Source: Macrostomum hystrix (Eukaryota; Animalia; Platyhelminthes). Taken from it: a stretch of DNA of 64,000 bases. Numbering within the stretch: position 1 is the stretch's first letter; the number at the start of each line of letters is the position of its first letter. The translations under genes were made by a program, and so were the position numbers. Shown here one piece after another: positions 1 through 64,000 of the stretch. The stretch spans positions 1,736,001-1,800,000 of the forward strand of contig CATNEN010000010.1 of the NCBI GenBank assembly GCA_950097015.1. The letters are read 5' to 3'. The notes below the pieces were generated by a model. The model saw nothing but the letters and a program-made list of their open reading frames with translations. It was not told the origin of the DNA and did not search any database.

Positions 1-208
1 TCATCGCCTTGAAAGCCTGACCATTAAGGGTGCAAATTTCACGAGAAGACCTCCCGACCTCTTCGTCAGAGGTCCGAAACTCAAACTAACTCATCACCTG
101 AAAGTCACAGGAAAAAATGAATTCACCGCTCTAAAAAGACTTGGGTCTGTAGCTTGTGGAGTTCTCATGGCCGACCTGACAAGCTCCACGGACACAGGAA
201 GCACTCAC

Positions 209-3200
209 CCAGCAGGCGCTGCTTAGCCGACATTCGCGATTTAACAACTTTGGCCGGCTTCTCTCCAGGGCGAACTACGCGGGCCTCTTTAAGCCAGGTC
301 TCCCTGGTGTGGCAGACGTGCACGCAGTCGCGCAAATAAAACGGCTCATTACTGGGGCTGACATTGCCCTTCGTCTGAGCGTCGTCCGGGTGGATCACCT
401 CGTACTTGAGCAGGTGCCGGCGCAGAACGTAGAGAGGATGGCCGCGAAAATCGTCCGGCCGAGAGGGCTTCGGCCGGGCAAGCAGAATGTCGGTCAGTTG
501 GCGATCCTCGGCGGCAGACAGGGCAGCGTCGGCCGGCAGCCAGCCGGACAGAGCCGCCTCCAGCCAGGCCGGCGGGGCGCGAACTTTGCGCGTCTTGGTG
601 CACCTGGAGCGATTTGGTGGTGGGCCGTTGAATATCTTAGGGAACGTGAATTCGATAGCACTGCAAATGGTTCCCATGGCAACGACCGCTTATTTAAAGT
701 AACTAGAAATTTCTGACTACATAAAAAATATTAATACACGAAACCTATAAGATGTAAAGGGGTGAAGCGGCGAGGCGAAAGCTACTGATTTCAAGTCGAC
801 AGCAGGACCACAAAAAGCCTATTCCAATGAAAAACACTATCTGGATGAAAAAACCCATTCTCAAAACCTAAAAATGCTTTTTAATAAGTTGCGGCAGTCC
901 ACAAAGCAGGTAAGACGATAAGTCAGCAAAGGCGGTGCTCCTTACCAGTCGGCATCGTAGCGCGCTGTGACATCTCTGACTCCGCCGTCGGCATCCACGG
1001 CCATTATGTAGGTGATCGGCTTGGCGATGCGAGATCCAATGTCGTCGGGCTTGTCAACGCCATCATCGCCGCTGGTACCGCAGCCGCAGTTAAATGGCAC
1101 CCAGCGCTCGGATACGAAAACTTCGCACCAGAACTCGGGCTTCGCGAGGCCAGAGTTTTCTGTACGGCGGCTTTTCTGCCTGACCAGAGGCGGCGGTTTC
1201 ATCAGCTGCGATAGACTCGGCGGCTTTGCCGAAGCCGACTTCCGCTGCGGCTGCTTTTTGGCCGGAGGCTTCTTAACGACAGGTTCGTCATCTTCTCCTT
1301 CTGACGAATCGGAGGACGGCGGCGGCGGCGGCTTCAGCGGGGCACTCTTGGCGCGGCTGGATCGGCGAAGACCTTCAGCAGCTGACGACGCAGGTTGCTG
1401 CGGAACGGATGCTGCCACATTAAAGATTTTCGTCTTTGGCAGCTCAGTGTTTTTGGTCTTCTTAGCGGGCTCCTCTTTCGGTGTTGTCACCTTGGTCTTT
1501 TTCTTGCTTTTGTTATGCATTTTCTTGTCGACAAAGTCGCCCGCCTCTGAGCCGAAATCAATGCCACCAGCGTCTTCGTCAGCCGCCGCCGATCTAGCAG
1601 ACACATTTGTCTCCCTGACCTCCATCTGGGCCAGGGCTGCTTTCGTAAGGCGAATCGGCAGCACACGCAGAGCGGAGACGAAGCGGCAGCGCGAGACGCC
1701 ACAGGCACGCAGATGGCAGACGGCGAGAACAGCACGCAGATCGGCTGCGCTTGAGCCAACGTGACCATCGGAGGCGCACCTGATGGCGGCCTCGACAGTC
1801 AGGGCCGTTCGAAGGATGCGCGGCACGCCGGAGTCGTCAACGGTCGGGTAGGAGATGGCGAACCAGTCGGCGAATCGGCGCAGATCGTCCAGCGTAGGCC
1901 CAGCCGCCAGGGCGTTTGCCAGATCAGCTGGTGTGCGCGACAAGCAGACGGCCATCAGCTGTTTATCATTGGCCAGTCGGCTGGCCAGCTGGCATCGGGC
2001 CAGCAGAGCCAGAAAGTGCACTTTGTGCAGGTTCTCAGCCAGCAGACGCTCATGCCTCCGGCGGGCCTGCTCCGCTGCGTCAGTTTTTGGCCGGGCGCCG
2101 ACCAGAACTTCAATCGCTCCACCTCCGCCGCCTCCCTCCTCAGCGTCGCCGACTTCTTCCCAATCGTCGTCATCTTCATCTTCAATGTTGTCTTGGCTTA
2201 CGTCGTCATCCAAACGACCGCTTCGACGCGACTTCGAAGGAGAGTCTTCGCGCGTTTGAGACGTTGATGCGCCCGAAGCTGAAGGACCTGCCGCAGCCGC
2301 CTGCTCCTCTTCGACGTCTTCCAGAGCCTCGAGCGCCTGGCTCCAGTCGACATCGATCGTTGACTTCGACGCCGCTAGTGGTTCTTCAATCTAGGATGTG
2401 TCAAAAACGAGGAAAGAATGATAAAAACGCAATCGTATCCTATTGCCGTTCCCATTGATTTGCTTGCTATCCCATCGCCCTCAGCTTATCCCAGTGCCTA
2501 TCCTGCTATCCCATCGCCCTCAGCTTATCCCAGTGCCTATCCTGCTATCCCAGAGCCCTCAGCTTATCCCAGTGCCTTTCCTGCTATTCCACAGCCCTCA
2601 GATTATCCCAGTGCCTTATCTGCTATTCCACAGTCCTCAGCTAATCCCAGTGCCTCACCTGCTATCCCACAGCCCTCAGATTATCTCAGGCAGTGCCTTC
2701 CGGCCCTGCAAACCCCACACCATCGCTTATACGCTACCTTCTTCTTGGACTGCCTGCTAGCCCTAGATGCTGACTGCCTTGACTGGCGCGCCTTCTTAGT
2801 CGAAATCGGGCCAGCTGGCATTGCGCTCTGAAAGTCGCTGTCATTGTCCGACTCATTCTTAGCCGGCTGCAGTTTCCGTCGCCGAGCACCGCCAGCAGGC
2901 CCACTGGCGGTGGCAGCCGGGGGAGCCGTTTCAGGCAATGCAGGAAGAGCTGTGGGTTCTGAGTCACTGTCACTGCTGCTTGTGATTGAAGAATCGTCAT
3001 TGTCCGGTACATTAACACAACTTGTCTTGGAACTTTTATTTGTCCGGATCTCGGCCATCTTGTTAGCCGTTTTGTTCAGCGAAGGTCGACTCGATTTGCC
3101 AACAACTCGTTTGGCACTGGCCGTGGCAGCAACCGATGCTCGCCGGCTTCTCTTCGCGTCTGGCTGGTTCAACGTAGCCGCACTGGCTGCCGCGGTCGTC

Positions 3201-3271
3201 GTCGCGGCGACTGATCGGCGCGTGGCGCGCTTCAAAGGCGGCTGCTGCTGCGGCGAAGCGTTGTCAGACAT
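209..3271 (-). CDS. XPC: Xeroderma pigmentosum group C / Rad4 damage-recognition protein (3'-partial). Exons 3271-2738, 2390-946, 603-209; further exons lie outside the window
   Basis: Motifs LHKVHFLALLAR, FWCEVF..ERWV, YIMAVDADGGVRDVTARYDADW|CTKTRK, FRGHPLYVLRRHLLKYE and RDCVHVCHTRETWLKEARVV match the XPC transglutaminase-like and BHD1 domains. GT-AG junctions keep frame (AAG|GTAGCG..CTAG|ATT, phase 0; TG|GTAAG..CCAG|G, phase 2). The frame stays open 37 codons upstream of the ATG, to an acceptor at 3383. Confidence 0.93.
2462..2692. repeat. 39-bp minisatellite (~6 degenerate copies) in XPC intron 1
   Basis: Unit cctcagcttatcccagtgcctatcctgctatcccatcgc; produces the spurious (AIPSPSAYPSAYP)n ORF. 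Confidence 0.8.
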
Positions 3272-4208
3272 TGCCAGCTGTTGCAGGGCGGAGCGACGTT
3301 TCGGGCGGCTCTGGGCGGCCGCGTTCGGCTCAGCGGACTGGGAGCTGGCCGACTGGAGAGGCGGGGATTGAGGGGCTAGAATCTGGAGGGAAGCTCATTG
3401 TCTGCAGCAGTTTAATCCATGGACTGGGGGCACCCAAATGTCAACCCCAGCTAATACCTGAAGCAATTGCACAGCTGGGTTAACTGAAGAAATGATACAT
3501 TGTGTCTTGCTAAAATTCACTAATTGTTTCTGAAACAGCTTTTCAAGATTCGAACTCCCGAACTTTCAGTCAGAAGTCCGAAGACAGAATCACTGACGTA
3601 CTTACAACCTTCTTACATTTATTGCATTGTTATTATATTGTAATTCAGCTACTCGAATCACCACCCTGAACTGGGACCTCCAAACTACAGAATAAGCGAA
3701 TCCGCAAGTCACCACCGTTACAATCAAAGATCAACCAGCAAGTCCCAGAAAGGACGCAAAAAAGCGAAAAAGAGCTCGCGCTGGCAATGCATTTACTGTC
3801 TTGCTCGCTGACGCCGCACAAGCTACTTGGTTGGTTTCACAGACGAGAAAAAAACTTGTGGAAATTGTCACAAAGAAAAATGAAAATGAAAAAAGCTTGG
3901 CTTAAAAACACGCAGCGCAAACTAAGGTGCTCAGGTGTTGCTTAATTAATAAAGGCCCTAAACAGGTTTAAGTGAGAAAGATTGTAAGAAAAGATTCGGT
4001 GTGGCTGCGAATGCGCTAAGGGCATACTATACCATGGCTATAGTACTTAAAGTAGAAAAGATTGCGAATTGCAAATGCGCACTGAGAGTTTCTCTGAAAA
4101 ATCACTTGCCACAGTTTTATATGACAAAGCCAAAGTAAAGAAAACAAAAAAGCCTGATAATCAATATGGCAATAAATTGCGAAGCAATTGTCCTAAATGG
4201 GAAATTTA

Positions 4209-7200
4209 TTATTCAGCGGGGACGGAAGCAGCAACAGCAGCAGCGGTAGCGGCGTCTTTAGCCCGCCTTTCCGCCCGCAGCCGCTCCCAGTCGGCCATCA
4301 GCTCGGACCGGTCCAGCAATTTAGCCAGCTCATCGTCTGGCAGAATATTATCGTCGTCTCCGCTGTCAGCTTTGCTGCCCATAGCCGGAGCCGCCTCCGT
4401 CAGCAGAAGGTCCTCCAGTTCGCGCCTGTCCAACTTCTTCGCCTGCTCCAGAGCCTCCCGGGTTAGGGACTTGCGAAACCGCGACCGCGAGATGATCATG
4501 CGCTCCAGGGTGCGCTTGGCGTCGGCCCGGCTGACTACGCGCTCATCGATGGAGTTGGCGGTGACTAGGCGGAACACCAGCACCGGCACCGACTGGCCAA
4601 TACGGTGGCACCTGTCCTGGGCCTGCAGGTCCGCCTGGAATTGGACAGAACAGCTGCCTGTCTGACTATTTGCCTGTCTCCCCACCTGTCTATTTACCTG
4701 TCTGATCAGTCAATCTGAAGGAGTGAGCTACGCTCGCCTCTATACTGCATCAGTCGCCTGCCCACCCGTTTATTTGTTTATCAACCAACCAAATTAAATT
4801 TGGTGATTTCTATTTAGTATCTTCTGTTTCTGTCTCCCTGTCTGCATGATTCGCACCTGAGGATTCCAGTCAGAGTCGAAGATGATCACGGTATCGGCGG
4901 GTGTCAGGTTGAGGCCGAGGCCGCCAGCCCTAGTAGTCACAAGGAAGACCCCGGTGTCCGCCTCCTTGTAGAAGCGAGAGATTTCGCTGTCGCGATTCTC
5001 CAAAGATGTGCTGCCGTCCAGGCGACAGAACTTGTAGCCGCGCAGGTGGCAATAGTCCTGCGGACACAGTGGAGATAGATACTACTTTGAGGACACAACT
5101 ACAGATTTGGCAAACTGTGAAGGAAAAAAACCGGACAAACCTGCAGCAGGTCGAGTATGCAGACCCACTGGCTGAAGATCAGCACTTTGTGACCCTGTCG
5201 CTGCAGCTCCGGCAGCAACCGATCCAGCAGGCGGAACTTGCCGCTGACTCGCACCAGCTCTTCGTCCACACGGTATTGGCCGTCAGGCGTAAGAGGATAC
5301 CTGACCAGATAGGGATGGTTGCAGATCCGCTTCAGCAGTGCCATCGGATTGCGCAGGCTAACGTGCAACTCGGCGGACTCTTGGAAGCTGCCGCTGCCGC
5401 CGACGCCGAGAGCAGCGTCCAGATCGGCGACGCTGAGAATCGCATCGGCGCCGGTCGCTCTGGCAGCTCGGCCTCGTCCTTCCCCTTCGTCGTTCTCATC
5501 GACGACATCGCCCTCATCATCATCGTCGTATTGTTTTCCATCGCTGCTCTGACTGGTCTCGTCCATCTGCACCATCTGGCGAGCAAGGCGTCCTGCCCGC
5601 AGCTTCGCCTGACGCGGCCCGGCAGCGGCCGCTGCGGCAGCGACCGCTTCAAATGAGGAAGATGAGGACGACGAAGTCAGGCCAGACTCGCCGCCGCCAA
5701 CAAACTTCTCAATGGTGCGATCGACGGCCATGCGATAGAGTGCCGCCTGCTCAGGCGCCATTGGAGCATAGAGCAACTGCTCCCGCTTTGGTGGGACCTC
5801 CAAATCCACGTCGGCCTTGCACCGGCGGAGCATGAATGGCAGCAGGATCTGCTGCATAGCGGACAGCACCCGTTGCTCCTCTTCCTGCTCTAGGAGGCGG
5901 CGCTTCGCCTCGGCGTCTTGAAGGACACCAGCGTCAAACCAGGCCTCGAAGGTGCCAAGCTTCTCGAATATCTCGGGCAGTAGAAAGTTAAGCAGCGACC
6001 ACAGTTCAGTGAGATTGTTTTGTATTGGCGTGCCTGAATTAGCGAATGGATGATTAAATTTTTATGATTTATTTGGCTACATGTATTGCACATACTACAT
6101 ACAAAACTTTTAAGGCCTGCTCCGTCGAGAGATATTTCTCAGGGCCATCTCAGTCTAGAGACATGTCTCAGGGCCTGCTCAGTCTACAGACATTTCTCAG
6201 GACCTGCTTGAAACTTGAGTCTTGTCTAAGCGCTTTCCAATCTATTGAATTTAAATGTCTCCATATTTTTGTCAAAAGCCCCGTCACTGGCACTATTAAG
6301 ACTGATTTAAGGAGTTCTCGAAAAGTGTAAGTGTTAGTTCTCACCCGTGAGAATGAGCCGATGGGTACAATGGTACATGCGAAGTTCGCGAGCCAGCCGG
6401 CACTGGAAGTTCTTCACTCTATGCCCCTCGTCAACAATGAGCAGCTTCCACTGATAGCGCTGGAACACAGACCGATCGCGAATAGCCATCTCGTAGGAGG
6501 TGATAACCACCGGACTGCAGCGGGTGGCGCAGCCGGGAACAGAGGCCGGGGCACGCAGCTGGTTGCGCAGCTGGGCGCAGCGGTCCTTGCTGCCGTGGTA
6601 GAGCACCACTGGCACAGCAGGTGCGAACCTGGCAAACTCAGACCGCCAGTTGCACAATGTGGAGAGCGGGCCGACGACAAAGTAGGGGCCAGTGACACCC
6701 ATGCGGACCAGGTGGGCGATGAAGGCGATGCACTGCACCGTCTTGCCGAGGCCCATCTCGTCGCCCAGGATGCCATTGATGCCATTCTCGTACATGCGCC
6801 TCAGCCAATTGAATCCTTCGAGTTGATAGTCACGCAGCTGCCCAGTGAACAGATCTAATCGGCCGGCATCGTCTAATTCCGCTTCCGCATCCGGTTCCAC
6901 TTCCGCTTGCGGCTCTTCTTTCAGTTCCGGTTCCGCGATTGGATTTGAAGATTTGTCATCGTCAGCCTGACGATGCCGCTTAGTTGATCGCGCGGCAGCG
7001 GACGACTCGGTCTCGTCAGCCGGTCGGGATCGCTTCTTTGAACTGGCGACAGCAGCTGATGAAGACTGCGAGGCCCGGCTAACCCGCTGACTGCGACGCG
7101 TTCGCGGCGGCTCAGCCTCCTCGACTTCCGCTTTTTCAGCTTTTTCAGCGGGAGTTTCCGACTCCGCCGACTCGGACTCGACGCTGGCTGCCGGTTCAGC

Positions 7201-7635
7201 CGGCGCCTGGGCTGACTCGGTGGCAGCCGCGCCTTCCCGGTGATGCCGCTCGGCCCGGGCCAGCCGCCGGTCGAATGTTTTCTTCTCTTCCTCGATGCGG
7301 TCGACAATGAGCTTGGCGTAGACGCTGCTTTTGCGCAGCACCTCCAGGAGCTGCTGATAGCGCTCTTGCTTCTCCGCCTGCCGCTGCATCAGCCGGTTGA
7401 CGGCCGCCTGGTGCTCGGCGCGCAACAGCATCTCGGCTTGGAGAATCTCACGACCGGCGGCGAGCTCCTCAGCCAAGCCGCCGTTGGCTTCGTCAGCGGG
7501 CTGAGCAGCCTTCTTCTCGTCAGCGCATTCGCTTAGCTGGTTACTTTTAGTAGCGGCGAGCTCTGCGGTAGCGGATTGGCTGGCACACGAGACCTCGGGG
7601 TCAATGCTGTTGCTGATGTCAGTGGGGCCGGGCAT
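4209..7635 (-). CDS. HELLS: HELLS/LSH (DDM1-like) SNF2-family chromatin remodeler. Exons 7635-6345, 6033-5141, 5057-4857, 4634-4209
   Basis: N-terminal ERYQQLLEVLRKSSVYAKL (HELLS-typical), motif I GILGDEMGLGKTVQC, LLIVDEGH, LTG|TPIQNNLTELWSLLNFLLP, ICNHPYL, SGKFRLLDRLL, TRAGGLGLNLTPADTVIIFDSDWNPQ|ADLQAQDRCHRIGQ. All three introns are GT-AG and frame-consistent. Confidence 0.95.
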
Positions 7636-7736
7636 GTTAACTTGGCTTTCAGCTGCAATATATTTTTGGTCGTGAATTGCTTGCCTGCTTTATTCATGCA
7701 ACTTAGCTCTGCTATCCTGGGTCTGAGAATCTGGGT

Positions 7737-7979
7737 CTGTTTAAAGCATTGGGATCTGGGAGCAAACTGTTTAAAGCATTGGGATCTGGGAGCAAACTGT
7801 TTAAAGCATTGGGATCTGGGAGCAAACTGTTTAAAGCATTGGGATCTGGGAGCAAACTGTTTAAAGCATTGGGATCTGGGAGCAAACTGTATAAAGCATT
7901 GGGATCTGGGAGCAAACTGTTTAAAGCATTGGGATCTGGGAGCAAACTGTTTAAAACATTGGGATCTGGGAGCAAACTG
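7737..7979. repeat. 30-bp minisatellite, 8 copies
   Basis: Unit ctgtttaaagcattgggatctgggagcaaa; starts about 85 bp upstream of the HELLS acceptor. Confidence 0.95.
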
Positions 7980-8648
7980 ATTTGACAAAAAAATTGAAAG
8001 CCAGAAACAAGCCAGACGTTTGACTAAATTTGGCCTACAACAAAGTCTGGTAGGCGTAACAAGATAAGCAGCGAAGGCGGCTAAAACTTTCTGATTAAAA
8101 AAGAAACCATGACAACGACAATGCGATAAAACTGGATAAACAATGACTAACGATATTCGTTTACAGTACCGTAAACGATAGACTGCGACCTAAAAAATAA
8201 TAGTAGCTAGGGATAATTCTTTTCACAATGCAGCGTCTAACAGTCGTGCAGACTTGAAATGCAACACAAATATATGAAAGTTATAAATAAAAACTGCAGT
8301 ACTAATGGTGTAACTGGTACATCAGTATTTTAGGAATTATTATAGGCAAAATAAGCATTGTGGCGGCCGCTCTCTCCAGCGCCCTGCGTGGTGCTAGGGC
8401 GGCCACCCCAACTTTGACTAGCACTTGCACTTATTTAAAATGTATATGCTTTTTCTATCGCCACCGGTGTAAATGTACTAGGCATTTAGCTTACAAAATA
8501 CGACAGAAGCACAAATTTGTTACAAATTACTTGAGCGAAAAGAGATTTTGATGCACCTAGAAACTGTAAACTACTTTGTACTTTATTAAAAATGCTAAAT
8601 ATTGAAACAAAGCGAAAAATTAGACTTGGAGACCCTGGAGACGGGGGA

Positions 8649-11504
8649 GACCAGAATCTTGGAGACTAGTGGCTTAATCTGAGGACCAGAATCTTGGAGA
8701 CTTGTGGCTTAATCTGAGGATCAGAATCTTGGAGACTGGTGGCTTAATCTGAGGATCAGAATCTTGGAGACTGGTGGCTTAATCTGAGGATCAGAATCTT
8801 GGAGACTGGTGGCTTAATCTGAGGATCAGAATCTTGGAGACTAGTGGCTTAATCTGAGGATCAGAATCTTGGAGACTAGTGGCTTAATCTGAGGATCAGA
8901 ATCTTGGAGACTAGTGGCTTAATCTGAGGATCAGAATCTTGGAGACTAGTGGCTTAATCTGAGGATCAGAATCTTGGAGACTTGTGGCTTAATCTGAGGA
9001 CCAGAATCTTGGAGACTAGTGGCTTAATCTGAGGATCAGAATCTTGGAGACTGGTGGCTTAATCTGAGGACCAGAATCTTGGAGACTAGTGGCTTAATCT
9101 GAGGATCAGAATCTTGGAGACTGGTGGCTTAATCTGAGGATCAGAATCTTGGAGACTAGTGGCTTAATCTGAGGATCAGAATCTTGGAGACTAGTGGCTT
9201 AATCTGAGGATCAGAATCTTGGAGACTAGTGGCTTAATCTGAGGATCAGAATCTTGGAGACTAGTGGCTTAATCTGAGGACCAGAATCTTGGAGACTAGT
9301 GGCTTAATCTGAGGACCAGAATCTTGGAGACTAGTGGCTTAATCTGAGGACCAGAATCTTGGAGACTAGTGGCTTAATCTGAGGACCAGAATCTTGGAGA
9401 CTAGTGGCTTAATCTGAGGATCAGAATCTTGGAGACTAGTGGCTTAATCTGAGGACCCGAATCTTGGAGACTAGTGGCTTAATCTGAGGACCAGAATCTT
9501 GGAGACTAGTGGCTTAATCTGAGGATCAGAATCTTGGAGACTAGTGGCTTAATCTGAGGATCAGAATCTTGGAGACTAGTGGCTTAATCTGAGGACCAGA
9601 ATCTTGGAGACTAGTGGCTTAATCTGAGGATCAGAATCTTGGAGACTGGTGGCTTAATCTGAGGACCAGAATCTTGGAGACTAGTGGCTTAATCTGAGGA
9701 CCAGAATCTTGGAGACTAGTGGCTTAATCTGAGGACCAGAATCTTGGAGACTAGTGGCTTAATCTGAGGACCAGAATCTTGGAGACTAGTGGCTTAATCT
9801 GAGGATCAGAATCTTGGAGACTAGTGGCTTAATCTGAGGATCAGAATCTTGGAGACTAGTGGCTTAATCTGAGGATCAGAATCTTGGAGACTAGTGGCTT
9901 AATCTGAGGATCAGAATCTTGGAGACTAGTGGCTTAATCTGAGGACCAGAATCTTGGAGACTAGTGGCTTAATCTGAGGATCAGAATCTTGGAGACTGGT
10001 GGCTTAATCTGAGGATCAGAATCTTGGAGACTAGTGGCTTAATCTGAGGATCAGAATCTTGGAGACTAGTGGCTTAATCTGAGGATCAGAATCTTGGAGA
10101 CTGGTGGCTTAATCTGAGGATCAGAATCTTGGAGACTAGTGGCTTAATCTGAGGATCAGAATCTTGGAGACTAGTGGCTTAATCTGAGGACCAGAATCTT
10201 GGAGACTAGTGGCTTAATCTGAGGATCAGAATCTTGGAGACTAGTGGCTTAATCTGAGGATCAGAATCTTGGAGACTAGTGGCTTAATCTGAGGATCAGA
10301 ATCTTGGAGACTGGTGGCTTAATCTGAGGATCAGAATCTTGGAGACTAGTGGCTTAATCTGAGGACCAGAATCTTGGAGACTGGTGGCTTAATCTAAGGA
10401 TCAGAATCTTGGAGACTAGTGGCTTCATCTGAGGATCAGAATCTTGGAGACTAGTGGCTTAATCTGAGGATCAGAATCTTGGAGACTGGTGGCTTAATCT
10501 GAGGATCAGAATCTTGGAGACTAGTGGCTTAATCTGAGGACCAGAATCTTGGAGACTGGTGGCTTAATCTGAGGATCAGAATCTTGGAGACTAGTGGCTT
10601 AATCTGAGGATCAGAATCTTGGAGACTGGTGGCTTAATCTGAGGATCAGAATCTTGGAGACTAGTGGCTTAATCTGAGGATCAGAATCTTGGAGACTAGT
10701 GGCTTAATCTGAGGATCAGAATCTTGGAGACTGGTGGCTTAATCTGAGGATCAGAATCTTGGAGACTGGTGGCTTAATCTGAGGATCAGAATCTTGGAGA
10801 CTAGTGGCTTAATCTGAGGACCAGAATCTTGGAGACTGGTGGCTTAATCTGAGGATCAGAATCTTGGAGACTAGTGGCTTCATCTGAGGATCAGAATCTT
10901 GGAGACTAGTGGCTTAATCTGAGGATCGGAATCTTGGAGACTAGTGGCTTAATCTGAGGACCAGAATCTTGGAGACTGGTGGCTTAATCTGAGGATCAGA
11001 ATCTTGGAGACTAGTGGCTTAATCTGAGGACCAGAATCTTGGAGACTAGTGGCTTAATCTGAGGACCAGAATCTTGGAGACTGGTGGCTTAATCTGAGGA
11101 TCAGAATCTTGGAGACTAGTGGCTTAATCTGAGGATCAGAATCTTGGAGACTAGTGGCTTAATCTGAGGATCAGAATCTTGGAGACTGGTGGCTTAATCT
11201 GAGGATCAGAATCTTGGAGATTGGTGGCTTAATCTGAGGATCAGAATCTTGGAGACTGGTGGCTTAATCTGAGGATCAGAATCTTGGAGACTAGTGGCTT
11301 AATCTGAGGATCAGAATCTTGGAGACTGGTGGCTTAATCTGAGGATCAGAATCTTGGAGATTGGTGGCTTAATCTGAGGATCAGAATCTTGGAGACTGGT
11401 GGCTTAATCTGAGGTTCAGAATCTTGGAGACTGGTGGCTTAATCTGAGGATCAGAATCTTGGAGACTAGTGGCTTAATCTGAGGATCAGAATCTTGGAGA
11501 CTGG
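8649..11504. repeat. 35-bp minisatellite, ~81 copies, between RAD51 and HELLS
   Basis: Unit gaggatcagaatcttggagactagtggcttaatct with t/c and a/g variants; degenerate copies of 'tcttggagac' at both edges. Confidence 0.97.
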
Positions 11505-11745
11505 TTGCCTAGTCTGACAAATGACAATCTTGGAGACCGGTGTGGCTCAATGCACGCGATTGTATAGGAAACAGTAGTAAATATTAGCACCTTTAGGAAA
11601 CAGCCCTTATAAAGTGTGATTGTATAAAACAGTGCAATGCATTTTAAAGCAAAAAATAAAACAGGAAAAACGTTGATAAAGAACAGTTTCAACAACAGTT
11701 GTAAACAAAGCGAGTCAATAAAAATCTTAATTGACCAGGCATTTC

Positions 11746-13395
11746 TCAATCCTTAGCATCGCCGATACCCTCGCCCAGGATGGCGAAGGTGGCCTCGGCC
11801 TCAGGCAGGCAGGGCGAGTCGTACACCTTGCAGATGCGAGTCTCGCCGCGTCCCTTGCGCAGGTACAGCCGGGTGGTGGACGCGTGTGCCATGATGTTGC
11901 CGCCGATTGGCTTCTTGGGATCGGCCGAGAACATAGCGGCGCCGTCCACCTGGGCCACCACCTGCCGGGAGGATGCGCGGGGGTATTTTTGCACTTGTTT
12001 GTGAAATACGCTTTAAATACTTATATCTACTGCGAGTAGAGGATTTCTTAAATTTACCTCCAGGTGAAAACTGATGATTTGCAAAGCATTGAAACCTTCT
12101 AAAGGATGCGCACAGTTTAGTCAATTGAATTGGGACACCCAGTAGAATTTCTAAGCCCAGCTAATCCTGGTACCGAACTCCACACCGCTACTTTAAAGAG
12201 TCCAAGAAATAACGGAGACTACAGGAACTTTACTACCAGACATAATTTATTTATTCCAGGCCTCAAACATAGCATCAGACGGCCTACCTATCGGTTAGTT
12301 TTAGGAGGACGAAATTTCGATAACACAGCCCAAACGCACCTGATTCGTGACCACCACAGCCACGCCGAACTCGTCAGCCAGACGCAGCAGGAAGCGCAGA
12401 AACTTGGCCAGATGGCGCTGCCGCTCGGACAGCTCGCCACGGCCGCTGAAATCGGTGCGAAACAGCGCCGTGGCTGAGTCCACAATGAGCAGGGCATAGC
12501 GCGACTCAGTCATCATAGCGGCTGCCTGGGTCAGCAACTGCATCTGATGATCGGAACTATAGGCCCTGGCGTAGGCCACATTGTCTAGCACGTCGGCGCC
12601 GTTCAGTCCGAATCGCTCGGCGACTGCCAGCAGCCGCTCCGGCCGAAAAGTGCCCTCCGTGTCGATGTAGAGACACTTGCCCTCGCCGCCGCCCATGTCA
12701 ACCGGGAGCTGGCAGGTGACGGCCAGGGTGTGGCACAGCTGAGATTTGCCGGTGCGAAACTCACCGAACAGCTCCGTGATGCTGCCCGTCTCGATGCCGC
12801 CCTGCAGCAGCTTGTCCAGCTCCTTGGATCCCGTGGTTACCTGGATAATCTCCGATCTGGCAAGTCGAGGATATGATTCATGGAATCAGAGTTCACTCAC
12901 TATGCCTCCGGGTGTTGGCATCGTGGGTGTAATTAGCCTAGAAACCTACTCGCCACCACTGCAGCAAAATTTAACGTGGCCTCGTCGCAGATTCTAGTAC
13001 AGGAACCTTGGCACGAGTTAAAGCTCAGCTTACCGTGTCTCGTAATTATGAACTAACTTCCTAATTGGAACTCACCGTTTCTGGTGAAACTCCGTAGCGG
13101 TAGTAAAACCCATCGGGCACATCTTGTTCACAACCTCCATGATCTTATCCGCCTTGGCCTCAGAGATGCCTTTAATAGCCAGTAGATTCTTCTTCGGCAC
13201 CATCTGCAGACTTTCCACAGTGTGATGGCCGGCCTCCTCCAGCTTCTTGACGTCAGCCGCTGAGATGCCAGCGGTCTCCAGCTTGCCGATAGGCAGCGGC
13301 CCGAAGGCTTCCTCTTCTTCCATCGCCTCTGCGGCAGCCGAAGCTCCGGCTGGCTGGGCCTGCTTCTGCTTTCTCTGTTCGGCCTGGGCAGACAT
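11746..13395 (-). CDS. RAD51: RAD51 recombinase. Exons 13395-13076, 12856-12340, 11961-11746
   Basis: HhH N-domain ([11 protein letters not shown]), Walker [23 protein letters not shown], Walker [63 protein letters not shown] and the C-terminal GIGDAKD are RAD51 rather than DMC1. Canonical junctions. Confidence 0.97.
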
Positions 13396-13767
13396 TTCTT
13401 CACAGTACTACTAACAGTAGCTGAAATGAAACAAATAATAATTTGAGTACTGTTTCTGCACAGTTACATAGAAAGGAAAGACAAATAGAAAGAATCTTGT
13501 AATACAACAGATTTGCTACATTCTTAAGATTGATGATCTTAAGAATGATCTTAACAAGCTAAATAATAGTCAGAGCTAGTAATTATAATATTTTTATTGA
13601 AATTAAAGTATACAAGGGATAATAAATAATTGATTTGCTTTTTAACTTGCATAAACTCAGCATTTGAACTTTAACAACAAATTTGATGCTTATGTCATAC
13701 AGTCAGTTAAATATATTATTAAATATATAAAATAATATTTTAAATACCTCCTTTTCACTAGAATTGA

Positions 13768-13860
13768 AGGAAGGAAGCAAGTGGTTAACCTACAGTACAC
13801 TGTTGAACAGTACTTTAGCTAGTGTAAGCTACATGTCTTTTAGATAGCTATTGCAATTCA
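13768..13860 (+). repeat. Diverged dispersed repeat; second copy at about 20495-20580
   Basis: acctacagtacactgttgaacagtactttagctagtgt..tagatagctattgc here versus acctacagtacactgttaaacagtactcgagctagtgt..tagatagcttattgc at 20.5 kb. Confidence 0.7.
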
Positions 13861-15031
13861 TTGTTGCTGCACTGAAATAGACAATGTAAATTTCTTACCA
13901 CTATATACAGAGTGGCAAGCAGACTTTAATTAAAAAAATCAAATATTTTTTTGGTATTCTGAAAAAAAAGTGGAAACAAATAGATTAAGCTTAATCATTG
14001 GCTTCAATACACAAAATATAATGTAGCAGAATATAAATGAGTTACTCTTTAAAGGCACAGACAAGAAACTCAAATATTTTATTTTCATTTTAATGCAGAA
14101 ATTTTCACATGTGCTATTTGATAGGTTAGAACATAAATACATTTTAGAAATCACGGCAAGTTGTGCACAACACCCAACCTACTAATTCCTAACTAAGTTT
14201 GAAGCAACACCTAATCATAAAATCTACCCATGGACTAGCTAGATGTCATGGGAATATAAATACCATCTGCCAATGCAAGTCAAAGTAGAGCTAACATTAG
14301 AGCTATGGCATTAAATTATTTTTACTTTTAAATTTACTTTTAAGACTTAATAATAGTTGCTATAGTTAATAGTAGTGCTGCAGCCTATATTGCCATAGAT
14401 ATTCATTGAGATGGCTCTCAAACAAAGAGTCAAAAGTGCCCTGACTTTGGCCTTGAAATGGGTCATAGGCCCTAGATGCCTGAGTGATGTTAGAGTAGAT
14501 TGAGGGGTTAAGGTCCACAAATTGTAGCCTGTGATTGACAAGTAGGCATTCTGGACTCCCTACCATTGTACAGTAAGCAAATTGGCTGAAAGTAAATACA
14601 ATATTATAGTAATTTAATGCAACAAACTAGGAGATAAAGCTAAAGTTCTTAAACTGTTTTCATTTGCAATTACTTAATTATATATGTTCTTCTGTTGTTG
14701 ACTTAAATTTTTTTTCAAGTTTTATAATGATATTGGAATGACCAATAAAAAAATCTAACTGCAAGTTTATATTTAAATAGTTGTTTTTTGGCAATGTTTA
14801 TCACCATGGTACTGTGGGAATAGCAACTGGCTTATCGACATGGAACACTGGCAAAATTTTACTTAAATTAGCAGGCTAAGGAACAGATCACCTTAAGTAT
14901 GCATGGCTGAAAACCAAAAAATTGTAATTAATTTTATGCTTCTAAGAAATTTAAACTTGTATTTGGCACCAATTAGCTTTGCTTTACTATGCAAAAAAGT
15001 ATGGATGGATAGGAAAAATATATTAACACTA

Positions 15032-15674
15032 GGGTAATGTATCATCAACCGAACAGTGTATCTTCAAAACCGAACAAGAATTTTGACTCCTTCCTTGGTC
15101 TTGTGCAAGACAGAAACAAGCTATTGTGTTTCACAGAACAACTAATTTGAAAGTTGAAGAAATTATCTACAAGCTGAGGCATGATGTGCAATGAAGCATT
15201 AAGAGGAAAGAAAGATATAGATGTTTCAGTAGAAATTTTTATTGCAAAAGCATACTTTTTAACAACATTTTTTCAGCATGTACTTTAGACGAAGATTGTA
15301 TATGGTTGCTTGCCAATTTAATGACCATAAATGTAGTTATTTATAGAGCATGAAAAATGCTTTCAAATGACATAATTCATGATAGTTCACTCCTTAAAAT
15401 AAGATTAAACCACTCACTCAAATTGTAAAACCGAACATCAAATTCTCTGTTTGGTTTGAAGATACATGAAAATCATTGTTTGGTTTTAGATTAAAAACAC
15501 AAATAACTTTTTTTCTATTTGACAAAAAAGCAAAAGCAGATACTTTTTAGAAAGATATAACTGTTTTCTATAACTTGGCTTTTGATTTATCATCATATCT
15601 TAAATAGAAAATCTGTAGCATATGTTTGAAGTTAAAAAAATACACATTCTTGTTTGGTTGATGATACATTACCC
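15032..15674. mobile_element. Non-autonomous DNA transposon (MITE), 643 bp
   Basis: Terminal inverted repeats GGGTAATGTATCATCAACC(G/A)AACA (15032-15055 and 15651-15674, 1 mismatch), TA on both sides, an internal inverted sub-repeat and no ORF. Confidence 0.8.
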
Positions 15675-15914
15675 TATCTTACCATGTTGTGTGTATAAGC
15701 CAGTCATTATTCCCACAATATATACAAATGAATAGGACAGCTATCTCTCCAGTTCTCCGTGCAGATAAGCTAGTCATTATTCTCATGGTACTATGTGGAT
15801 AGTATGGCCATTATTGCAATGGTACAGTGGGGATAAGCACTGCCTTGAATGACAGTCATTGATGAAAGGTGTAGCTAGTACATGATTTTTTAAATAAAGC
15901 AGTTTAAGACATAT

Positions 15915-15956
<42 letters not shown>

Positions 15957-16057
15957 GTAGGAAACTAAACAAACCTAAATTATATAACTTAATAACATAC
16001 AGTGCTTTAAATCCTCCAACATACATTCCCTGAATCCCTGTCATTTGAATGCTTAGC

Positions 16058-16090
<33 letters not shown>
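15915..16090. repeat. Two (TA)n microsatellites (about 15915-15955 and 16060-16090)
   Basis: Direct reading of the sequence. Confidence 0.9.
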
Positions 16091-16094
<4 letters not shown>

Positions 16095-17089
16095 CAATTC
16101 TGATGATATTGCCATTATTACTTTCTATACGAACTAGACAACTTTCAATAGTACAGTAGAATAGTTTCAATGACATTCATCAACATAGTGTGTTTGTCAC
16201 TATCCTTTACTGTAATGCAATCATTTAAATGTAGAAATACTGAAATAGAAGCTGCTAAGAAACCAAAAAATATTAAAAGAAATGAAATCATATCGAAAGT
16301 AATTTAATTACAAAATTAAAAAATTCAAACAAGTTGGAAAAATTATTACTGTACTGAATTTCCAGTTTATTGACTTGTAAAGAACGAAATGCAATTGCGC
16401 ACACGTGCTTCGTTTTTTTACTCGCTCGCTCGATAATAAATCAGACAATTTTAAAACAGTGCTTGTACCATTGTGACTTAACAAGCTGTGCTTGAATTTT
16501 AAATAAAATGAGGCACAGATGTGTCATCTGGCTGCGATTCTTATCATGCAAAGTCACAATATGTTTCCAAGTGAAATACTTGTAGTTTTTAGAGCCATTT
16601 CTGAAATGCCTGGCGAACAGCACTCGTGTCCCAACGTTTTTATCAATGCACATGAAATTTGGAGTCGATAAGCCATACTTATATAAATCAATGCATTGCG
16701 AAGATAGGCGAGCACAGTTCAGGTATGAACAACAGTTCAGGTTTGATGTGCATTAATAACTCACGTAACATATGCTGCAGTAAATAGCTAATCATTGGCT
16801 TAAGTCGATGCTGCAGCCGCCACCGCCGCATTGAGTCAATACTTAAACAGACAGTTCGGTTAAATTAATACCAGCAAATTAAAAGAGCAAGGAGAGAGAG
16901 TCAATCCGTGTCAGTATAGGTAGTCAATTGATCTTGTTAGTCGATATCAATTGTATGTATGAGCATGTATTGAGTTTATGAAAAGTAATTATATATTTAT
17001 TTATTATAAGTAATTATAAGCATTGCAAGTAATATGTTTAGAGAGTGCATTAGAGAGTTCAGTTTTTGCTGTTTCCAAATAAGGAAATT

Positions 17090-18100
17090 CCTCCTAATTT
17101 CACGCTTGTAAAAAAGTTCTGCGAAAAAGGCTTCACGACGCCTACATCCGACCGAGCCTACAGGAGCTCGGCGTCCCCTGTCCAACCCGTGGAAGCTAGT
17201 CTCGACGCTCTTTTTGGACATCCACAGACTCGTGTCAGCCGGATGATCAGCGCTGGAGGAGACTGGCTGCTCGGCAGACACTTCGTGGCTTACCGACTCA
17301 TGCCACACCCTCAGCATCCTGGCGATGGAGCCGGTGCACATGCACGCCTTCGCCCGCGCCCTGCCCAGCTGATGGCGACCAGCGGCATCCGAGCGACCCA
17401 GCGTGCCTACGCACTACGCAGTCTTGCACTGTCGGGTGGTCCGGAAGCGACACCGGCTGCACTCAGCTTGGCCACTCTGGCGACCCAGCCAGGATGATGC
17501 TGCCGAGTGTATTCTGCGAGGCATTGCTGCTTCTGCATGACCAGTACATAGTGCCGTCACTGGTTGCTCACGGCATCCAGAGCTGCAAACCGGAGTTGCA
17601 GACGAGCACGGTGTTCTTGGACGTGTTCGGCGGCGTCAACAGCTAGTCAGCAATGTGCCTCATGATCAGTGCAGGCGGGCAGCGAGTATTGGTTTGGCTA
17701 TGCGGCCACGCACCGGCGTCGCACCCTTTGTGCCGTGCTGCTCATGATGGAGCCGGAGCAGCTAGATGTATTCGCCAGAGCGCATGGCACATCTGCCACT
17801 GTCATCCGCTACAATTGTGAGCACAACGCGCAGGTAGCCATGGCCACGTTATTCGCAGTCGCGACATTGTCCGCCGGTTTTTGCTGCCATCATTGACTGC
17901 AGCTGCCGAGGAGATGAGACCTATTAGGCCGCCGACCCAGGGATGCTGGCTGGCTGGAAGTGGTGAGACTGAGGGTGAGCCGACGATGCTGGCGAACGCC
18001 AGCTCCACTATCCGAGCGACCCAGCATGCTGACGCAGTCCTACATTGCCGGATGGCTAATAGACGACGCCGACTTTCTGGGGACAGCCCGCTGGAATCGT
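17090..18100 (+). pseudogene. Decayed GC-rich coding relic made of two homologous units; unknown family
   Basis: Protein-level similarity between units across frameshifts and stops: LHDAYIRPSL/LHDQYIVPSL, MISAGG/MISAGG, TLSILAMEPVHMHAFARA/TLCAVLLMMEPEQLDVFARA, YAVLHCRVVRKRHRL/DAVLHCRMANRRRRL. Confidence 0.45.
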
Positions 18101-18107
18101 CGTATCG

Positions 18108-18108
18108 G

Positions 18109-18160
<52 letters not shown>

Positions 18161-18162
18161 CC
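18108..18162. repeat. (GCCT)n microsatellite
   Basis: About 13 copies. Confidence 0.95.
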
Positions 18163-18664
18163 GGATCTCTCCCTCGCGACACGTACTATAGGCGCCGATG
18201 CATTAACATCCGTTATAAAATGCTTGATTAGGAATTCTATTAGGGTTGTATTGTTACAGCGTATAAAGCGCGCATTTGTCCAGTCTTTATTGTTATACTT
18301 CATTATAGTGTCGTAAATATAATAAAGTCTAGTTAAATTCGAATTGGGAATTAAATTTATGTTTGAATATTCGTGATTGTCACGTAGATCAAACCTACTG
18401 GCATCGATTGATTGATGGATTGATTGCCACACATCGAGAGGTAGGCTTGATTAATGGGATAAAAATATTGTTTGTGCATGGATTACGAGCGTATACTAAA
18501 TACTCGTATTTTGTATTTATAAATTTTTGGGTCCTCTCTCACAAGTTGTCTTTGAGTTTATGTAGCTTAATGTTATAATAGCAATTTACAGGAACTCTAG
18601 CATAGATGTTCCATTCAGTACTCGTGTTTCTTTTACTACATAAAAACAAAAGCTTTTTATCTAT

Positions 18665-19028
18665 ACCCGGTTGAAAAACTGAGCGGGCCTCAGCGGGCTT
18701 TTGAGCGGATCATTAGCGGGCCGAAGAAGTATTACAGGCCTTTTACAACAAATTGGCCCGCTGAAACCCGGCCCGCTCACTGGCCCGTTCTAAACCGGCC
18801 CGCTCACTGGCCCGTTCTAAACCGGCCCGCTGGCTGGCCCACTGATTGGCCCATTCTAAACCGGCCCGCTCACTGGCCCGTTCTAAACCGGCCCGCTGGC
18901 TGGCCCGCTGGTTGGCCCATTCTAAACAGGCCCGCTCACTGGCCCGTTCTAAACCGGCCCGCTGGCTGGCCCGCTGGCTGGCCCGCTGGTTGGTCCGCTG
19001 GTCGGCGCACTGGTTGGCCCGTTGGTTA
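18665..19028. repeat. Cluster of AGCGGGCC/GGCCCGCT motifs, probably the subterminal region of a truncated non-autonomous element
   Basis: A few agcggg(cc) motifs at the left, then many ggcccg(c/t)t motifs; ends exactly at the TA target of the mariner. Confidence 0.55.
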
Positions 19029-19030
19029 TA

Positions 19031-20376
19031 CGAGGTGCATTCAAAAAGTTCTTTTCGGTGCTCAGCAAAAATTAACAAAAAACGTATGGAACAATGAAAA
19101 CATGTTTAGGTCATTCAATGTCATTCGGTCACTCAACATATTCACCGCCAATGTCCTTGCACTTCTGCCAGCGATGCACCAGACCTCTGATTCCAGTACC
19201 CACGCCTCTCGCGTCCGTTTCACGCACCGCACCTTGGCAAGCAGCTTTGATGTGCTCGACGCTGTCGAATCGAATGCCCCGAAGGTGCTTCTTCACAGAT
19301 GGGAATAGGAAGAAGTCACAGGGTGACAAATCGGGCGAGTAGGGCGGATGTTGCAGCACTTCCCAGCCCCAACCGCTCAGGAGTTCGACAACATTGTGCT
19401 TGCGATGAGCCGGCGCATTGTCATGCAGCAAGATCACACCAGACTCCAGCAAACCAGGGCGCTTCTTTCGAATCGCCGGGCGCAGCTTCTCTTGCAGAAT
19501 CCATCTATAATAGTCCCCATTCACAGTTGTTCCATGTGGGACTGCCCAGTTCAGCAGAATTCCCTGGACATCAAAAAACATGACGTGCATGATCTTCAAT
19601 GCACCCTGCTTCCTGATGGCCTTCTGAGGCCTTGGAGAATCGGCTGGAAGCCATTCAGCAGACTGGGCCTTTGTCTCCGGATCCCAGCTATAAACCCATG
19701 TTTCATCTCCGGCAACGATTCTCGAAAGAAAATTCTCTCCTTCTCGCTGGAAACGGCGCAGGTGGTTGGTGGCGGCCAGAGCACGTTGCATCGTCTGCTC
19801 ACCTGTCAGCAGGTGTGGCACCCACTTGCTGAATTTCTTCTGCAGGTTGAGACGCTCTGTCAGAATGGTGTACACACTGCCAACTGACACTCCGACATCT
19901 TCTGACAGCTCTTCGCAAGTCAGTCTGCGATCATCATCCAGGAGCTCCTGCACTTTCTTCACCACGGTCTCGTTGGTGGCAGTCATCGGTCTTCCAGAGC
20001 GTTCGTTGTCCTCGACGCTCTCTCTGCCTTCAGCGAACAACCGGAACCACTTTCGAACAGTCTGTTCAGTTGGTGCACTGTCACCAAACACTTGCTGAAG
20101 CTCTCTAAACATCTCCGGAGGTTTCTTTCCTTGCAGGAATTGGAACTTCATCAAGCTCCGAACGTCTTGCTTTGAAAAAGATTCTGCCATGGCCAAGAAA
20201 TAGAAGGGTAGCTTAAAAAATTGCTTGTAGCTCAGACACAGTCACCAGCTAAGGCTTAAAAACTCAGGAAGGTTTAGGCCATAAACTTAACTTGCAGCAT
20301 TCGAAAAAATTTTGATCTGTGTGTCATTTACAAAACAATGCCAAAGGACCGAAAAGAACTTTTTGAATGCACCTCG
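19031..20376 (-). mobile_element. Full-length mariner transposon (DD34D), 1346 bp, apparently intact
   Basis: Perfect 29-bp TIRs CGAGGTGCATTCAAAAAGTTCTTTTCGGT (19031-19059 and 20348-20376); TA duplication at 19029-30 and 20377-78; TIR resembles the Hsmar2/irritans type. Confidence 0.97.
19129..20190 (-). CDS. Mariner transposase, 353 aa from the ATG at 20190
   Basis: N-terminal HTHs, WVPHLL linker, GDETW, LHDNAPAH, YSPDLSPCDF; exactly 34 residues between the second and third Asp; no stops or frameshifts. Confidence 0.96.
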   Translation of the reverse strand: MAESFSKQDVRSLMKFQFLQGKKPPEMFRELQQVFGDSAPTEQTVRKWFRLFAEGRESVEDNERSGRPMTATNETVVKKVQELLDDDRRLTCEELSEDVGVSVGSVYTILTERLNLQKKFSKWVPHLLTGEQTMQRALAATNHLRRFQREGENFLSRIVAGDETWVYSWDPETKAQSAEWLPADSPRPQKAIRKQGALKIMHVMFFDVQGILLNWAVPHGTTVNGDYYRWILQEKLRPAIRKKRPGLLESGVILLHDNAPAHRKHNVVELLSGWGWEVLQHPPYSPDLSPCDFFLFPSVKKHLRGIRFDSVEHIKAACQGAVRETDARGVGTGIRGLVHRWQKCKDIGGEYVE

Positions 20377-21344
20377 TATAATTAATCCAGTTTTGTGACT
20401 GAGATACATTGTTTAAGTTTGGTTTGTATCCGAGCAAACATTTAGATAATACTCTGGAAATTTATTAAATACAGCCTTTGCTTTAAAATCGAAGAAAGGA
20501 AGCTAGATGCTGAACCTACAGTACACTGTTAAACAGTACTCGAGCTAGTGTAGCGACGTGTTCTTTAGATAGCTTATTGCCCTTCTTTGCTGGTGCAGAA
20601 CGTGCAGCCCAAAACACGAAAATATCAAATCACTGTAGACAGAGTAGCGAGCACAATTTGTGAGAATATTTTTACGACAAAGAGATCGAGGTAACTCGAA
20701 TTGAAAATATTAATTTATAACGATTAAAATAAGGAAGCCTAGAATATGAGCCGATTCATATCAATTGCCATTGCGGACCTAAAACAACTGCTTTTCTTTT
20801 CATCTATTTTCATTGTACTCGTAGAATAACCAGTGAGCCCAAACACTAAGGGGAAATGGGACACAACACAAAATGTAGCTCGTATTTGAAACAAATGAGT
20901 TGAAATAACAGCAACAGAATATAACGAATAAGCACACAAGTAATTATTGGCAGCCTACGAGTCCTTTCAAATAATGCACACAAGCGCCCTTCACAACTGT
21001 GTATAGTAAAGTAAATCAATATAAGTGAGGAATTTGTTAATCTGCGCAATTAATTAGTACATTTCTGTAGCAGTCAATAAACACGGATATTGTGACCAAA
21101 TCTTAAGCCTTAATAGAGATCAAAAGTAGAATACCATGTTGACATTGACGACAATCAGAACAGGAAGCCGAAGGTAACGAAAACTTGAAGTTCTGTTATT
21201 CACAAACGGATCTAGAATACCTTCATTTGTCATGCTCAACGTTAGACCTCTGGTCTGAGACGTTTAGACGTAATAATTACGGCTTAATTCACCCAAAGCC
21301 TAAAAAGTTTAATAATTAAGACTCGCTACATAAAAATGGCTAGA

Positions 21345-21735
21345 AAAGTTTATCTCTGTGCTTTTTTAGCATCCAACAGAAGACAGTCTAGAGAGAGTTC
21401 TTCCATAAGCTATTTTTAGCATCCAACAGAAGACAGGGTAGAGAGAGTTCTTCCATAAGCTATTTTTAGCATCCAATAGAAGTCTGGCTAGAGTGAGTTC
21501 TTCCATAAGCTATTTTTAGCATCCAATAGAAGTCTGGCTAGAGTGAGCTGTTTTTATCATCCAACAGAAGACTGGCTAGATAGAGTTCTTCCATAAGCTA
21601 TTTTTAGCACCCAATAGAAGTCTGGCTAGACAGTTCCTCCGTAAGCTATTTTTAGCACCCAATAGAAGTCTGGCTAGACAGTTCGTCCGTAAGCTATTTT
21701 TAGCACCCAATAGAAGTCTGGTTCGAGAGTTCCTG
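21345..21735. repeat. 50-bp degenerate tandem repeat (~7 copies)
   Basis: Unit gctatttttagcatccaatagaagtctggctagagtgagttcttccataa. Confidence 0.9.
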
Positions 21736-22602
21736 TGTATGCTACTTTTAGAAATCTGGCAAGTAGGATTTGTCATATTTGCCTTAATATTTTTAAAGTA
21801 AGCCAGACTGTGTGCGAAGAAACCTTGATTAGTAGTCACGTATTGGATTAATAAACTTATCACAGAAGTTCCATATAGCTACAAAAATCTAACAAACACA
21901 AATAAAAACAAAAACCTTTCAAGTTCTTAATTTACTCAAACTGAATATGAAGCATGATTTGAAAATAATTTAGGTCAATCTAATAATCCGAGCTAACTTT
22001 TTCAATAGTTAACACAGGCGGAACTTGTCAGAAAATGCAACTGCTAGCTTCCTTCCGCATTAGAATTAGTTTTTGAAACAAAGTTATTGAAATAACCACA
22101 AAAGCAATCAGGCGGAAGCCTGTACATGTAGTTAATTTTCTAGTCGAAAATAGCCACATGCACTATTGCAGCTTAAAAAGCACGATGACCTTAAAAGTAA
22201 AATTTGCAAGCAACCAATTACAAGAATCAAAATTCGCGAACGAAACAATACACTAATAGCTGAAGTTAAAGAAGCCATATTTGAGGGAGAACACAGATTC
22301 TGTCACGATGTGGCAGGGTCGAGGCGGTAGCGAATTCAAATGGGCCTGGAATTCCTTATCAATTTTTATATGCAAAACAAGAGAAACTAACAGAGATTTG
22401 CGACCTTATTGGGGAACACATTTAACACTGAAACAACATAAGCCATATTGAAGGCGCGTAAAACTGCTGTAAAATACTCGCAATAAGACGATTGGGCAAA
22501 AACAACTCCAATGCCGCAAAAGAGAATTCTTACTCTATGAGTGTATGAAGATTGGACAGCAGATTCTGGAGGCACGATTTGGGACAATTGATTTGGGAAA
22601 GA

Positions 22603-23748
22603 ATCAGGCTCTATGACCCTGGGGAAGAGTCAGGCTCTATGACCCTGGGAAAGAGTCAGGCTCTATGACACTGGGAAAAGTCTGGCTCTATGACACTGGG
22701 GAAGAGTCAGGCTCTATGACCCTGGGGAAGAGTCAGGTTCTATGACCCTGGGAAAAGTCAGGCTCTATGACCCTGGGAAAAGTCTGGCTCTATGACACTG
22801 GGAAAAGTCTGGCTCTATGACACTGGGGAAGAGTCAGGCTCTATGACCCTGGGAAAAGTCTGGCTCTATGACACTGGGGAAGAGTCAGGCTCTATGACCC
22901 TGGGGAAGAGTCAGGTTCTATGACCCTGGGAAAAGTCAGGCTCTATGACCCTGGGAAAAGTCAGGCTCTATGCCCCTGGGAAGAGTCAGGCTCTATGACC
23001 CTGGGAAAAGTCTGACTCTATGATACTGGGGAAGAGTCAGGCCCTATGACACTGGGGAAGAGTCAGGTTCTATGACACTGGGGAAGAGTCAGGTTCTATG
23101 ACACTGGGGAAGAGTCAGGCTCTATGACACTGGGGAAGAGTCAGGCTCTATGACACTGGGGAAGAGTCAGGCTCTATGACCCTGGGGAAGAGTCAGGTTC
23201 TATGACCCTGGGAAAAGTCAGGCTCTATGACCCTGGGAAAAGTCAGGCTCTATGCCCCTGGGAAGAGTCAGGCTCTATGACCCTGGGAAAAGTCTGACTC
23301 TATGATACTGGGGAAGAGTCAGGTTCTATGATACTGGGGAAGAGTCAGGCTCTATGACACTGGGGAAGAGTCAGGCTCTATGACACTGGGGAAGAGTCAG
23401 GCTCTATGACCCTGGGGAAGAGTCAGGTTCTATGACCCTGGGAAAAGTCAGGCTCTATGACCCTGGGAAAAGTCAGGCTCTATGCCCCTGGGAAGAGTCA
23501 GGCTCTATGACCCTGGGAAAAGTCTGACTCTATGATACTGGGGAAGAGTCAGGCCCTATGACACTGGGGAAGAGTCAGGTTCTATGACACTGGGGAAGAG
23601 TCAGGTTCTATGACACTGGGGAAGAGTCAGGCTCTATGACACTGGGGAAGAGTCAGGCTCTATGACACTGGGAAAAGTCAGGCTCTATGACACTGGGGAA
23701 AGTCAGGCTCTATGACACTGGGAAAGATTCAGAGTCAGGCTCTAAGGC
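22603..23748. repeat. 25-26-bp minisatellite (~44 copies) with higher-order blocks
   Basis: Unit gagtcaggctctatgac(c/a)ctggggaa; lies about 50 bp beyond the QSOX stop codon. Confidence 0.95.
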
Positions 23749-23797
23749 TCTATGACCAGAAAAGTTAGCAAGATGACCAGCTGCGTGAGCAGGCAGA

Positions 23798-26076
23798 TCA
23801 TACAGGACTGGGAGAGCGGCGGAACGGCGACAGTCCGCGTCGGCACAGTCGCCGGCCGCTGCGGCTTAGTCGGCACCAGACGGCCATCAGGACGCCAAGG
23901 GCGCAGGCGAAGCACAGCACCACGATGGCAACGTCCAGCCGGGAGAAGCCCATCATGTTGAAGGCCTCATCCGAGCCGACCCCAACGCTGTCAAAGCCGG
24001 CGGGATGGCTGGTCCAGCCGGCCTGCGGGCCGTACCAGCGCACTAGAAAAGACACCACGTGGAGCTCGGCCTCCAATTTCTCTGCCGTGCAACCCGAGCA
24101 GAGAGCGGCGGACGGGAAGCGTGCTTTGGGGAATGAGGGATCGTCCGAGGACTCGCCGCTGAGGCGCTTGTTGACTTGGTTGTGCTTGCGCCACAGGTAG
24201 AGCAGCTCAACGCCAGGATCGGGCTGGCGTCCGATCTCTTTCTCCATGTCGGCGGTGCCTTTGTTGAAGTTGTCGGCGCAGTAGCGGCAGGAGAAGCAGG
24301 CGACAATGAAGCGCCGCATGACGGGCAGCACCGGCGGGCCGGAGGCGCCGAAGCTGGCGAATCGAACGGCGGTCATGGTGTGAAACAGCTGCCACAGGCT
24401 GCACGGGTAGCCGCGCAGGTAAGGTTTGGAGCCGCGGCAGGAGACCCACGCGTCCGGCGGGTGGGATGGAAAGCCGGCGTCTGCGAGGGCGCGGAGCCAC
24501 AGCTCGTGGCTGGGTGGCGACTCGGGCAGCCAGGCGGTCAACGGGCGCAGCAGGCGGGCCAGCTCTGTTGAACGCGGCGACAGGTGCGAATTGAGCAGAC
24601 GGACAAAGTCGCGCACAGCCGGCCAGACGCCTGGACTGCCGAGGTCGACGGTGGCGGCGTCCGAGACGAGCGCCCGAATGATGCCGGAGCGGAGGTCCTG
24701 CACCGTTGGCGGCTGGAGCTCGCCGAGCGGCGCCATAGCGACCGCGGTCTTCGAACCGGCTGCGCCGGAAGCTGAACCGGCCGCCTTTGCCAATTCGTCG
24801 GGCACAGCGACCGAGGCCGGCCGCAGGGGCGCCAGGATCTGGCGGAGCTCGGCCAGGCTGGCCGACTGACCCAGAGCGGCATTGGACCGGCTGATGCGCA
24901 CTTCGCCTTTGGCAATGCCAGCCGAGCCGGGCCGCCAGCGAAGGCTCAAGCCGGGTAGGCTGTCCAGGATCAGCTGGAGGGAGAGGCGGCCCGGATTGGC
25001 CTCCTCCAGGAGAAGCGAGTCGGCGCTTGGAGACTCTCTTATAGGAAGAAGACAGAATGAGTATGTACTTCCTTACGAAGTAAACTGTTGTCAAGGTAAA
25101 CAGCAGGAGTAACTGTTCTCCTAGGCAGATAGTTCGATGCCTCGCCATCCAATTAGCAAGAGCTTAACTTCCAGCTGTAATCAATTTTAACGGCACAAAT
25201 TTTCATTCTCACTCACCCAAGCGGCAGAGGCGCCAGCTGAGGTACGTAGGGCTGCAGGTGGGTCAGCAGCTGGTCAAACAGGTCGGCTCCGGGGTCCAGA
25301 CTAGCAGCGAATTTCGCCTCCCAGGTGGTGTTGCTGGGAATGAACAGCAGGCTGGGTACTCCGCTCAGGCCGTAGTGAGACATCACCTTGCTGTTGGCCA
25401 CGTCTGCCGTGTCCATCACGGCCAGCTTGACTGTGTCTGACCAGCCTGCGCGGATTCGCGGGTTACGGAATCCGAGATAATCAGCATTGTCAGTGGTTTG
25501 AGTCTGTACATCGTGGATGGAATCGGTGAAAATTCACATCGTGGGTCTCTGAAGCTGTGTGTAAATGTACATTGCGGGTGGGCTGAAGGTGTGTACATTG
25601 TAGATTGGCCATTATAGGCTCAGAAAGGCCCTGAGGCTGTGTACATCACTTGACAGAGATAATGTACAACGGAATGGAGTCACACATAATGTACATCGGG
25701 ATGGAGTCACACATAATGTACATCGAGATGGAGTCACACATAATGTACATCGAGATGGAGTCACACATAATGTACATCGGGATGGAGTCACATATAATGT
25801 CTTACCTTTGATATTGTTAGCGAAGGTCTTAAAGCCGGGAGCAAAGTTGATGCAGTGTCCGCAGTAGCTGTGATACAGCTGCAGCAGCCAGTGCCGCCGC
25901 ATGTCGCCTGAGTAAATAGTAGACTGCAGTTCGTCAAACTTAAGCGGAGTCACGTGATCTGTGGCCTGATAGAGACCTTTGTTGACCGCGGCAGCCGAAA
26001 CGACAGTCTGAGACCGTTGAGACAGTGAGCAAAGCAGAAGGAGAAGCAGTTGTTGCAGCAGCAGCATGACTAGCAT
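23798..26076 (-). CDS. QSOX1: Quiescin sulfhydryl oxidase (QSOX). Exons 26076-25806, 25445-25217, 25037-23798
   Basis: Signal peptide MLVMLLLQQLLLLLL, thioredoxin YCGHC, CRGSKPYLRGYPCSLWQLFH, Erv/ALR FSCRYC and LWRKHNQVNKRL, C-terminal transmembrane segment. Junctions G|GC and GG|A are frame-consistent. QSOX1 versus QSOX2 orthology cannot be resolved here. Confidence 0.92.
25660..25800. repeat. 27-bp repeat (~5 copies) in QSOX intron 1
   Basis: Unit gtacatcgggatggagtcacacataat. Confidence 0.85.
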
Positions 26077-26900
26077 AGCAACAAGGTCCGATTTTATGCA
26101 GGTGTGAGGGGTGGGTGCCCAGACTACAGGCGGAGTGGGGCGGCTGTCGGGAAGGAGATTCGGGCTTGTCGAGCGCTGATTGGCTGAAATTATGATAAAT
26201 ACGAAACGAAGTGTAAATAAGTCCTGCAGTACAATTGGAAAGAATAATTCACGTTTAACTAGCGACCAAAACAAATGGACCAAATAATATTCAAACGACT
26301 CAATAGAATGACTTAGTCTATTGATGTTTATACTGAGAAACTGCAAAAAGGTACCAGTCAATGAATTGTGTAAAGGAACTCAAGTTTGCAGAGGAGCAGC
26401 AACCATCAAATTCACTCAGTATATTTCAAGCAGCGATGATTTGCGCAATAATCAGCGAATGGAATGAGAAGCCAATGAAAAACAGAAACAAATGATCCAT
26501 GCGATAATTCAGTGCAAATGCTATTGCTAATTTCGATACCAAAAGCCATTCTTGAATATATATATATAGGCTGCTCAGGAAAAAACTCAAGGGAATTAGC
26601 ACTAAAAGACAAAAATAAGCCAAAAAGATTTATCTATCATAGAATTTTAAATCTTACTCAGTTAGAATAGAATCCAAAAATCATAGTCGTTAGCGGTCAA
26701 AAATGTGGATTAGAATATTGCTAAAGATTAAAAAGCGAATCAAAGTGATTTCCGAAAAGCCAGATCAATTGTAAAAGCTGAACTAGAGCAAAGAATCAAG
26801 GCCTAGTGAACTGGAAGACGGCTTGATGAAACAAGCGAAACTTCATTTAGTGGCTACTGCAAGTAAGCTAATTGAGTTTTTTCTGCGTTTGTCGGTTTAT

Positions 26901-29084
26901 TCAGGGCAGCGAGTGCTTGCCCGGCAGCCAGACCGCCGAGTGACGGCAGAGACGTAGCCGAAGTTCGTCGAGCTCAGGCGTCGGTGTGGAATCATCCGGG
27001 CAGAACAGCAGCCGACGGCCATTAGGTGTGGCGCCTCTGGCTCGCCATGCGGCGAGGTGCCCGACGAAGTCGCTTCGAGCGCCGCCGAGCAGGCAGAGCG
27101 CAGCCGGGCGCGCAGCCAAGAGGCGGGCGCGGAGGTCAGCGGCATCCGCAGTCGATGACGCTACGAAGCGCGGCGTGCTGGCCGAAGCCGGCAGGCCGAC
27201 CAGGGCTTTCGGCGCCCAGCCGCCAACCGTTGCCACGGCAACGGGCACGCGCAAAGCAATGGCCAGCGAGACCAGTCGGACAAGCTGCCGGCTGGCCAGC
27301 TCCGACTCGGCCCCGGCATCGATGACGAGGAAGGCGGGCGGAACAGAGCGCACGGCGACCTGGCCGGACGCCGCCGGCAGCAGGCGAGCAATCGAGGAGG
27401 AGCGGCAGCCGGCGTCGTCTGGTGCGGCGGGCAGGCGGGCGCGAAGCCGGCGCGGACAACGTGCGGTCAACTCGGCCAGGCACGCGGCCGCATCGGAGCG
27501 GGATGGCCGGCCTGCTGACCGGATTGCCAGCACGGCCTCAGCGGCCGCAGCTGCCGAGGAGCCCGCAGGTGGATGTGCTCCGTGCACGATCTCTAGACTC
27601 TCTGCCCTTTGCTCCGCCGCCGCTGCGGCCTCCTCGTCGACATTCGACACCGGCGGTGGAGGCGCCAAGGTCCAGGCGGAGTCGCAGTGCGGCCCCAGCT
27701 CCGGCTGCTGAGGTTGCGGCCGGGGCCGGCAGTTGACCCAGATGCTGCAGGCGGCGTTAAGACCGGGAATGAGCTCCCACAGCAGGCCGGACTGCTGGCA
27801 GTGCAGGACCACGGAGTCGGCTGGTAGGCCACCTGCGCTAGCCAGCTTCAAAGCCTCCGCCGGAGTGCGGAACACAAGCGCCACGGCCAGTGGAGCCGCG
27901 TGCGAAGTTTGAAGCAGCCGGTCTGACGGCTGCGGCCCGGAAAGAACTGTTGGCGCCACAAATCCGGCAGTGTTGACATCGACAGCAGCGTCGGCGACAG
28001 CAGCCACATAGGCGCCTTCGGCAAGAGCATCGGCCAGTGCGGCGGCGGAGGTGGCCGCAGCATTCGAACAGAGCGGCGGCCCTGCGTCCAGGCAAACGAG
28101 CGGCCTATCGGAGGCGCGCAGCCGGCGCATCCGGTCGGAGAGCAGCGCCAGGAAGTCGTCGGCAAGGGCTTCGTGCAGCAGCAGCCGTTTGGGTGTTTCT
28201 GGTAGTTGACCATTGCAGGCGGCCAACGACATCGTCAGCTCATCGGCCGCCGCGCCTAGATCGCAGGGCGGAGCAACAATGAACAGCGACGAGACGGCGG
28301 ACGAAGAGACGGAGAAGACGGCCGCTTCGAGCGTCTTTGGCAAGGCCTGTGGCAGCGAGGCTGCAGCGGGCGACCAAATCCTAGTGGCACGCGGCAGGAC
28401 ACCGATGTCGGCAACACCGGGCAGGAACTCCAGGTGCTGGAATGGCCACCTGGCTTCCAGGGCCAGACTAGCAAACAGGCAGCAGGAGACGGCGGCGGGG
28501 TCGGAGGCAACGGCGGTGGCCAAGCAGAGGCCGTCGCCGGAGGCCAAGCAGGCCAGCAGTCGCCGGAAGCAGTGGAGCAGCGGCCGCGGCCCGCCAATGA
28601 TTGCCAGCTCGCGAGACGATGTCGGATCCAATCCCGGAGGCGGCACTTCGACTGCATCCGCCAGAAGTGCGTCGATAATGTCAAGGTCGTCGGCCACGTC
28701 AGCTGGTGCCCGACCGGTGGCGAAGATCTCAGCCAGGCTGCAGAGCTCCCGCTGGCCGGCGATCGTCTTGCGCAGGCGACGGAGCGCTTCGGTCAGTTCG
28801 GCCGCAGACACCGCTGGGGTCGCTGATGTCGGCGAAGCTTCAACCCAGGCCGCCGGCGGGATGGATGAGGAAATCGAAGTCGACCAGCAGCGCCAGGGGC
28901 TGGCAAGTGGCTTTGGAGCTGACGACGTGCCTGGAGGACTCACAAACTCGCCGCCGCGGTAGGGTCGAACTGCGCCGGACAGGCCGGGAGCGTCGCGCAG
29001 CCAGCGGAGCAGCGGCTCCAGGCTGAGCTCGGCATCGGTGGGGTAGCTGGCTGACTGCATGATGCTCAGCAGGCTGGACGACAT
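26901..29084 (-). CDS. ALDH16A1: Aldehyde dehydrogenase family 16-like protein, intronless, ~727 aa, probably non-catalytic
   Basis: ALDH-like motifs in ALDH16 order: ATGRAPADV, DLGAAADEL, NGQ.P..PKRLLLHEALADDFLALLSDRMRRLR, GFVAPTVL, VFRTPAEALKLA, IWVN, plus a ~250-aa C-terminal extension. Highly diverged, so the family call is moderate. ATG at 29084 is preceded by TTTCAG|CC. Confidence 0.7.
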   Translation of the reverse strand: MSSSLLSIMQSASYPTDAELSLEPLLRWLRDAPGLSGAVRPYRGGEFVSPPGTSSAPKPLASPWRCWSTSISSSIPPAAWVEASPTSATPAVSAAELTEALRRLRKTIAGQRELCSLAEIFATGRAPADVADDLDIIDALLADAVEVPPPGLDPTSSRELAIIGGPRPLLHCFRRLLACLASGDGLCLATAVASDPAAVSCCLFASLALEARWPFQHLEFLPGVADIGVLPRATRIWSPAAASLPQALPKTLEAAVFSVSSSAVSSLFIVAPPCDLGAAADELTMSLAACNGQLPETPKRLLLHEALADDFLALLSDRMRRLRASDRPLVCLDAGPPLCSNAAATSAAALADALAEGAYVAAVADAAVDVNTAGFVAPTVLSGPQPSDRLLQTSHAAPLAVALVFRTPAEALKLASAGGLPADSVVLHCQQSGLLWELIPGLNAACSIWVNCRPRPQPQQPELGPHCDSAWTLAPPPPVSNVDEEAAAAAEQRAESLEIVHGAHPPAGSSAAAAAEAVLAIRSAGRPSRSDAAACLAELTARCPRRLRARLPAAPDDAGCRSSSIARLLPAASGQVAVRSVPPAFLVIDAGAESELASRQLVRLVSLAIALRVPVAVATVGGWAPKALVGLPASASTPRFVASSTADAADLRARLLAARPAALCLLGGARSDFVGHLAAWRARGATPNGRRLLFCPDDSTPTPELDELRLRLCRHSAVWLPGKHSLP

Positions 29085-29139
29085 GGCTGAAAGTATGAGC
29101 AACTGGCTTAATTAGGTATGACTTGGTATGGCCTAGATA

Positions 29140-30335
29140 ACTGCTGTCAACTGCTGTCAAATGCCTGATGTCAACTCTGGCTTCAGACAGCAAGTCACGT
29201 CTGATGAGTTGGCAACTGCTGTCAACTCTGTCTGATGTGTCTGGCAACTGCTGTCAACTCTGTCTGATGTGTCTGGCAACTGCTGTCAACTCTGTCTAAT
29301 GTGTCAGTCAACTGCTGTCAAATCTGTCTGATGTGAATGTCAACTGCTGTCAACTCTGTCTGATGTGTATGTCAACTGCTGTCAAATCTGTCTGATGTGA
29401 ATGTCAACTGCTGTCAACTCTGTCTGATGTGTATGTCAACTGCTGTCAAATCTGTCTGATGTGTATGTCAACTGCTGTCAACTCTGTCTGATGTGTATGT
29501 CAACTGCTGTCAACTGCTGTCAACTCTGTCTGATGTGTATGTCAACTGCCTGATGTGTCTGCCAACTGCTGTCAACTCTGTCTGATGTGTATGTCAACTG
29601 CTGTCAACTGCTGTCAACTCTGTCTGATGTGTATGTCAACTGCCTGATGTGTCTGCCAACTGCTGTCAACTCTGTCTGATGTGTCAGTCAACTGCCGTCA
29701 ACTCTGTCTGATGTGTCAGTCAACTGCTGTCAACTCTGCCTGATGTGTCAGTCAAATGCCGTCAACTCTGTCTGATGTGTCAGTCAACTGCCGTCAACTC
29801 TGTCTGATGTGTCTGGCAACTGCTGTCAACTCTGCCTGATGTGTCAGTCAAATGCCGTCAACTCTGTCTGATGTGTCAGTCAACTGCCGTCAACTCTGTC
29901 TGATGTGTCAGTCAACTGCTGTAAACTCTGCCTGATGTGTCTGGCAACTGCTGTCAACTCTGTCTGATGTGTCAGTCAACTGCTGTCAACTCTGCCTGAT
30001 GTGCCTGGCAACTGCTGTCAACTCTGCCTGATGTGTCTGTCAACTGCTGTCAACTCTGTCTGATGTGTCAGTCAACTGCTGTCAAATCTGTCTGATGTGT
30101 ATGTCAACTGCTGTCAACTCTGTCTGATGTGTCAGTCAACTGTCTGATGTGTCTGGCAACTGCTGTCAACTCTGTCTGATGTGTCTGGCAACTGCTGTCA
30201 ACTCTGTCTGATGTGTCTGTCAACTGCTGTCAACTCTGTCTGATGTGTCTGGCAACTGCTGTCAACTCTGCCTGATGTGTCTGTCAACTGCTGTCAACTC
30301 TGTCTGATGTGTCTGTCAACTGCAGTCAACTCTGT
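29140..30335. repeat. ~32-bp degenerate minisatellite
   Basis: Unit aactgctgtcaactctgtctgatgtgt(ctggc/atgtc/cagtc). Confidence 0.93.
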
Positions 30336-31296
30336 CTTCTGTCTGCATATCTTGTATTTACCTGCAAATATGCATTATTAATCGAAATGGAACGCACCCA
30401 TGAGTGTGATTGTGATAGCTAGAATTGTTTTAAATTCACGTTTGGATACTTAAAATGGCTAAAATGCTACCAATAGACACTATAATATAATATTTTAGTG
30501 TCAACAATATACATATATATACAAAAATCGTTGCTGGTACATACAACCCTGCTGGTCTATTTTGGTTGAGCCGTCAAAACAAAAGCTTATTCGGCGAACT
30601 ACAAATAGTAAACATAAAGTATAAGGTAATGCAAATTTCGAGTATAAATGACAAAAAACAGACTTTGAACAAAGCGTAATGCATAGACGGTCACGCTAAA
30701 GCAAAATGAGCCGCCAATTAGCAAAAAAGGTGAGAAAATGAGGCAATAAAAACTAGATAGCAAACTGCGGACTAAAGGACTAGATAGGCTTTAAATAATT
30801 TAGGCTTCTGTGTTTAATTCATGCAAAAAACGGCTGCTGAGACAGGTGAATCTCACTAATGTAAAATAATAATGAGTATATGCTCATCAGATGTACTCTG
30901 AGAAGGCCAATAAAATGTTTAGAACAGAATACGGTGCATAAATCCAAGTTAAATAGTGAGTGCAGGCAAAAAGTGCCTCGTGTGGAACACATGACAACCT
31001 TTGGGGGGAGGAAAGAATAACCTGATTGTCTACTACAGAGAAGTATAAACAGTTGATTACAACCGATCGAGAGGAAAAATGCATTAAAATGCCTACTGTT
31101 TACTGTTTAGTAGTATGCGGAGAGTATTAAATTAAAAAATCTAGAAATGATATACTTGATTAAATTCTTTGAGTGTGTGTGGTTAGGGGTATTGGCAGTG
31201 TGAGCAGCCAATCGAACTGTTGCAGGCCGTATAGCAACAATATCCCAGTTTAATGACCAGTGGAAAGATGCGGGTGACATTGACCTACTGAGCCAG

Positions 31297-33854
31297 TCAC
31301 ATGCAGTATTTCTGGTCCTCCTTCTCGTAGGGCAGGTCGGGGTGTGCCCTGGGAATGAGCAACACCACCGCTACCATGATTGCCAACACGTAGGAGGTGA
31401 AGAAGATCCGGTCCAGCACAATGGCCAGAGTGCGCCACTCCATGGCTGCCGAGTTTCGGCGCTCCTTCTCCTTCAGGCGGCTCAGGTACATGCGCAGGTG
31501 GCGCTTCAGTTCCAGCACGCCTTTCTCAATCGAACCGGAGCGGGAGGCTTCCTCTTCGTCGTCGTCGTTGTAGTCATCGCCTGGCTGACGCAGCTTCTTC
31601 TTCTGTTGCTGCAGCCGGCGGCGCTGATGCAGGCGGCTGATCTGCTCCGCCTCGGAGGCACCCGCAGGCGCCACGGATGACGGCGGAGCCGGAGGCGGCG
31701 GCGATTTCGATGCCATCCTAGTCCTGACAAGCTCGGAGGCCGGCGGCGGAAGAGGCACATTCTGGCGGACCAGAAATAGGCGACCGAGGCCTTCAACGAG
31801 GAGCTGGCGGAGCAGCGGATGCAGCGGCGCGTGGCGCTCGGCGCGCACGTACAGGTTGATAACAATGACAGCCAGGAAGGTGCTTAGGGTGATCATAACC
31901 ATGTTCAGGCAATAATAATATCCAATCAACGGGAAGGTCTTGACTGCTGAAGGCGTGGCCTCGGACAGCAGCAGCATGAGGACAAAGAAGGCCACGAAGA
32001 TGTTCATGCCCAGCTGCATCTTGGCCGGCGACTCCGGTGGCAGCCAGAAGATGACCCAGGTCAGGCAGGACAGCAGGATGCAGGGCAGCACCAGGATGGA
32101 CAAGTAGAATGAGGCGCTGCGACGCATGCGAACCCGATACTGCAGGGTTTTGTAGGTGCGGTTGTACTGGCCGCCGCTAGACGACTGGAAGGTGACATTG
32201 CGGCAGCGGACAATGGACCGGATCTGCTTGGTGCGGCGAGACGGCCAAATTGTTGGCTCCAGCTCGCCGTCCGTCACCCACTCATTGCTGGGAATGTAGT
32301 TGGTGTAGTCGATGTAGGGATTTGGCTCAGAGCCCTGGGTATCGTTGTCGTAGGTGATCTCGTAGTCGTACCAGTTGATGTTTAGCTGGGTCACATCGTA
32401 GGTCCAGGAGCCGAACTCCAGCACGCACAGCTGAGTGTCGAACGGAAAGTACAGACTCTCCACCGGGCATGTACTTTTAAACAGAGACTGCGGCACCCAC
32501 AGCACCAGACCGTGGCTGTACACAACAATGCGGGCTTCTCTCTGCTCTGACAGTCGCTCATCAGCAAAGTTCAACAGCCGAATGTCCGGCGTCCAGATGA
32601 GGTCGGGGAACACCCGAATCTGCGTCAGGTTCTCAAACTGGCGAGTTGTGTCAGTCCAGCCGCTCCAGTTCAGCAGCCTGTCGTGCCACATGTAGCGCAG
32701 CCAGCAGTTCGTGCGCAGCAGCTGCCGGTTCTCGTCCAGGTCCAGGATCTGCACAAACGCCAGGCCGAACTTGATCTCCACCTGCAGAGCCAATCAGAAC
32801 TCAGGGTTAGATAACACGTGTCTGAGCACTGAATCATAGGGGCTGACATAATCTCAAATACTCTTTGCTAAAATTTTGAGGGACGTGATAAATAGTGGGT
32901 CAATCCTACACTCTAGTGGGTCAATCCTATACTCTACTGGGTCAATCCTATACTCTACTGGGTCAATCTTACACTCTAGTGGGTCAATCCTACACTCTAC
33001 TGGGTCAATCCTACACTCTAGTGGGTCAATCCTACACTCTACTAGGTCAATCCTATACTCTAGTGGGTCAATCCTATACTCTACTGGGTCAATCTTACAC
33101 TCTAGTGGGTCAATCCTACACTCTAGTGGGTCTATCCTATACTCTACTGAGTCAATCCTACACTCTACTGGGTCAATCCTACACTCTACTGGGTCAATCC
33201 TACACTCTACTGGGTCAATCCTATACTCTACTGGGTCAATCCTACACTCTACTGGGTCAATCATACACTCTACTGGGTCAATCCTACACTCTACTGGGTC
33301 AATCCTACACTCGAGTGGGTCTATCCTATACTCTACTGGGTCAATCCTACATTCGACTGGGTCAACCCTACACTCTAGTGGGTCAATCCTATACTCTACT
33401 GGGTCAATCTTACACTCTAGTGGGTCAATCCTATACTCTACTGAGTCAATCCTACACTCTAGTGGGTCTATCCTATACTCTACTGGGTCAATCTTACACT
33501 CTAGTGGGTCAATCCTACACTCTAGTGGGTCTATCCTATACTCTACTGGGTCAATCTTACACTCTAGTGGGTCAACAAGATTACTATTGAGTCTTCAAAC
33601 TTTCTTGAGAGTCGATGAAGTCGAAGGGGACACTCAATCCCCTTGCTCACCTGTTCTTTGTAGTTGCTAACTGGGCGACCCAGAAGCCCGTGCTCCCTAT
33701 AGCCATTGATGAGCTTCTGAATGAGCAGCTTCTCGTTGGACCGATTGGCCGCCTTTGCCGACGATGCCGACACTAATAACGACGGTGAAGGCACCGAAAC
33801 AAGCTGGCCGAGCAGCGGCAGGAGAGGCAAAAGTAGCAGAACGGACGGCCGCAT
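31297..33854 (-). CDS. Cys-loop nicotinic acetylcholine receptor subunit, non-alpha, anion-selective (ACC) type. Exons 33854-33651, 32781-31297
   Basis: Signal peptide, LGRPV, IWTPDI, Cys-loop CPVESLYFPFDTQLC, FGSWTYD, four TM segments, M1-M2 LPPESPAKMQLGMNIFVAFFVL; no vicinal CC in loop C; phase-0 intron CAG|GTGAG..CAG|GTG. Confidence 0.93.
32895..33575. repeat. 21-bp minisatellite (~32 copies) in the receptor intron
   Basis: Unit gggtcaatcctacactctact. Confidence 0.95.
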
Positions 33855-33984
33855 CAAAACTGTCAGTCTCTTGGCGACTGAAATTGTTACGGATCTGAGT
33901 GCTGTAAAACCAGATTTTGTTCAACTCACAAGGAAGAGCTAGGCTGCCTGTGCACTCGGCCGCTAATAAATTTACGAAGTGAGG

Positions 33985-34125
33985 TGGTGGGTGGAGTGAG
34001 GTGGTTGGTGGAGTGAGGTGGTGGGCGGAGTAAGGTGGTGGGTGGAGTGAGGTGGTGGGCGGAGTGAGGTGGTTGATGGAGTGAGGTGGCTGGCGAAGTG
34101 GGGTGGTCGGTGGAGTGAGGTGGAT
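33985..34125. repeat. ~17-bp G-rich degenerate repeat
   Basis: Unit ggtggtgggtggagtga. Confidence 0.75.
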
Positions 34126-34814
34126 AGCGGAATGTAAAACCACGTCATTCTGATACGAGATAAAATTTCAATTAATTTAGGTGAATGGAATCAATGGAAG
34201 GAAATGAATTAAAAATTTCAATGTACATGACGGCTAATCATTCTTTTCTTCTGGAAACTATGGGGTCTGCTAAGAAAAACGTAAAACTACTATCTAAAAA
34301 ATGAAGCAGAACAGGCAACACAGACACCACCGACAAAGAAATCTATCCACCCATCCACTTAAACTACAGTAGGCCTAGATCAATGCTAACGATCGATTTG
34401 CCGCATTGAAGCGCCCGCTACTCGTTTCCCTCGCACTTCTCTCTGAGCTGCTCTGAGCTGCATTTGAATCCAAAGCACGCCTCAGCACCGAGGGGCCGCG
34501 GGTGAGAATCTCGAGCCCTAGATTTTCTCCAGAGCTCCTCTTGCTGGTCTTGGCTTTCTTCAACCCCGCTTCCCAACTTTCTGTTCCACTCTCGTTCTGC
34601 AATGAAAGTTCTCACGCGAGGGCCCCCAAGGCCGCGAGGCATCCACTGAAAGATTCAGCAGCTCGCAGTGCGCCGCCGCCGCCGCCTGAGCGGCCTGAGC
34701 AAGGGCGAAAATCATCGATAAATTCGAATCTTAGATCGGACAAGACAATTTCGCCCAATGGCTTTACAAAACCGCGCAGTAATGAAAGCGAGCCACGCAA
34801 TGAAACCTAAAGAA

Positions 34815-36372
34815 CTCTCACCCTAGTCCTGTGTATTCTCTCACCCTAGTCCTGTGTATTCTCTCACCCTAGTCCTGTGTATTCTCTCACCCTAGTCCTG
34901 TGTATTCTCTTACCCTAGTCCTGTGTATTCTCTCACCCTAGTCCTGTGTATTCTCTTACCCTAGTCGTGTGTATTCTCTCACCCTAGTCCTGTGTATTCT
35001 CTCACCCTAGTCCTGTGTATTCTCTCACCCTAGTCCTGTGTATTCTCTCACCCTAGTCCTGTGTATTCTCTCACCCTAGTCCTGTGTATTCTCTCACCCT
35101 AGTCCTGTGTATTCTCTCACCCTAGTCCTGTGTATTCTCTTACCCTAGTCCTGTGTATTCTCTCACCCTAGTCCTGTGTATTCTCTCACCCTAGTCCTGT
35201 GTATTCTCTCACCCTAGTCCTGTGTATTCTCTCACCCTAGTCCTGTGTATTCTCTCACCCTAGTCCTGTGTATTCTCTCACCCTAGTCCTGTGTATTCTC
35301 TTACCCTAGTCCTGTGTATTCTCTCACCCTAGTCCTGTGTATTCTCTCACCCTAGTCCTGTGTATTCTCTCACCCTAGTCCTGTGTATTCTCTCACCCTA
35401 GTCCTGTGTATTCTCTCACCCTAGTCCTGTGTATTCTCTCACCCTAGTCCTGTGTATTCTCTCACCCTAGTCCTGTGTATTCTCTCACCCTAGTCCTGTG
35501 TATTCTCTCACCCTAGTCCTGTGTATTCTCTCACCCTAGTCCTGTGTATTCTCTCACCCTAGTCCTGTGTATTCTCTCACCCTAGTCCTGTGTATTCTCT
35601 TACCCTAGTCCTGTGTATTCTCTTACCCTAGTCCTGTGTATTCTCTCACCCTAGTCCTGTGTATTCTCTCACCCTAGTCCTGTGTATTCTCTCACCCTAG
35701 TCCTGTGTATTCTCTCACCCTAGTCCTGTGTATTCTCTTACCCTAGTCCTGTGTATTCTCTCACCCTAGTCCTGTGTATTCTCTCACCCTAGTCCTGTGT
35801 ATTCTCTCACCCTAGTCCTGTGTATTCTCTCACCCTAGTCCTGTGTATTCTCTCACCCTAGTCCTGTGTATTCTCTTACCCTAGTCCTGTGTATTCTCTC
35901 ACCCTAGTCCTGTGTATTCTCTCACCCTAGTCCTGTGTATTCTCTCACCCTAGTCCTGTGTATTCTCTCACCCTAGTCCTGTGTATTCTCTTACCCTAGT
36001 CCTGTGTATTCTCTCACCCTAGTCCTGTGTATTCTCTTACCCTAGTCCTGTGTATTCTCTCACCCTAGTCCTGTGTATTCTCTTACCCTAGTCCTGTGTA
36101 TTCTCTCACCCTAGTCCTGTGTATTCTCTCACCCTAGTCCTGTGTATTCTCTCACCCTAGTCCTGTGTATTCTCTCACCCTAGTCCTGTGTATTCTCTCA
36201 CCTTAGTCCTGTGTATTCTCTCACCCTAGTCCTGTGTATTATCTCCCTGGCTGTCTGCATTCTCTCCCTGGCTGTCTGCATTCTCTCCATGGCTGTCAGC
36301 ATTCTCTCCCTGGCTGTCTGCATTCTCTCCATGGCTGTCAGCATTCTCTCCCTGGCTGTCTGCATTCTCTCT
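34815..36372. repeat. 23-bp minisatellite (~61 copies), followed from about 36241 by a related 21-bp unit (~6 copies)
   Basis: Units ctctcaccctagtcctgtgtatt and ctctcc(c/a)tggctgtc(t/a)gcatt. Confidence 0.96.
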
Positions 36373-36879
36373 GCCTATATATATATATTCTATAGTCTCT
36401 TCGTATTTAGTAAATTTTTAATCTAAGGAAGTTAAAGGCACTATGATTACAGCATTCAAATAAGCTGGATGAAACAGCGTTAAGCAAAGACTCAAGACTG
36501 ACTGATTCGAGTATATTTACACTGAAAGTTTCACAAGCAGGCTACCGTAAGTGTTCGTGTATAAACTTATGACCCTTTCGCATCATTATTACATTCAATA
36601 CATGTGAAAATTGCCATGAGCGAAAGTTACCAAATAACTGATTCTTACGCAATTAAACATGACTAAAAAAAGATTTTTCGAAATTTTCATTTTATCATTA
36701 ATCATCTCGCTTAAAGCCAGAAGGAATTTCTCAGCGACATCAAAATATTAATATGCAATCACTTACAAATCTAAAGCAAAAAGATATGCTCATTTGAGTG
36801 TGCTTACTGGGCTATACTTAACAGCCACTGTACAGCCAGATGTACAGCCACTGACACTGCTATTCAGTGTCTACCCCCG

Positions 36880-37060
36880 CTGATGCTGTTCCCCATTTTA
36901 CAGCTGGGTAAACTAAAGCACTTGGGAATGAAGTGCATTCTCTCTCCCTCGTTTATCTCCAACATCTTGGGATCATTGGCTCAAGGACAAAAATGGTTTC
37001 CCTTTGGGCTGGGCTCCTGAACTCCCGACCTGTCGGCCGAAGCTCAAACCACAAGCTACA
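36880..37060 (-). mobile_element. Degenerate tRNA-derived SINE
   Basis: ccccattttacagctgggtaaac..gctcaagga..gaactcccgacct resembles the 54.2-kb copy. Confidence 0.5.
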
Positions 37061-37647
37061 AGCTAAATAGGGACCTGAGAATAGGAAAAATGGAGGCTAA
37101 TTTATTAAATGGCATTAGGAAAATAATGGAAGGAAGCAAGGAAAGAAAAGGATGGAAATATTTTAATTCCTTGAGCACAAATTACTGTTTAAAAGGGGGA
37201 GGAGGGAGAGAGGAAGTTACCAACTAGAGACTTTTATTAAAGACTGCCTGTTGGACCTGCAGCCAATATTTAGGGGACATGTGAAAGCCCAAGAAAATAC
37301 AAAGACAGAATAGGAAATCTAATATTGAAGATGAAGTCAGAAAAAGAACTGAGATGTGGAGAATTGGCTTAGATAAAAAAATCTGTGCTCACTGACTCCG
37401 CGCCTGACCGGCTGCTTCTGTAGTCCCGGGAGGCACAGAGAGCAAAGCCTGTCAAGTACTGGGATAGAAAACAGCCGGGTCGCGAGGCTGCAATCCCAAG
37501 GGCCGGATTTCTGCACTGCCGGGTCAGCCCCTTTGGGGTGCTTGGATGCACTTTTGTATCCAACAACTCGCGGACCTGAGTTCGAATCCGCGAATTGAAG
37601 CCCACTGAGCAAATAGTCCATCTAGAATTATGAAGGCAGAGGGCCAA

Positions 37648-39351
37648 TCACGAGATCAGAAGGTGCGGCCCCTCTCCGCCAGCCGTGTGCTCATAGTACA
37701 GCGCGGCGATGGTTCGAATCAGCGATTGAAAGCCGGGCAGCTGGTTCTGCCAGCTGTTGAGGGTCATCGGGTTGTCCAGGATGCTGAGGAAGGCCAGCAG
37801 TGTCACCGGCTGGCACATGGCCAACTGCACAGACGGATTGGCCATCAGGGCTTTGTAAAGCGGCGACTCCGGGTCTAGGCCAGCCAGTGAGTCCTCAGCC
37901 TGCTGGTCCTGACTGTCAGCTGACTGCTGCTGCTGCTGCTGCTGGCGACCTCCGAGCAGCGTCTCCAAGGCCTGCGCCTCGTCGTTGTTGTGCAATCTTA
38001 GAGCGTCAGTGACGCCGGGCTCTTCGAAGCCCATGTCTAGCAGGCGCAGGCGGAGGGCCTGGCTGGGCCGGAACTGGGCCCGGCTGTACTGCCGGAACAG
38101 CTCCAGCATGCCGGGAACGCTCAGCGGCTCCACGAAACCCTGGCCGCCTGCGAAGCAGGGTTGAGTAGGGTTGAGCATAGTAGGGCAGAGTAAGTAAAAT
38201 AATATATTTGTCGCGAGGATGCGCACGGAGCAATTCTGCCATTTCCGCTGACTCCTGAGCACACTCAGGCCCAGGGAACACAAACACACGAGTGTACATC
38301 TGCCTTGACATTTTAATCGTGCTGCCGCTTAACTGCTGAGTAGTGGAGTAGATTAGATGGAGTAGAGCTCAGAAGAATTACCTGAAGCAGCTTCACCAGC
38401 GGTCGACTCCGCAATCTGACTCGACCCTGATGTCCCGACAGGTGACGTTGGCGCCTCGGCCGCTGCCAGAGCAGTCTCGCCAGCCAGCAGGCAGTCAGTG
38501 GCGTCGGCCAGGATGTTGTGCGCCAGAGCCAGCGCCCGCCTCGCCTGGTCCTCGGGGAAGCCCATGTCAACCAGCTGGCGCAGCAGGCCGGGATCTGGCG
38601 TGGGTCTCGGAGCAGCCGGCGCCGAGCTGCCCGACCTGACCAGCTGCATCAGCTTCTCGGCGTCCGGGTGCGTGCACAGCAGGCGCTGACAGGTGTCAAT
38701 CAATGTCACCAGAGTGGGAGTCAGGGCTCGAGAGAAGGCCTGCCCTGTGATGCGCTGCGGACCGCCAGACGCACCGCCGCTGCTTCTGCCGATGGCGCCG
38801 CCCGGTGCTTCCGGCGAAGACGCCGACGGTAGCGGCGGCCGAGGCTCGAGATGCCGCGTAGCGGCTTCGATGTCCTCCAGGTTGACGTGGCTGCTGGCGC
38901 CGTTTCGTCGTCTTTCAGTGGCCAGCGAGGAGAAGGACGACTTATCGAGAAAAGTCGCAGCCGTTGAAGTCGAGGCGTCCCTGGTGCCGGGCTCAAAGCC
39001 GTCCGCTAAGAGAATCGGATCCAAGGACGACGCCGAATTCTCCGGCGACGGCGTTTGAGGTGGCGACAGCAGCGGCTGCGGCGGAGGCGGAGGCGGCAGC
39101 AGGAGCAGCTCGTCGCCTGGACGAATGCCGGCGGCCAGCAGGCTGAGGCCGGGCGAGAGTCGCCGTCCGGTGCGCACGTGCAGCAGCTGGTTCGGCTGGC
39201 CGGGCTGGAGGCCGCGATGGCCAGGAAGGGCGGCCAGGGCTCGCTCGGACACCACCGACAGCTCCGTGTCGTTGGGGAATTCGTGCGAAAATTGGGCGCC
39301 GCACTGGCTAAGCACAGTCAGCGCCAGGAGCTCCTTCATTGTGCGGCCAGG
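37648..39351 (-). CDS. UBAC1: UBA domain-containing protein 1 (KPC2). Exons 39351-38382, 38147-37648; 5' end uncertain
   Basis: Ubl-like N-region, UBA1 (LLRQLVDMGFPEDQARRAL), UBA2 (LLDMGFEEPGVTDALRLHNND) and STI1/XPC-binding-like LDPESPLYKALMANPSVQLAM..TLLAFLSILDNP, matching UBAC1 architecture. Phase-1 intron. Confidence 0.85.
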
Positions 39352-40161
39352 CTGGAAATAAAGTGCAATTTGAGAATCATTGCTATCATGGCAATGTACA
39401 TGCCTATGCATAAATAGAAAATCAGCAGATTTTTTACTTTTTTCACTAATTTGAATAGTCAAATCAGCAGATTTCTAGTTCTTTGACTAATTTGAATAAT
39501 AAAATCAACAGATTTTTTTAGTTCTTTGACTAATTTGAATATATTAAAATTCAAAGATTACTTTTTGTTCTTGAGATGCCTTGCCACACACAAGAGAGAG
39601 ACCAGTTGTTAAATGATAAATCAATTATATGAATGGTGAGTGAGTTAGCTAGAGATTACAATGCATAATATAATTTGCACATAGCATTTGATTTGATGGC
39701 CGTGCAAACAAGCTTTTAAAATGAGTCAAATCATTGGTGGACTTAAGTAAATCCACTTCTTGTTTTGATGCAGCAGACTAAATGTGATGCAGACAAAAGC
39801 ACCTAATCAATATGAATTAGTGTATTGCTTGTGCATTTTAACAGCATGATCTATTATTTAGTGACTATAAAAGTCATAGCAGTCTACTTTATTTTAATTG
39901 TCTTTATGACAGACAAGTTTGTACAATGTTTATTTTAAAGAAGTTAAAAGCAGCAGATGAAAAGACCAAAACAAGCACATGCCTGTGTAACTGCATCTGT
40001 GTGAGTGTGTGTGCTCAGGAAGAAGCAAAATGGGCAGAATTGCCTCGTCACTGGCTGGCGCCTGGCTACAGTTTTAGTGTCATCAAATGTTGAGACAGTT
40101 TCTGCAGCACTCCTGCATTTATTATTATTATTATTACTTTAGGGGATCATAATTTCGGATT

Positions 40162-40846
40162 CTAGTCACTTTGTCATACACTTTTTCATCAAATGATGTT
40201 TTGCCAAAATATGATTGCCCTTGGTCAGTTCGTCATATACTAATGAAGGCACTGCCAAACATTAGTCACTTAGTCATCTGCAAATCGGCTCACTCCTCAT
40301 ATTTAGTCACTTTGTCATCTGCCAATCGTCTATAGAGCCATTAAATAGTAAAATAAAAGTAAAAGTAAAATAATGAGACTAAAAAGTAAAGTAAACATTT
40401 TAAAACTGTACATAATTGTGCATTGTCAGATTGTAGCTCGGCACGTAAATTAACCAGCACTGGATTGCCTACAATATTGCGCGATCAAACAGTCTCAAAC
40501 TTAAGCATAGATGCACATTGGCAATGTACGCACTAAATAGGGTGCCTAAATATTAAGTATGCAGATATGCAAAGTATGTACATCATAAATATGTACATCT
40601 CCCCTTGCAAGTGGCACTGAAAAACTTACATTTATATGTGCTTACACAAACACTTACAGGAACAAACTATAGGCCCTACTCATTACATGCACAATTCTCA
40701 GATCAGTATAATCTAAGTCACTTTGTCATCTGCAAATTGATTAACCGTTGGACCTTGGTCACTTAGTCATCTGTCAACAGCGCACCCATTTAAATTGGTC
40801 AGTTCGTCATCCAATATGACGATATGGTAGATGACGAAGTGACTAG
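40162..40846. mobile_element. Putative MITE-like element with repeated GTCACTT(T/A)GTCAT motifs
   Basis: Inverted pair ctagtcactttgtcat / atgacgaagtgactag (15 of 16 match) and about 6 internal copies of the motif; termini and TSD not resolved. Confidence 0.45.
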
Positions 40847-42463
40847 CACCCTGGTTTCCATTATTACAATGCTGTTATTTTTATTTTTCATTTCATAGCT
40901 CTTATGTACTATAAGTATAACTATTAAACTATAAAAATCAGAATAGGCCCCATGCTAAGAATAAAGTGTCTATGACTATATATATGTGTGGACTACAACT
41001 TTTTAAGTTCTAACTAAAATCAATAGAAGCTAGAAACTCTAATTTTTAGCTACACTTGGCGTTCGGGACAAATATAAAAGAAAATTACAAGTCAGAGTCA
41101 TGACAAGTACACCACGGAGTCGCGCGATAACTAGTCTTTCGTAGAAAAAAACACGTCTCAAAACATTAGAAGGCTCCAACAATTATAATTAAAATGTTTT
41201 AAACTAGTATTTTATGTAAGAAAAATAACTATGCTTACTTTTATGTGAGTTATGAATGCTAGTCTAGTGTTGTTTTGTTATATACGTACTACGAATATTT
41301 AAGCTTTACTTTTCTGCGATAAACCCTAGAAAATAATTTTGGCTTATTGCTTTTAAATACATCAACTATGGTCCCAAAGCCAAAATGTCAACAATTTTTT
41401 GTTGGCTGAACAGGAGGTTTCCTGCGACATGATGATGCAGCATGATGATTGCTACTATATATAGTAGCAATATATAGTAGCACTATATATATATCATCAT
41501 TTGACGCCGTCAAATGATGGCTGAACCTACATGGCTGCTTAAATTGTCTGGCCTCACCATGCCTTAGTCGTGGTTTTGTAGCAGCACTAAGTTGTTACCT
41601 TGAAACTCTACCTCACAATACCTCACATGCATGCATACTCCAAAAAGGATTTTGATTTATGAATAATATAGTATGCCTAATTGTATCTGGATTTCGATTG
41701 TAGGCCCTAGTAAATGTTGTGACAACAATATGCTGAGATTGTATATTATTATTTCAGGATGCAGCAGATACTTTTTTGTTTTTTTGCTAACTATATTCTT
41801 TGTTTGCACTCAATCTATGCAAGCTGCTTTGCAACTGAATTATATACAGATAACTAAAATATCTTAATTATTCAGTACACTATTATTATATTTAGGCTCA
41901 GATCTTTATAAGTAGCTTCATGTATGTCTATAGTTAATGTATTTAATACTCTGGGCTAATCATGGACAAGTCTAGCTAGGCTAGAGTCTTAGGCATATGT
42001 CTGTTATAGGTTAGTTAATTTTGGACTTATTAACTTTTGGAATTGACTAAGGCTTTATAGCTAGTTAAATGATTTCAATATTTATCAAATGGAATAAATA
42101 TATATACATGTATATTTATTTGTGTTTATATATATTTATACATTGTAACTAAAAAGTAGAATGTATCATAAACTTGCCATTGTTTTATGTGCATAAGCTG
42201 AAGTTTCAATATATTGGCCTAGCCAAAAAGACAGTAGGGAACCTATCTAGGCATGACAGTGCTGATAATCAGACAGAAATTTAATTTATATTGGTGAAAA
42301 ACTGTTTATGTTTTTGTATGTTTATGTATTTTGTAGCTGATCTTAGAAACATTTACAAGTACCTATCACTGTTGCACTGTGCCACTCCAATTATATAAAA
42401 AGTGTGTCATATGTTTTTGATCCAATTTTTCTCAAGTTGCATTCTTGCTGCATTTCAGGTGCA

Positions 42464-43207
42464 ATGACTAATGGGGGAGGTTCACAGTCTCATTCAGTCA
42501 GCCTAGAAAAGTGGAAAGATGAGATCTGGGCAGATGGGAAAATAGGCTTCCATCAGGAGATTGTCACACCAGCCTTGGTGAAGTGGTGGTCGCACGCGGT
42601 GTCGCAGCTGCCAGCGGACAAGCGGGCCAGTGTGTCGGTGCTGGTCCCTCTGTGCGGCGCCTCCCGCGACCTGGCGTGGCTGCTGGACAGACCCGAGGTG
42701 TCGACCGTGGTGGGCATCGAGATCAGCGAGCTGGCATTGCAGCGCCTGCTGTCGGAGAACCCGCAGATTGGCGGGGACGCGTCGCATCGTCGATCAGTCG
42801 GTCCGGGTGTCGAGTGCTGGGAGAGCCCGGACGGTCGGCTGAAGTTCTACCTCGCAGATCTGTTCTCGGACAGTGTGCTGTCGGAGCTGAGGTCCAGCTG
42901 CCAGCTGGTGTGGGATCGCGGCTCACTGGTGGCAATTGACGTTCCCGACCGTGAGCGGTATGTGAAGTGCCTGAAGGACATGTGCGAGCCCCAGCACGTG
43001 TGGCTCATTGAGTCCGTTGAGTACGACCGCAGCAAGTATCCCGGACCGCCGCACGCCATGCCGCACGAGTGCACCCGCCGTCTTTTTGGCCCCGCCGACC
43101 ATTTGCAGCATCTGGAGTATGACTCGCGACCCGACGATGCCAAGCAGTTCGGCTTGCCGGACTTTTCCACCGTCATGTACTGCCTGACTGTGGAGTCGGT
43201 GGACTGA
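42464..43207 (+). CDS. TPMT: Thiopurine S-methyltransferase-like, copy 1 (247 aa, intronless)
   Basis: W...W..G.IGFHQ, VLVPLCG, VVGIEISE, WDRGSLVAI...R..Y, GPP: TPMT/TEHB-family motifs. Confidence 0.9.
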   Translation: MTNGGGSQSHSVSLEKWKDEIWADGKIGFHQEIVTPALVKWWSHAVSQLPADKRASVSVLVPLCGASRDLAWLLDRPEVSTVVGIEISELALQRLLSENPQIGGDASHRRSVGPGVECWESPDGRLKFYLADLFSDSVLSELRSSCQLVWDRGSLVAIDVPDRERYVKCLKDMCEPQHVWLIESVEYDRSKYPGPPHAMPHECTRRLFGPADHLQHLEYDSRPDDAKQFGLPDFSTVMYCLTVESVD

Positions 43208-44030
43208 CATGTAAAAGCTTACTGCAGCATCGGTGCAGTTTTCAATGCAATCGGGCGCCTTTGTTAAAAGATTAATGATTGATAGGGGCCTACTTCTGGT
43301 TTTCGCTGGCAAACGTTGTATTTTATAGCTCATATTAATTTAATCAAATTTTCATAATTTTGACACTTTTTTGAGCGGCACTTGGCATAACTTTCTATAC
43401 TTGATTGAATTTACAGTGTCAATGTTTATTGCCGTAGTAAAGCAATTTTTTTGTTTGTGCTTGTAATTTTAAGTGCAGCGGGTCTGTTACATTTTATTAG
43501 TATTTATTTATTGTTCAGTACCTTCTTATTTTGCTAGCTAGCTATTTTGGTTTATGATTACCAATGAGCTTAATATGACTTCATATTCATAATCATTCCT
43601 ATCTTGTATCCTAGCAGCGTTGTTGATTATTACATTTTCTATCGTGCCCTTTCTACTGAAATCTATTGATGAGTTTAGATGAGATCGTTAATTATTAAAT
43701 TGGACATCTGACCTTGGATCCGCGCATTGATTGTGCAACATTTCTATATGTACAAGTCTTGCTTGAGCTCTTAAAGATAATAAGAACTGCAAGTGAGATC
43801 TACGAGTAGATCAGTTCTTTATTTTATTTATTTAAAAGATACTTTAAATTATTTTAAAATTAAACTAATTATAAGCAGTGAGCCCTGTTCACATTAAAGA
43901 TGGCCATGCACTATGTAAAACAGCAGCCTTTATAATCATATTTGTCATATTGTAACAACTATTTGAATTTATGACATGCTACTAGACTTGCTAGATTATC
44001 AAATGACCACCCGCAGAGCAAGCGCGGGAA

Positions 44031-44768
44031 ATGAGCGACAAACCGGCTGTCGACTCAAGGATAGTTGCCCTAGACGATTGGCAAAGGTGTTGGGAAGATG
44101 ATCGAACGAAGGGCTTCCACCAGGTGGAGGCGACGCCGAGCTTGGTGAAGTGGTGGTCGCACGCAGTGTCGCAGCTTCCAGCGGACAAGCGGGCCAGTGT
44201 GTCGGTGCTGGTCCCTCTGTGCGGCGCCTCCCGCGACCTGGCGTGGCTGCTGGACAGACCCGAGGTGTCGACCGTGGTGGGCATCGAGATCAGCGAGCTG
44301 GCATTGCAGCGCCTGCTGTCGGAGAACCCGCAGATTGGCGGGGACGCGTCGCATCGTCGATCAGTCGGTCCGGGTGTCGAGTGCTGGGAGAGCCCGGACG
44401 GTCGGCTGAAGTTCTACCTCGCAGATCTGTTCTCGGACAGTGTGCTGTCGGAGCTGAGGTCCAGCTGCCAGCTGGTGTGGGATCGTTGCTCGTTTGTAGC
44501 CATCAATATTCCCGATCGCGATCGGTACGTCTTTACAATGAGGAGCATGTGCGGATTGGAGCATGTCTGGCTAATTGAGTTGGTTGAGTATGACCGCAGC
44601 GAGTACGGAGGTCCACCTCACTCCGTGTCAGCGGACTGCGTGCGCGGCCTGTTTGGTGCCGCGTTCGGTGTGCAGTTCTTGGAAAAGGTGGAGTGCGCCA
44701 CCCAGGCTGAGTATTTCAAGGTGTCGAAGTACTGGCAGCCGGTGTACGTCCTGACTAGTGTTTGCTGA
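44031..44768 (+). CDS. TPMT: TPMT-like, copy 2 (245 aa)
   Basis: Same motifs; variant WDRCSFVAI. Confidence 0.9.
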   Translation: MSDKPAVDSRIVALDDWQRCWEDDRTKGFHQVEATPSLVKWWSHAVSQLPADKRASVSVLVPLCGASRDLAWLLDRPEVSTVVGIEISELALQRLLSENPQIGGDASHRRSVGPGVECWESPDGRLKFYLADLFSDSVLSELRSSCQLVWDRCSFVAINIPDRDRYVFTMRSMCGLEHVWLIELVEYDRSEYGGPPHSVSADCVRGLFGAAFGVQFLEKVECATQAEYFKVSKYWQPVYVLTSVC

Positions 44769-45445
44769 CTTGACTGAAGCCCGATAGTCTGCCCCATACC
44801 CAGTTGCTAGATATACTTTTAGTTGCAATTTTAGCTTTCCAAAGTGCCCGTGTCTTTCATTTGACAAAATAGGGCTGAATGGAGGTGCTTAACATGCAAT
44901 GATTTCTGTTATGAAGTTCGGTGATATGCCTTTATGATTTATTTTTCTTGAATTTTAGGTTTGATTGCTCAATCAAAGTTCCGGTTCACCATGACTAATT
45001 AATTCGACGCTTTCTTAGTTTCTGCGGGAACACAAATGCAGCAATAAATTCTAACTTTTATAAACCATCATCAGTCAATAAGCTGATTTTATCAGGCCTT
45101 TCAAAAAACAAGAGTCACAACATTTTTATTTGACTGCTGTCACATGATCATATTTTTGTTATATTTTTAATTTGGTGCCACTTAAGCTTCACTAAATGAA
45201 ACCTAACTTGCTAAGTAACTTTATACCCGTTATGGGAAAACTTTATCGTCACAAGTTCCAGCCAGTGTGCTTCCTTTTTAGGGAATGCTGCACTTTTTCA
45301 TTCAGAATTTTTACAGGCGTTTAATTAACAGACGCCATCGAATGAGCTGGCAAGAATTTGAGATTTTCAGAAACCGGCGCGTGCTAATTGAAAGAAGCCC
45401 GTATCTTAATTGCATCTTTTATTTCAGCTTCAGTCTAAACACGAC

Positions 45446-46174
45446 ATGGCCGACAAGCTGCTACCGGAGAACAGTGTCAGCATCGACGACTGGAAAAACC
45501 GCTGGGCCAGAGGCACCACTAGCTTCCACCAGGTGGAGGCGACGCCGAGCTTGGTGAAGTGGTGGTCGCACGCGGTGTCGCAGCTGCCAGCGGACAAGCG
45601 GGCCAGTGTGTCGGTGCTGGTCCCTCTGTGCGGCGCCTCCCGCGACCTGGCGTGGCTGCTGGACAGACCCGAGGTGTCGACCGTGGCGGGCATCGAGATC
45701 AGCGAGCTGGCATTGCAGCGCCTGCTGTCGGAGAACCCGCAGATTGGCGGGGACGCGTCGCATCGTCGATCAGTCGGTCCGGGTGTCGAGTGCTGGGAGA
45801 GCCCGGACGGTCGGCTGAAGTTCTACCTCGCAGATCTGTTCTCGGACAGTGTGCTGTCGGAGCTGAGGTCCAGCTGCCAGCTGGTGTGGGATCGCGGCTC
45901 ACTGGTGGCAATTGACGTTCCCGACCGTGAGCGGTATGTGAAGTGCCTGAAGGACATGTGCGAGCCCCAGCACGTGTGGCTCATTGAGTCCGTTGAGTAC
46001 GATCCAGTTGAGTACGGTGGACCACCACATTCCATCTCAGCTGAATGGGCTCGCAAAATCTTCGATGGCGAGTACAGCCTGCGCTTGTTGGAGTCCGAAA
46101 ACAGTCCCGAAAAGGCCGTTGAGTTCAAGCTGTCGTGCTACTTCAAGCCGGTCTTTCTGCTCACAATTTGTTGA
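45446..46174 (+). CDS. TPMT: TPMT-like, copy 3 (242 aa)
   Basis: Same motifs; ATG at 45446 follows TTTCAG|CTTCAG. Confidence 0.9.
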   Translation: MADKLLPENSVSIDDWKNRWARGTTSFHQVEATPSLVKWWSHAVSQLPADKRASVSVLVPLCGASRDLAWLLDRPEVSTVAGIEISELALQRLLSENPQIGGDASHRRSVGPGVECWESPDGRLKFYLADLFSDSVLSELRSSCQLVWDRGSLVAIDVPDRERYVKCLKDMCEPQHVWLIESVEYDPVEYGGPPHSISAEWARKIFDGEYSLRLLESENSPEKAVEFKLSCYFKPVFLLTIC

Positions 46175-46544
46175 GTCGAGCTCAACTCACTGCTTTAATC
46201 AATATTACGCTAGCAAAGATTGACTCATTGATCAACATGAGAGACCTATATTAAGTGTTTCATTGCCAATCCAATGAAATATTCTTCAATGCAACTTTAT
46301 ATAGGTCTGTCATGTTGGTTAGTACCTTTTTATTTAATTTTTATCAAGCGAGCTACATTACCTGACTCCCTGAGGTGTTTGAAATTCAATACCACTGTTT
46401 TAAGGGTTGCCCTGTCTCTTTTAGAATTTCTAGCTTTTTGTAGTTTCGTTGATTCTGGACTTACTTCAGAGGTATTCTCCTCCTCAATACTTATGCGCTT
46501 TTTTATCGATTAAATGCTCTTAATTTGGTTCCGGCTCTGCACGG

Positions 46545-46870
46545 CAATGCTGGGGGTGAGTGGCAGAGCGAATTTGCCTCTCATGTTTACCAAGGTCCCT
46601 GAACTCGATTCCGCGGTGAGGCCACATTAATTTGGGGCGCAGTCGCGGAGAGAAGGCTTGGGGGCTTGTGCTATCTTACGTTATTGTGGACGAACCTCCA
46701 AGACACAGCGAAAGTGTACACTGCCTGACTATCAGAACGTCAAGGCAGATGTACACCACTGTGTGTGTGTGTGTGTGCGCAGGAATCAGCGAAATGGGCA
46801 GATTGGCATCCTCGTTGGCTGGGGGTCTTGTCTCGCTAAATGATATCGCATTGCCCGCAGCCCTCCTGCA
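46545..46870 (+). mobile_element. Probable SINE (tRNA-like head, body, (GT)n)
   Basis: A/B-box-like gtggcagagcg..ctcgattcc; the body is shared with copies at 38222-38309 (-) and about 40000-40070 (+). Confidence 0.45.
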
Positions 46871-46949
46871 ATTTCTATTATTGCTGCAGAGCAATTCTTA
46901 TCAAATTCAATTGTTCACATTTAGGTTGCTTTCAATGCTTTTCCAGCGC

Positions 46950-47230
46950 CAACAGCAGTACTGGGGCAAGCGACCATTCTCTATTCGAGATCAACGACTG
47001 CAAGAACCACTGTGCCAGAAGACGAGTCTGGTGAAGTGGTGGTTTCAGGTGTGGCTGCTGGATTAGAACCTCAGCTGTCTGGGATCCGTTCTCGCACATT
47101 CTGCTGTCGAAGCTGATGTTCAAGGAGCTCCGTGCTTGGCTGATGGAGTATGACCGCAGTGATTTGGGATGTCATCAGAGGGCGTGAGTAGCCTGCTCTA
47201 CGCCGAGAACAGCGCAGGACTGCAGCTTGG
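46950..47230 (+). pseudogene. Decayed, internally deleted fifth TPMT copy
   Basis: Colinear remnants: tctggtgaagtggtggt, gtgtggctgctgga, cagctgtctgggatccg, gcttggctgatggag, tatgaccgcagtga; contains stops and large deletions. Confidence 0.7.
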
Positions 47231-47771
47231 AGTGATAGACCTTGGGATATACCAGTATATAGTTAGTGATTTTGTAGTCTAAAATTTAATCACTTTAATC
47301 AATTTAACAGCAGATGTGTGATTTCATGTACTTAAGAATTGGATTAATACATTTTTTCTGATATTTTAAGCATTTTTGGCCAGATTGTGAACGTATTTGG
47401 TGCATACAAGTGATATAATTATATCTAATTTGCCAGTTTCACATAAGTTTGCCATCACTGAGCAGCCAACACGTGCGATGTATTTTTGCTTTACTTTTTT
47501 GTCCTAAGAAGTGTATTAATTTGTCTTGTATAAAGTATTTAACCACATCTAGACTTATCTCAGAAATTTTAACCTCCGAAACATATTGTAAAACATAAGA
47601 CCCATTTGCAGGGCAATGGGCAGTTTAAACAAATAGAGATAGTATTGCTTTGGTATCTAATGGTATTTTTCCGCATAGTATGCTACTATACTGAAAACCT
47701 ACCTAAACAGTCGAGCGTAGTCGTTTAACAAAAATGTGCTATTCATTTCAGACTCACCTGCAAATTCAGCA

Positions 47772-48512
47772 ATGTCTGATAATCAAGACAATCTGCCTCT
47801 AAAATCGAAGGCTGTCAGTCCTGACGAATGGAAGGCTCGCTGGGCGGCCGGCGCGACAGGCTTCCACCAGGACACAGTCACGCACGGCTTGGTTGAGTAC
47901 TGGTCGCACGCGGTGTCGCAGCTGCCAGCGGACAAGCGGGCCAGTGTGTCGGTGCTGGTCCCTCTGTGCGGCGCCTCCCGCGACCTGGCGTGGCTGCTGG
48001 ACAGACCCGAGGTGTCGACCGTGGCGGGCATCGAGATCAGCGAGCTGGCATTGCAGCGCCTGCTGTCGGAGAACCCGCAGATTGGTGGGGACGCGTCGCA
48101 TCGTCGATCAGTCGGTCCGGGTGTCGAGTGCTGGGAGAGCCCGGACGGTCGGCTGAAGTTCTACCTCGCAGATCTGTTCTCGGACAGTGTGCTGTCGGAG
48201 CTGAGGTCCAGCTGCCAGCTGGTGTGGGATCGCGCATCTCTGGTTGCCATGGACATCCCGAATCGCGAGAGATACATCAGCCGTCTGAGAGAACTGTGCG
48301 AGCCCCGGCACGCTTGGCTGATGGAGCTGGTCGATTACGACAGCAGCCTGTACGCCGGTCCGCCGCACGCCATCCCGGATGCGTGCGCCCGGAGCCTGTT
48401 TGGCGGTCAGTACCGCGTGGAGCTGCTCGGATCATTGGAGGATCCGCAGAAAGCGGCGAAGTTCAAAGTGCCAGTCTTCAACCAGCCAGTGTACTTTATG
48501 TCAGATCTGTGA
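47772..48512 (+). CDS. TPMT: TPMT-like, copy 4 (246 aa)
   Basis: Same motifs; variant WDRASLVAM. Confidence 0.9.
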   Translation: MSDNQDNLPLKSKAVSPDEWKARWAAGATGFHQDTVTHGLVEYWSHAVSQLPADKRASVSVLVPLCGASRDLAWLLDRPEVSTVAGIEISELALQRLLSENPQIGGDASHRRSVGPGVECWESPDGRLKFYLADLFSDSVLSELRSSCQLVWDRASLVAMDIPNRERYISRLRELCEPRHAWLMELVDYDSSLYAGPPHAIPDACARSLFGGQYRVELLGSLEDPQKAAKFKVPVFNQPVYFMSDL

Positions 48513-49218
48513 ACTGCCGCACTTGAATCGGCGCGTGAAACGCTTTTATCGATTCCTTTAAGGCACAAAATTGTTCTGGCATGGAGTGTAAGATTCATCA
48601 GCGTTTTTGATTCCAGTAGTGAAATTTCAGACAGTGTTTGCATTGCTAATCCACGACTTTCTTGCAAATAAAAGACTGAAACCTTAGCCAGCTTTGGTGC
48701 TATCGCTCACACTAACTCTTATATTGAATCACAACATTATTTCATCTGTTCTTGCATATTTCTTTGACGTTTCCTGTACAAACAGACGAAACACTTGCAC
48801 TGGTAGCCAGCTTAAATATTCCACTATTGTACTAGTCCTCGCATGTTAGAAATCAAGCCATAATAGGCTGATAGCGGGCTTAGCTTAGCAAGATTTTCCT
48901 TCTAAATATAATTGCGTTGACACGAAAATAATATTCTGAATATGCACTTCACATTTTTAATTAGAGCAAAGTCATTTGAGATCATATACGAAGTATGATT
49001 AAAGAAGTAGTGTTATATGTCATTTTTACCTGTAAAATATACAGTCACTAGCGACACGTGAATTAAGAGTCCATTGCTGTGTTTTCTGTCAGCGAAGCAA
49101 CTTTCCGGTATAAGATAATTTTCTCAATACACCAGCGGTCGGCAAGTTTGTTCGATGTGCCTTGCGGGTCAAATAGAGAATCCAAGAAACGACAGCTGAT
49201 TGAATTGAATTGACTGAC

Positions 49219-50496
49219 GAGAAGAGAAGAGATGAGATAGGGCAGAGAAGAGATGAGATAGGGCAGAGAAGAGTTGAGATAGGGCGGAGAAGAGATGAGA
49301 TAGGGCAGAGAAGAGATGAGATAGGGCAGAGAAGAGATTAGATAGGGCAGAGAAGAGATGAGATAGGGCAGAGAAGAGATTAGATAGGGCAGAGAAGAGA
49401 TTAGATAGGGCGGAGAAGAGATGAGATAGGGCAGAGAAGAGATGAGATAGGGCGGAGAAGAGATGAGATAGGGCAGAGAAGAGATTAGATAGGGCAGAGA
49501 AGAGATGAGATAGGGCAGAGAAGAGATGAGATAGGGCAGAGAAGAGATTAGATAGGGCGGAGAAGAGATTAGATAGGGCAGAGAAGAGATGAGATAGGGC
49601 GGAGAAGAGATGAGATAGGGCAGAGAAGAGATGAGATAGGGCAGAGAAGAGATGAGATAGGCCAGAGAAGAGATTAGATAGGCCAGAGAAGAGATTAGAT
49701 AGGGCAGAGAAGAGATTAGATAGGGCAGAGAAGAGATGAGATAGGGCGGAGAAGAGATTAGATAGGGCAGACAAGAGATGAGATAGGGCAGAGAAGAGAT
49801 GAGATAGGGCGGAGAAGAGATGAGATAGGGCAGAGAAGAGATGAGATAGGGCGGAGAAGAGATGAGATAGGGCAGAGAAGAGATGAGATAGGGCGGAGAA
49901 GAGATGAGATAGGGCAGAGAAGAGATTAGATAGGGCAGAGAAGAGATTAGATAGGGCAGAGAAGAGATGAGATAGGGCAGAGAAGAGATGAGATAGGGCG
50001 GAGAAGAGATTAGATAGGGCAGAGAAGAGATGAGATAGGGCAGAGAAGAGATGAGATAGGGCAGAGAAGAGATGAGATAGGGCGGAGAAGAGATTAGATA
50101 GGGCGGAGAAGAGATGAGATAGGGCGGAGAAGAGATGAGATAGGGCAGAGAAGTGATGAGATAGGGCGGAGAAGAGATGAGATAGGGCAGAGAAGAGATG
50201 AGATAGGGCAGAGAAGAGATGAGATAGGCCAGAGAAGAGATTAGATAGGCCAGAGAAGAGATGAGATAGGGCAGAGAAGAGATGAGATAGGCCAGAGAAG
50301 AGATTAGATAGGGCAGAGAAGAGATGAGATAGGGCGGAGAAGAGATGAGATAGGCCAGAGAAGAGATGAGATAGGGCGGAGAAGAGATGAGATAGGGCAG
50401 AGAAGAGATTAGATAGGGCAGAGAAGAGATTAGATAGGGCAGAGAAGAGATGAGATAGGGCGGAGAAGAGATTAGATAGGGCAGAGAAGAGATGAG
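49219..50496. repeat. 21-bp purine-rich minisatellite (~61 copies)
   Basis: Unit gagaagagat(g/t)agataggg(ca/cg); source of the spurious (LFSALSH)n ORF. Confidence 0.96.
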
Positions 50497-50736
50497 AGAG
50501 ATAGTGCGGAGAAGAGACGGAGAGATGAGATTTCGGATGAGATGAAGGCAAATAAGAGACGGAGAGTTAATTGAAGGGTCAGAGTTTGAGTTCAGAGAAG
50601 CAGGGTTTGTTGACCTCTGATAAGCAGTGCAACAGTTATATAGATAAAATACGGTCGTATGTCTGATAACCTGAATTGTGATTTAACAATAGCAAGTCAG
50701 CTTTCTAAGCAAAAGGCTAACGATGACGTCATCGAA

Positions 50737-53700
50737 TTATTTCTCGCCGCGAGCCGCCTCAATCCGTCGCAGAGTGTCCAGGAACAGCCGGCGCCTGTAT
50801 CGATCCCAGTCGGCCTGGCAGCGGTAGTTGCCCTCGAACACCGCCTCCTCCGGGTAGGGCCGGGCCACCTCCCGGACGTCGCGTCGCACCTGCTCGGTGG
50901 CGTGCTGTATAAAGAAGGCCTTGCTAAGCAGGACGCACTCGGCACCATTGCTCACCTGCGTTACATTTGATTGTTTCGGGGTTTTGTCTCACTGCTTCAA
51001 GTCTGTGAAGCCATGTCTTGTCAAGCTCGTCAAAAATTGCAGTCGTTTGTTGCAAATGATGTACATCAAGCTAATGCTTTGGTTTGATTTTCTCTCTCCA
51101 CCCCGTCCGCCGCTGAAACTACGAGATAATATAATTTCCAGCCCTCAAGCTTCCGTTTGGCCCATAGACATATCTTTAACCTGCCATTAACAGAGTCGGG
51201 TAGAGTTCTCGGGGTTAACCCACCGATTCTAAAAACATCATAAGGCCAAAGGGTGACTGGACGGCGAAGGCATTTATGCACAAATGTCTATGGCCGGACC
51301 CCGTCACGCAATGCACACGTGCACGAGTCAAGCACCAATGGAAGAAGAAAACGGGTCGCTTCGTTTCTTGGAAAATTTATTAAAGGCAGATTTTTACTGA
51401 AAAAATAGCGCTAGCGAGATTGGAAATTTTCCTATCTTGAAATATGAAATATGAAATATGAAATCAGCTCATATCGAATTCCCAAACTCACCAGAGCTAC
51501 GCTGGCGCTCGCCTCAATTTCCGGATTGCTTTCGCCTTTGAAGATCACATCGGACAGTCCCTGTGGCGATGCCAGAAGGAAGTAATTGTCTATCTTTATT
51601 GGAATGTACATTAGTTCAATAGAAGCTTCGAGTTCACTGAAATTTATCACCAGGGAAGACAGTAAAGTCTTCATCGAACACAGTGATGCTGGAATCAAGA
51701 CAAAAATCAACAGCGAGAACAAACAGGCAATTCAGTATCCCAATCCACTTCATATTTAAGTACAGTTGAAATTATAGGTACAGCACTTCGCGTCCAATTT
51801 CAAAATTAAAATTTCTGAGAAATCTCCCAATTTTGATTTTCGAACTGCAGAAGACATACCAAACTTCTTAGTGTTGCAAACACTTTGCAATAGGCCATAA
51901 CGCGCCCCAGAGCAGCAAAGCATTTTTTGGGATTAATTTCCGGACTCAGCTGTCCAGCCCCTTTTGTTGCTGCAGTTCCTCTGGAACTTATTAAAACTAC
52001 AATCAAAGAGCTTCAATTGATGCACTTCTAATCCGCGGGAGAAAAAAAAACTCTCAACTCACAAAAACGTCACCGGGCTTCAGTGTGCTGATTTGCACAG
52101 CCACGATGGTCTTCTCCACAGCGATTCCACCGCCGTCAACGCCGCCACCAGGCTCCGTCGCGTTCATCGGCAATCGTCTGCGCAGCTGAGGCCGCTCTGT
52201 CTCGTCCTCATCGGCTGCCTCAGTGACCGTGTGCAGCTGGTGATGCGGCCGCGAAACCTCCAGAACCGTGCCCCTGCCACAGCCGTTCTCGTGTCTAGAA
52301 ACCTGCAGCTGGACCTGATTCGGATGCTGACGCTGTTGCTCCCCGCTACTGGATGCCGCCAAGGAGGCAGCGAAGGTCTGCGGTCTTCTACGCCAGGAGT
52401 CCACCTTGGCCTCTGAGGAATTTATAACAAAGTGGCTTGATCACTGTGGGTGTTTGGTGTCAGCGCTTGCAGCCCAGTGGTTAGAGCTTTGGACTTCTGA
52501 CCGAGATATCGCGAGTTCAAATCTCAGCCGAGGGGAAAAGTGCTTGCGTCCATAAGCAAGACACTGTATTGCACATAGCTTCAGGTCAACAAGTGTAGAG
52601 AGTAATAAATTCATACAGTATGCTTAACGCGCAACCTGAAGCAATATTACGGGAAAATCTAAGCTATAAGTGTTAATATATATTTAGAAATGAGTCATGA
52701 TGATTCGTATGCTATTTTTAGGAATGAGTCATACTGAGTCATGTACTATTTTTAGAAACGATGTCATGTGACTTAAAATATTACAGGAGGATCTATTAGA
52801 GAGACCCTAGAGAGTTTTTAATTGTTTACTTGGGCGCACAATTCTATTGTGAATTCCGAGCTCGAGGAAACCGTCACGTAATCTGATTCGCTCTCGTCCT
52901 TTTCTGGCCAATTGATAAAGTCAAGCGCAACAGACCGGATCGACAAGCAGCTGCTACGAAGACTCCGAAGACAAGAATCTACTGACCCAGAACTCCGAGA
53001 AGACACGGTCGACCAATAAGCGGAAGAACCGCCGGCTTAAGAAGAGGAACCTACTGCAGTCTTACGTGACTTTTGTAAATTCATAGACAATCGTCCCCCA
53101 TTGTTTAGAAGAGGGTGCTTTATGTGCCTGATCAACACACCAAAATCTTCACAAGCTGCACTATGGGTTGCTGCATCAGCTGCAGGGAAATTCGACGGCT
53201 AGTCGATTGACTGGAACTATACGCAGCCTTTGTAAGCGCTTAGTTGTAAATTATTTTATCTATCCTGATGTCCGATCTCAATTTTTCTACGCCAAATAAA
53301 TTAGGTGAAAATTACTGGTGTCAGAAATTGACTTCAAAAGATTAACTCACCAGTCCTGCCCACGTCGCTGCCGAAGCTAACACCGCTGAGCTTGCCCCGG
53401 TCCGTTCCGCCGCCGCCGCCGGCGCCAAAATCTTCGCCGTCACCCGCGCCGCTGTCAGCAGCCAGGTGCAGATTCTTGACCACCCGGCAGGAGCCGGAGC
53501 GCACCACCACCAGGTGCGGATGCGTCTTGCTGTCCGGCGCAATCAGCGCGTTGCGCCGGTAGAAGGTGAGCAGACAGGCTGACGGATTCTGCGTCAGGCG
53601 CTCCAGCGGGAAGCTGCGCATGAAGCCGCAGCCGGCCAGGAACTCCACGTGGCCAGGCAGCAGCCGGCCTGGCTCCGGCTTCGCGAAGATCTCGTTGAAC

Positions 53701-56501
53701 TCCTCGCGACCGATGACGAGCAGCTGGGCGGCGTCCTGGCTGACCACGCTGGCTGTGCGGGCCACCTGGCGCAGCAGGGCCACCTCGCCGAATGACTGAC
53801 CCTGGCAAGTTTGTGGTGAGGACTCGTGTGGTTGTTGGGAAAGCCGAGCGCTTCAATTCCCTGCTCTGTTAGTTTCTGGGCGTAAAACATGTTGCCCTAG
53901 AATTACCGGACCGGACATTTGGTTCCTGTCTAATTCTCTGGTACATCTGTGGATCTCCCCAAGGTTAGCAGACAAAGATCTTAAAATCCTATATTTCAGT
54001 TATGATTTTACTCACTGAATTGTGAAAGGCTCAAGGCCCGGCAGATTCAAGAGGTGAACTCATGCGCTGATTTATTTTGGCTCGCTCAGCAGTCTCAAGG
54101 CGCATCCGAAGGCTGTGTACGGCTGTCCATGGACTGGGGAGACGCCACGCCCACCCTTAAGTACCCCAGCTAATGCTGGTACCCATTTTATAGCTTGGGT
54201 GAACATAGCAATGCAGAGTTAAGTGACTTGCTAAAAGTTAAAAATTGTTCGCGTGAAGTCGGGAATCGAACTCACGACCTTTAAGTCGTGAATCCGAAGA
54301 TCTACTTCTCCTAGCACAGTTCTTTGTTTTTGTACTATTAAGTCTCGAATTGAAGCATTTAAGAGCTAGAGGTGCAACAGAAATGCAGCAGTCAGAGCAG
54401 GCTGCCTACCTGTCCCAGCCTTGCCACAATATTGGTCCGGGTCTCCCCGGTCCGCCGGTCCTCCTGCAGAACACTGACAATGACCCGGCCGCGGATGATA
54501 ATGTAGAAGTTCACTCCGATGTGGCCCTGCCGGATGATGAGCCGGCCGGGCGGCACCGACTGGTAGAAGGCCACGCGAGCCAGCTTCTCCTGGGTGCGCA
54601 GAGGGTACTCATTGAAGGTTGGCAGGCTCTGGAGGCCGTACATCACCGTCTGCACCTGCTCCGGTGTGCGCGCCTGCGGCTCCAGCTGCAGGATGGCCTT
54701 CATTTCACCTGTCAGGTCGATCTGGATTGGGGTGGGGTCGAAGAGATGTCAGTGTCTACCTTGGCGTTTTCACACGGCAGATTTCTGCACTTTTATCAAT
54801 CCGTTTCTCACCTCGCGTTTGGCCCGAAAGTAGGATAGGTCAAAGGTGAGATCCGAGTCTTCCGTGCTGAAGCCCTTCAATGTGTCAACCACTTTCACGC
54901 TTTCATCGTCGCTGTAGTTCTTCCTGTTGGTTAGGCATTTATTTGGGACTTGAGGTTTATTCGACTGGTCTTACAATCCCCTTTTCCGTGAGAAAACTTT
55001 CGCCAAATAATTAAACTTTCGGATGGTATTTTCTCTCCATGGACATCGTTTGTGAGAAAATCGTTTCCATAAGTGCTGTGCTACTGAAGACCGCGATTCG
55101 ATCATTTATTTATCATTTATCTGACTTAATCACCTATAGCCACCTATAGCTACATCAAATGAGTTGTAGCCTAGTATTTTGAACGTCGGACTCACAATTG
55201 AAGGTCGAGGGTTCGATTCCCGACTCCATTGGAACGATTCCCGAGTCCTTTAGCAAGCCACTAACTCAGTGCTGTGATTCAGTTCAGCCAGCTGTTAAAT
55301 GTTATGGTACCAGCTTTAGCTGGGGTCATTGAGGGTGGGTGTGCTGGCCCTCCAGTTCATGGACTCAACAGCCTTCAGATGGCCGCTGCTGTGCTATCGG
55401 CCAGCCTCCATTCCCTCGGTCAGGACTCCCCAAAGCTAGCCGTAAATTTTCGCGCCAAGGTGAACCAAAATAAAGCAGCGCTTGAGTTCACCTCTTAAGC
55501 ATCACGCGAATCCAGCTGACCATGATGACCACCAGGCGAATCGTCTTGCCAAACCTGGCCGCTGCCTGGAAACGAGGGGTTGAGGCGGTGGCCGCAGTGC
55601 GGCTCTCATGGATTAGTGATGTCCGCCCGGCTGTCTTAGGCCCGGCTGCATTGGCAACGGCTGCGCGATTATCCCAGAGATAGTGACAGCGTCAAGTGGG
55701 TCGCTGAGTAGAGAACTCATGGGGCTGCAGTAGGGATGGCGCGGGGGACTCCACCCGTCCTATTTCGTTGAATAATTCAGCGCATGTTGTTTCACGCCCC
55801 CAAACCTCTGCGCAGCTGCTCATTGTCAGACCCGCAGATCATTGCGGCTATTATAACTGGCTCTTAGATTTGAGGAGACTCTCGAGTTCTTAGGATTTCT
55901 AGGAAGATTAGTGAAATTTCTCACGCATTTCTGCAGAAAAGACATAAACAAAAATTTACGAGAAGGCTCGTAAATTGAGCCGGACATTGTTTCATCGAGA
56001 ACATGCATTTCTTCAATATTCCATTGTGAAAACTTCGCAACAGCCATGGTTGAGTAATAAAAAGTGCAATAAAAATTGCGTGGATATCGTGGAGGGACAC
56101 TTGCGATGGCTGCATTTTAGAGTTTTATATGGGTTTACGATTCTCTGCCGCTGCATCTCCCTCAGCTCCCGTCGTGTCAGTCGTCCACCTCCGCCGGCCG
56201 CGTGCTGATCATGACGCTCTTGATGATCGCCAGCCAGATGTTGATGCTGCTGATCGTGGTGCTGGTCGCGCTGGTCGAGGTGGTGGTGCAGAGCGGTGTC
56301 CCGGTGCTGACTCTGGCCGTGTGGGTCAGTGCACGGGAGCAGGGCTGGCAGCGAGCCCCTGGCGGCCCTCCTGCCGCCCAGGTCTATCAGAATCGGCATC
56401 ACCTGCTGCTGCTGCTGCTGCTGCTGCTCCAGAGACAACTTCGAAAGGATGCCAAAGTCACCGTCTGAACGAGAGCTTCGGCTTCGCTGAAGCAGCTCCA
56501 T
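50737..56501 (-). CDS. Cyclic nucleotide-binding domain protein (CNBD2/CRIS-like). Exons 56501-56139 (tentative), 55565-55492, 54923-54812, 54721-54410, 53801-53351, 52412-52063, 51560-51492, 50955-50737
   Basis: LTFDLSYFRAKRE; CNB1 IIRQGHIGVNFYIIIRG..GQSFGEVALLRQVARTASV; split CNB2 ..LKPGDVF|GLSDV..VAL|VSNGAECVLLSK; seven GT-AG junctions keep frame. The first exon is uncertain. Confidence 0.8.
52465..52600 (+). mobile_element. tRNA-derived SINE (intronic)
   Basis: A box cagtggttagagc, B box gagttcaaatc, poorly pairing anticodon arm, then body agcaagacact. Confidence 0.6.
54075..54315 (-). mobile_element. tRNA-derived SINE
   Basis: Reverse strand reads ggtcgtgagttcgattccc..agcaagtcacttaac..taaaatgggtaccagcattagctgggg; homologous to the 55165-55410 copy. 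Confidence 0.7.
55165..55410 (+). mobile_element. tRNA-derived SINE, same family as 54075-54315, opposite orientation
   Basis: ggtcgagggttcgattccc..agcaagccactaac..ggtaccagctttagctgggg..acagccttcagatgg. Confidence 0.7.
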
Positions 56502-58202
56502 GGCTGAGATGTTGGAGCTGGGACAGGGACAGTGCCACTGGTTTTCTCCTCATTAATTTAATGTTAGTCTCAACCAGCTATGTGAGTGGCGCCAGAGTTT
56601 TTGGCCTCCTCGCGTGATTGGCCGACGGAAAAATCCCATTTGAGAGAGGAACTTTTCCCAATCTGTGGATTTCAGCTGGGCTGGAGGAGGGTGGTGCAGC
56701 TCTTCCGGCTCCTGAGCGGGGCTGACAGGCTCCCCATTGTGCGTCGCGCCGGCTGATGGGATAACTTTTTTATTATCAATTTTCTTGACGCAATGCCCAT
56801 TGTGACGCTTGGGAGAAGCGGCAGTTCAGGTAGCAGTTGATGCAGCAGGTGCAACTGGTGATATGCCAGCTGGTGGGCATGTCTGTGAGAAGTTTTGGTT
56901 GAATCCGATATCAAAGACTGTTTAACTAGAAGGTCGCGACACTCGCAAATGGTGGCCGAATACTCGTAGCTGAGGGCAGATTTTTCATCATCAACTTTTG
57001 ATCGTCGGCACGTAGGATGATGATATTTCTCTCACAAGCGCAGACTTAGTTCCACTTTCAGCCAAGCTGTTAATTGTGCTCGTAAGAGAATTTTGGTCGA
57101 AAAATGAGTACAGTAAAACATATACCCCATTTCAGAAACAAAAAATTCAAATTCCATTTCAATAAGACCTGATAGTAGAATGTGGTTAGTCACTTTCTGT
57201 CTCTCTTCTAGTGCCAGGTCCTGCAAGTCCTCGCGGGATGTGTCATGGTCACGTTGTATATTAGAATTTTTCGGGTAAAAAGTGCAAAGTGCCGATCTCG
57301 CTAACACATTTTATCGGCAAAAATATACTCTTACTCTACTATTAGTAGTGGGACATATTTTTAGAACAAGTTGGCACTGATAATTGTGAATTGCTTTGAT
57401 TAACAGACAATGCTCTTGTCTGTGACCTTAGCTAAGTCCACTATTGTGTCGACGACTACAATTGTATTGTATTTTGTATTTTGTAGTAAACTATTGCCAC
57501 TAGACTATTACTAGACTAGACTAGACTATTGTACTAGACTATTGTATTTTGCGGATGAAAGCCATCACTTTGATTCTTTAGGCAAGTCAGCACAAGATTT
57601 GATGGTCCGACTGCCTTCGTCTATAAGTGTTCTGACGAAACATTCAAGGAACTGGGTGTGCTTCAGTGAAAGTAAGTCAAGCAAGTCTTAACACTTGTCT
57701 ATTCTTTAGAAGCAGACTAGTCAAGTCTGTTTGTTGTTGTTTAAAGAAAGAAGTGCAGTCGAGATTCGGTAGGCAGTTGCAAAATGTCACCCTTCAACAG
57801 CAACACGGCCCGTCATAAGGTAGTTCTATTTAGTAGTTAAGCAATGGACAAACACGGACACCGCGAGATCACAAATAGGCTGGGGTGCTGCGTCTGGGCT
57901 AACATTTGACAGGATGAGTCAGTTGTCAATCAGCATTTTTCATCAGCTAGGCCTACCCTAGCGACAAGCATCGGCTTTGAGATTAGCGGCAACCCAGCTG
58001 GTCCATTAGGAAATTCATTGGCGATTGTCAATCACGGCATTCTAATCTGACTACAGGAGCGAAGCTAGAAAATTCGGGCCTGTCAGCAATTTTGAAAACT
58101 TATCTTTTCATCCAGACACTCCTTAGCGAAGACAAAGTACTTTTACAACTGTGGCTAATAGAGGAGGTCATATTGGCTGCACTGTTATGAGGCATGCGGG
58201 TT

Positions 58203-59637
58203 TCAAGCTGTGCTGCCTTTGCCGGGGCAGGTGCTCAAGTGAGCCATCAGGCGGCACGGCCGGTGTTTCCCTTGGCAGCGCGGACACTCCGCCATCGCGC
58301 CGATCGCCACGGACGCTGCCAGACGGTTGTAATTCGCGACTTTGCCTACTGCGTCGGCGGCCGTGACAGGCCGCACTGGCTCGGACGGCCGAAGGCGCCT
58401 TGGCAGGTCGGCGACGCTGGACCGCCACTCGGCCAGGCAGCGCCGCTCGTGACGCGTCGCCGTGGTCGCCGAAGCGTCGCCGGAGGAAGCGTTGCCGCCG
58501 CACACGTAGCAGACGAGCTTCTCGGCCCTGTCTCGATTGCCGCAGGCGCTGCGGTGTGCAGCGATTCGCTCGGGATCAAAGCTCCGCCGGCAAATGTCGC
58601 AGGCCGCGGTCTGAGGAGCGGCGTCATGTTCAGCCTCCGGTCAATTGACCGTTTCCTAGAACGAAACTCAACCACGCTTTGCGTCCCTCTATCAAATCTA
58701 AGTTTGCTTTTCGCAGAAAAAATCTTAATTAAATAATCCGCTACAGCTATGAAGATTGTATGACAAGCTAAAGTCCTTTCTGAAAGGCTGCTTCCCTGCT
58801 GCTCTTTTAAGCCATCTAGTACGCTACAAGTACTTTCCCATTTATAGACCCGTTATTCCACGTACGCTCCAAAAGCACTTAACTCAATTAGGAGATTCAA
58901 TGCGTACTTCTTGAGATATTCGGTACACTTGGTTTAGGATTTCTGAAATTCCTTTTATAGCTAAAATGTTCCGCAGTGCTTAAAAAGTCGAAACCATTGC
59001 ATAGGTCCCATCTAAAATGAGGCAGTAAAATGTATCGATCATGATCCATCGAGTCTGAAAAACCTTGACGAAAATTTTTCCAGTGACGTCGCCTCCGGTC
59101 GACCTCGGCTCCGGCAGCGGACGGCGAAGGAACCACGGCAGCCGGCCGTTCTCCGCCTTCTGCCAGTTCAGACGCTGGCGCTCTATCGACCAGGTCCTCC
59201 TGGGCTTCTTGGCTGTTGCTATTTTCGGCTGCCCCGTGGGATACCCCGGAACTACGGGATTCCCTTTTGTGGAGCTTCTTCGAGCGGAATTTCTCGTTTC
59301 GGGATTCACTGCGACTTTTTTACGTAAAACAACGGAATTCTTCGTTTCTGGATTCTCTACGCCGGAAATCCTGTCCACGCTCGGATTCTCCATGTTGAGA
59401 TTATCCCTGGTTGAGTTCTCCAAATTAGAATTTCTTAGTACGCTATTTCCCACGCCGGGATTCCCAATATTGGGATCCCCCGGACAGGGAATTCCAACAA
59501 AGGGACTCCCCATAGTTGGATTCGCCAGAGCGATGCTTGGTTCCGAAATTCGCCAAGTGGTTTCTCGCAGCTCTCTCGACTGGTTTCGTCGCCTGGGTCG
59601 AATTTCCGCCTCCGAGCCGTTTACCAGCGGGCCGTCG
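58203..59637 (-). CDS. ZNF474-like C2HC zinc-finger protein (5'-partial). Exons 59637-59064, 58610-58203
   Basis: ACDICRRSFDPERIAAHRSAC, LVCYVCG..RHERRCLAEWRSSVADLPRRLRP and MAECPRCQGKHRPCRLMAHLSTCPGK, plus a degenerate repeat NWQKAENGRLPWFLRRPLP, follow the ZNF474 pattern CYICG..HEPQCLKKW..N..LP..LRRP (from memory). Phase-0 junction AAG|GT..CTCAG|ACC. Confidence 0.7.
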
Positions 59638-59942
59638 CTGCAAAAAAACGAAAATTAATCTTAGATAAATTATCGCCTTCTGTCATTTTGTACTTTTCTC
59701 GCGAATTTCCTAGGAAATGCGCCGACTGGCGACAAGGCTTCGATTTGAAGCAGCAGCTTCCTCCGAGAGAAGCCATTTAGCTGCATTTAACCACCATTTC
59801 GGCCACCTGAGCTCGCCTGACAGCAAACGCACCGTGTCTTCTAGCTGATGGAAATCGCAAATACTTGAAAGCAGGGGGAAGACATGGAAAATGGCCAAAT
59901 GTACTTTTAACTGTAGAAAGACCACGGAGGTACTAACGAATA

Positions 59943-60368
59943 CTAGTATTTTCTTTTTTCTGCTTCTCCTAAAGTATTCAACCAATCGCCATTGAAATCC
60001 TGAACACGGGCTAAAATTTTTCGCTCTATCCGACGAAACAACTTCCAGAATCTTAAAACATCGGCATCGTCCAGATATTCAACGGTTCTCGTCGGAGTGT
60101 CTTTTGGATTGATTAAATTTCTACAGAGCAATGTGACTTGTTCAAAAATCACACATCCATTTGGTGGACTTTCACGAAAATCGGTCATTGTTTCGGGAGC
60201 TATCGTGGAGTAGGCAGTGGGTATTTGAAAACTCCCTTGGTCTTCCCCCAGGGTGAAAATAGTGTGGTCTTTGTACTGTTTGCCGGGACAAAGTGAAAAA
60301 TGCAGCCTTGTGCGGGTCTCCAAAAGTTTTTGGCTTTCGGCCTGTTCTTCAATTTTCAACAACAAAAG
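59943..60368 (-). CDS. Unidentified 140-codon non-repetitive open frame with a TTTTCAG acceptor at 60369; probable exon
   Basis: Protein-like composition, in-frame acceptor, upstream GTAAGT donor at 60614; no recognisable family. Confidence 0.35.
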   Translation of the reverse strand, partial: LLLLKIEEQAESQKLLETRTRLHFSLCPGKQYKDHTIFTLGEDQGSFQIPTAYSTIAPETMTDFRESPPNGCVIFEQVTLLCRNLINPKDTPTRTVEYLDDADVLRFWKLFRRIERKILARVQDFNGDWLNTLGEAEKRKY

Positions 60369-60634
60369 CTGAAAACATTAGTCTAAAGACATTTTTTATA
60401 ATTAGACAGATGCCTGGATGGTTACCTGTCTGCCACCTGTGAGGGGCTGCGGAACGCCACACTTTTCCTGCCCGCATCGTTCTTAGACTCGCTAGTGTTC
60501 GGATGAGTAGACTGCTCACTTCTGGGAATGAACAAGGGCCGACAATTTTCCTATTAAGGCCATCTGAACCGAAAAAATTTCAATTCTGAATCAGCAGACC
60601 CTCGCTATACTTACCAGATGTACTTTTCTCAATA

Positions 60635-61428
60635 TTCCGAATTCCAGTTTCCCGAATTCCAGTTTCACGAATTCCAGTTTCCCGAATTCCAGTTTCCCGA
60701 ATTCCAGTTTCCCGAATTCCAGTTTCCCGAATTCCAGTTTCCCGAATTCCATTTTCCCGAATTCCAGTTTCCCGAATTCCAGTTTCCCGAATTCCAGTTT
60801 CCCGAATTCCAGTTTCCCGAATTCCTGTTTCTCGAATTCCAGTTTCACGAATTCCAGTTTCCCGAATTCCAGTTTCCCGAATTCCAGTTTCCCGAATTCC
60901 AGTTTCCCGAATTCCAGTTTCCCGAATTCCAGTTTCCCGAATTCCAGTTTCCCGAATTCCAGTTTCCCGAATTCCAATTTCCCGAATTCCAGTTTCCCGA
61001 ATTCCAGTTTCCCGAATTCCAGTTTCCCGAATTCCAGTTTCCCGAATTCCAGTTTCCCGAATTCCAGTTTCCCGAATTCCAGTTTCCCGAATTCCTGTTT
61101 CTCGAATTCCAGTTTCACGAATTCCAGTTTCCCGAATTCCAGTTTCCCGAATTCCAGTTTCCCGAATTCCAGTTTCCCGAATTCCAGTTTCCCGAATTCC
61201 AGTTTCCCGAATTCCAGTTTCCCGAATTCCAGTTTCCCGAATTCCAATTTCCCGAATTCCAGTTTCCCGAATTCCAGTTTCCCGAATTCCAGTTTCCCGA
61301 ATTCCAGTTTCCCGAATTCCAGTTTCCCGAATTCCATTTTCCCGAATTCCAGTTTCCCGAATTCCAGTTTCCCGAATTCCAGTTTCCCGAATTCCAGTTT
61401 CCCGAATTCCAGTTTCCCGAATTCCAGT
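60635..61428. repeat. 15-bp minisatellite (~53 copies)
   Basis: Unit ttcccgaattccagt; essentially stop-free, which explains the ETGIR, KLEFG, GNWNS and EFQFP ORFs. Confidence 0.97.
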
Positions 61429-64000
61429 CACATGATCTAGGAGAGTTTTGTATGCAGTGTGTCACATGATCTTGGAGAGTTGCGTATGCAGTGTGTCACA
61501 TGATCTTGGAGAGTTGTGTATGCAGTGTGTCACATGATCTTGGAGAGTTGTGTATGCAGTGTGTCACATGATCTTGGAGAGTTGTGTATGCAGTGTGTCA
61601 CATGATCTTGGAGAGTTGTGTATGCAGTGTGTCACATGATCAGTTGTGTATGCATTGTATCACATGATCAGTTGTGTATGCAGTGTGTCACATGATCAGT
61701 TGTGTATGCAGTGTGTCACATGATCAGTTGTGTACGCAGTGTGTCACATGATCAGTTGTGTACGCAGTGTGTCACATGATCAATTGTGTTTGCAGTGTGT
61801 CACATGATCAGTTGTGTACGCAGTGTGTCACATGATCAGTTGTGTACGCAGTGTGTCACATGATCAGTTGTGTACGCAGTGTGTCACATGATCAATTGTG
61901 TTTGCAGTGTGTCACATGATCAGTTGTGTTTGCAGTGTGTCACATGATCAGTTGTGTACGCATTTAGTCACATGATCAGTTGTGTACGCAGTGTGTCACA
62001 TGATCAGTTGTGTACGCAGTGTGTCACATGATCAATTGTGTTTGCAGTGTGTCCCATGATCAGTTGTGTTTGCAGTGTGTCACATGATCAGTTGTGTATG
62101 CAGTGTGTCACATGATCTTGGAGAGTTGTGTATGCAGTGTGTCACATGATCAGTTGTGTACGCAGTGTGTCACATGATCAGTTGTGCATGCAGTGTGTCA
62201 CATGATCAGTTGTGTATGCAGTGTGTCACATGATCAGTTGTGTATGCAGTGTGTCACATGATCAGTTGTGTACGCAGTGTGTCACATGATCAGGTGTGTA
62301 CGCAGTGTGTCACATGATCAGTTGTGTATGCAGTGTGTCACATGATCAGTTGTGTTTGCAGTGTGTCACATGATCAGTTGTGTATGCAGTGTGTCACATG
62401 ATCAGTTGTGTTTGCAGTGTGTCACATGATCAGTTGTGTACGCAGTGTGTCACATGATCAGTTGTGTACGCAGTGTGTCACATGATCAGTTGTGTACGCA
62501 GTGTGTCACATGATCAATTGTGTTTGCAGTGTGTCACATGATCAGTTGTGTACGCAGTGTGTCACATGATCAGTTGTGTACGCAGTGTGTCACATGATCA
62601 GTTGTGTACGCAGTGTGTCACATGATCAATTGTGTTTGCAGTGTGTCACATGATCAGTTGTGTTTGCAGTGTGTCACATGATCAGTTGTGTACGCATTTA
62701 GTCACATGATCAGTTGTGTACGCAGTGTGTCACATGATCAGTTGTGTACGCAGTGTGTCACATGATCAATTGTGTTTGCAGTGTGTCACATGATCAGTTG
62801 TGTTTGCAGTGTGTCACATGATCAGTTGTGTATGCAGTGTGTCACATGATCAGTTGTGTATGCAGTGTGTCACATGATCAGGTGTGTACGCAGTGTGTCA
62901 CATGATCAGTTGTGTATGCAGTGTGTCACATGATCAGTTGTGTATGCAGTGTGTCACATGATCAGTTGTGTATGCAGTGTGTCACATGATCAGGTGTGTT
63001 TGCAGTGTGTCACATGATCAGTTGTGTACGCAGTGTGTCACATGATCAGTTGTGTACGCATTTAGTCACATGATCAGTTGTGTACGCAGTGTGTCACATG
63101 ATCAGTTGTGTACGCAGTGTGTCACATGATCAGTTGTGTACGCAGTGTGTCACATGATCAGTTGTGTACGCATTTAGTCACATGATCAGTTGTGTACGCA
63201 GTGTGTCACATGATCAATTGTCTTTGCAGTGTGTCACATGATCAGGTGTGTACGCAGTGTGTCACATGATCAGTTGTGTACGCAGTGTGTCACATGATCA
63301 GTTGTGTACGCAGTGTGTCACATGATCAATTGTGTTTGCAGTGTGTCACATGATCAGTTGTGTTTGCAGTGTGTCACATGATCAGTTGTGTACGCATTTA
63401 GTCACATGATCAGTTGTGTACGCAGTGTGTCACATGATCAGTTGTGTACGCAGTGTGTCACATGATCAATTGTGTTTGCAGTGTGTCACATGATCAGTTG
63501 TGTTTGCAGTGTGTCACATGATCAGTTGTGTATGCAGTGTGTCACATGATCAGTTGTGTATGCAGTGTGTCACATGATCAGGTGTGTACGCAGTGTGTCA
63601 CATGATCAGTTGTGTATGCAGTGTGTCACATGATCAGTTGTGTATGCAGTGTGTCACATGATCAGTTGTGTATGCAGTGTGTCACATGATCAGGTGTGTT
63701 TGCAGTGTGTCACATGATCAGTTGTGTACGCAGTGTGTCACATGATCAGTTGTGTACGCATTTAGTCACATGATCAGTTGTGTACGCAGTGTGTCACATG
63801 ATCAGTTGTGTACGCAGTGTGTCACATGATCAGTTGTGTACGCAGTGTGTCACATGATCAGTTGTGTACGCATTTAGTCACATGATCAGTTGTGTACGCA
63901 GTGTGTCACATGATCAATTGTGTTTGCAGTGTGTCACATGATCAGGTGTGTACGCAGTGTGTCACATGATCAGTTGTGTACGCATTTAGTCACATGATCA
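61426..64000. repeat. 28-bp minisatellite (first ~6 units are 34 bp), runs off the window
   Basis: Unit gtgtgtcacatgatcagttgtgta(c/t)gca; early units carry an extra ttggag. Confidence 0.97.

Follow-up and report, generated by a model that had tools for sequence, protein, structure and literature searches.

How do four neighboring genes come to be nearly identical over one 332-bp block and strongly diverged on either side of it? The question is raised by a tandem array in the window, by which we mean the whole 64-kb stretch of Macrostomum hystrix DNA that was analyzed. The array consists of four TPMT-family genes, all on the plus strand and all intact and intronless, with an ATG start and a TGA stop: c1 (42464 to 43207; 247 aa), c2 (44031 to 44768; 245 aa), c3 (45446 to 46174; 242 aa), and c4 (47772 to 48512; 246 aa). 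Their products matched the PF05724 profile with E values of 2.7e-35, 7e-35, 6e-37, and 1e-37, respectively, at 121 to 130 bits against a cutoff of 26, and the matches spanned the profile from position 2 or 3 to positions 201 to 214 of 218. For c1, the closest solved structure was human TPMT (2bzg; E value, 2e-28). The best Foldseek matches of its AlphaFold model (pLDDT, 91) were human and mouse TPMT (TM, 0.83 to 0.89; E value, 2e-21), followed by P. syringae TPMT and by plant and fungal halide methyltransferases. When c1 to c4 were aligned with 45 family members, H30, P62, L63, G65, E86, D151, R152, G194, and P196 were invariant, and the PLCG loop, the Glu after strand 2, the Arg of WDR, the GPP loop, and FHQ were present in all four copies. 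By sequence and modeled fold, these genes are members of the TPMT family with a class I methyltransferase fold and an N-terminal lid, and we treat their products as predicted enzymes.

An earlier note on this DNA had described four cores of 332 bp that differ from copy 1 at two, one, and two positions; every coordinate and count was reproduced. Core copy 1 (42587 to 42918, plus strand, as are the others) covers codons 42 to 152 of c1. Core copy 2 (44154 to 44485, in c2) differs from it by two synonymous changes at core positions 12 and 24, core copy 3 (45563 to 45894, in c3) by a single change at position 125 (Val to Ala) that it has in common with copy 4, and core copy 4 (47901 to 48232, in c4) by changes at positions 125 and 186. 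Across all pairs, the copies differed at 0 to 4 sites (98.8 to 99.7% identity). The longest identical run in a pair was 146 to 315 bp, a length reached in 0 of 10,000 trials with the differences placed randomly, for all six pairs. The tract common to all four copies takes in the first two bases of codon 152 and stops there, inside the Arg codon of WDR as had been claimed; this codon is CGT in c2 only and CGC in c1, c3, and c4. GC3 in the core (0.82 to 0.85) was only modestly above that in the ends (0.51 to 0.87), a weak hint, at best, of GC-biased conversion. In the 220-Mb assembly, the core sequence had four occurrences only. Elsewhere in the genome there was one paralog at 35% identity and one weak match, and no further or degenerate copies were found in the 64-kb window.

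Residues 42 to 152 begin midway along the helix that follows FHQ and continue through strands 1 to 4, and they carry the PLCG loop, the acidic residue of GIEIS, and WDR. This placement agrees with the earlier reading of the core as the cofactor-binding module, and the core is predicted from alignment and model to encode the SAM-binding half of the methyltransferase fold.

Outside the tract, DNA identity among the copies fell to 20 to 75% in 40-bp windows. Core dS between copies was 0 to 0.047, and in the ends dS ranged from 0.9 to saturation, with dN/dS of 0.2 to 0.6. The spacers had no blastn match to one another at an E value of <0.01. The described divergence of ends and spacers was thus found, with the ends saturated at synonymous sites and the spacers unalignable. 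The borders of the core are nevertheless a patchwork in some pairs, as had been claimed. On the 3' side, c1 and c3 are identical for a further 108 of 108 bp (42919 to 43026 in c1 and 45895 to 46002 in c3, plus strand), and on the 5' side, c2 and c3 are identical for a further 41 of 41 bp (44113 to 44153 in c2 and 45522 to 45562 in c3, plus strand). In addition, c1, c2, and c3 have 13 bp in common 5' of the core (from 42574, 44141, and 45550, respectively).

We compared the array with M. lignano as the sole second species, using contigs L011 and L012. An orthologous array was present, L012 carrying three copies and L011 two. Upstream, exons at 38558 to 39366 of the window matched the gene beside the M. 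lignano array (L011, 1 to 806; tblastx identity, 74 to 90%), which has a Pfam UBA match. Downstream, a conserved gene at 50731 to 54925 (minus strand) matched L011 at 11464 to 13675 and L012 at 11501 to 13501 (tblastx identity, 85 to 94%, minus frames). The ortholog of c1 was copy X (L012, 7038 to 7781) in the N-far, C-proximal, and C-distal partitions. The ortholog of c2 was copy A, a pseudogene, with c2 grouping with M12_A and M11_A in the N-far and C-distal partitions, and that of c4 was copy B (P0001/P0121), c4 being 78% identical to P0001. Support for the clade of c4 and B in the ends was 80 to 100. No ortholog of c3 was found in the two M. lignano contigs, and c3 branched deeply in the trees of the N-far and C-distal partitions. 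M. lignano also has spillover tracts, of about 105 and 65 bp. The c1 sequence at 42919 to 43026 was 80% identical to that of its ortholog X, compared with 57 to 67% between paralog types, which suggests that in the 3' spillover c1 was likely the donor and c3 the acceptor.

The core and the ends of these genes had different histories. In the core tree, copies clustered by species; in the ends, they clustered by ortholog (c1 with X, c2 with A, and c4 with B). For the core, the approximately unbiased (AU) test favored the species tree and rejected the orthology trees (P of about 1e-5). The species tree was rejected for the N end (P = 0.002) and for the C end (P = 7e-5). At 42 core sites, all paralogs of one species differed from all paralogs of the other, and the N and C ends contained no such species-fixed, paralog-shared sites. 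Core identity was 94.5 to 95.1% among the three L012 copies and 82 to 84% between the two species. Between species, dS was 0.54 to 0.59 in the core for any pair and 0.85 or more in orthologous ends.

These data bear on the possibility that no sequence was exchanged at all, with the likeness of the cores due either to extreme purifying selection on core nucleotides or to a young array in which only the ends diverge fast. The core does carry SAM-binding motifs that are conserved across the TPMT family. However, core synonymous sites that are identical within species have a dS of 0.55 between species, and the 42 fixed differences show that M. lignano has a homogenized core of its own rather than one equally conserved in both species. 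Among 39 distant TPMTs, the core was no more conserved than the ends (0.44 versus 0.42 and 0.37), and the loop at residues 91 to 130, the least conserved part of the TPMT family, is also identical in c1 to c4. A recent duplication should give low dS over the whole coding sequence, but the ends were at 0.9 or more against 0 to 0.05 in the core. Because the ends combine saturated dS with recognizable M. lignano orthologs, the copies are shown to predate the species split, and their ends have been diverging since before it. We give an explanation without exchange next to no credence.

Repeated short-tract ectopic (interlocus) gene conversion among four old paralogs is very probably what has kept the core nearly identical. 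The claim of repeated conversion in the earlier note is borne out by the clustering by species in the core and by ortholog in the ends, by the 42 fixed differences, and by the homogenized synonymous sites. The core segment would have been copied between paralogs again and again, and the first 41 codons, the last ∼95 codons, and every spacer would have escaped. Conversion is inferred, rather than turnover of the array, because the spacers are not homogenized. The pattern as a whole is, in all likelihood, concerted evolution acting on a portion of each gene. One M. lignano copy is informative in this respect: M11_A reads as copy X through alignment column 238 and as copy A starting at column 258, with a single switch within the core, and is by its sequence a crossover chimera of X and A.

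Could the near identity of the cores instead be an artifact, with truly different cores made alike by multimapping short reads? The matching published assembly (220 Mb, 42 contigs) was made from PacBio reads with canu and then polished with Arrow and Pilon, and the Pilon step used bwa-mapped Illumina reads (PMC10468722). However, cross-mapping requires cores that are already very similar, and the ends are just 55 to 65% identical. The core is only 332 bp long, and therefore most read pairs reach unique sequence. Four copy-specific core single-nucleotide polymorphisms (SNPs) survive in the window, and neighboring copies have variants in common. Moreover, the two independently assembled M. lignano contigs have the same core-limited similarity in their own species-specific sequence. 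We consider an artifact as the source of the pattern highly improbable. Polishing may have erased a few copy-specific core SNPs, so that the true identity is perhaps nearer the 95% of M. lignano; at most, it inflates core identity from about 95% to 99%. Short-read mapping or polishing is unreliable within the core. The evidence of dS, the fixed differences, and the M. lignano array led us to reject three explanations: a recent duplication, constraint at the nucleotide level, and a core that is wholly an artifact.

Given conversion, it must be asked what holds the edges of the tract in place. The tract edges of the two species lay within a few bases of one another. Probably, the edges are set mainly where homology runs out, in that a heteroduplex needs matching anchors and would lack them in the diverged ends. 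Edges that are stable across species, with occasional spillover to the next conserved block, would be expected because homology runs out there.

Alternatively, conversion is real but selection removes tracts that overwrite residues of the acceptor pocket, which would leave one cofactor module joined to several substrate modules as an adaptive repertoire. In class I methyltransferases, the acceptor is bound by regions corresponding to the ends, and in the modeled fold the ends would lie at these regions. The near coincidence of the edges in both species is compatible with such selection, and the ends stay functional (dN/dS between orthologs, 0.16 to 0.26). At 19 end positions, c1 agrees with X and c4 with B, and the two pairs differ from each other; the core has no such positions. 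At the site of human Arg226, c1 has D, c2 has Q, and both c3 and c4 have K, and the M. lignano copies X and B have D and R, respectively; in human TPMT, two polar residues lie close to 6-mercaptopurine, one of them Arg226 (PMC7705256). On the other hand, the ends gave no sign of diversifying selection: every dN/dS, between copies and between orthologs, was <0.6, and selection on the ends is of the ordinary purifying kind. At the positions of human F40, R152, and P196, all copies have the same residue. Spillover into the ends has been tolerated in both species, the M. lignano ortholog of c2 is a pseudogene, and the same stable edges are expected from homology-limited conversion without selection. 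Selection at the edges is thus possible, but we lean against it. For the modular repertoire proposed in the earlier note, this means that conversion of the core stands, and that the proposed selection for different ends is weakened by dN/dS of 0.16 to 0.26, by the spillover, and by the pseudogene.

A more far-reaching proposal is that the SAM-binding cassette is a long-lived, selectively maintained recombination hub, with edges that have stayed stable since the split from M. lignano. We regard this as unlikely. Crossovers and conversions anchored in the cassette would give the paralogs new combinations of N-terminal lid and C-terminal acceptor module, and the X/A chimera and the spillover from c1 to c3 would be instances. 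If it were true, new substrate specificities would be generated combinatorially.

Conversion between loci is itself a well-known process, and this array is a very clean example of its confinement to part of a gene. In tandem duplicates, partial interlocus conversion with islands of divergence is familiar from human RHD and RHCE and from the models of Innan and Teshima. Further examples are the GOT1 paralogs of Tigriopus (PMC3728101), deer mouse globins (PMC4379404), and the BEX/GASP genes (PMC1274310). As in known systems, the tract is homogenized within species, including its synonymous sites, the flanks retain the signal of orthology, pairwise tract ends are mosaic, and crossover chimeras occur inside the tract. 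Unlike in those systems, one short 332-bp block is common to four genes, its edges are nearly equal in two species that are about 0.55 apart in dS, and it corresponds to the half of a small, single-domain enzyme that binds the cofactor. Such unusually clean concerted evolution of one structural half, with the M. lignano array as a control, makes this a tractable system for asking whether homology or selection sets the edges of conversion, and it could show whether flatworm TPMT-like enzymes diversified in acceptor choice. Whole-gene trees of these paralogs will mislead annotators and phylogeneticists. In our literature search, we found no paper on gene conversion among TPMT paralogs and none naming the M. 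lignano TPMT-like genes.

Like vertebrate TPMT (human 2bzg and 2h11; mouse 2gb4 and 3bgd), the genes have a full-length PF05724 domain, the same fold at the TM values given above for c1, and the motifs W..W..FHQ, PLCG, the acidic residue after strand 2, WDR, and GPP. They differ from it in being just about 29 to 35% identical and in the variable equivalent of Arg226. Human TPMT is a single gene, whereas here there is an intronless four-gene tandem array plus a fifth, distant copy. In a word-based protein search, the matches listed after an M. lignano hit were all bacterial TPMTs. Together with the intronless genes, these matches could have pointed to horizontal transfer from bacteria, but we do not favor this origin, as the relation to human and mouse TPMT is at least as close: the sequence score was 103 bits to human and mouse TPMT versus 62 bits to P. 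syringae TPMT, and TM for the latter was 0.56 to 0.66 versus 0.83 to 0.89.

We found four TPMT-like genes arrayed in the window, all on the same strand and each an intronless ORF with an ATG start and a TGA stop (c1, 42464-43207; c2, 44031-44768; c3, 45446-46174; c4, 47772-48512). The genes share a 332-bp core, at 42587-42918, 44154-44485, 45563-45894, and 47901-48232, in which c2, c3, and c4 differ from c1 at 2, 1, and 2 positions, respectively. Beyond this tract, identity falls to 20 to 75% (40-bp windows), and no mutual similarity was detectable among the spacers between the genes (GC content, 0.32 to 0.42). The tract common to all four genes stops two bases into the WDR Arg codon, and its edges are patchy: c1 and c3 have in common a further 108 bp on the 3' side and c2 and c3 a further 41 bp on the 5' side, both as exact matches, and another 13 bp on the 5' side is common to c1, c2, and c3. 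The earlier note had described four near-identical cores with diverged ends and patchwork edges, and we reproduced all of its coordinates, counts, and extensions. For each pair, the observed identical runs (146 to 315 bp) were never reached in 10,000 random placements of the pair's differences. The whole 220-Mb assembly contains exactly four copies of the core.

All four genes matched Pfam TPMT (PF05724) over nearly the entire profile (E values, 1e-35 to 1e-38). The closest solved structure by sequence was human TPMT (2bzg; E value, 2e-28), with Pseudomonas syringae TPMT behind, and an AlphaFold model of c1 (pLDDT, 91) had TM scores of 0.83 to 0.89 to human and mouse TPMT. The hallmarks of the family (W..W..FHQ, PLCG, the Glu after strand 2, WDR, and GPP) are invariant. 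In the c1 model, the core (residues 42 to 152) begins midway along the helix that follows FHQ and takes in strands 1 to 4, which is the half of a class I methyltransferase predicted to bind SAM; the N end forms the lid, and the C end comprises strands 5 to 7 and the helices that follow strand 4. The structural description given earlier for core and ends is therefore sound. In a word-based protein search, all matches to c1 to c4 besides Macrostomum lignano were bacterial TPMTs (Myxococcota and Pseudomonadota; ≤39% identity). Despite these matches and the lack of introns, the genes are at least equally close to mammalian TPMT in sequence and fold. The genome has one further TPMT-like gene, a single open frame on another contig (G000:C25:5887872-5888525; L009 1255-2175), which is ∼35% identical. 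It lies outside the array, lacks the shared core, and has a ∼70-residue N-terminal extension and a poly-Gln insert ahead of the PLCG motif.

The proposal that the core is homogenized by conversion withstood two checks, the first against recent duplication. Among c1 to c4, low dS (Nei-Gojobori) is confined to the core (0 to 0.047); in both ends, it is 0.9 or higher, up to saturation (dN/dS, 0.2 to 0.6). The array copies are old, and the core alone looks young.

The second check, against constraint, compared the array with that of one other species, M. lignano. The sole close relative in the protein collection was the M. lignano protein P0001 (78%), whose cluster-mate P0121 is encoded on a second contig; both are products of the copy named B. 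The two M. lignano arrays are syntenic with the window, with which they share the UBA-domain gene upstream and the conserved minus-strand gene downstream, and they differ in copy number (two copies on contig L011; three on L012). On L012, copies X and B are intact and copy A is a pseudogene. The nearest called upstream gene on L011 is the UBA-domain gene, and a zf-BED/hAT transposase gene lies at L012 974-3071, ∼4 kb upstream of the array.

Based on their ends, c1 groups with X (66 to 80%, versus ∼50 to 57% for nonorthologues), c2 with A, and c4 with B (74 to 78%); no orthologous partner of c3 was found on the two contigs. The core behaves differently from the ends. Core identity is 98.8 to 99.7% within Macrostomum hystrix, 94.5 to 95.1% among the three L012 copies, and 82 to 84% for every pair between species. 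At 42 core sites, all paralogues of one species are separated from all of the other, and the N and C ends contain no such sites. AU tests rejected orthology trees for the core (P of about 1e-5) and the species tree for the N end (P = 0.002) and C end (P = 7e-5). Between-species core dS is 0.54 to 0.59 for any pair chosen, so the core does change over time, with the array copies changing jointly. In a comparison of 39 distant TPMTs, conservation was no higher in the core than in the ends, and the family varies most at core residues 91 to 130, yet these are identical in c1 to c4. Conversion of the core is thus strongly supported, and we consider it very likely.

The c2 orthologue is a pseudogene on both contigs (L012 8561-9273; L011 8526-9262). 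Both carry a frameshifting 1-bp core deletion, L012 alone has a 24-bp deletion in motif I, and a single Trp codon has become TGA in L012 and TAG in L011. Its core retains M. lignano-specific sequence, and the pseudogene therefore takes part in exchange.

Because spacers and ends are not homogenized, the process would be short-tract, nonreciprocal exchange between copies rather than turnover of entire repeat units. With its 80% resemblance to X, the c1/c3 extension points to c1 as the probable donor. The same kind of exchange is visible in M. lignano. X/A identity runs ∼105 bp past the 3' edge, in L012 only, and terminates almost where the c1/c3 extension does in the alignment; X and B have an additional common patch of ∼65 bp in the C end. 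The shared stopping point is a conserved W-L-I/M-E-x-V-E-Y-D block, which suggests that tracts would terminate at the next stretch offering usable homology. The L011 copy M11_A (8526-9262; compare L012 7038-9273) has a single X/A switch, inside the core: it matches X at all informative sites but one up to alignment column 238 and A from column 258 (alignment A3). An unequal crossover between homeologous or allelic arrays, deleting one copy, might account for this, as might an assembly collapse at that place.

It is important to note that Arrow and Pilon were used to polish the published M. hystrix assembly (PMC10468722), which is probably the one examined here. A few core SNPs may thus have been lost to short-read polishing, in which case the cores would in reality be closer to the 95% identity of M. 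lignano. We reject polishing as the source of the pattern itself: cross-mapping requires near-identity in the first place, the two M. lignano contigs have a like core-limited similarity with their own sequence, and four copy-specific SNPs remain in the window.

The earlier note had further proposed that selection keeps the substrate-determining ends different, giving an adaptive modular repertoire. The conversion part of this claim stands; the selective part we regard as possible but rather doubtful. The ends are functional (orthologue dN/dS, 0.16 to 0.26), and 19 end positions are conserved inside the c1/X and c4/B pairs and differ between them. At the position of human Arg226, which is one of two polar residues close to 6-mercaptopurine (PMC7705256), c1 has D, c2 has Q, and c3 and c4 have K. 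However, diversifying selection was not detected, the residues matching F40, R152, and P196 do not vary, both species tolerate spill-over tracts, and in M. lignano the orthologue of c2 has become a pseudogene. Tract edges coincide to within a few bases in the two species, as selection on the ends might produce, but stable edges are equally expected if diverged ends simply starve conversion of homology.

Partial interlocus gene conversion with persistent islands of divergence is well documented (PMC3728101, PMC4379404, PMC1274310), and the array is a very tidy further case whose mechanism is not new. Our literature search for such conversion in TPMT paralogues or Macrostomum found nothing.

Immediately downstream of c4, a long array of 21-bp tandem repeats occupies 49097-50551, in which at least 30 overlapping repeat copies of 300 nt are spaced 21 bp apart (93 to 97% alike). 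On the minus strand, the array reads as an open frame of 460 aa made up of LFSALSH-type heptads. In M. lignano, the syntenic loci have other short-period repeat arrays in the matching neighborhood (L011 13696-16833).
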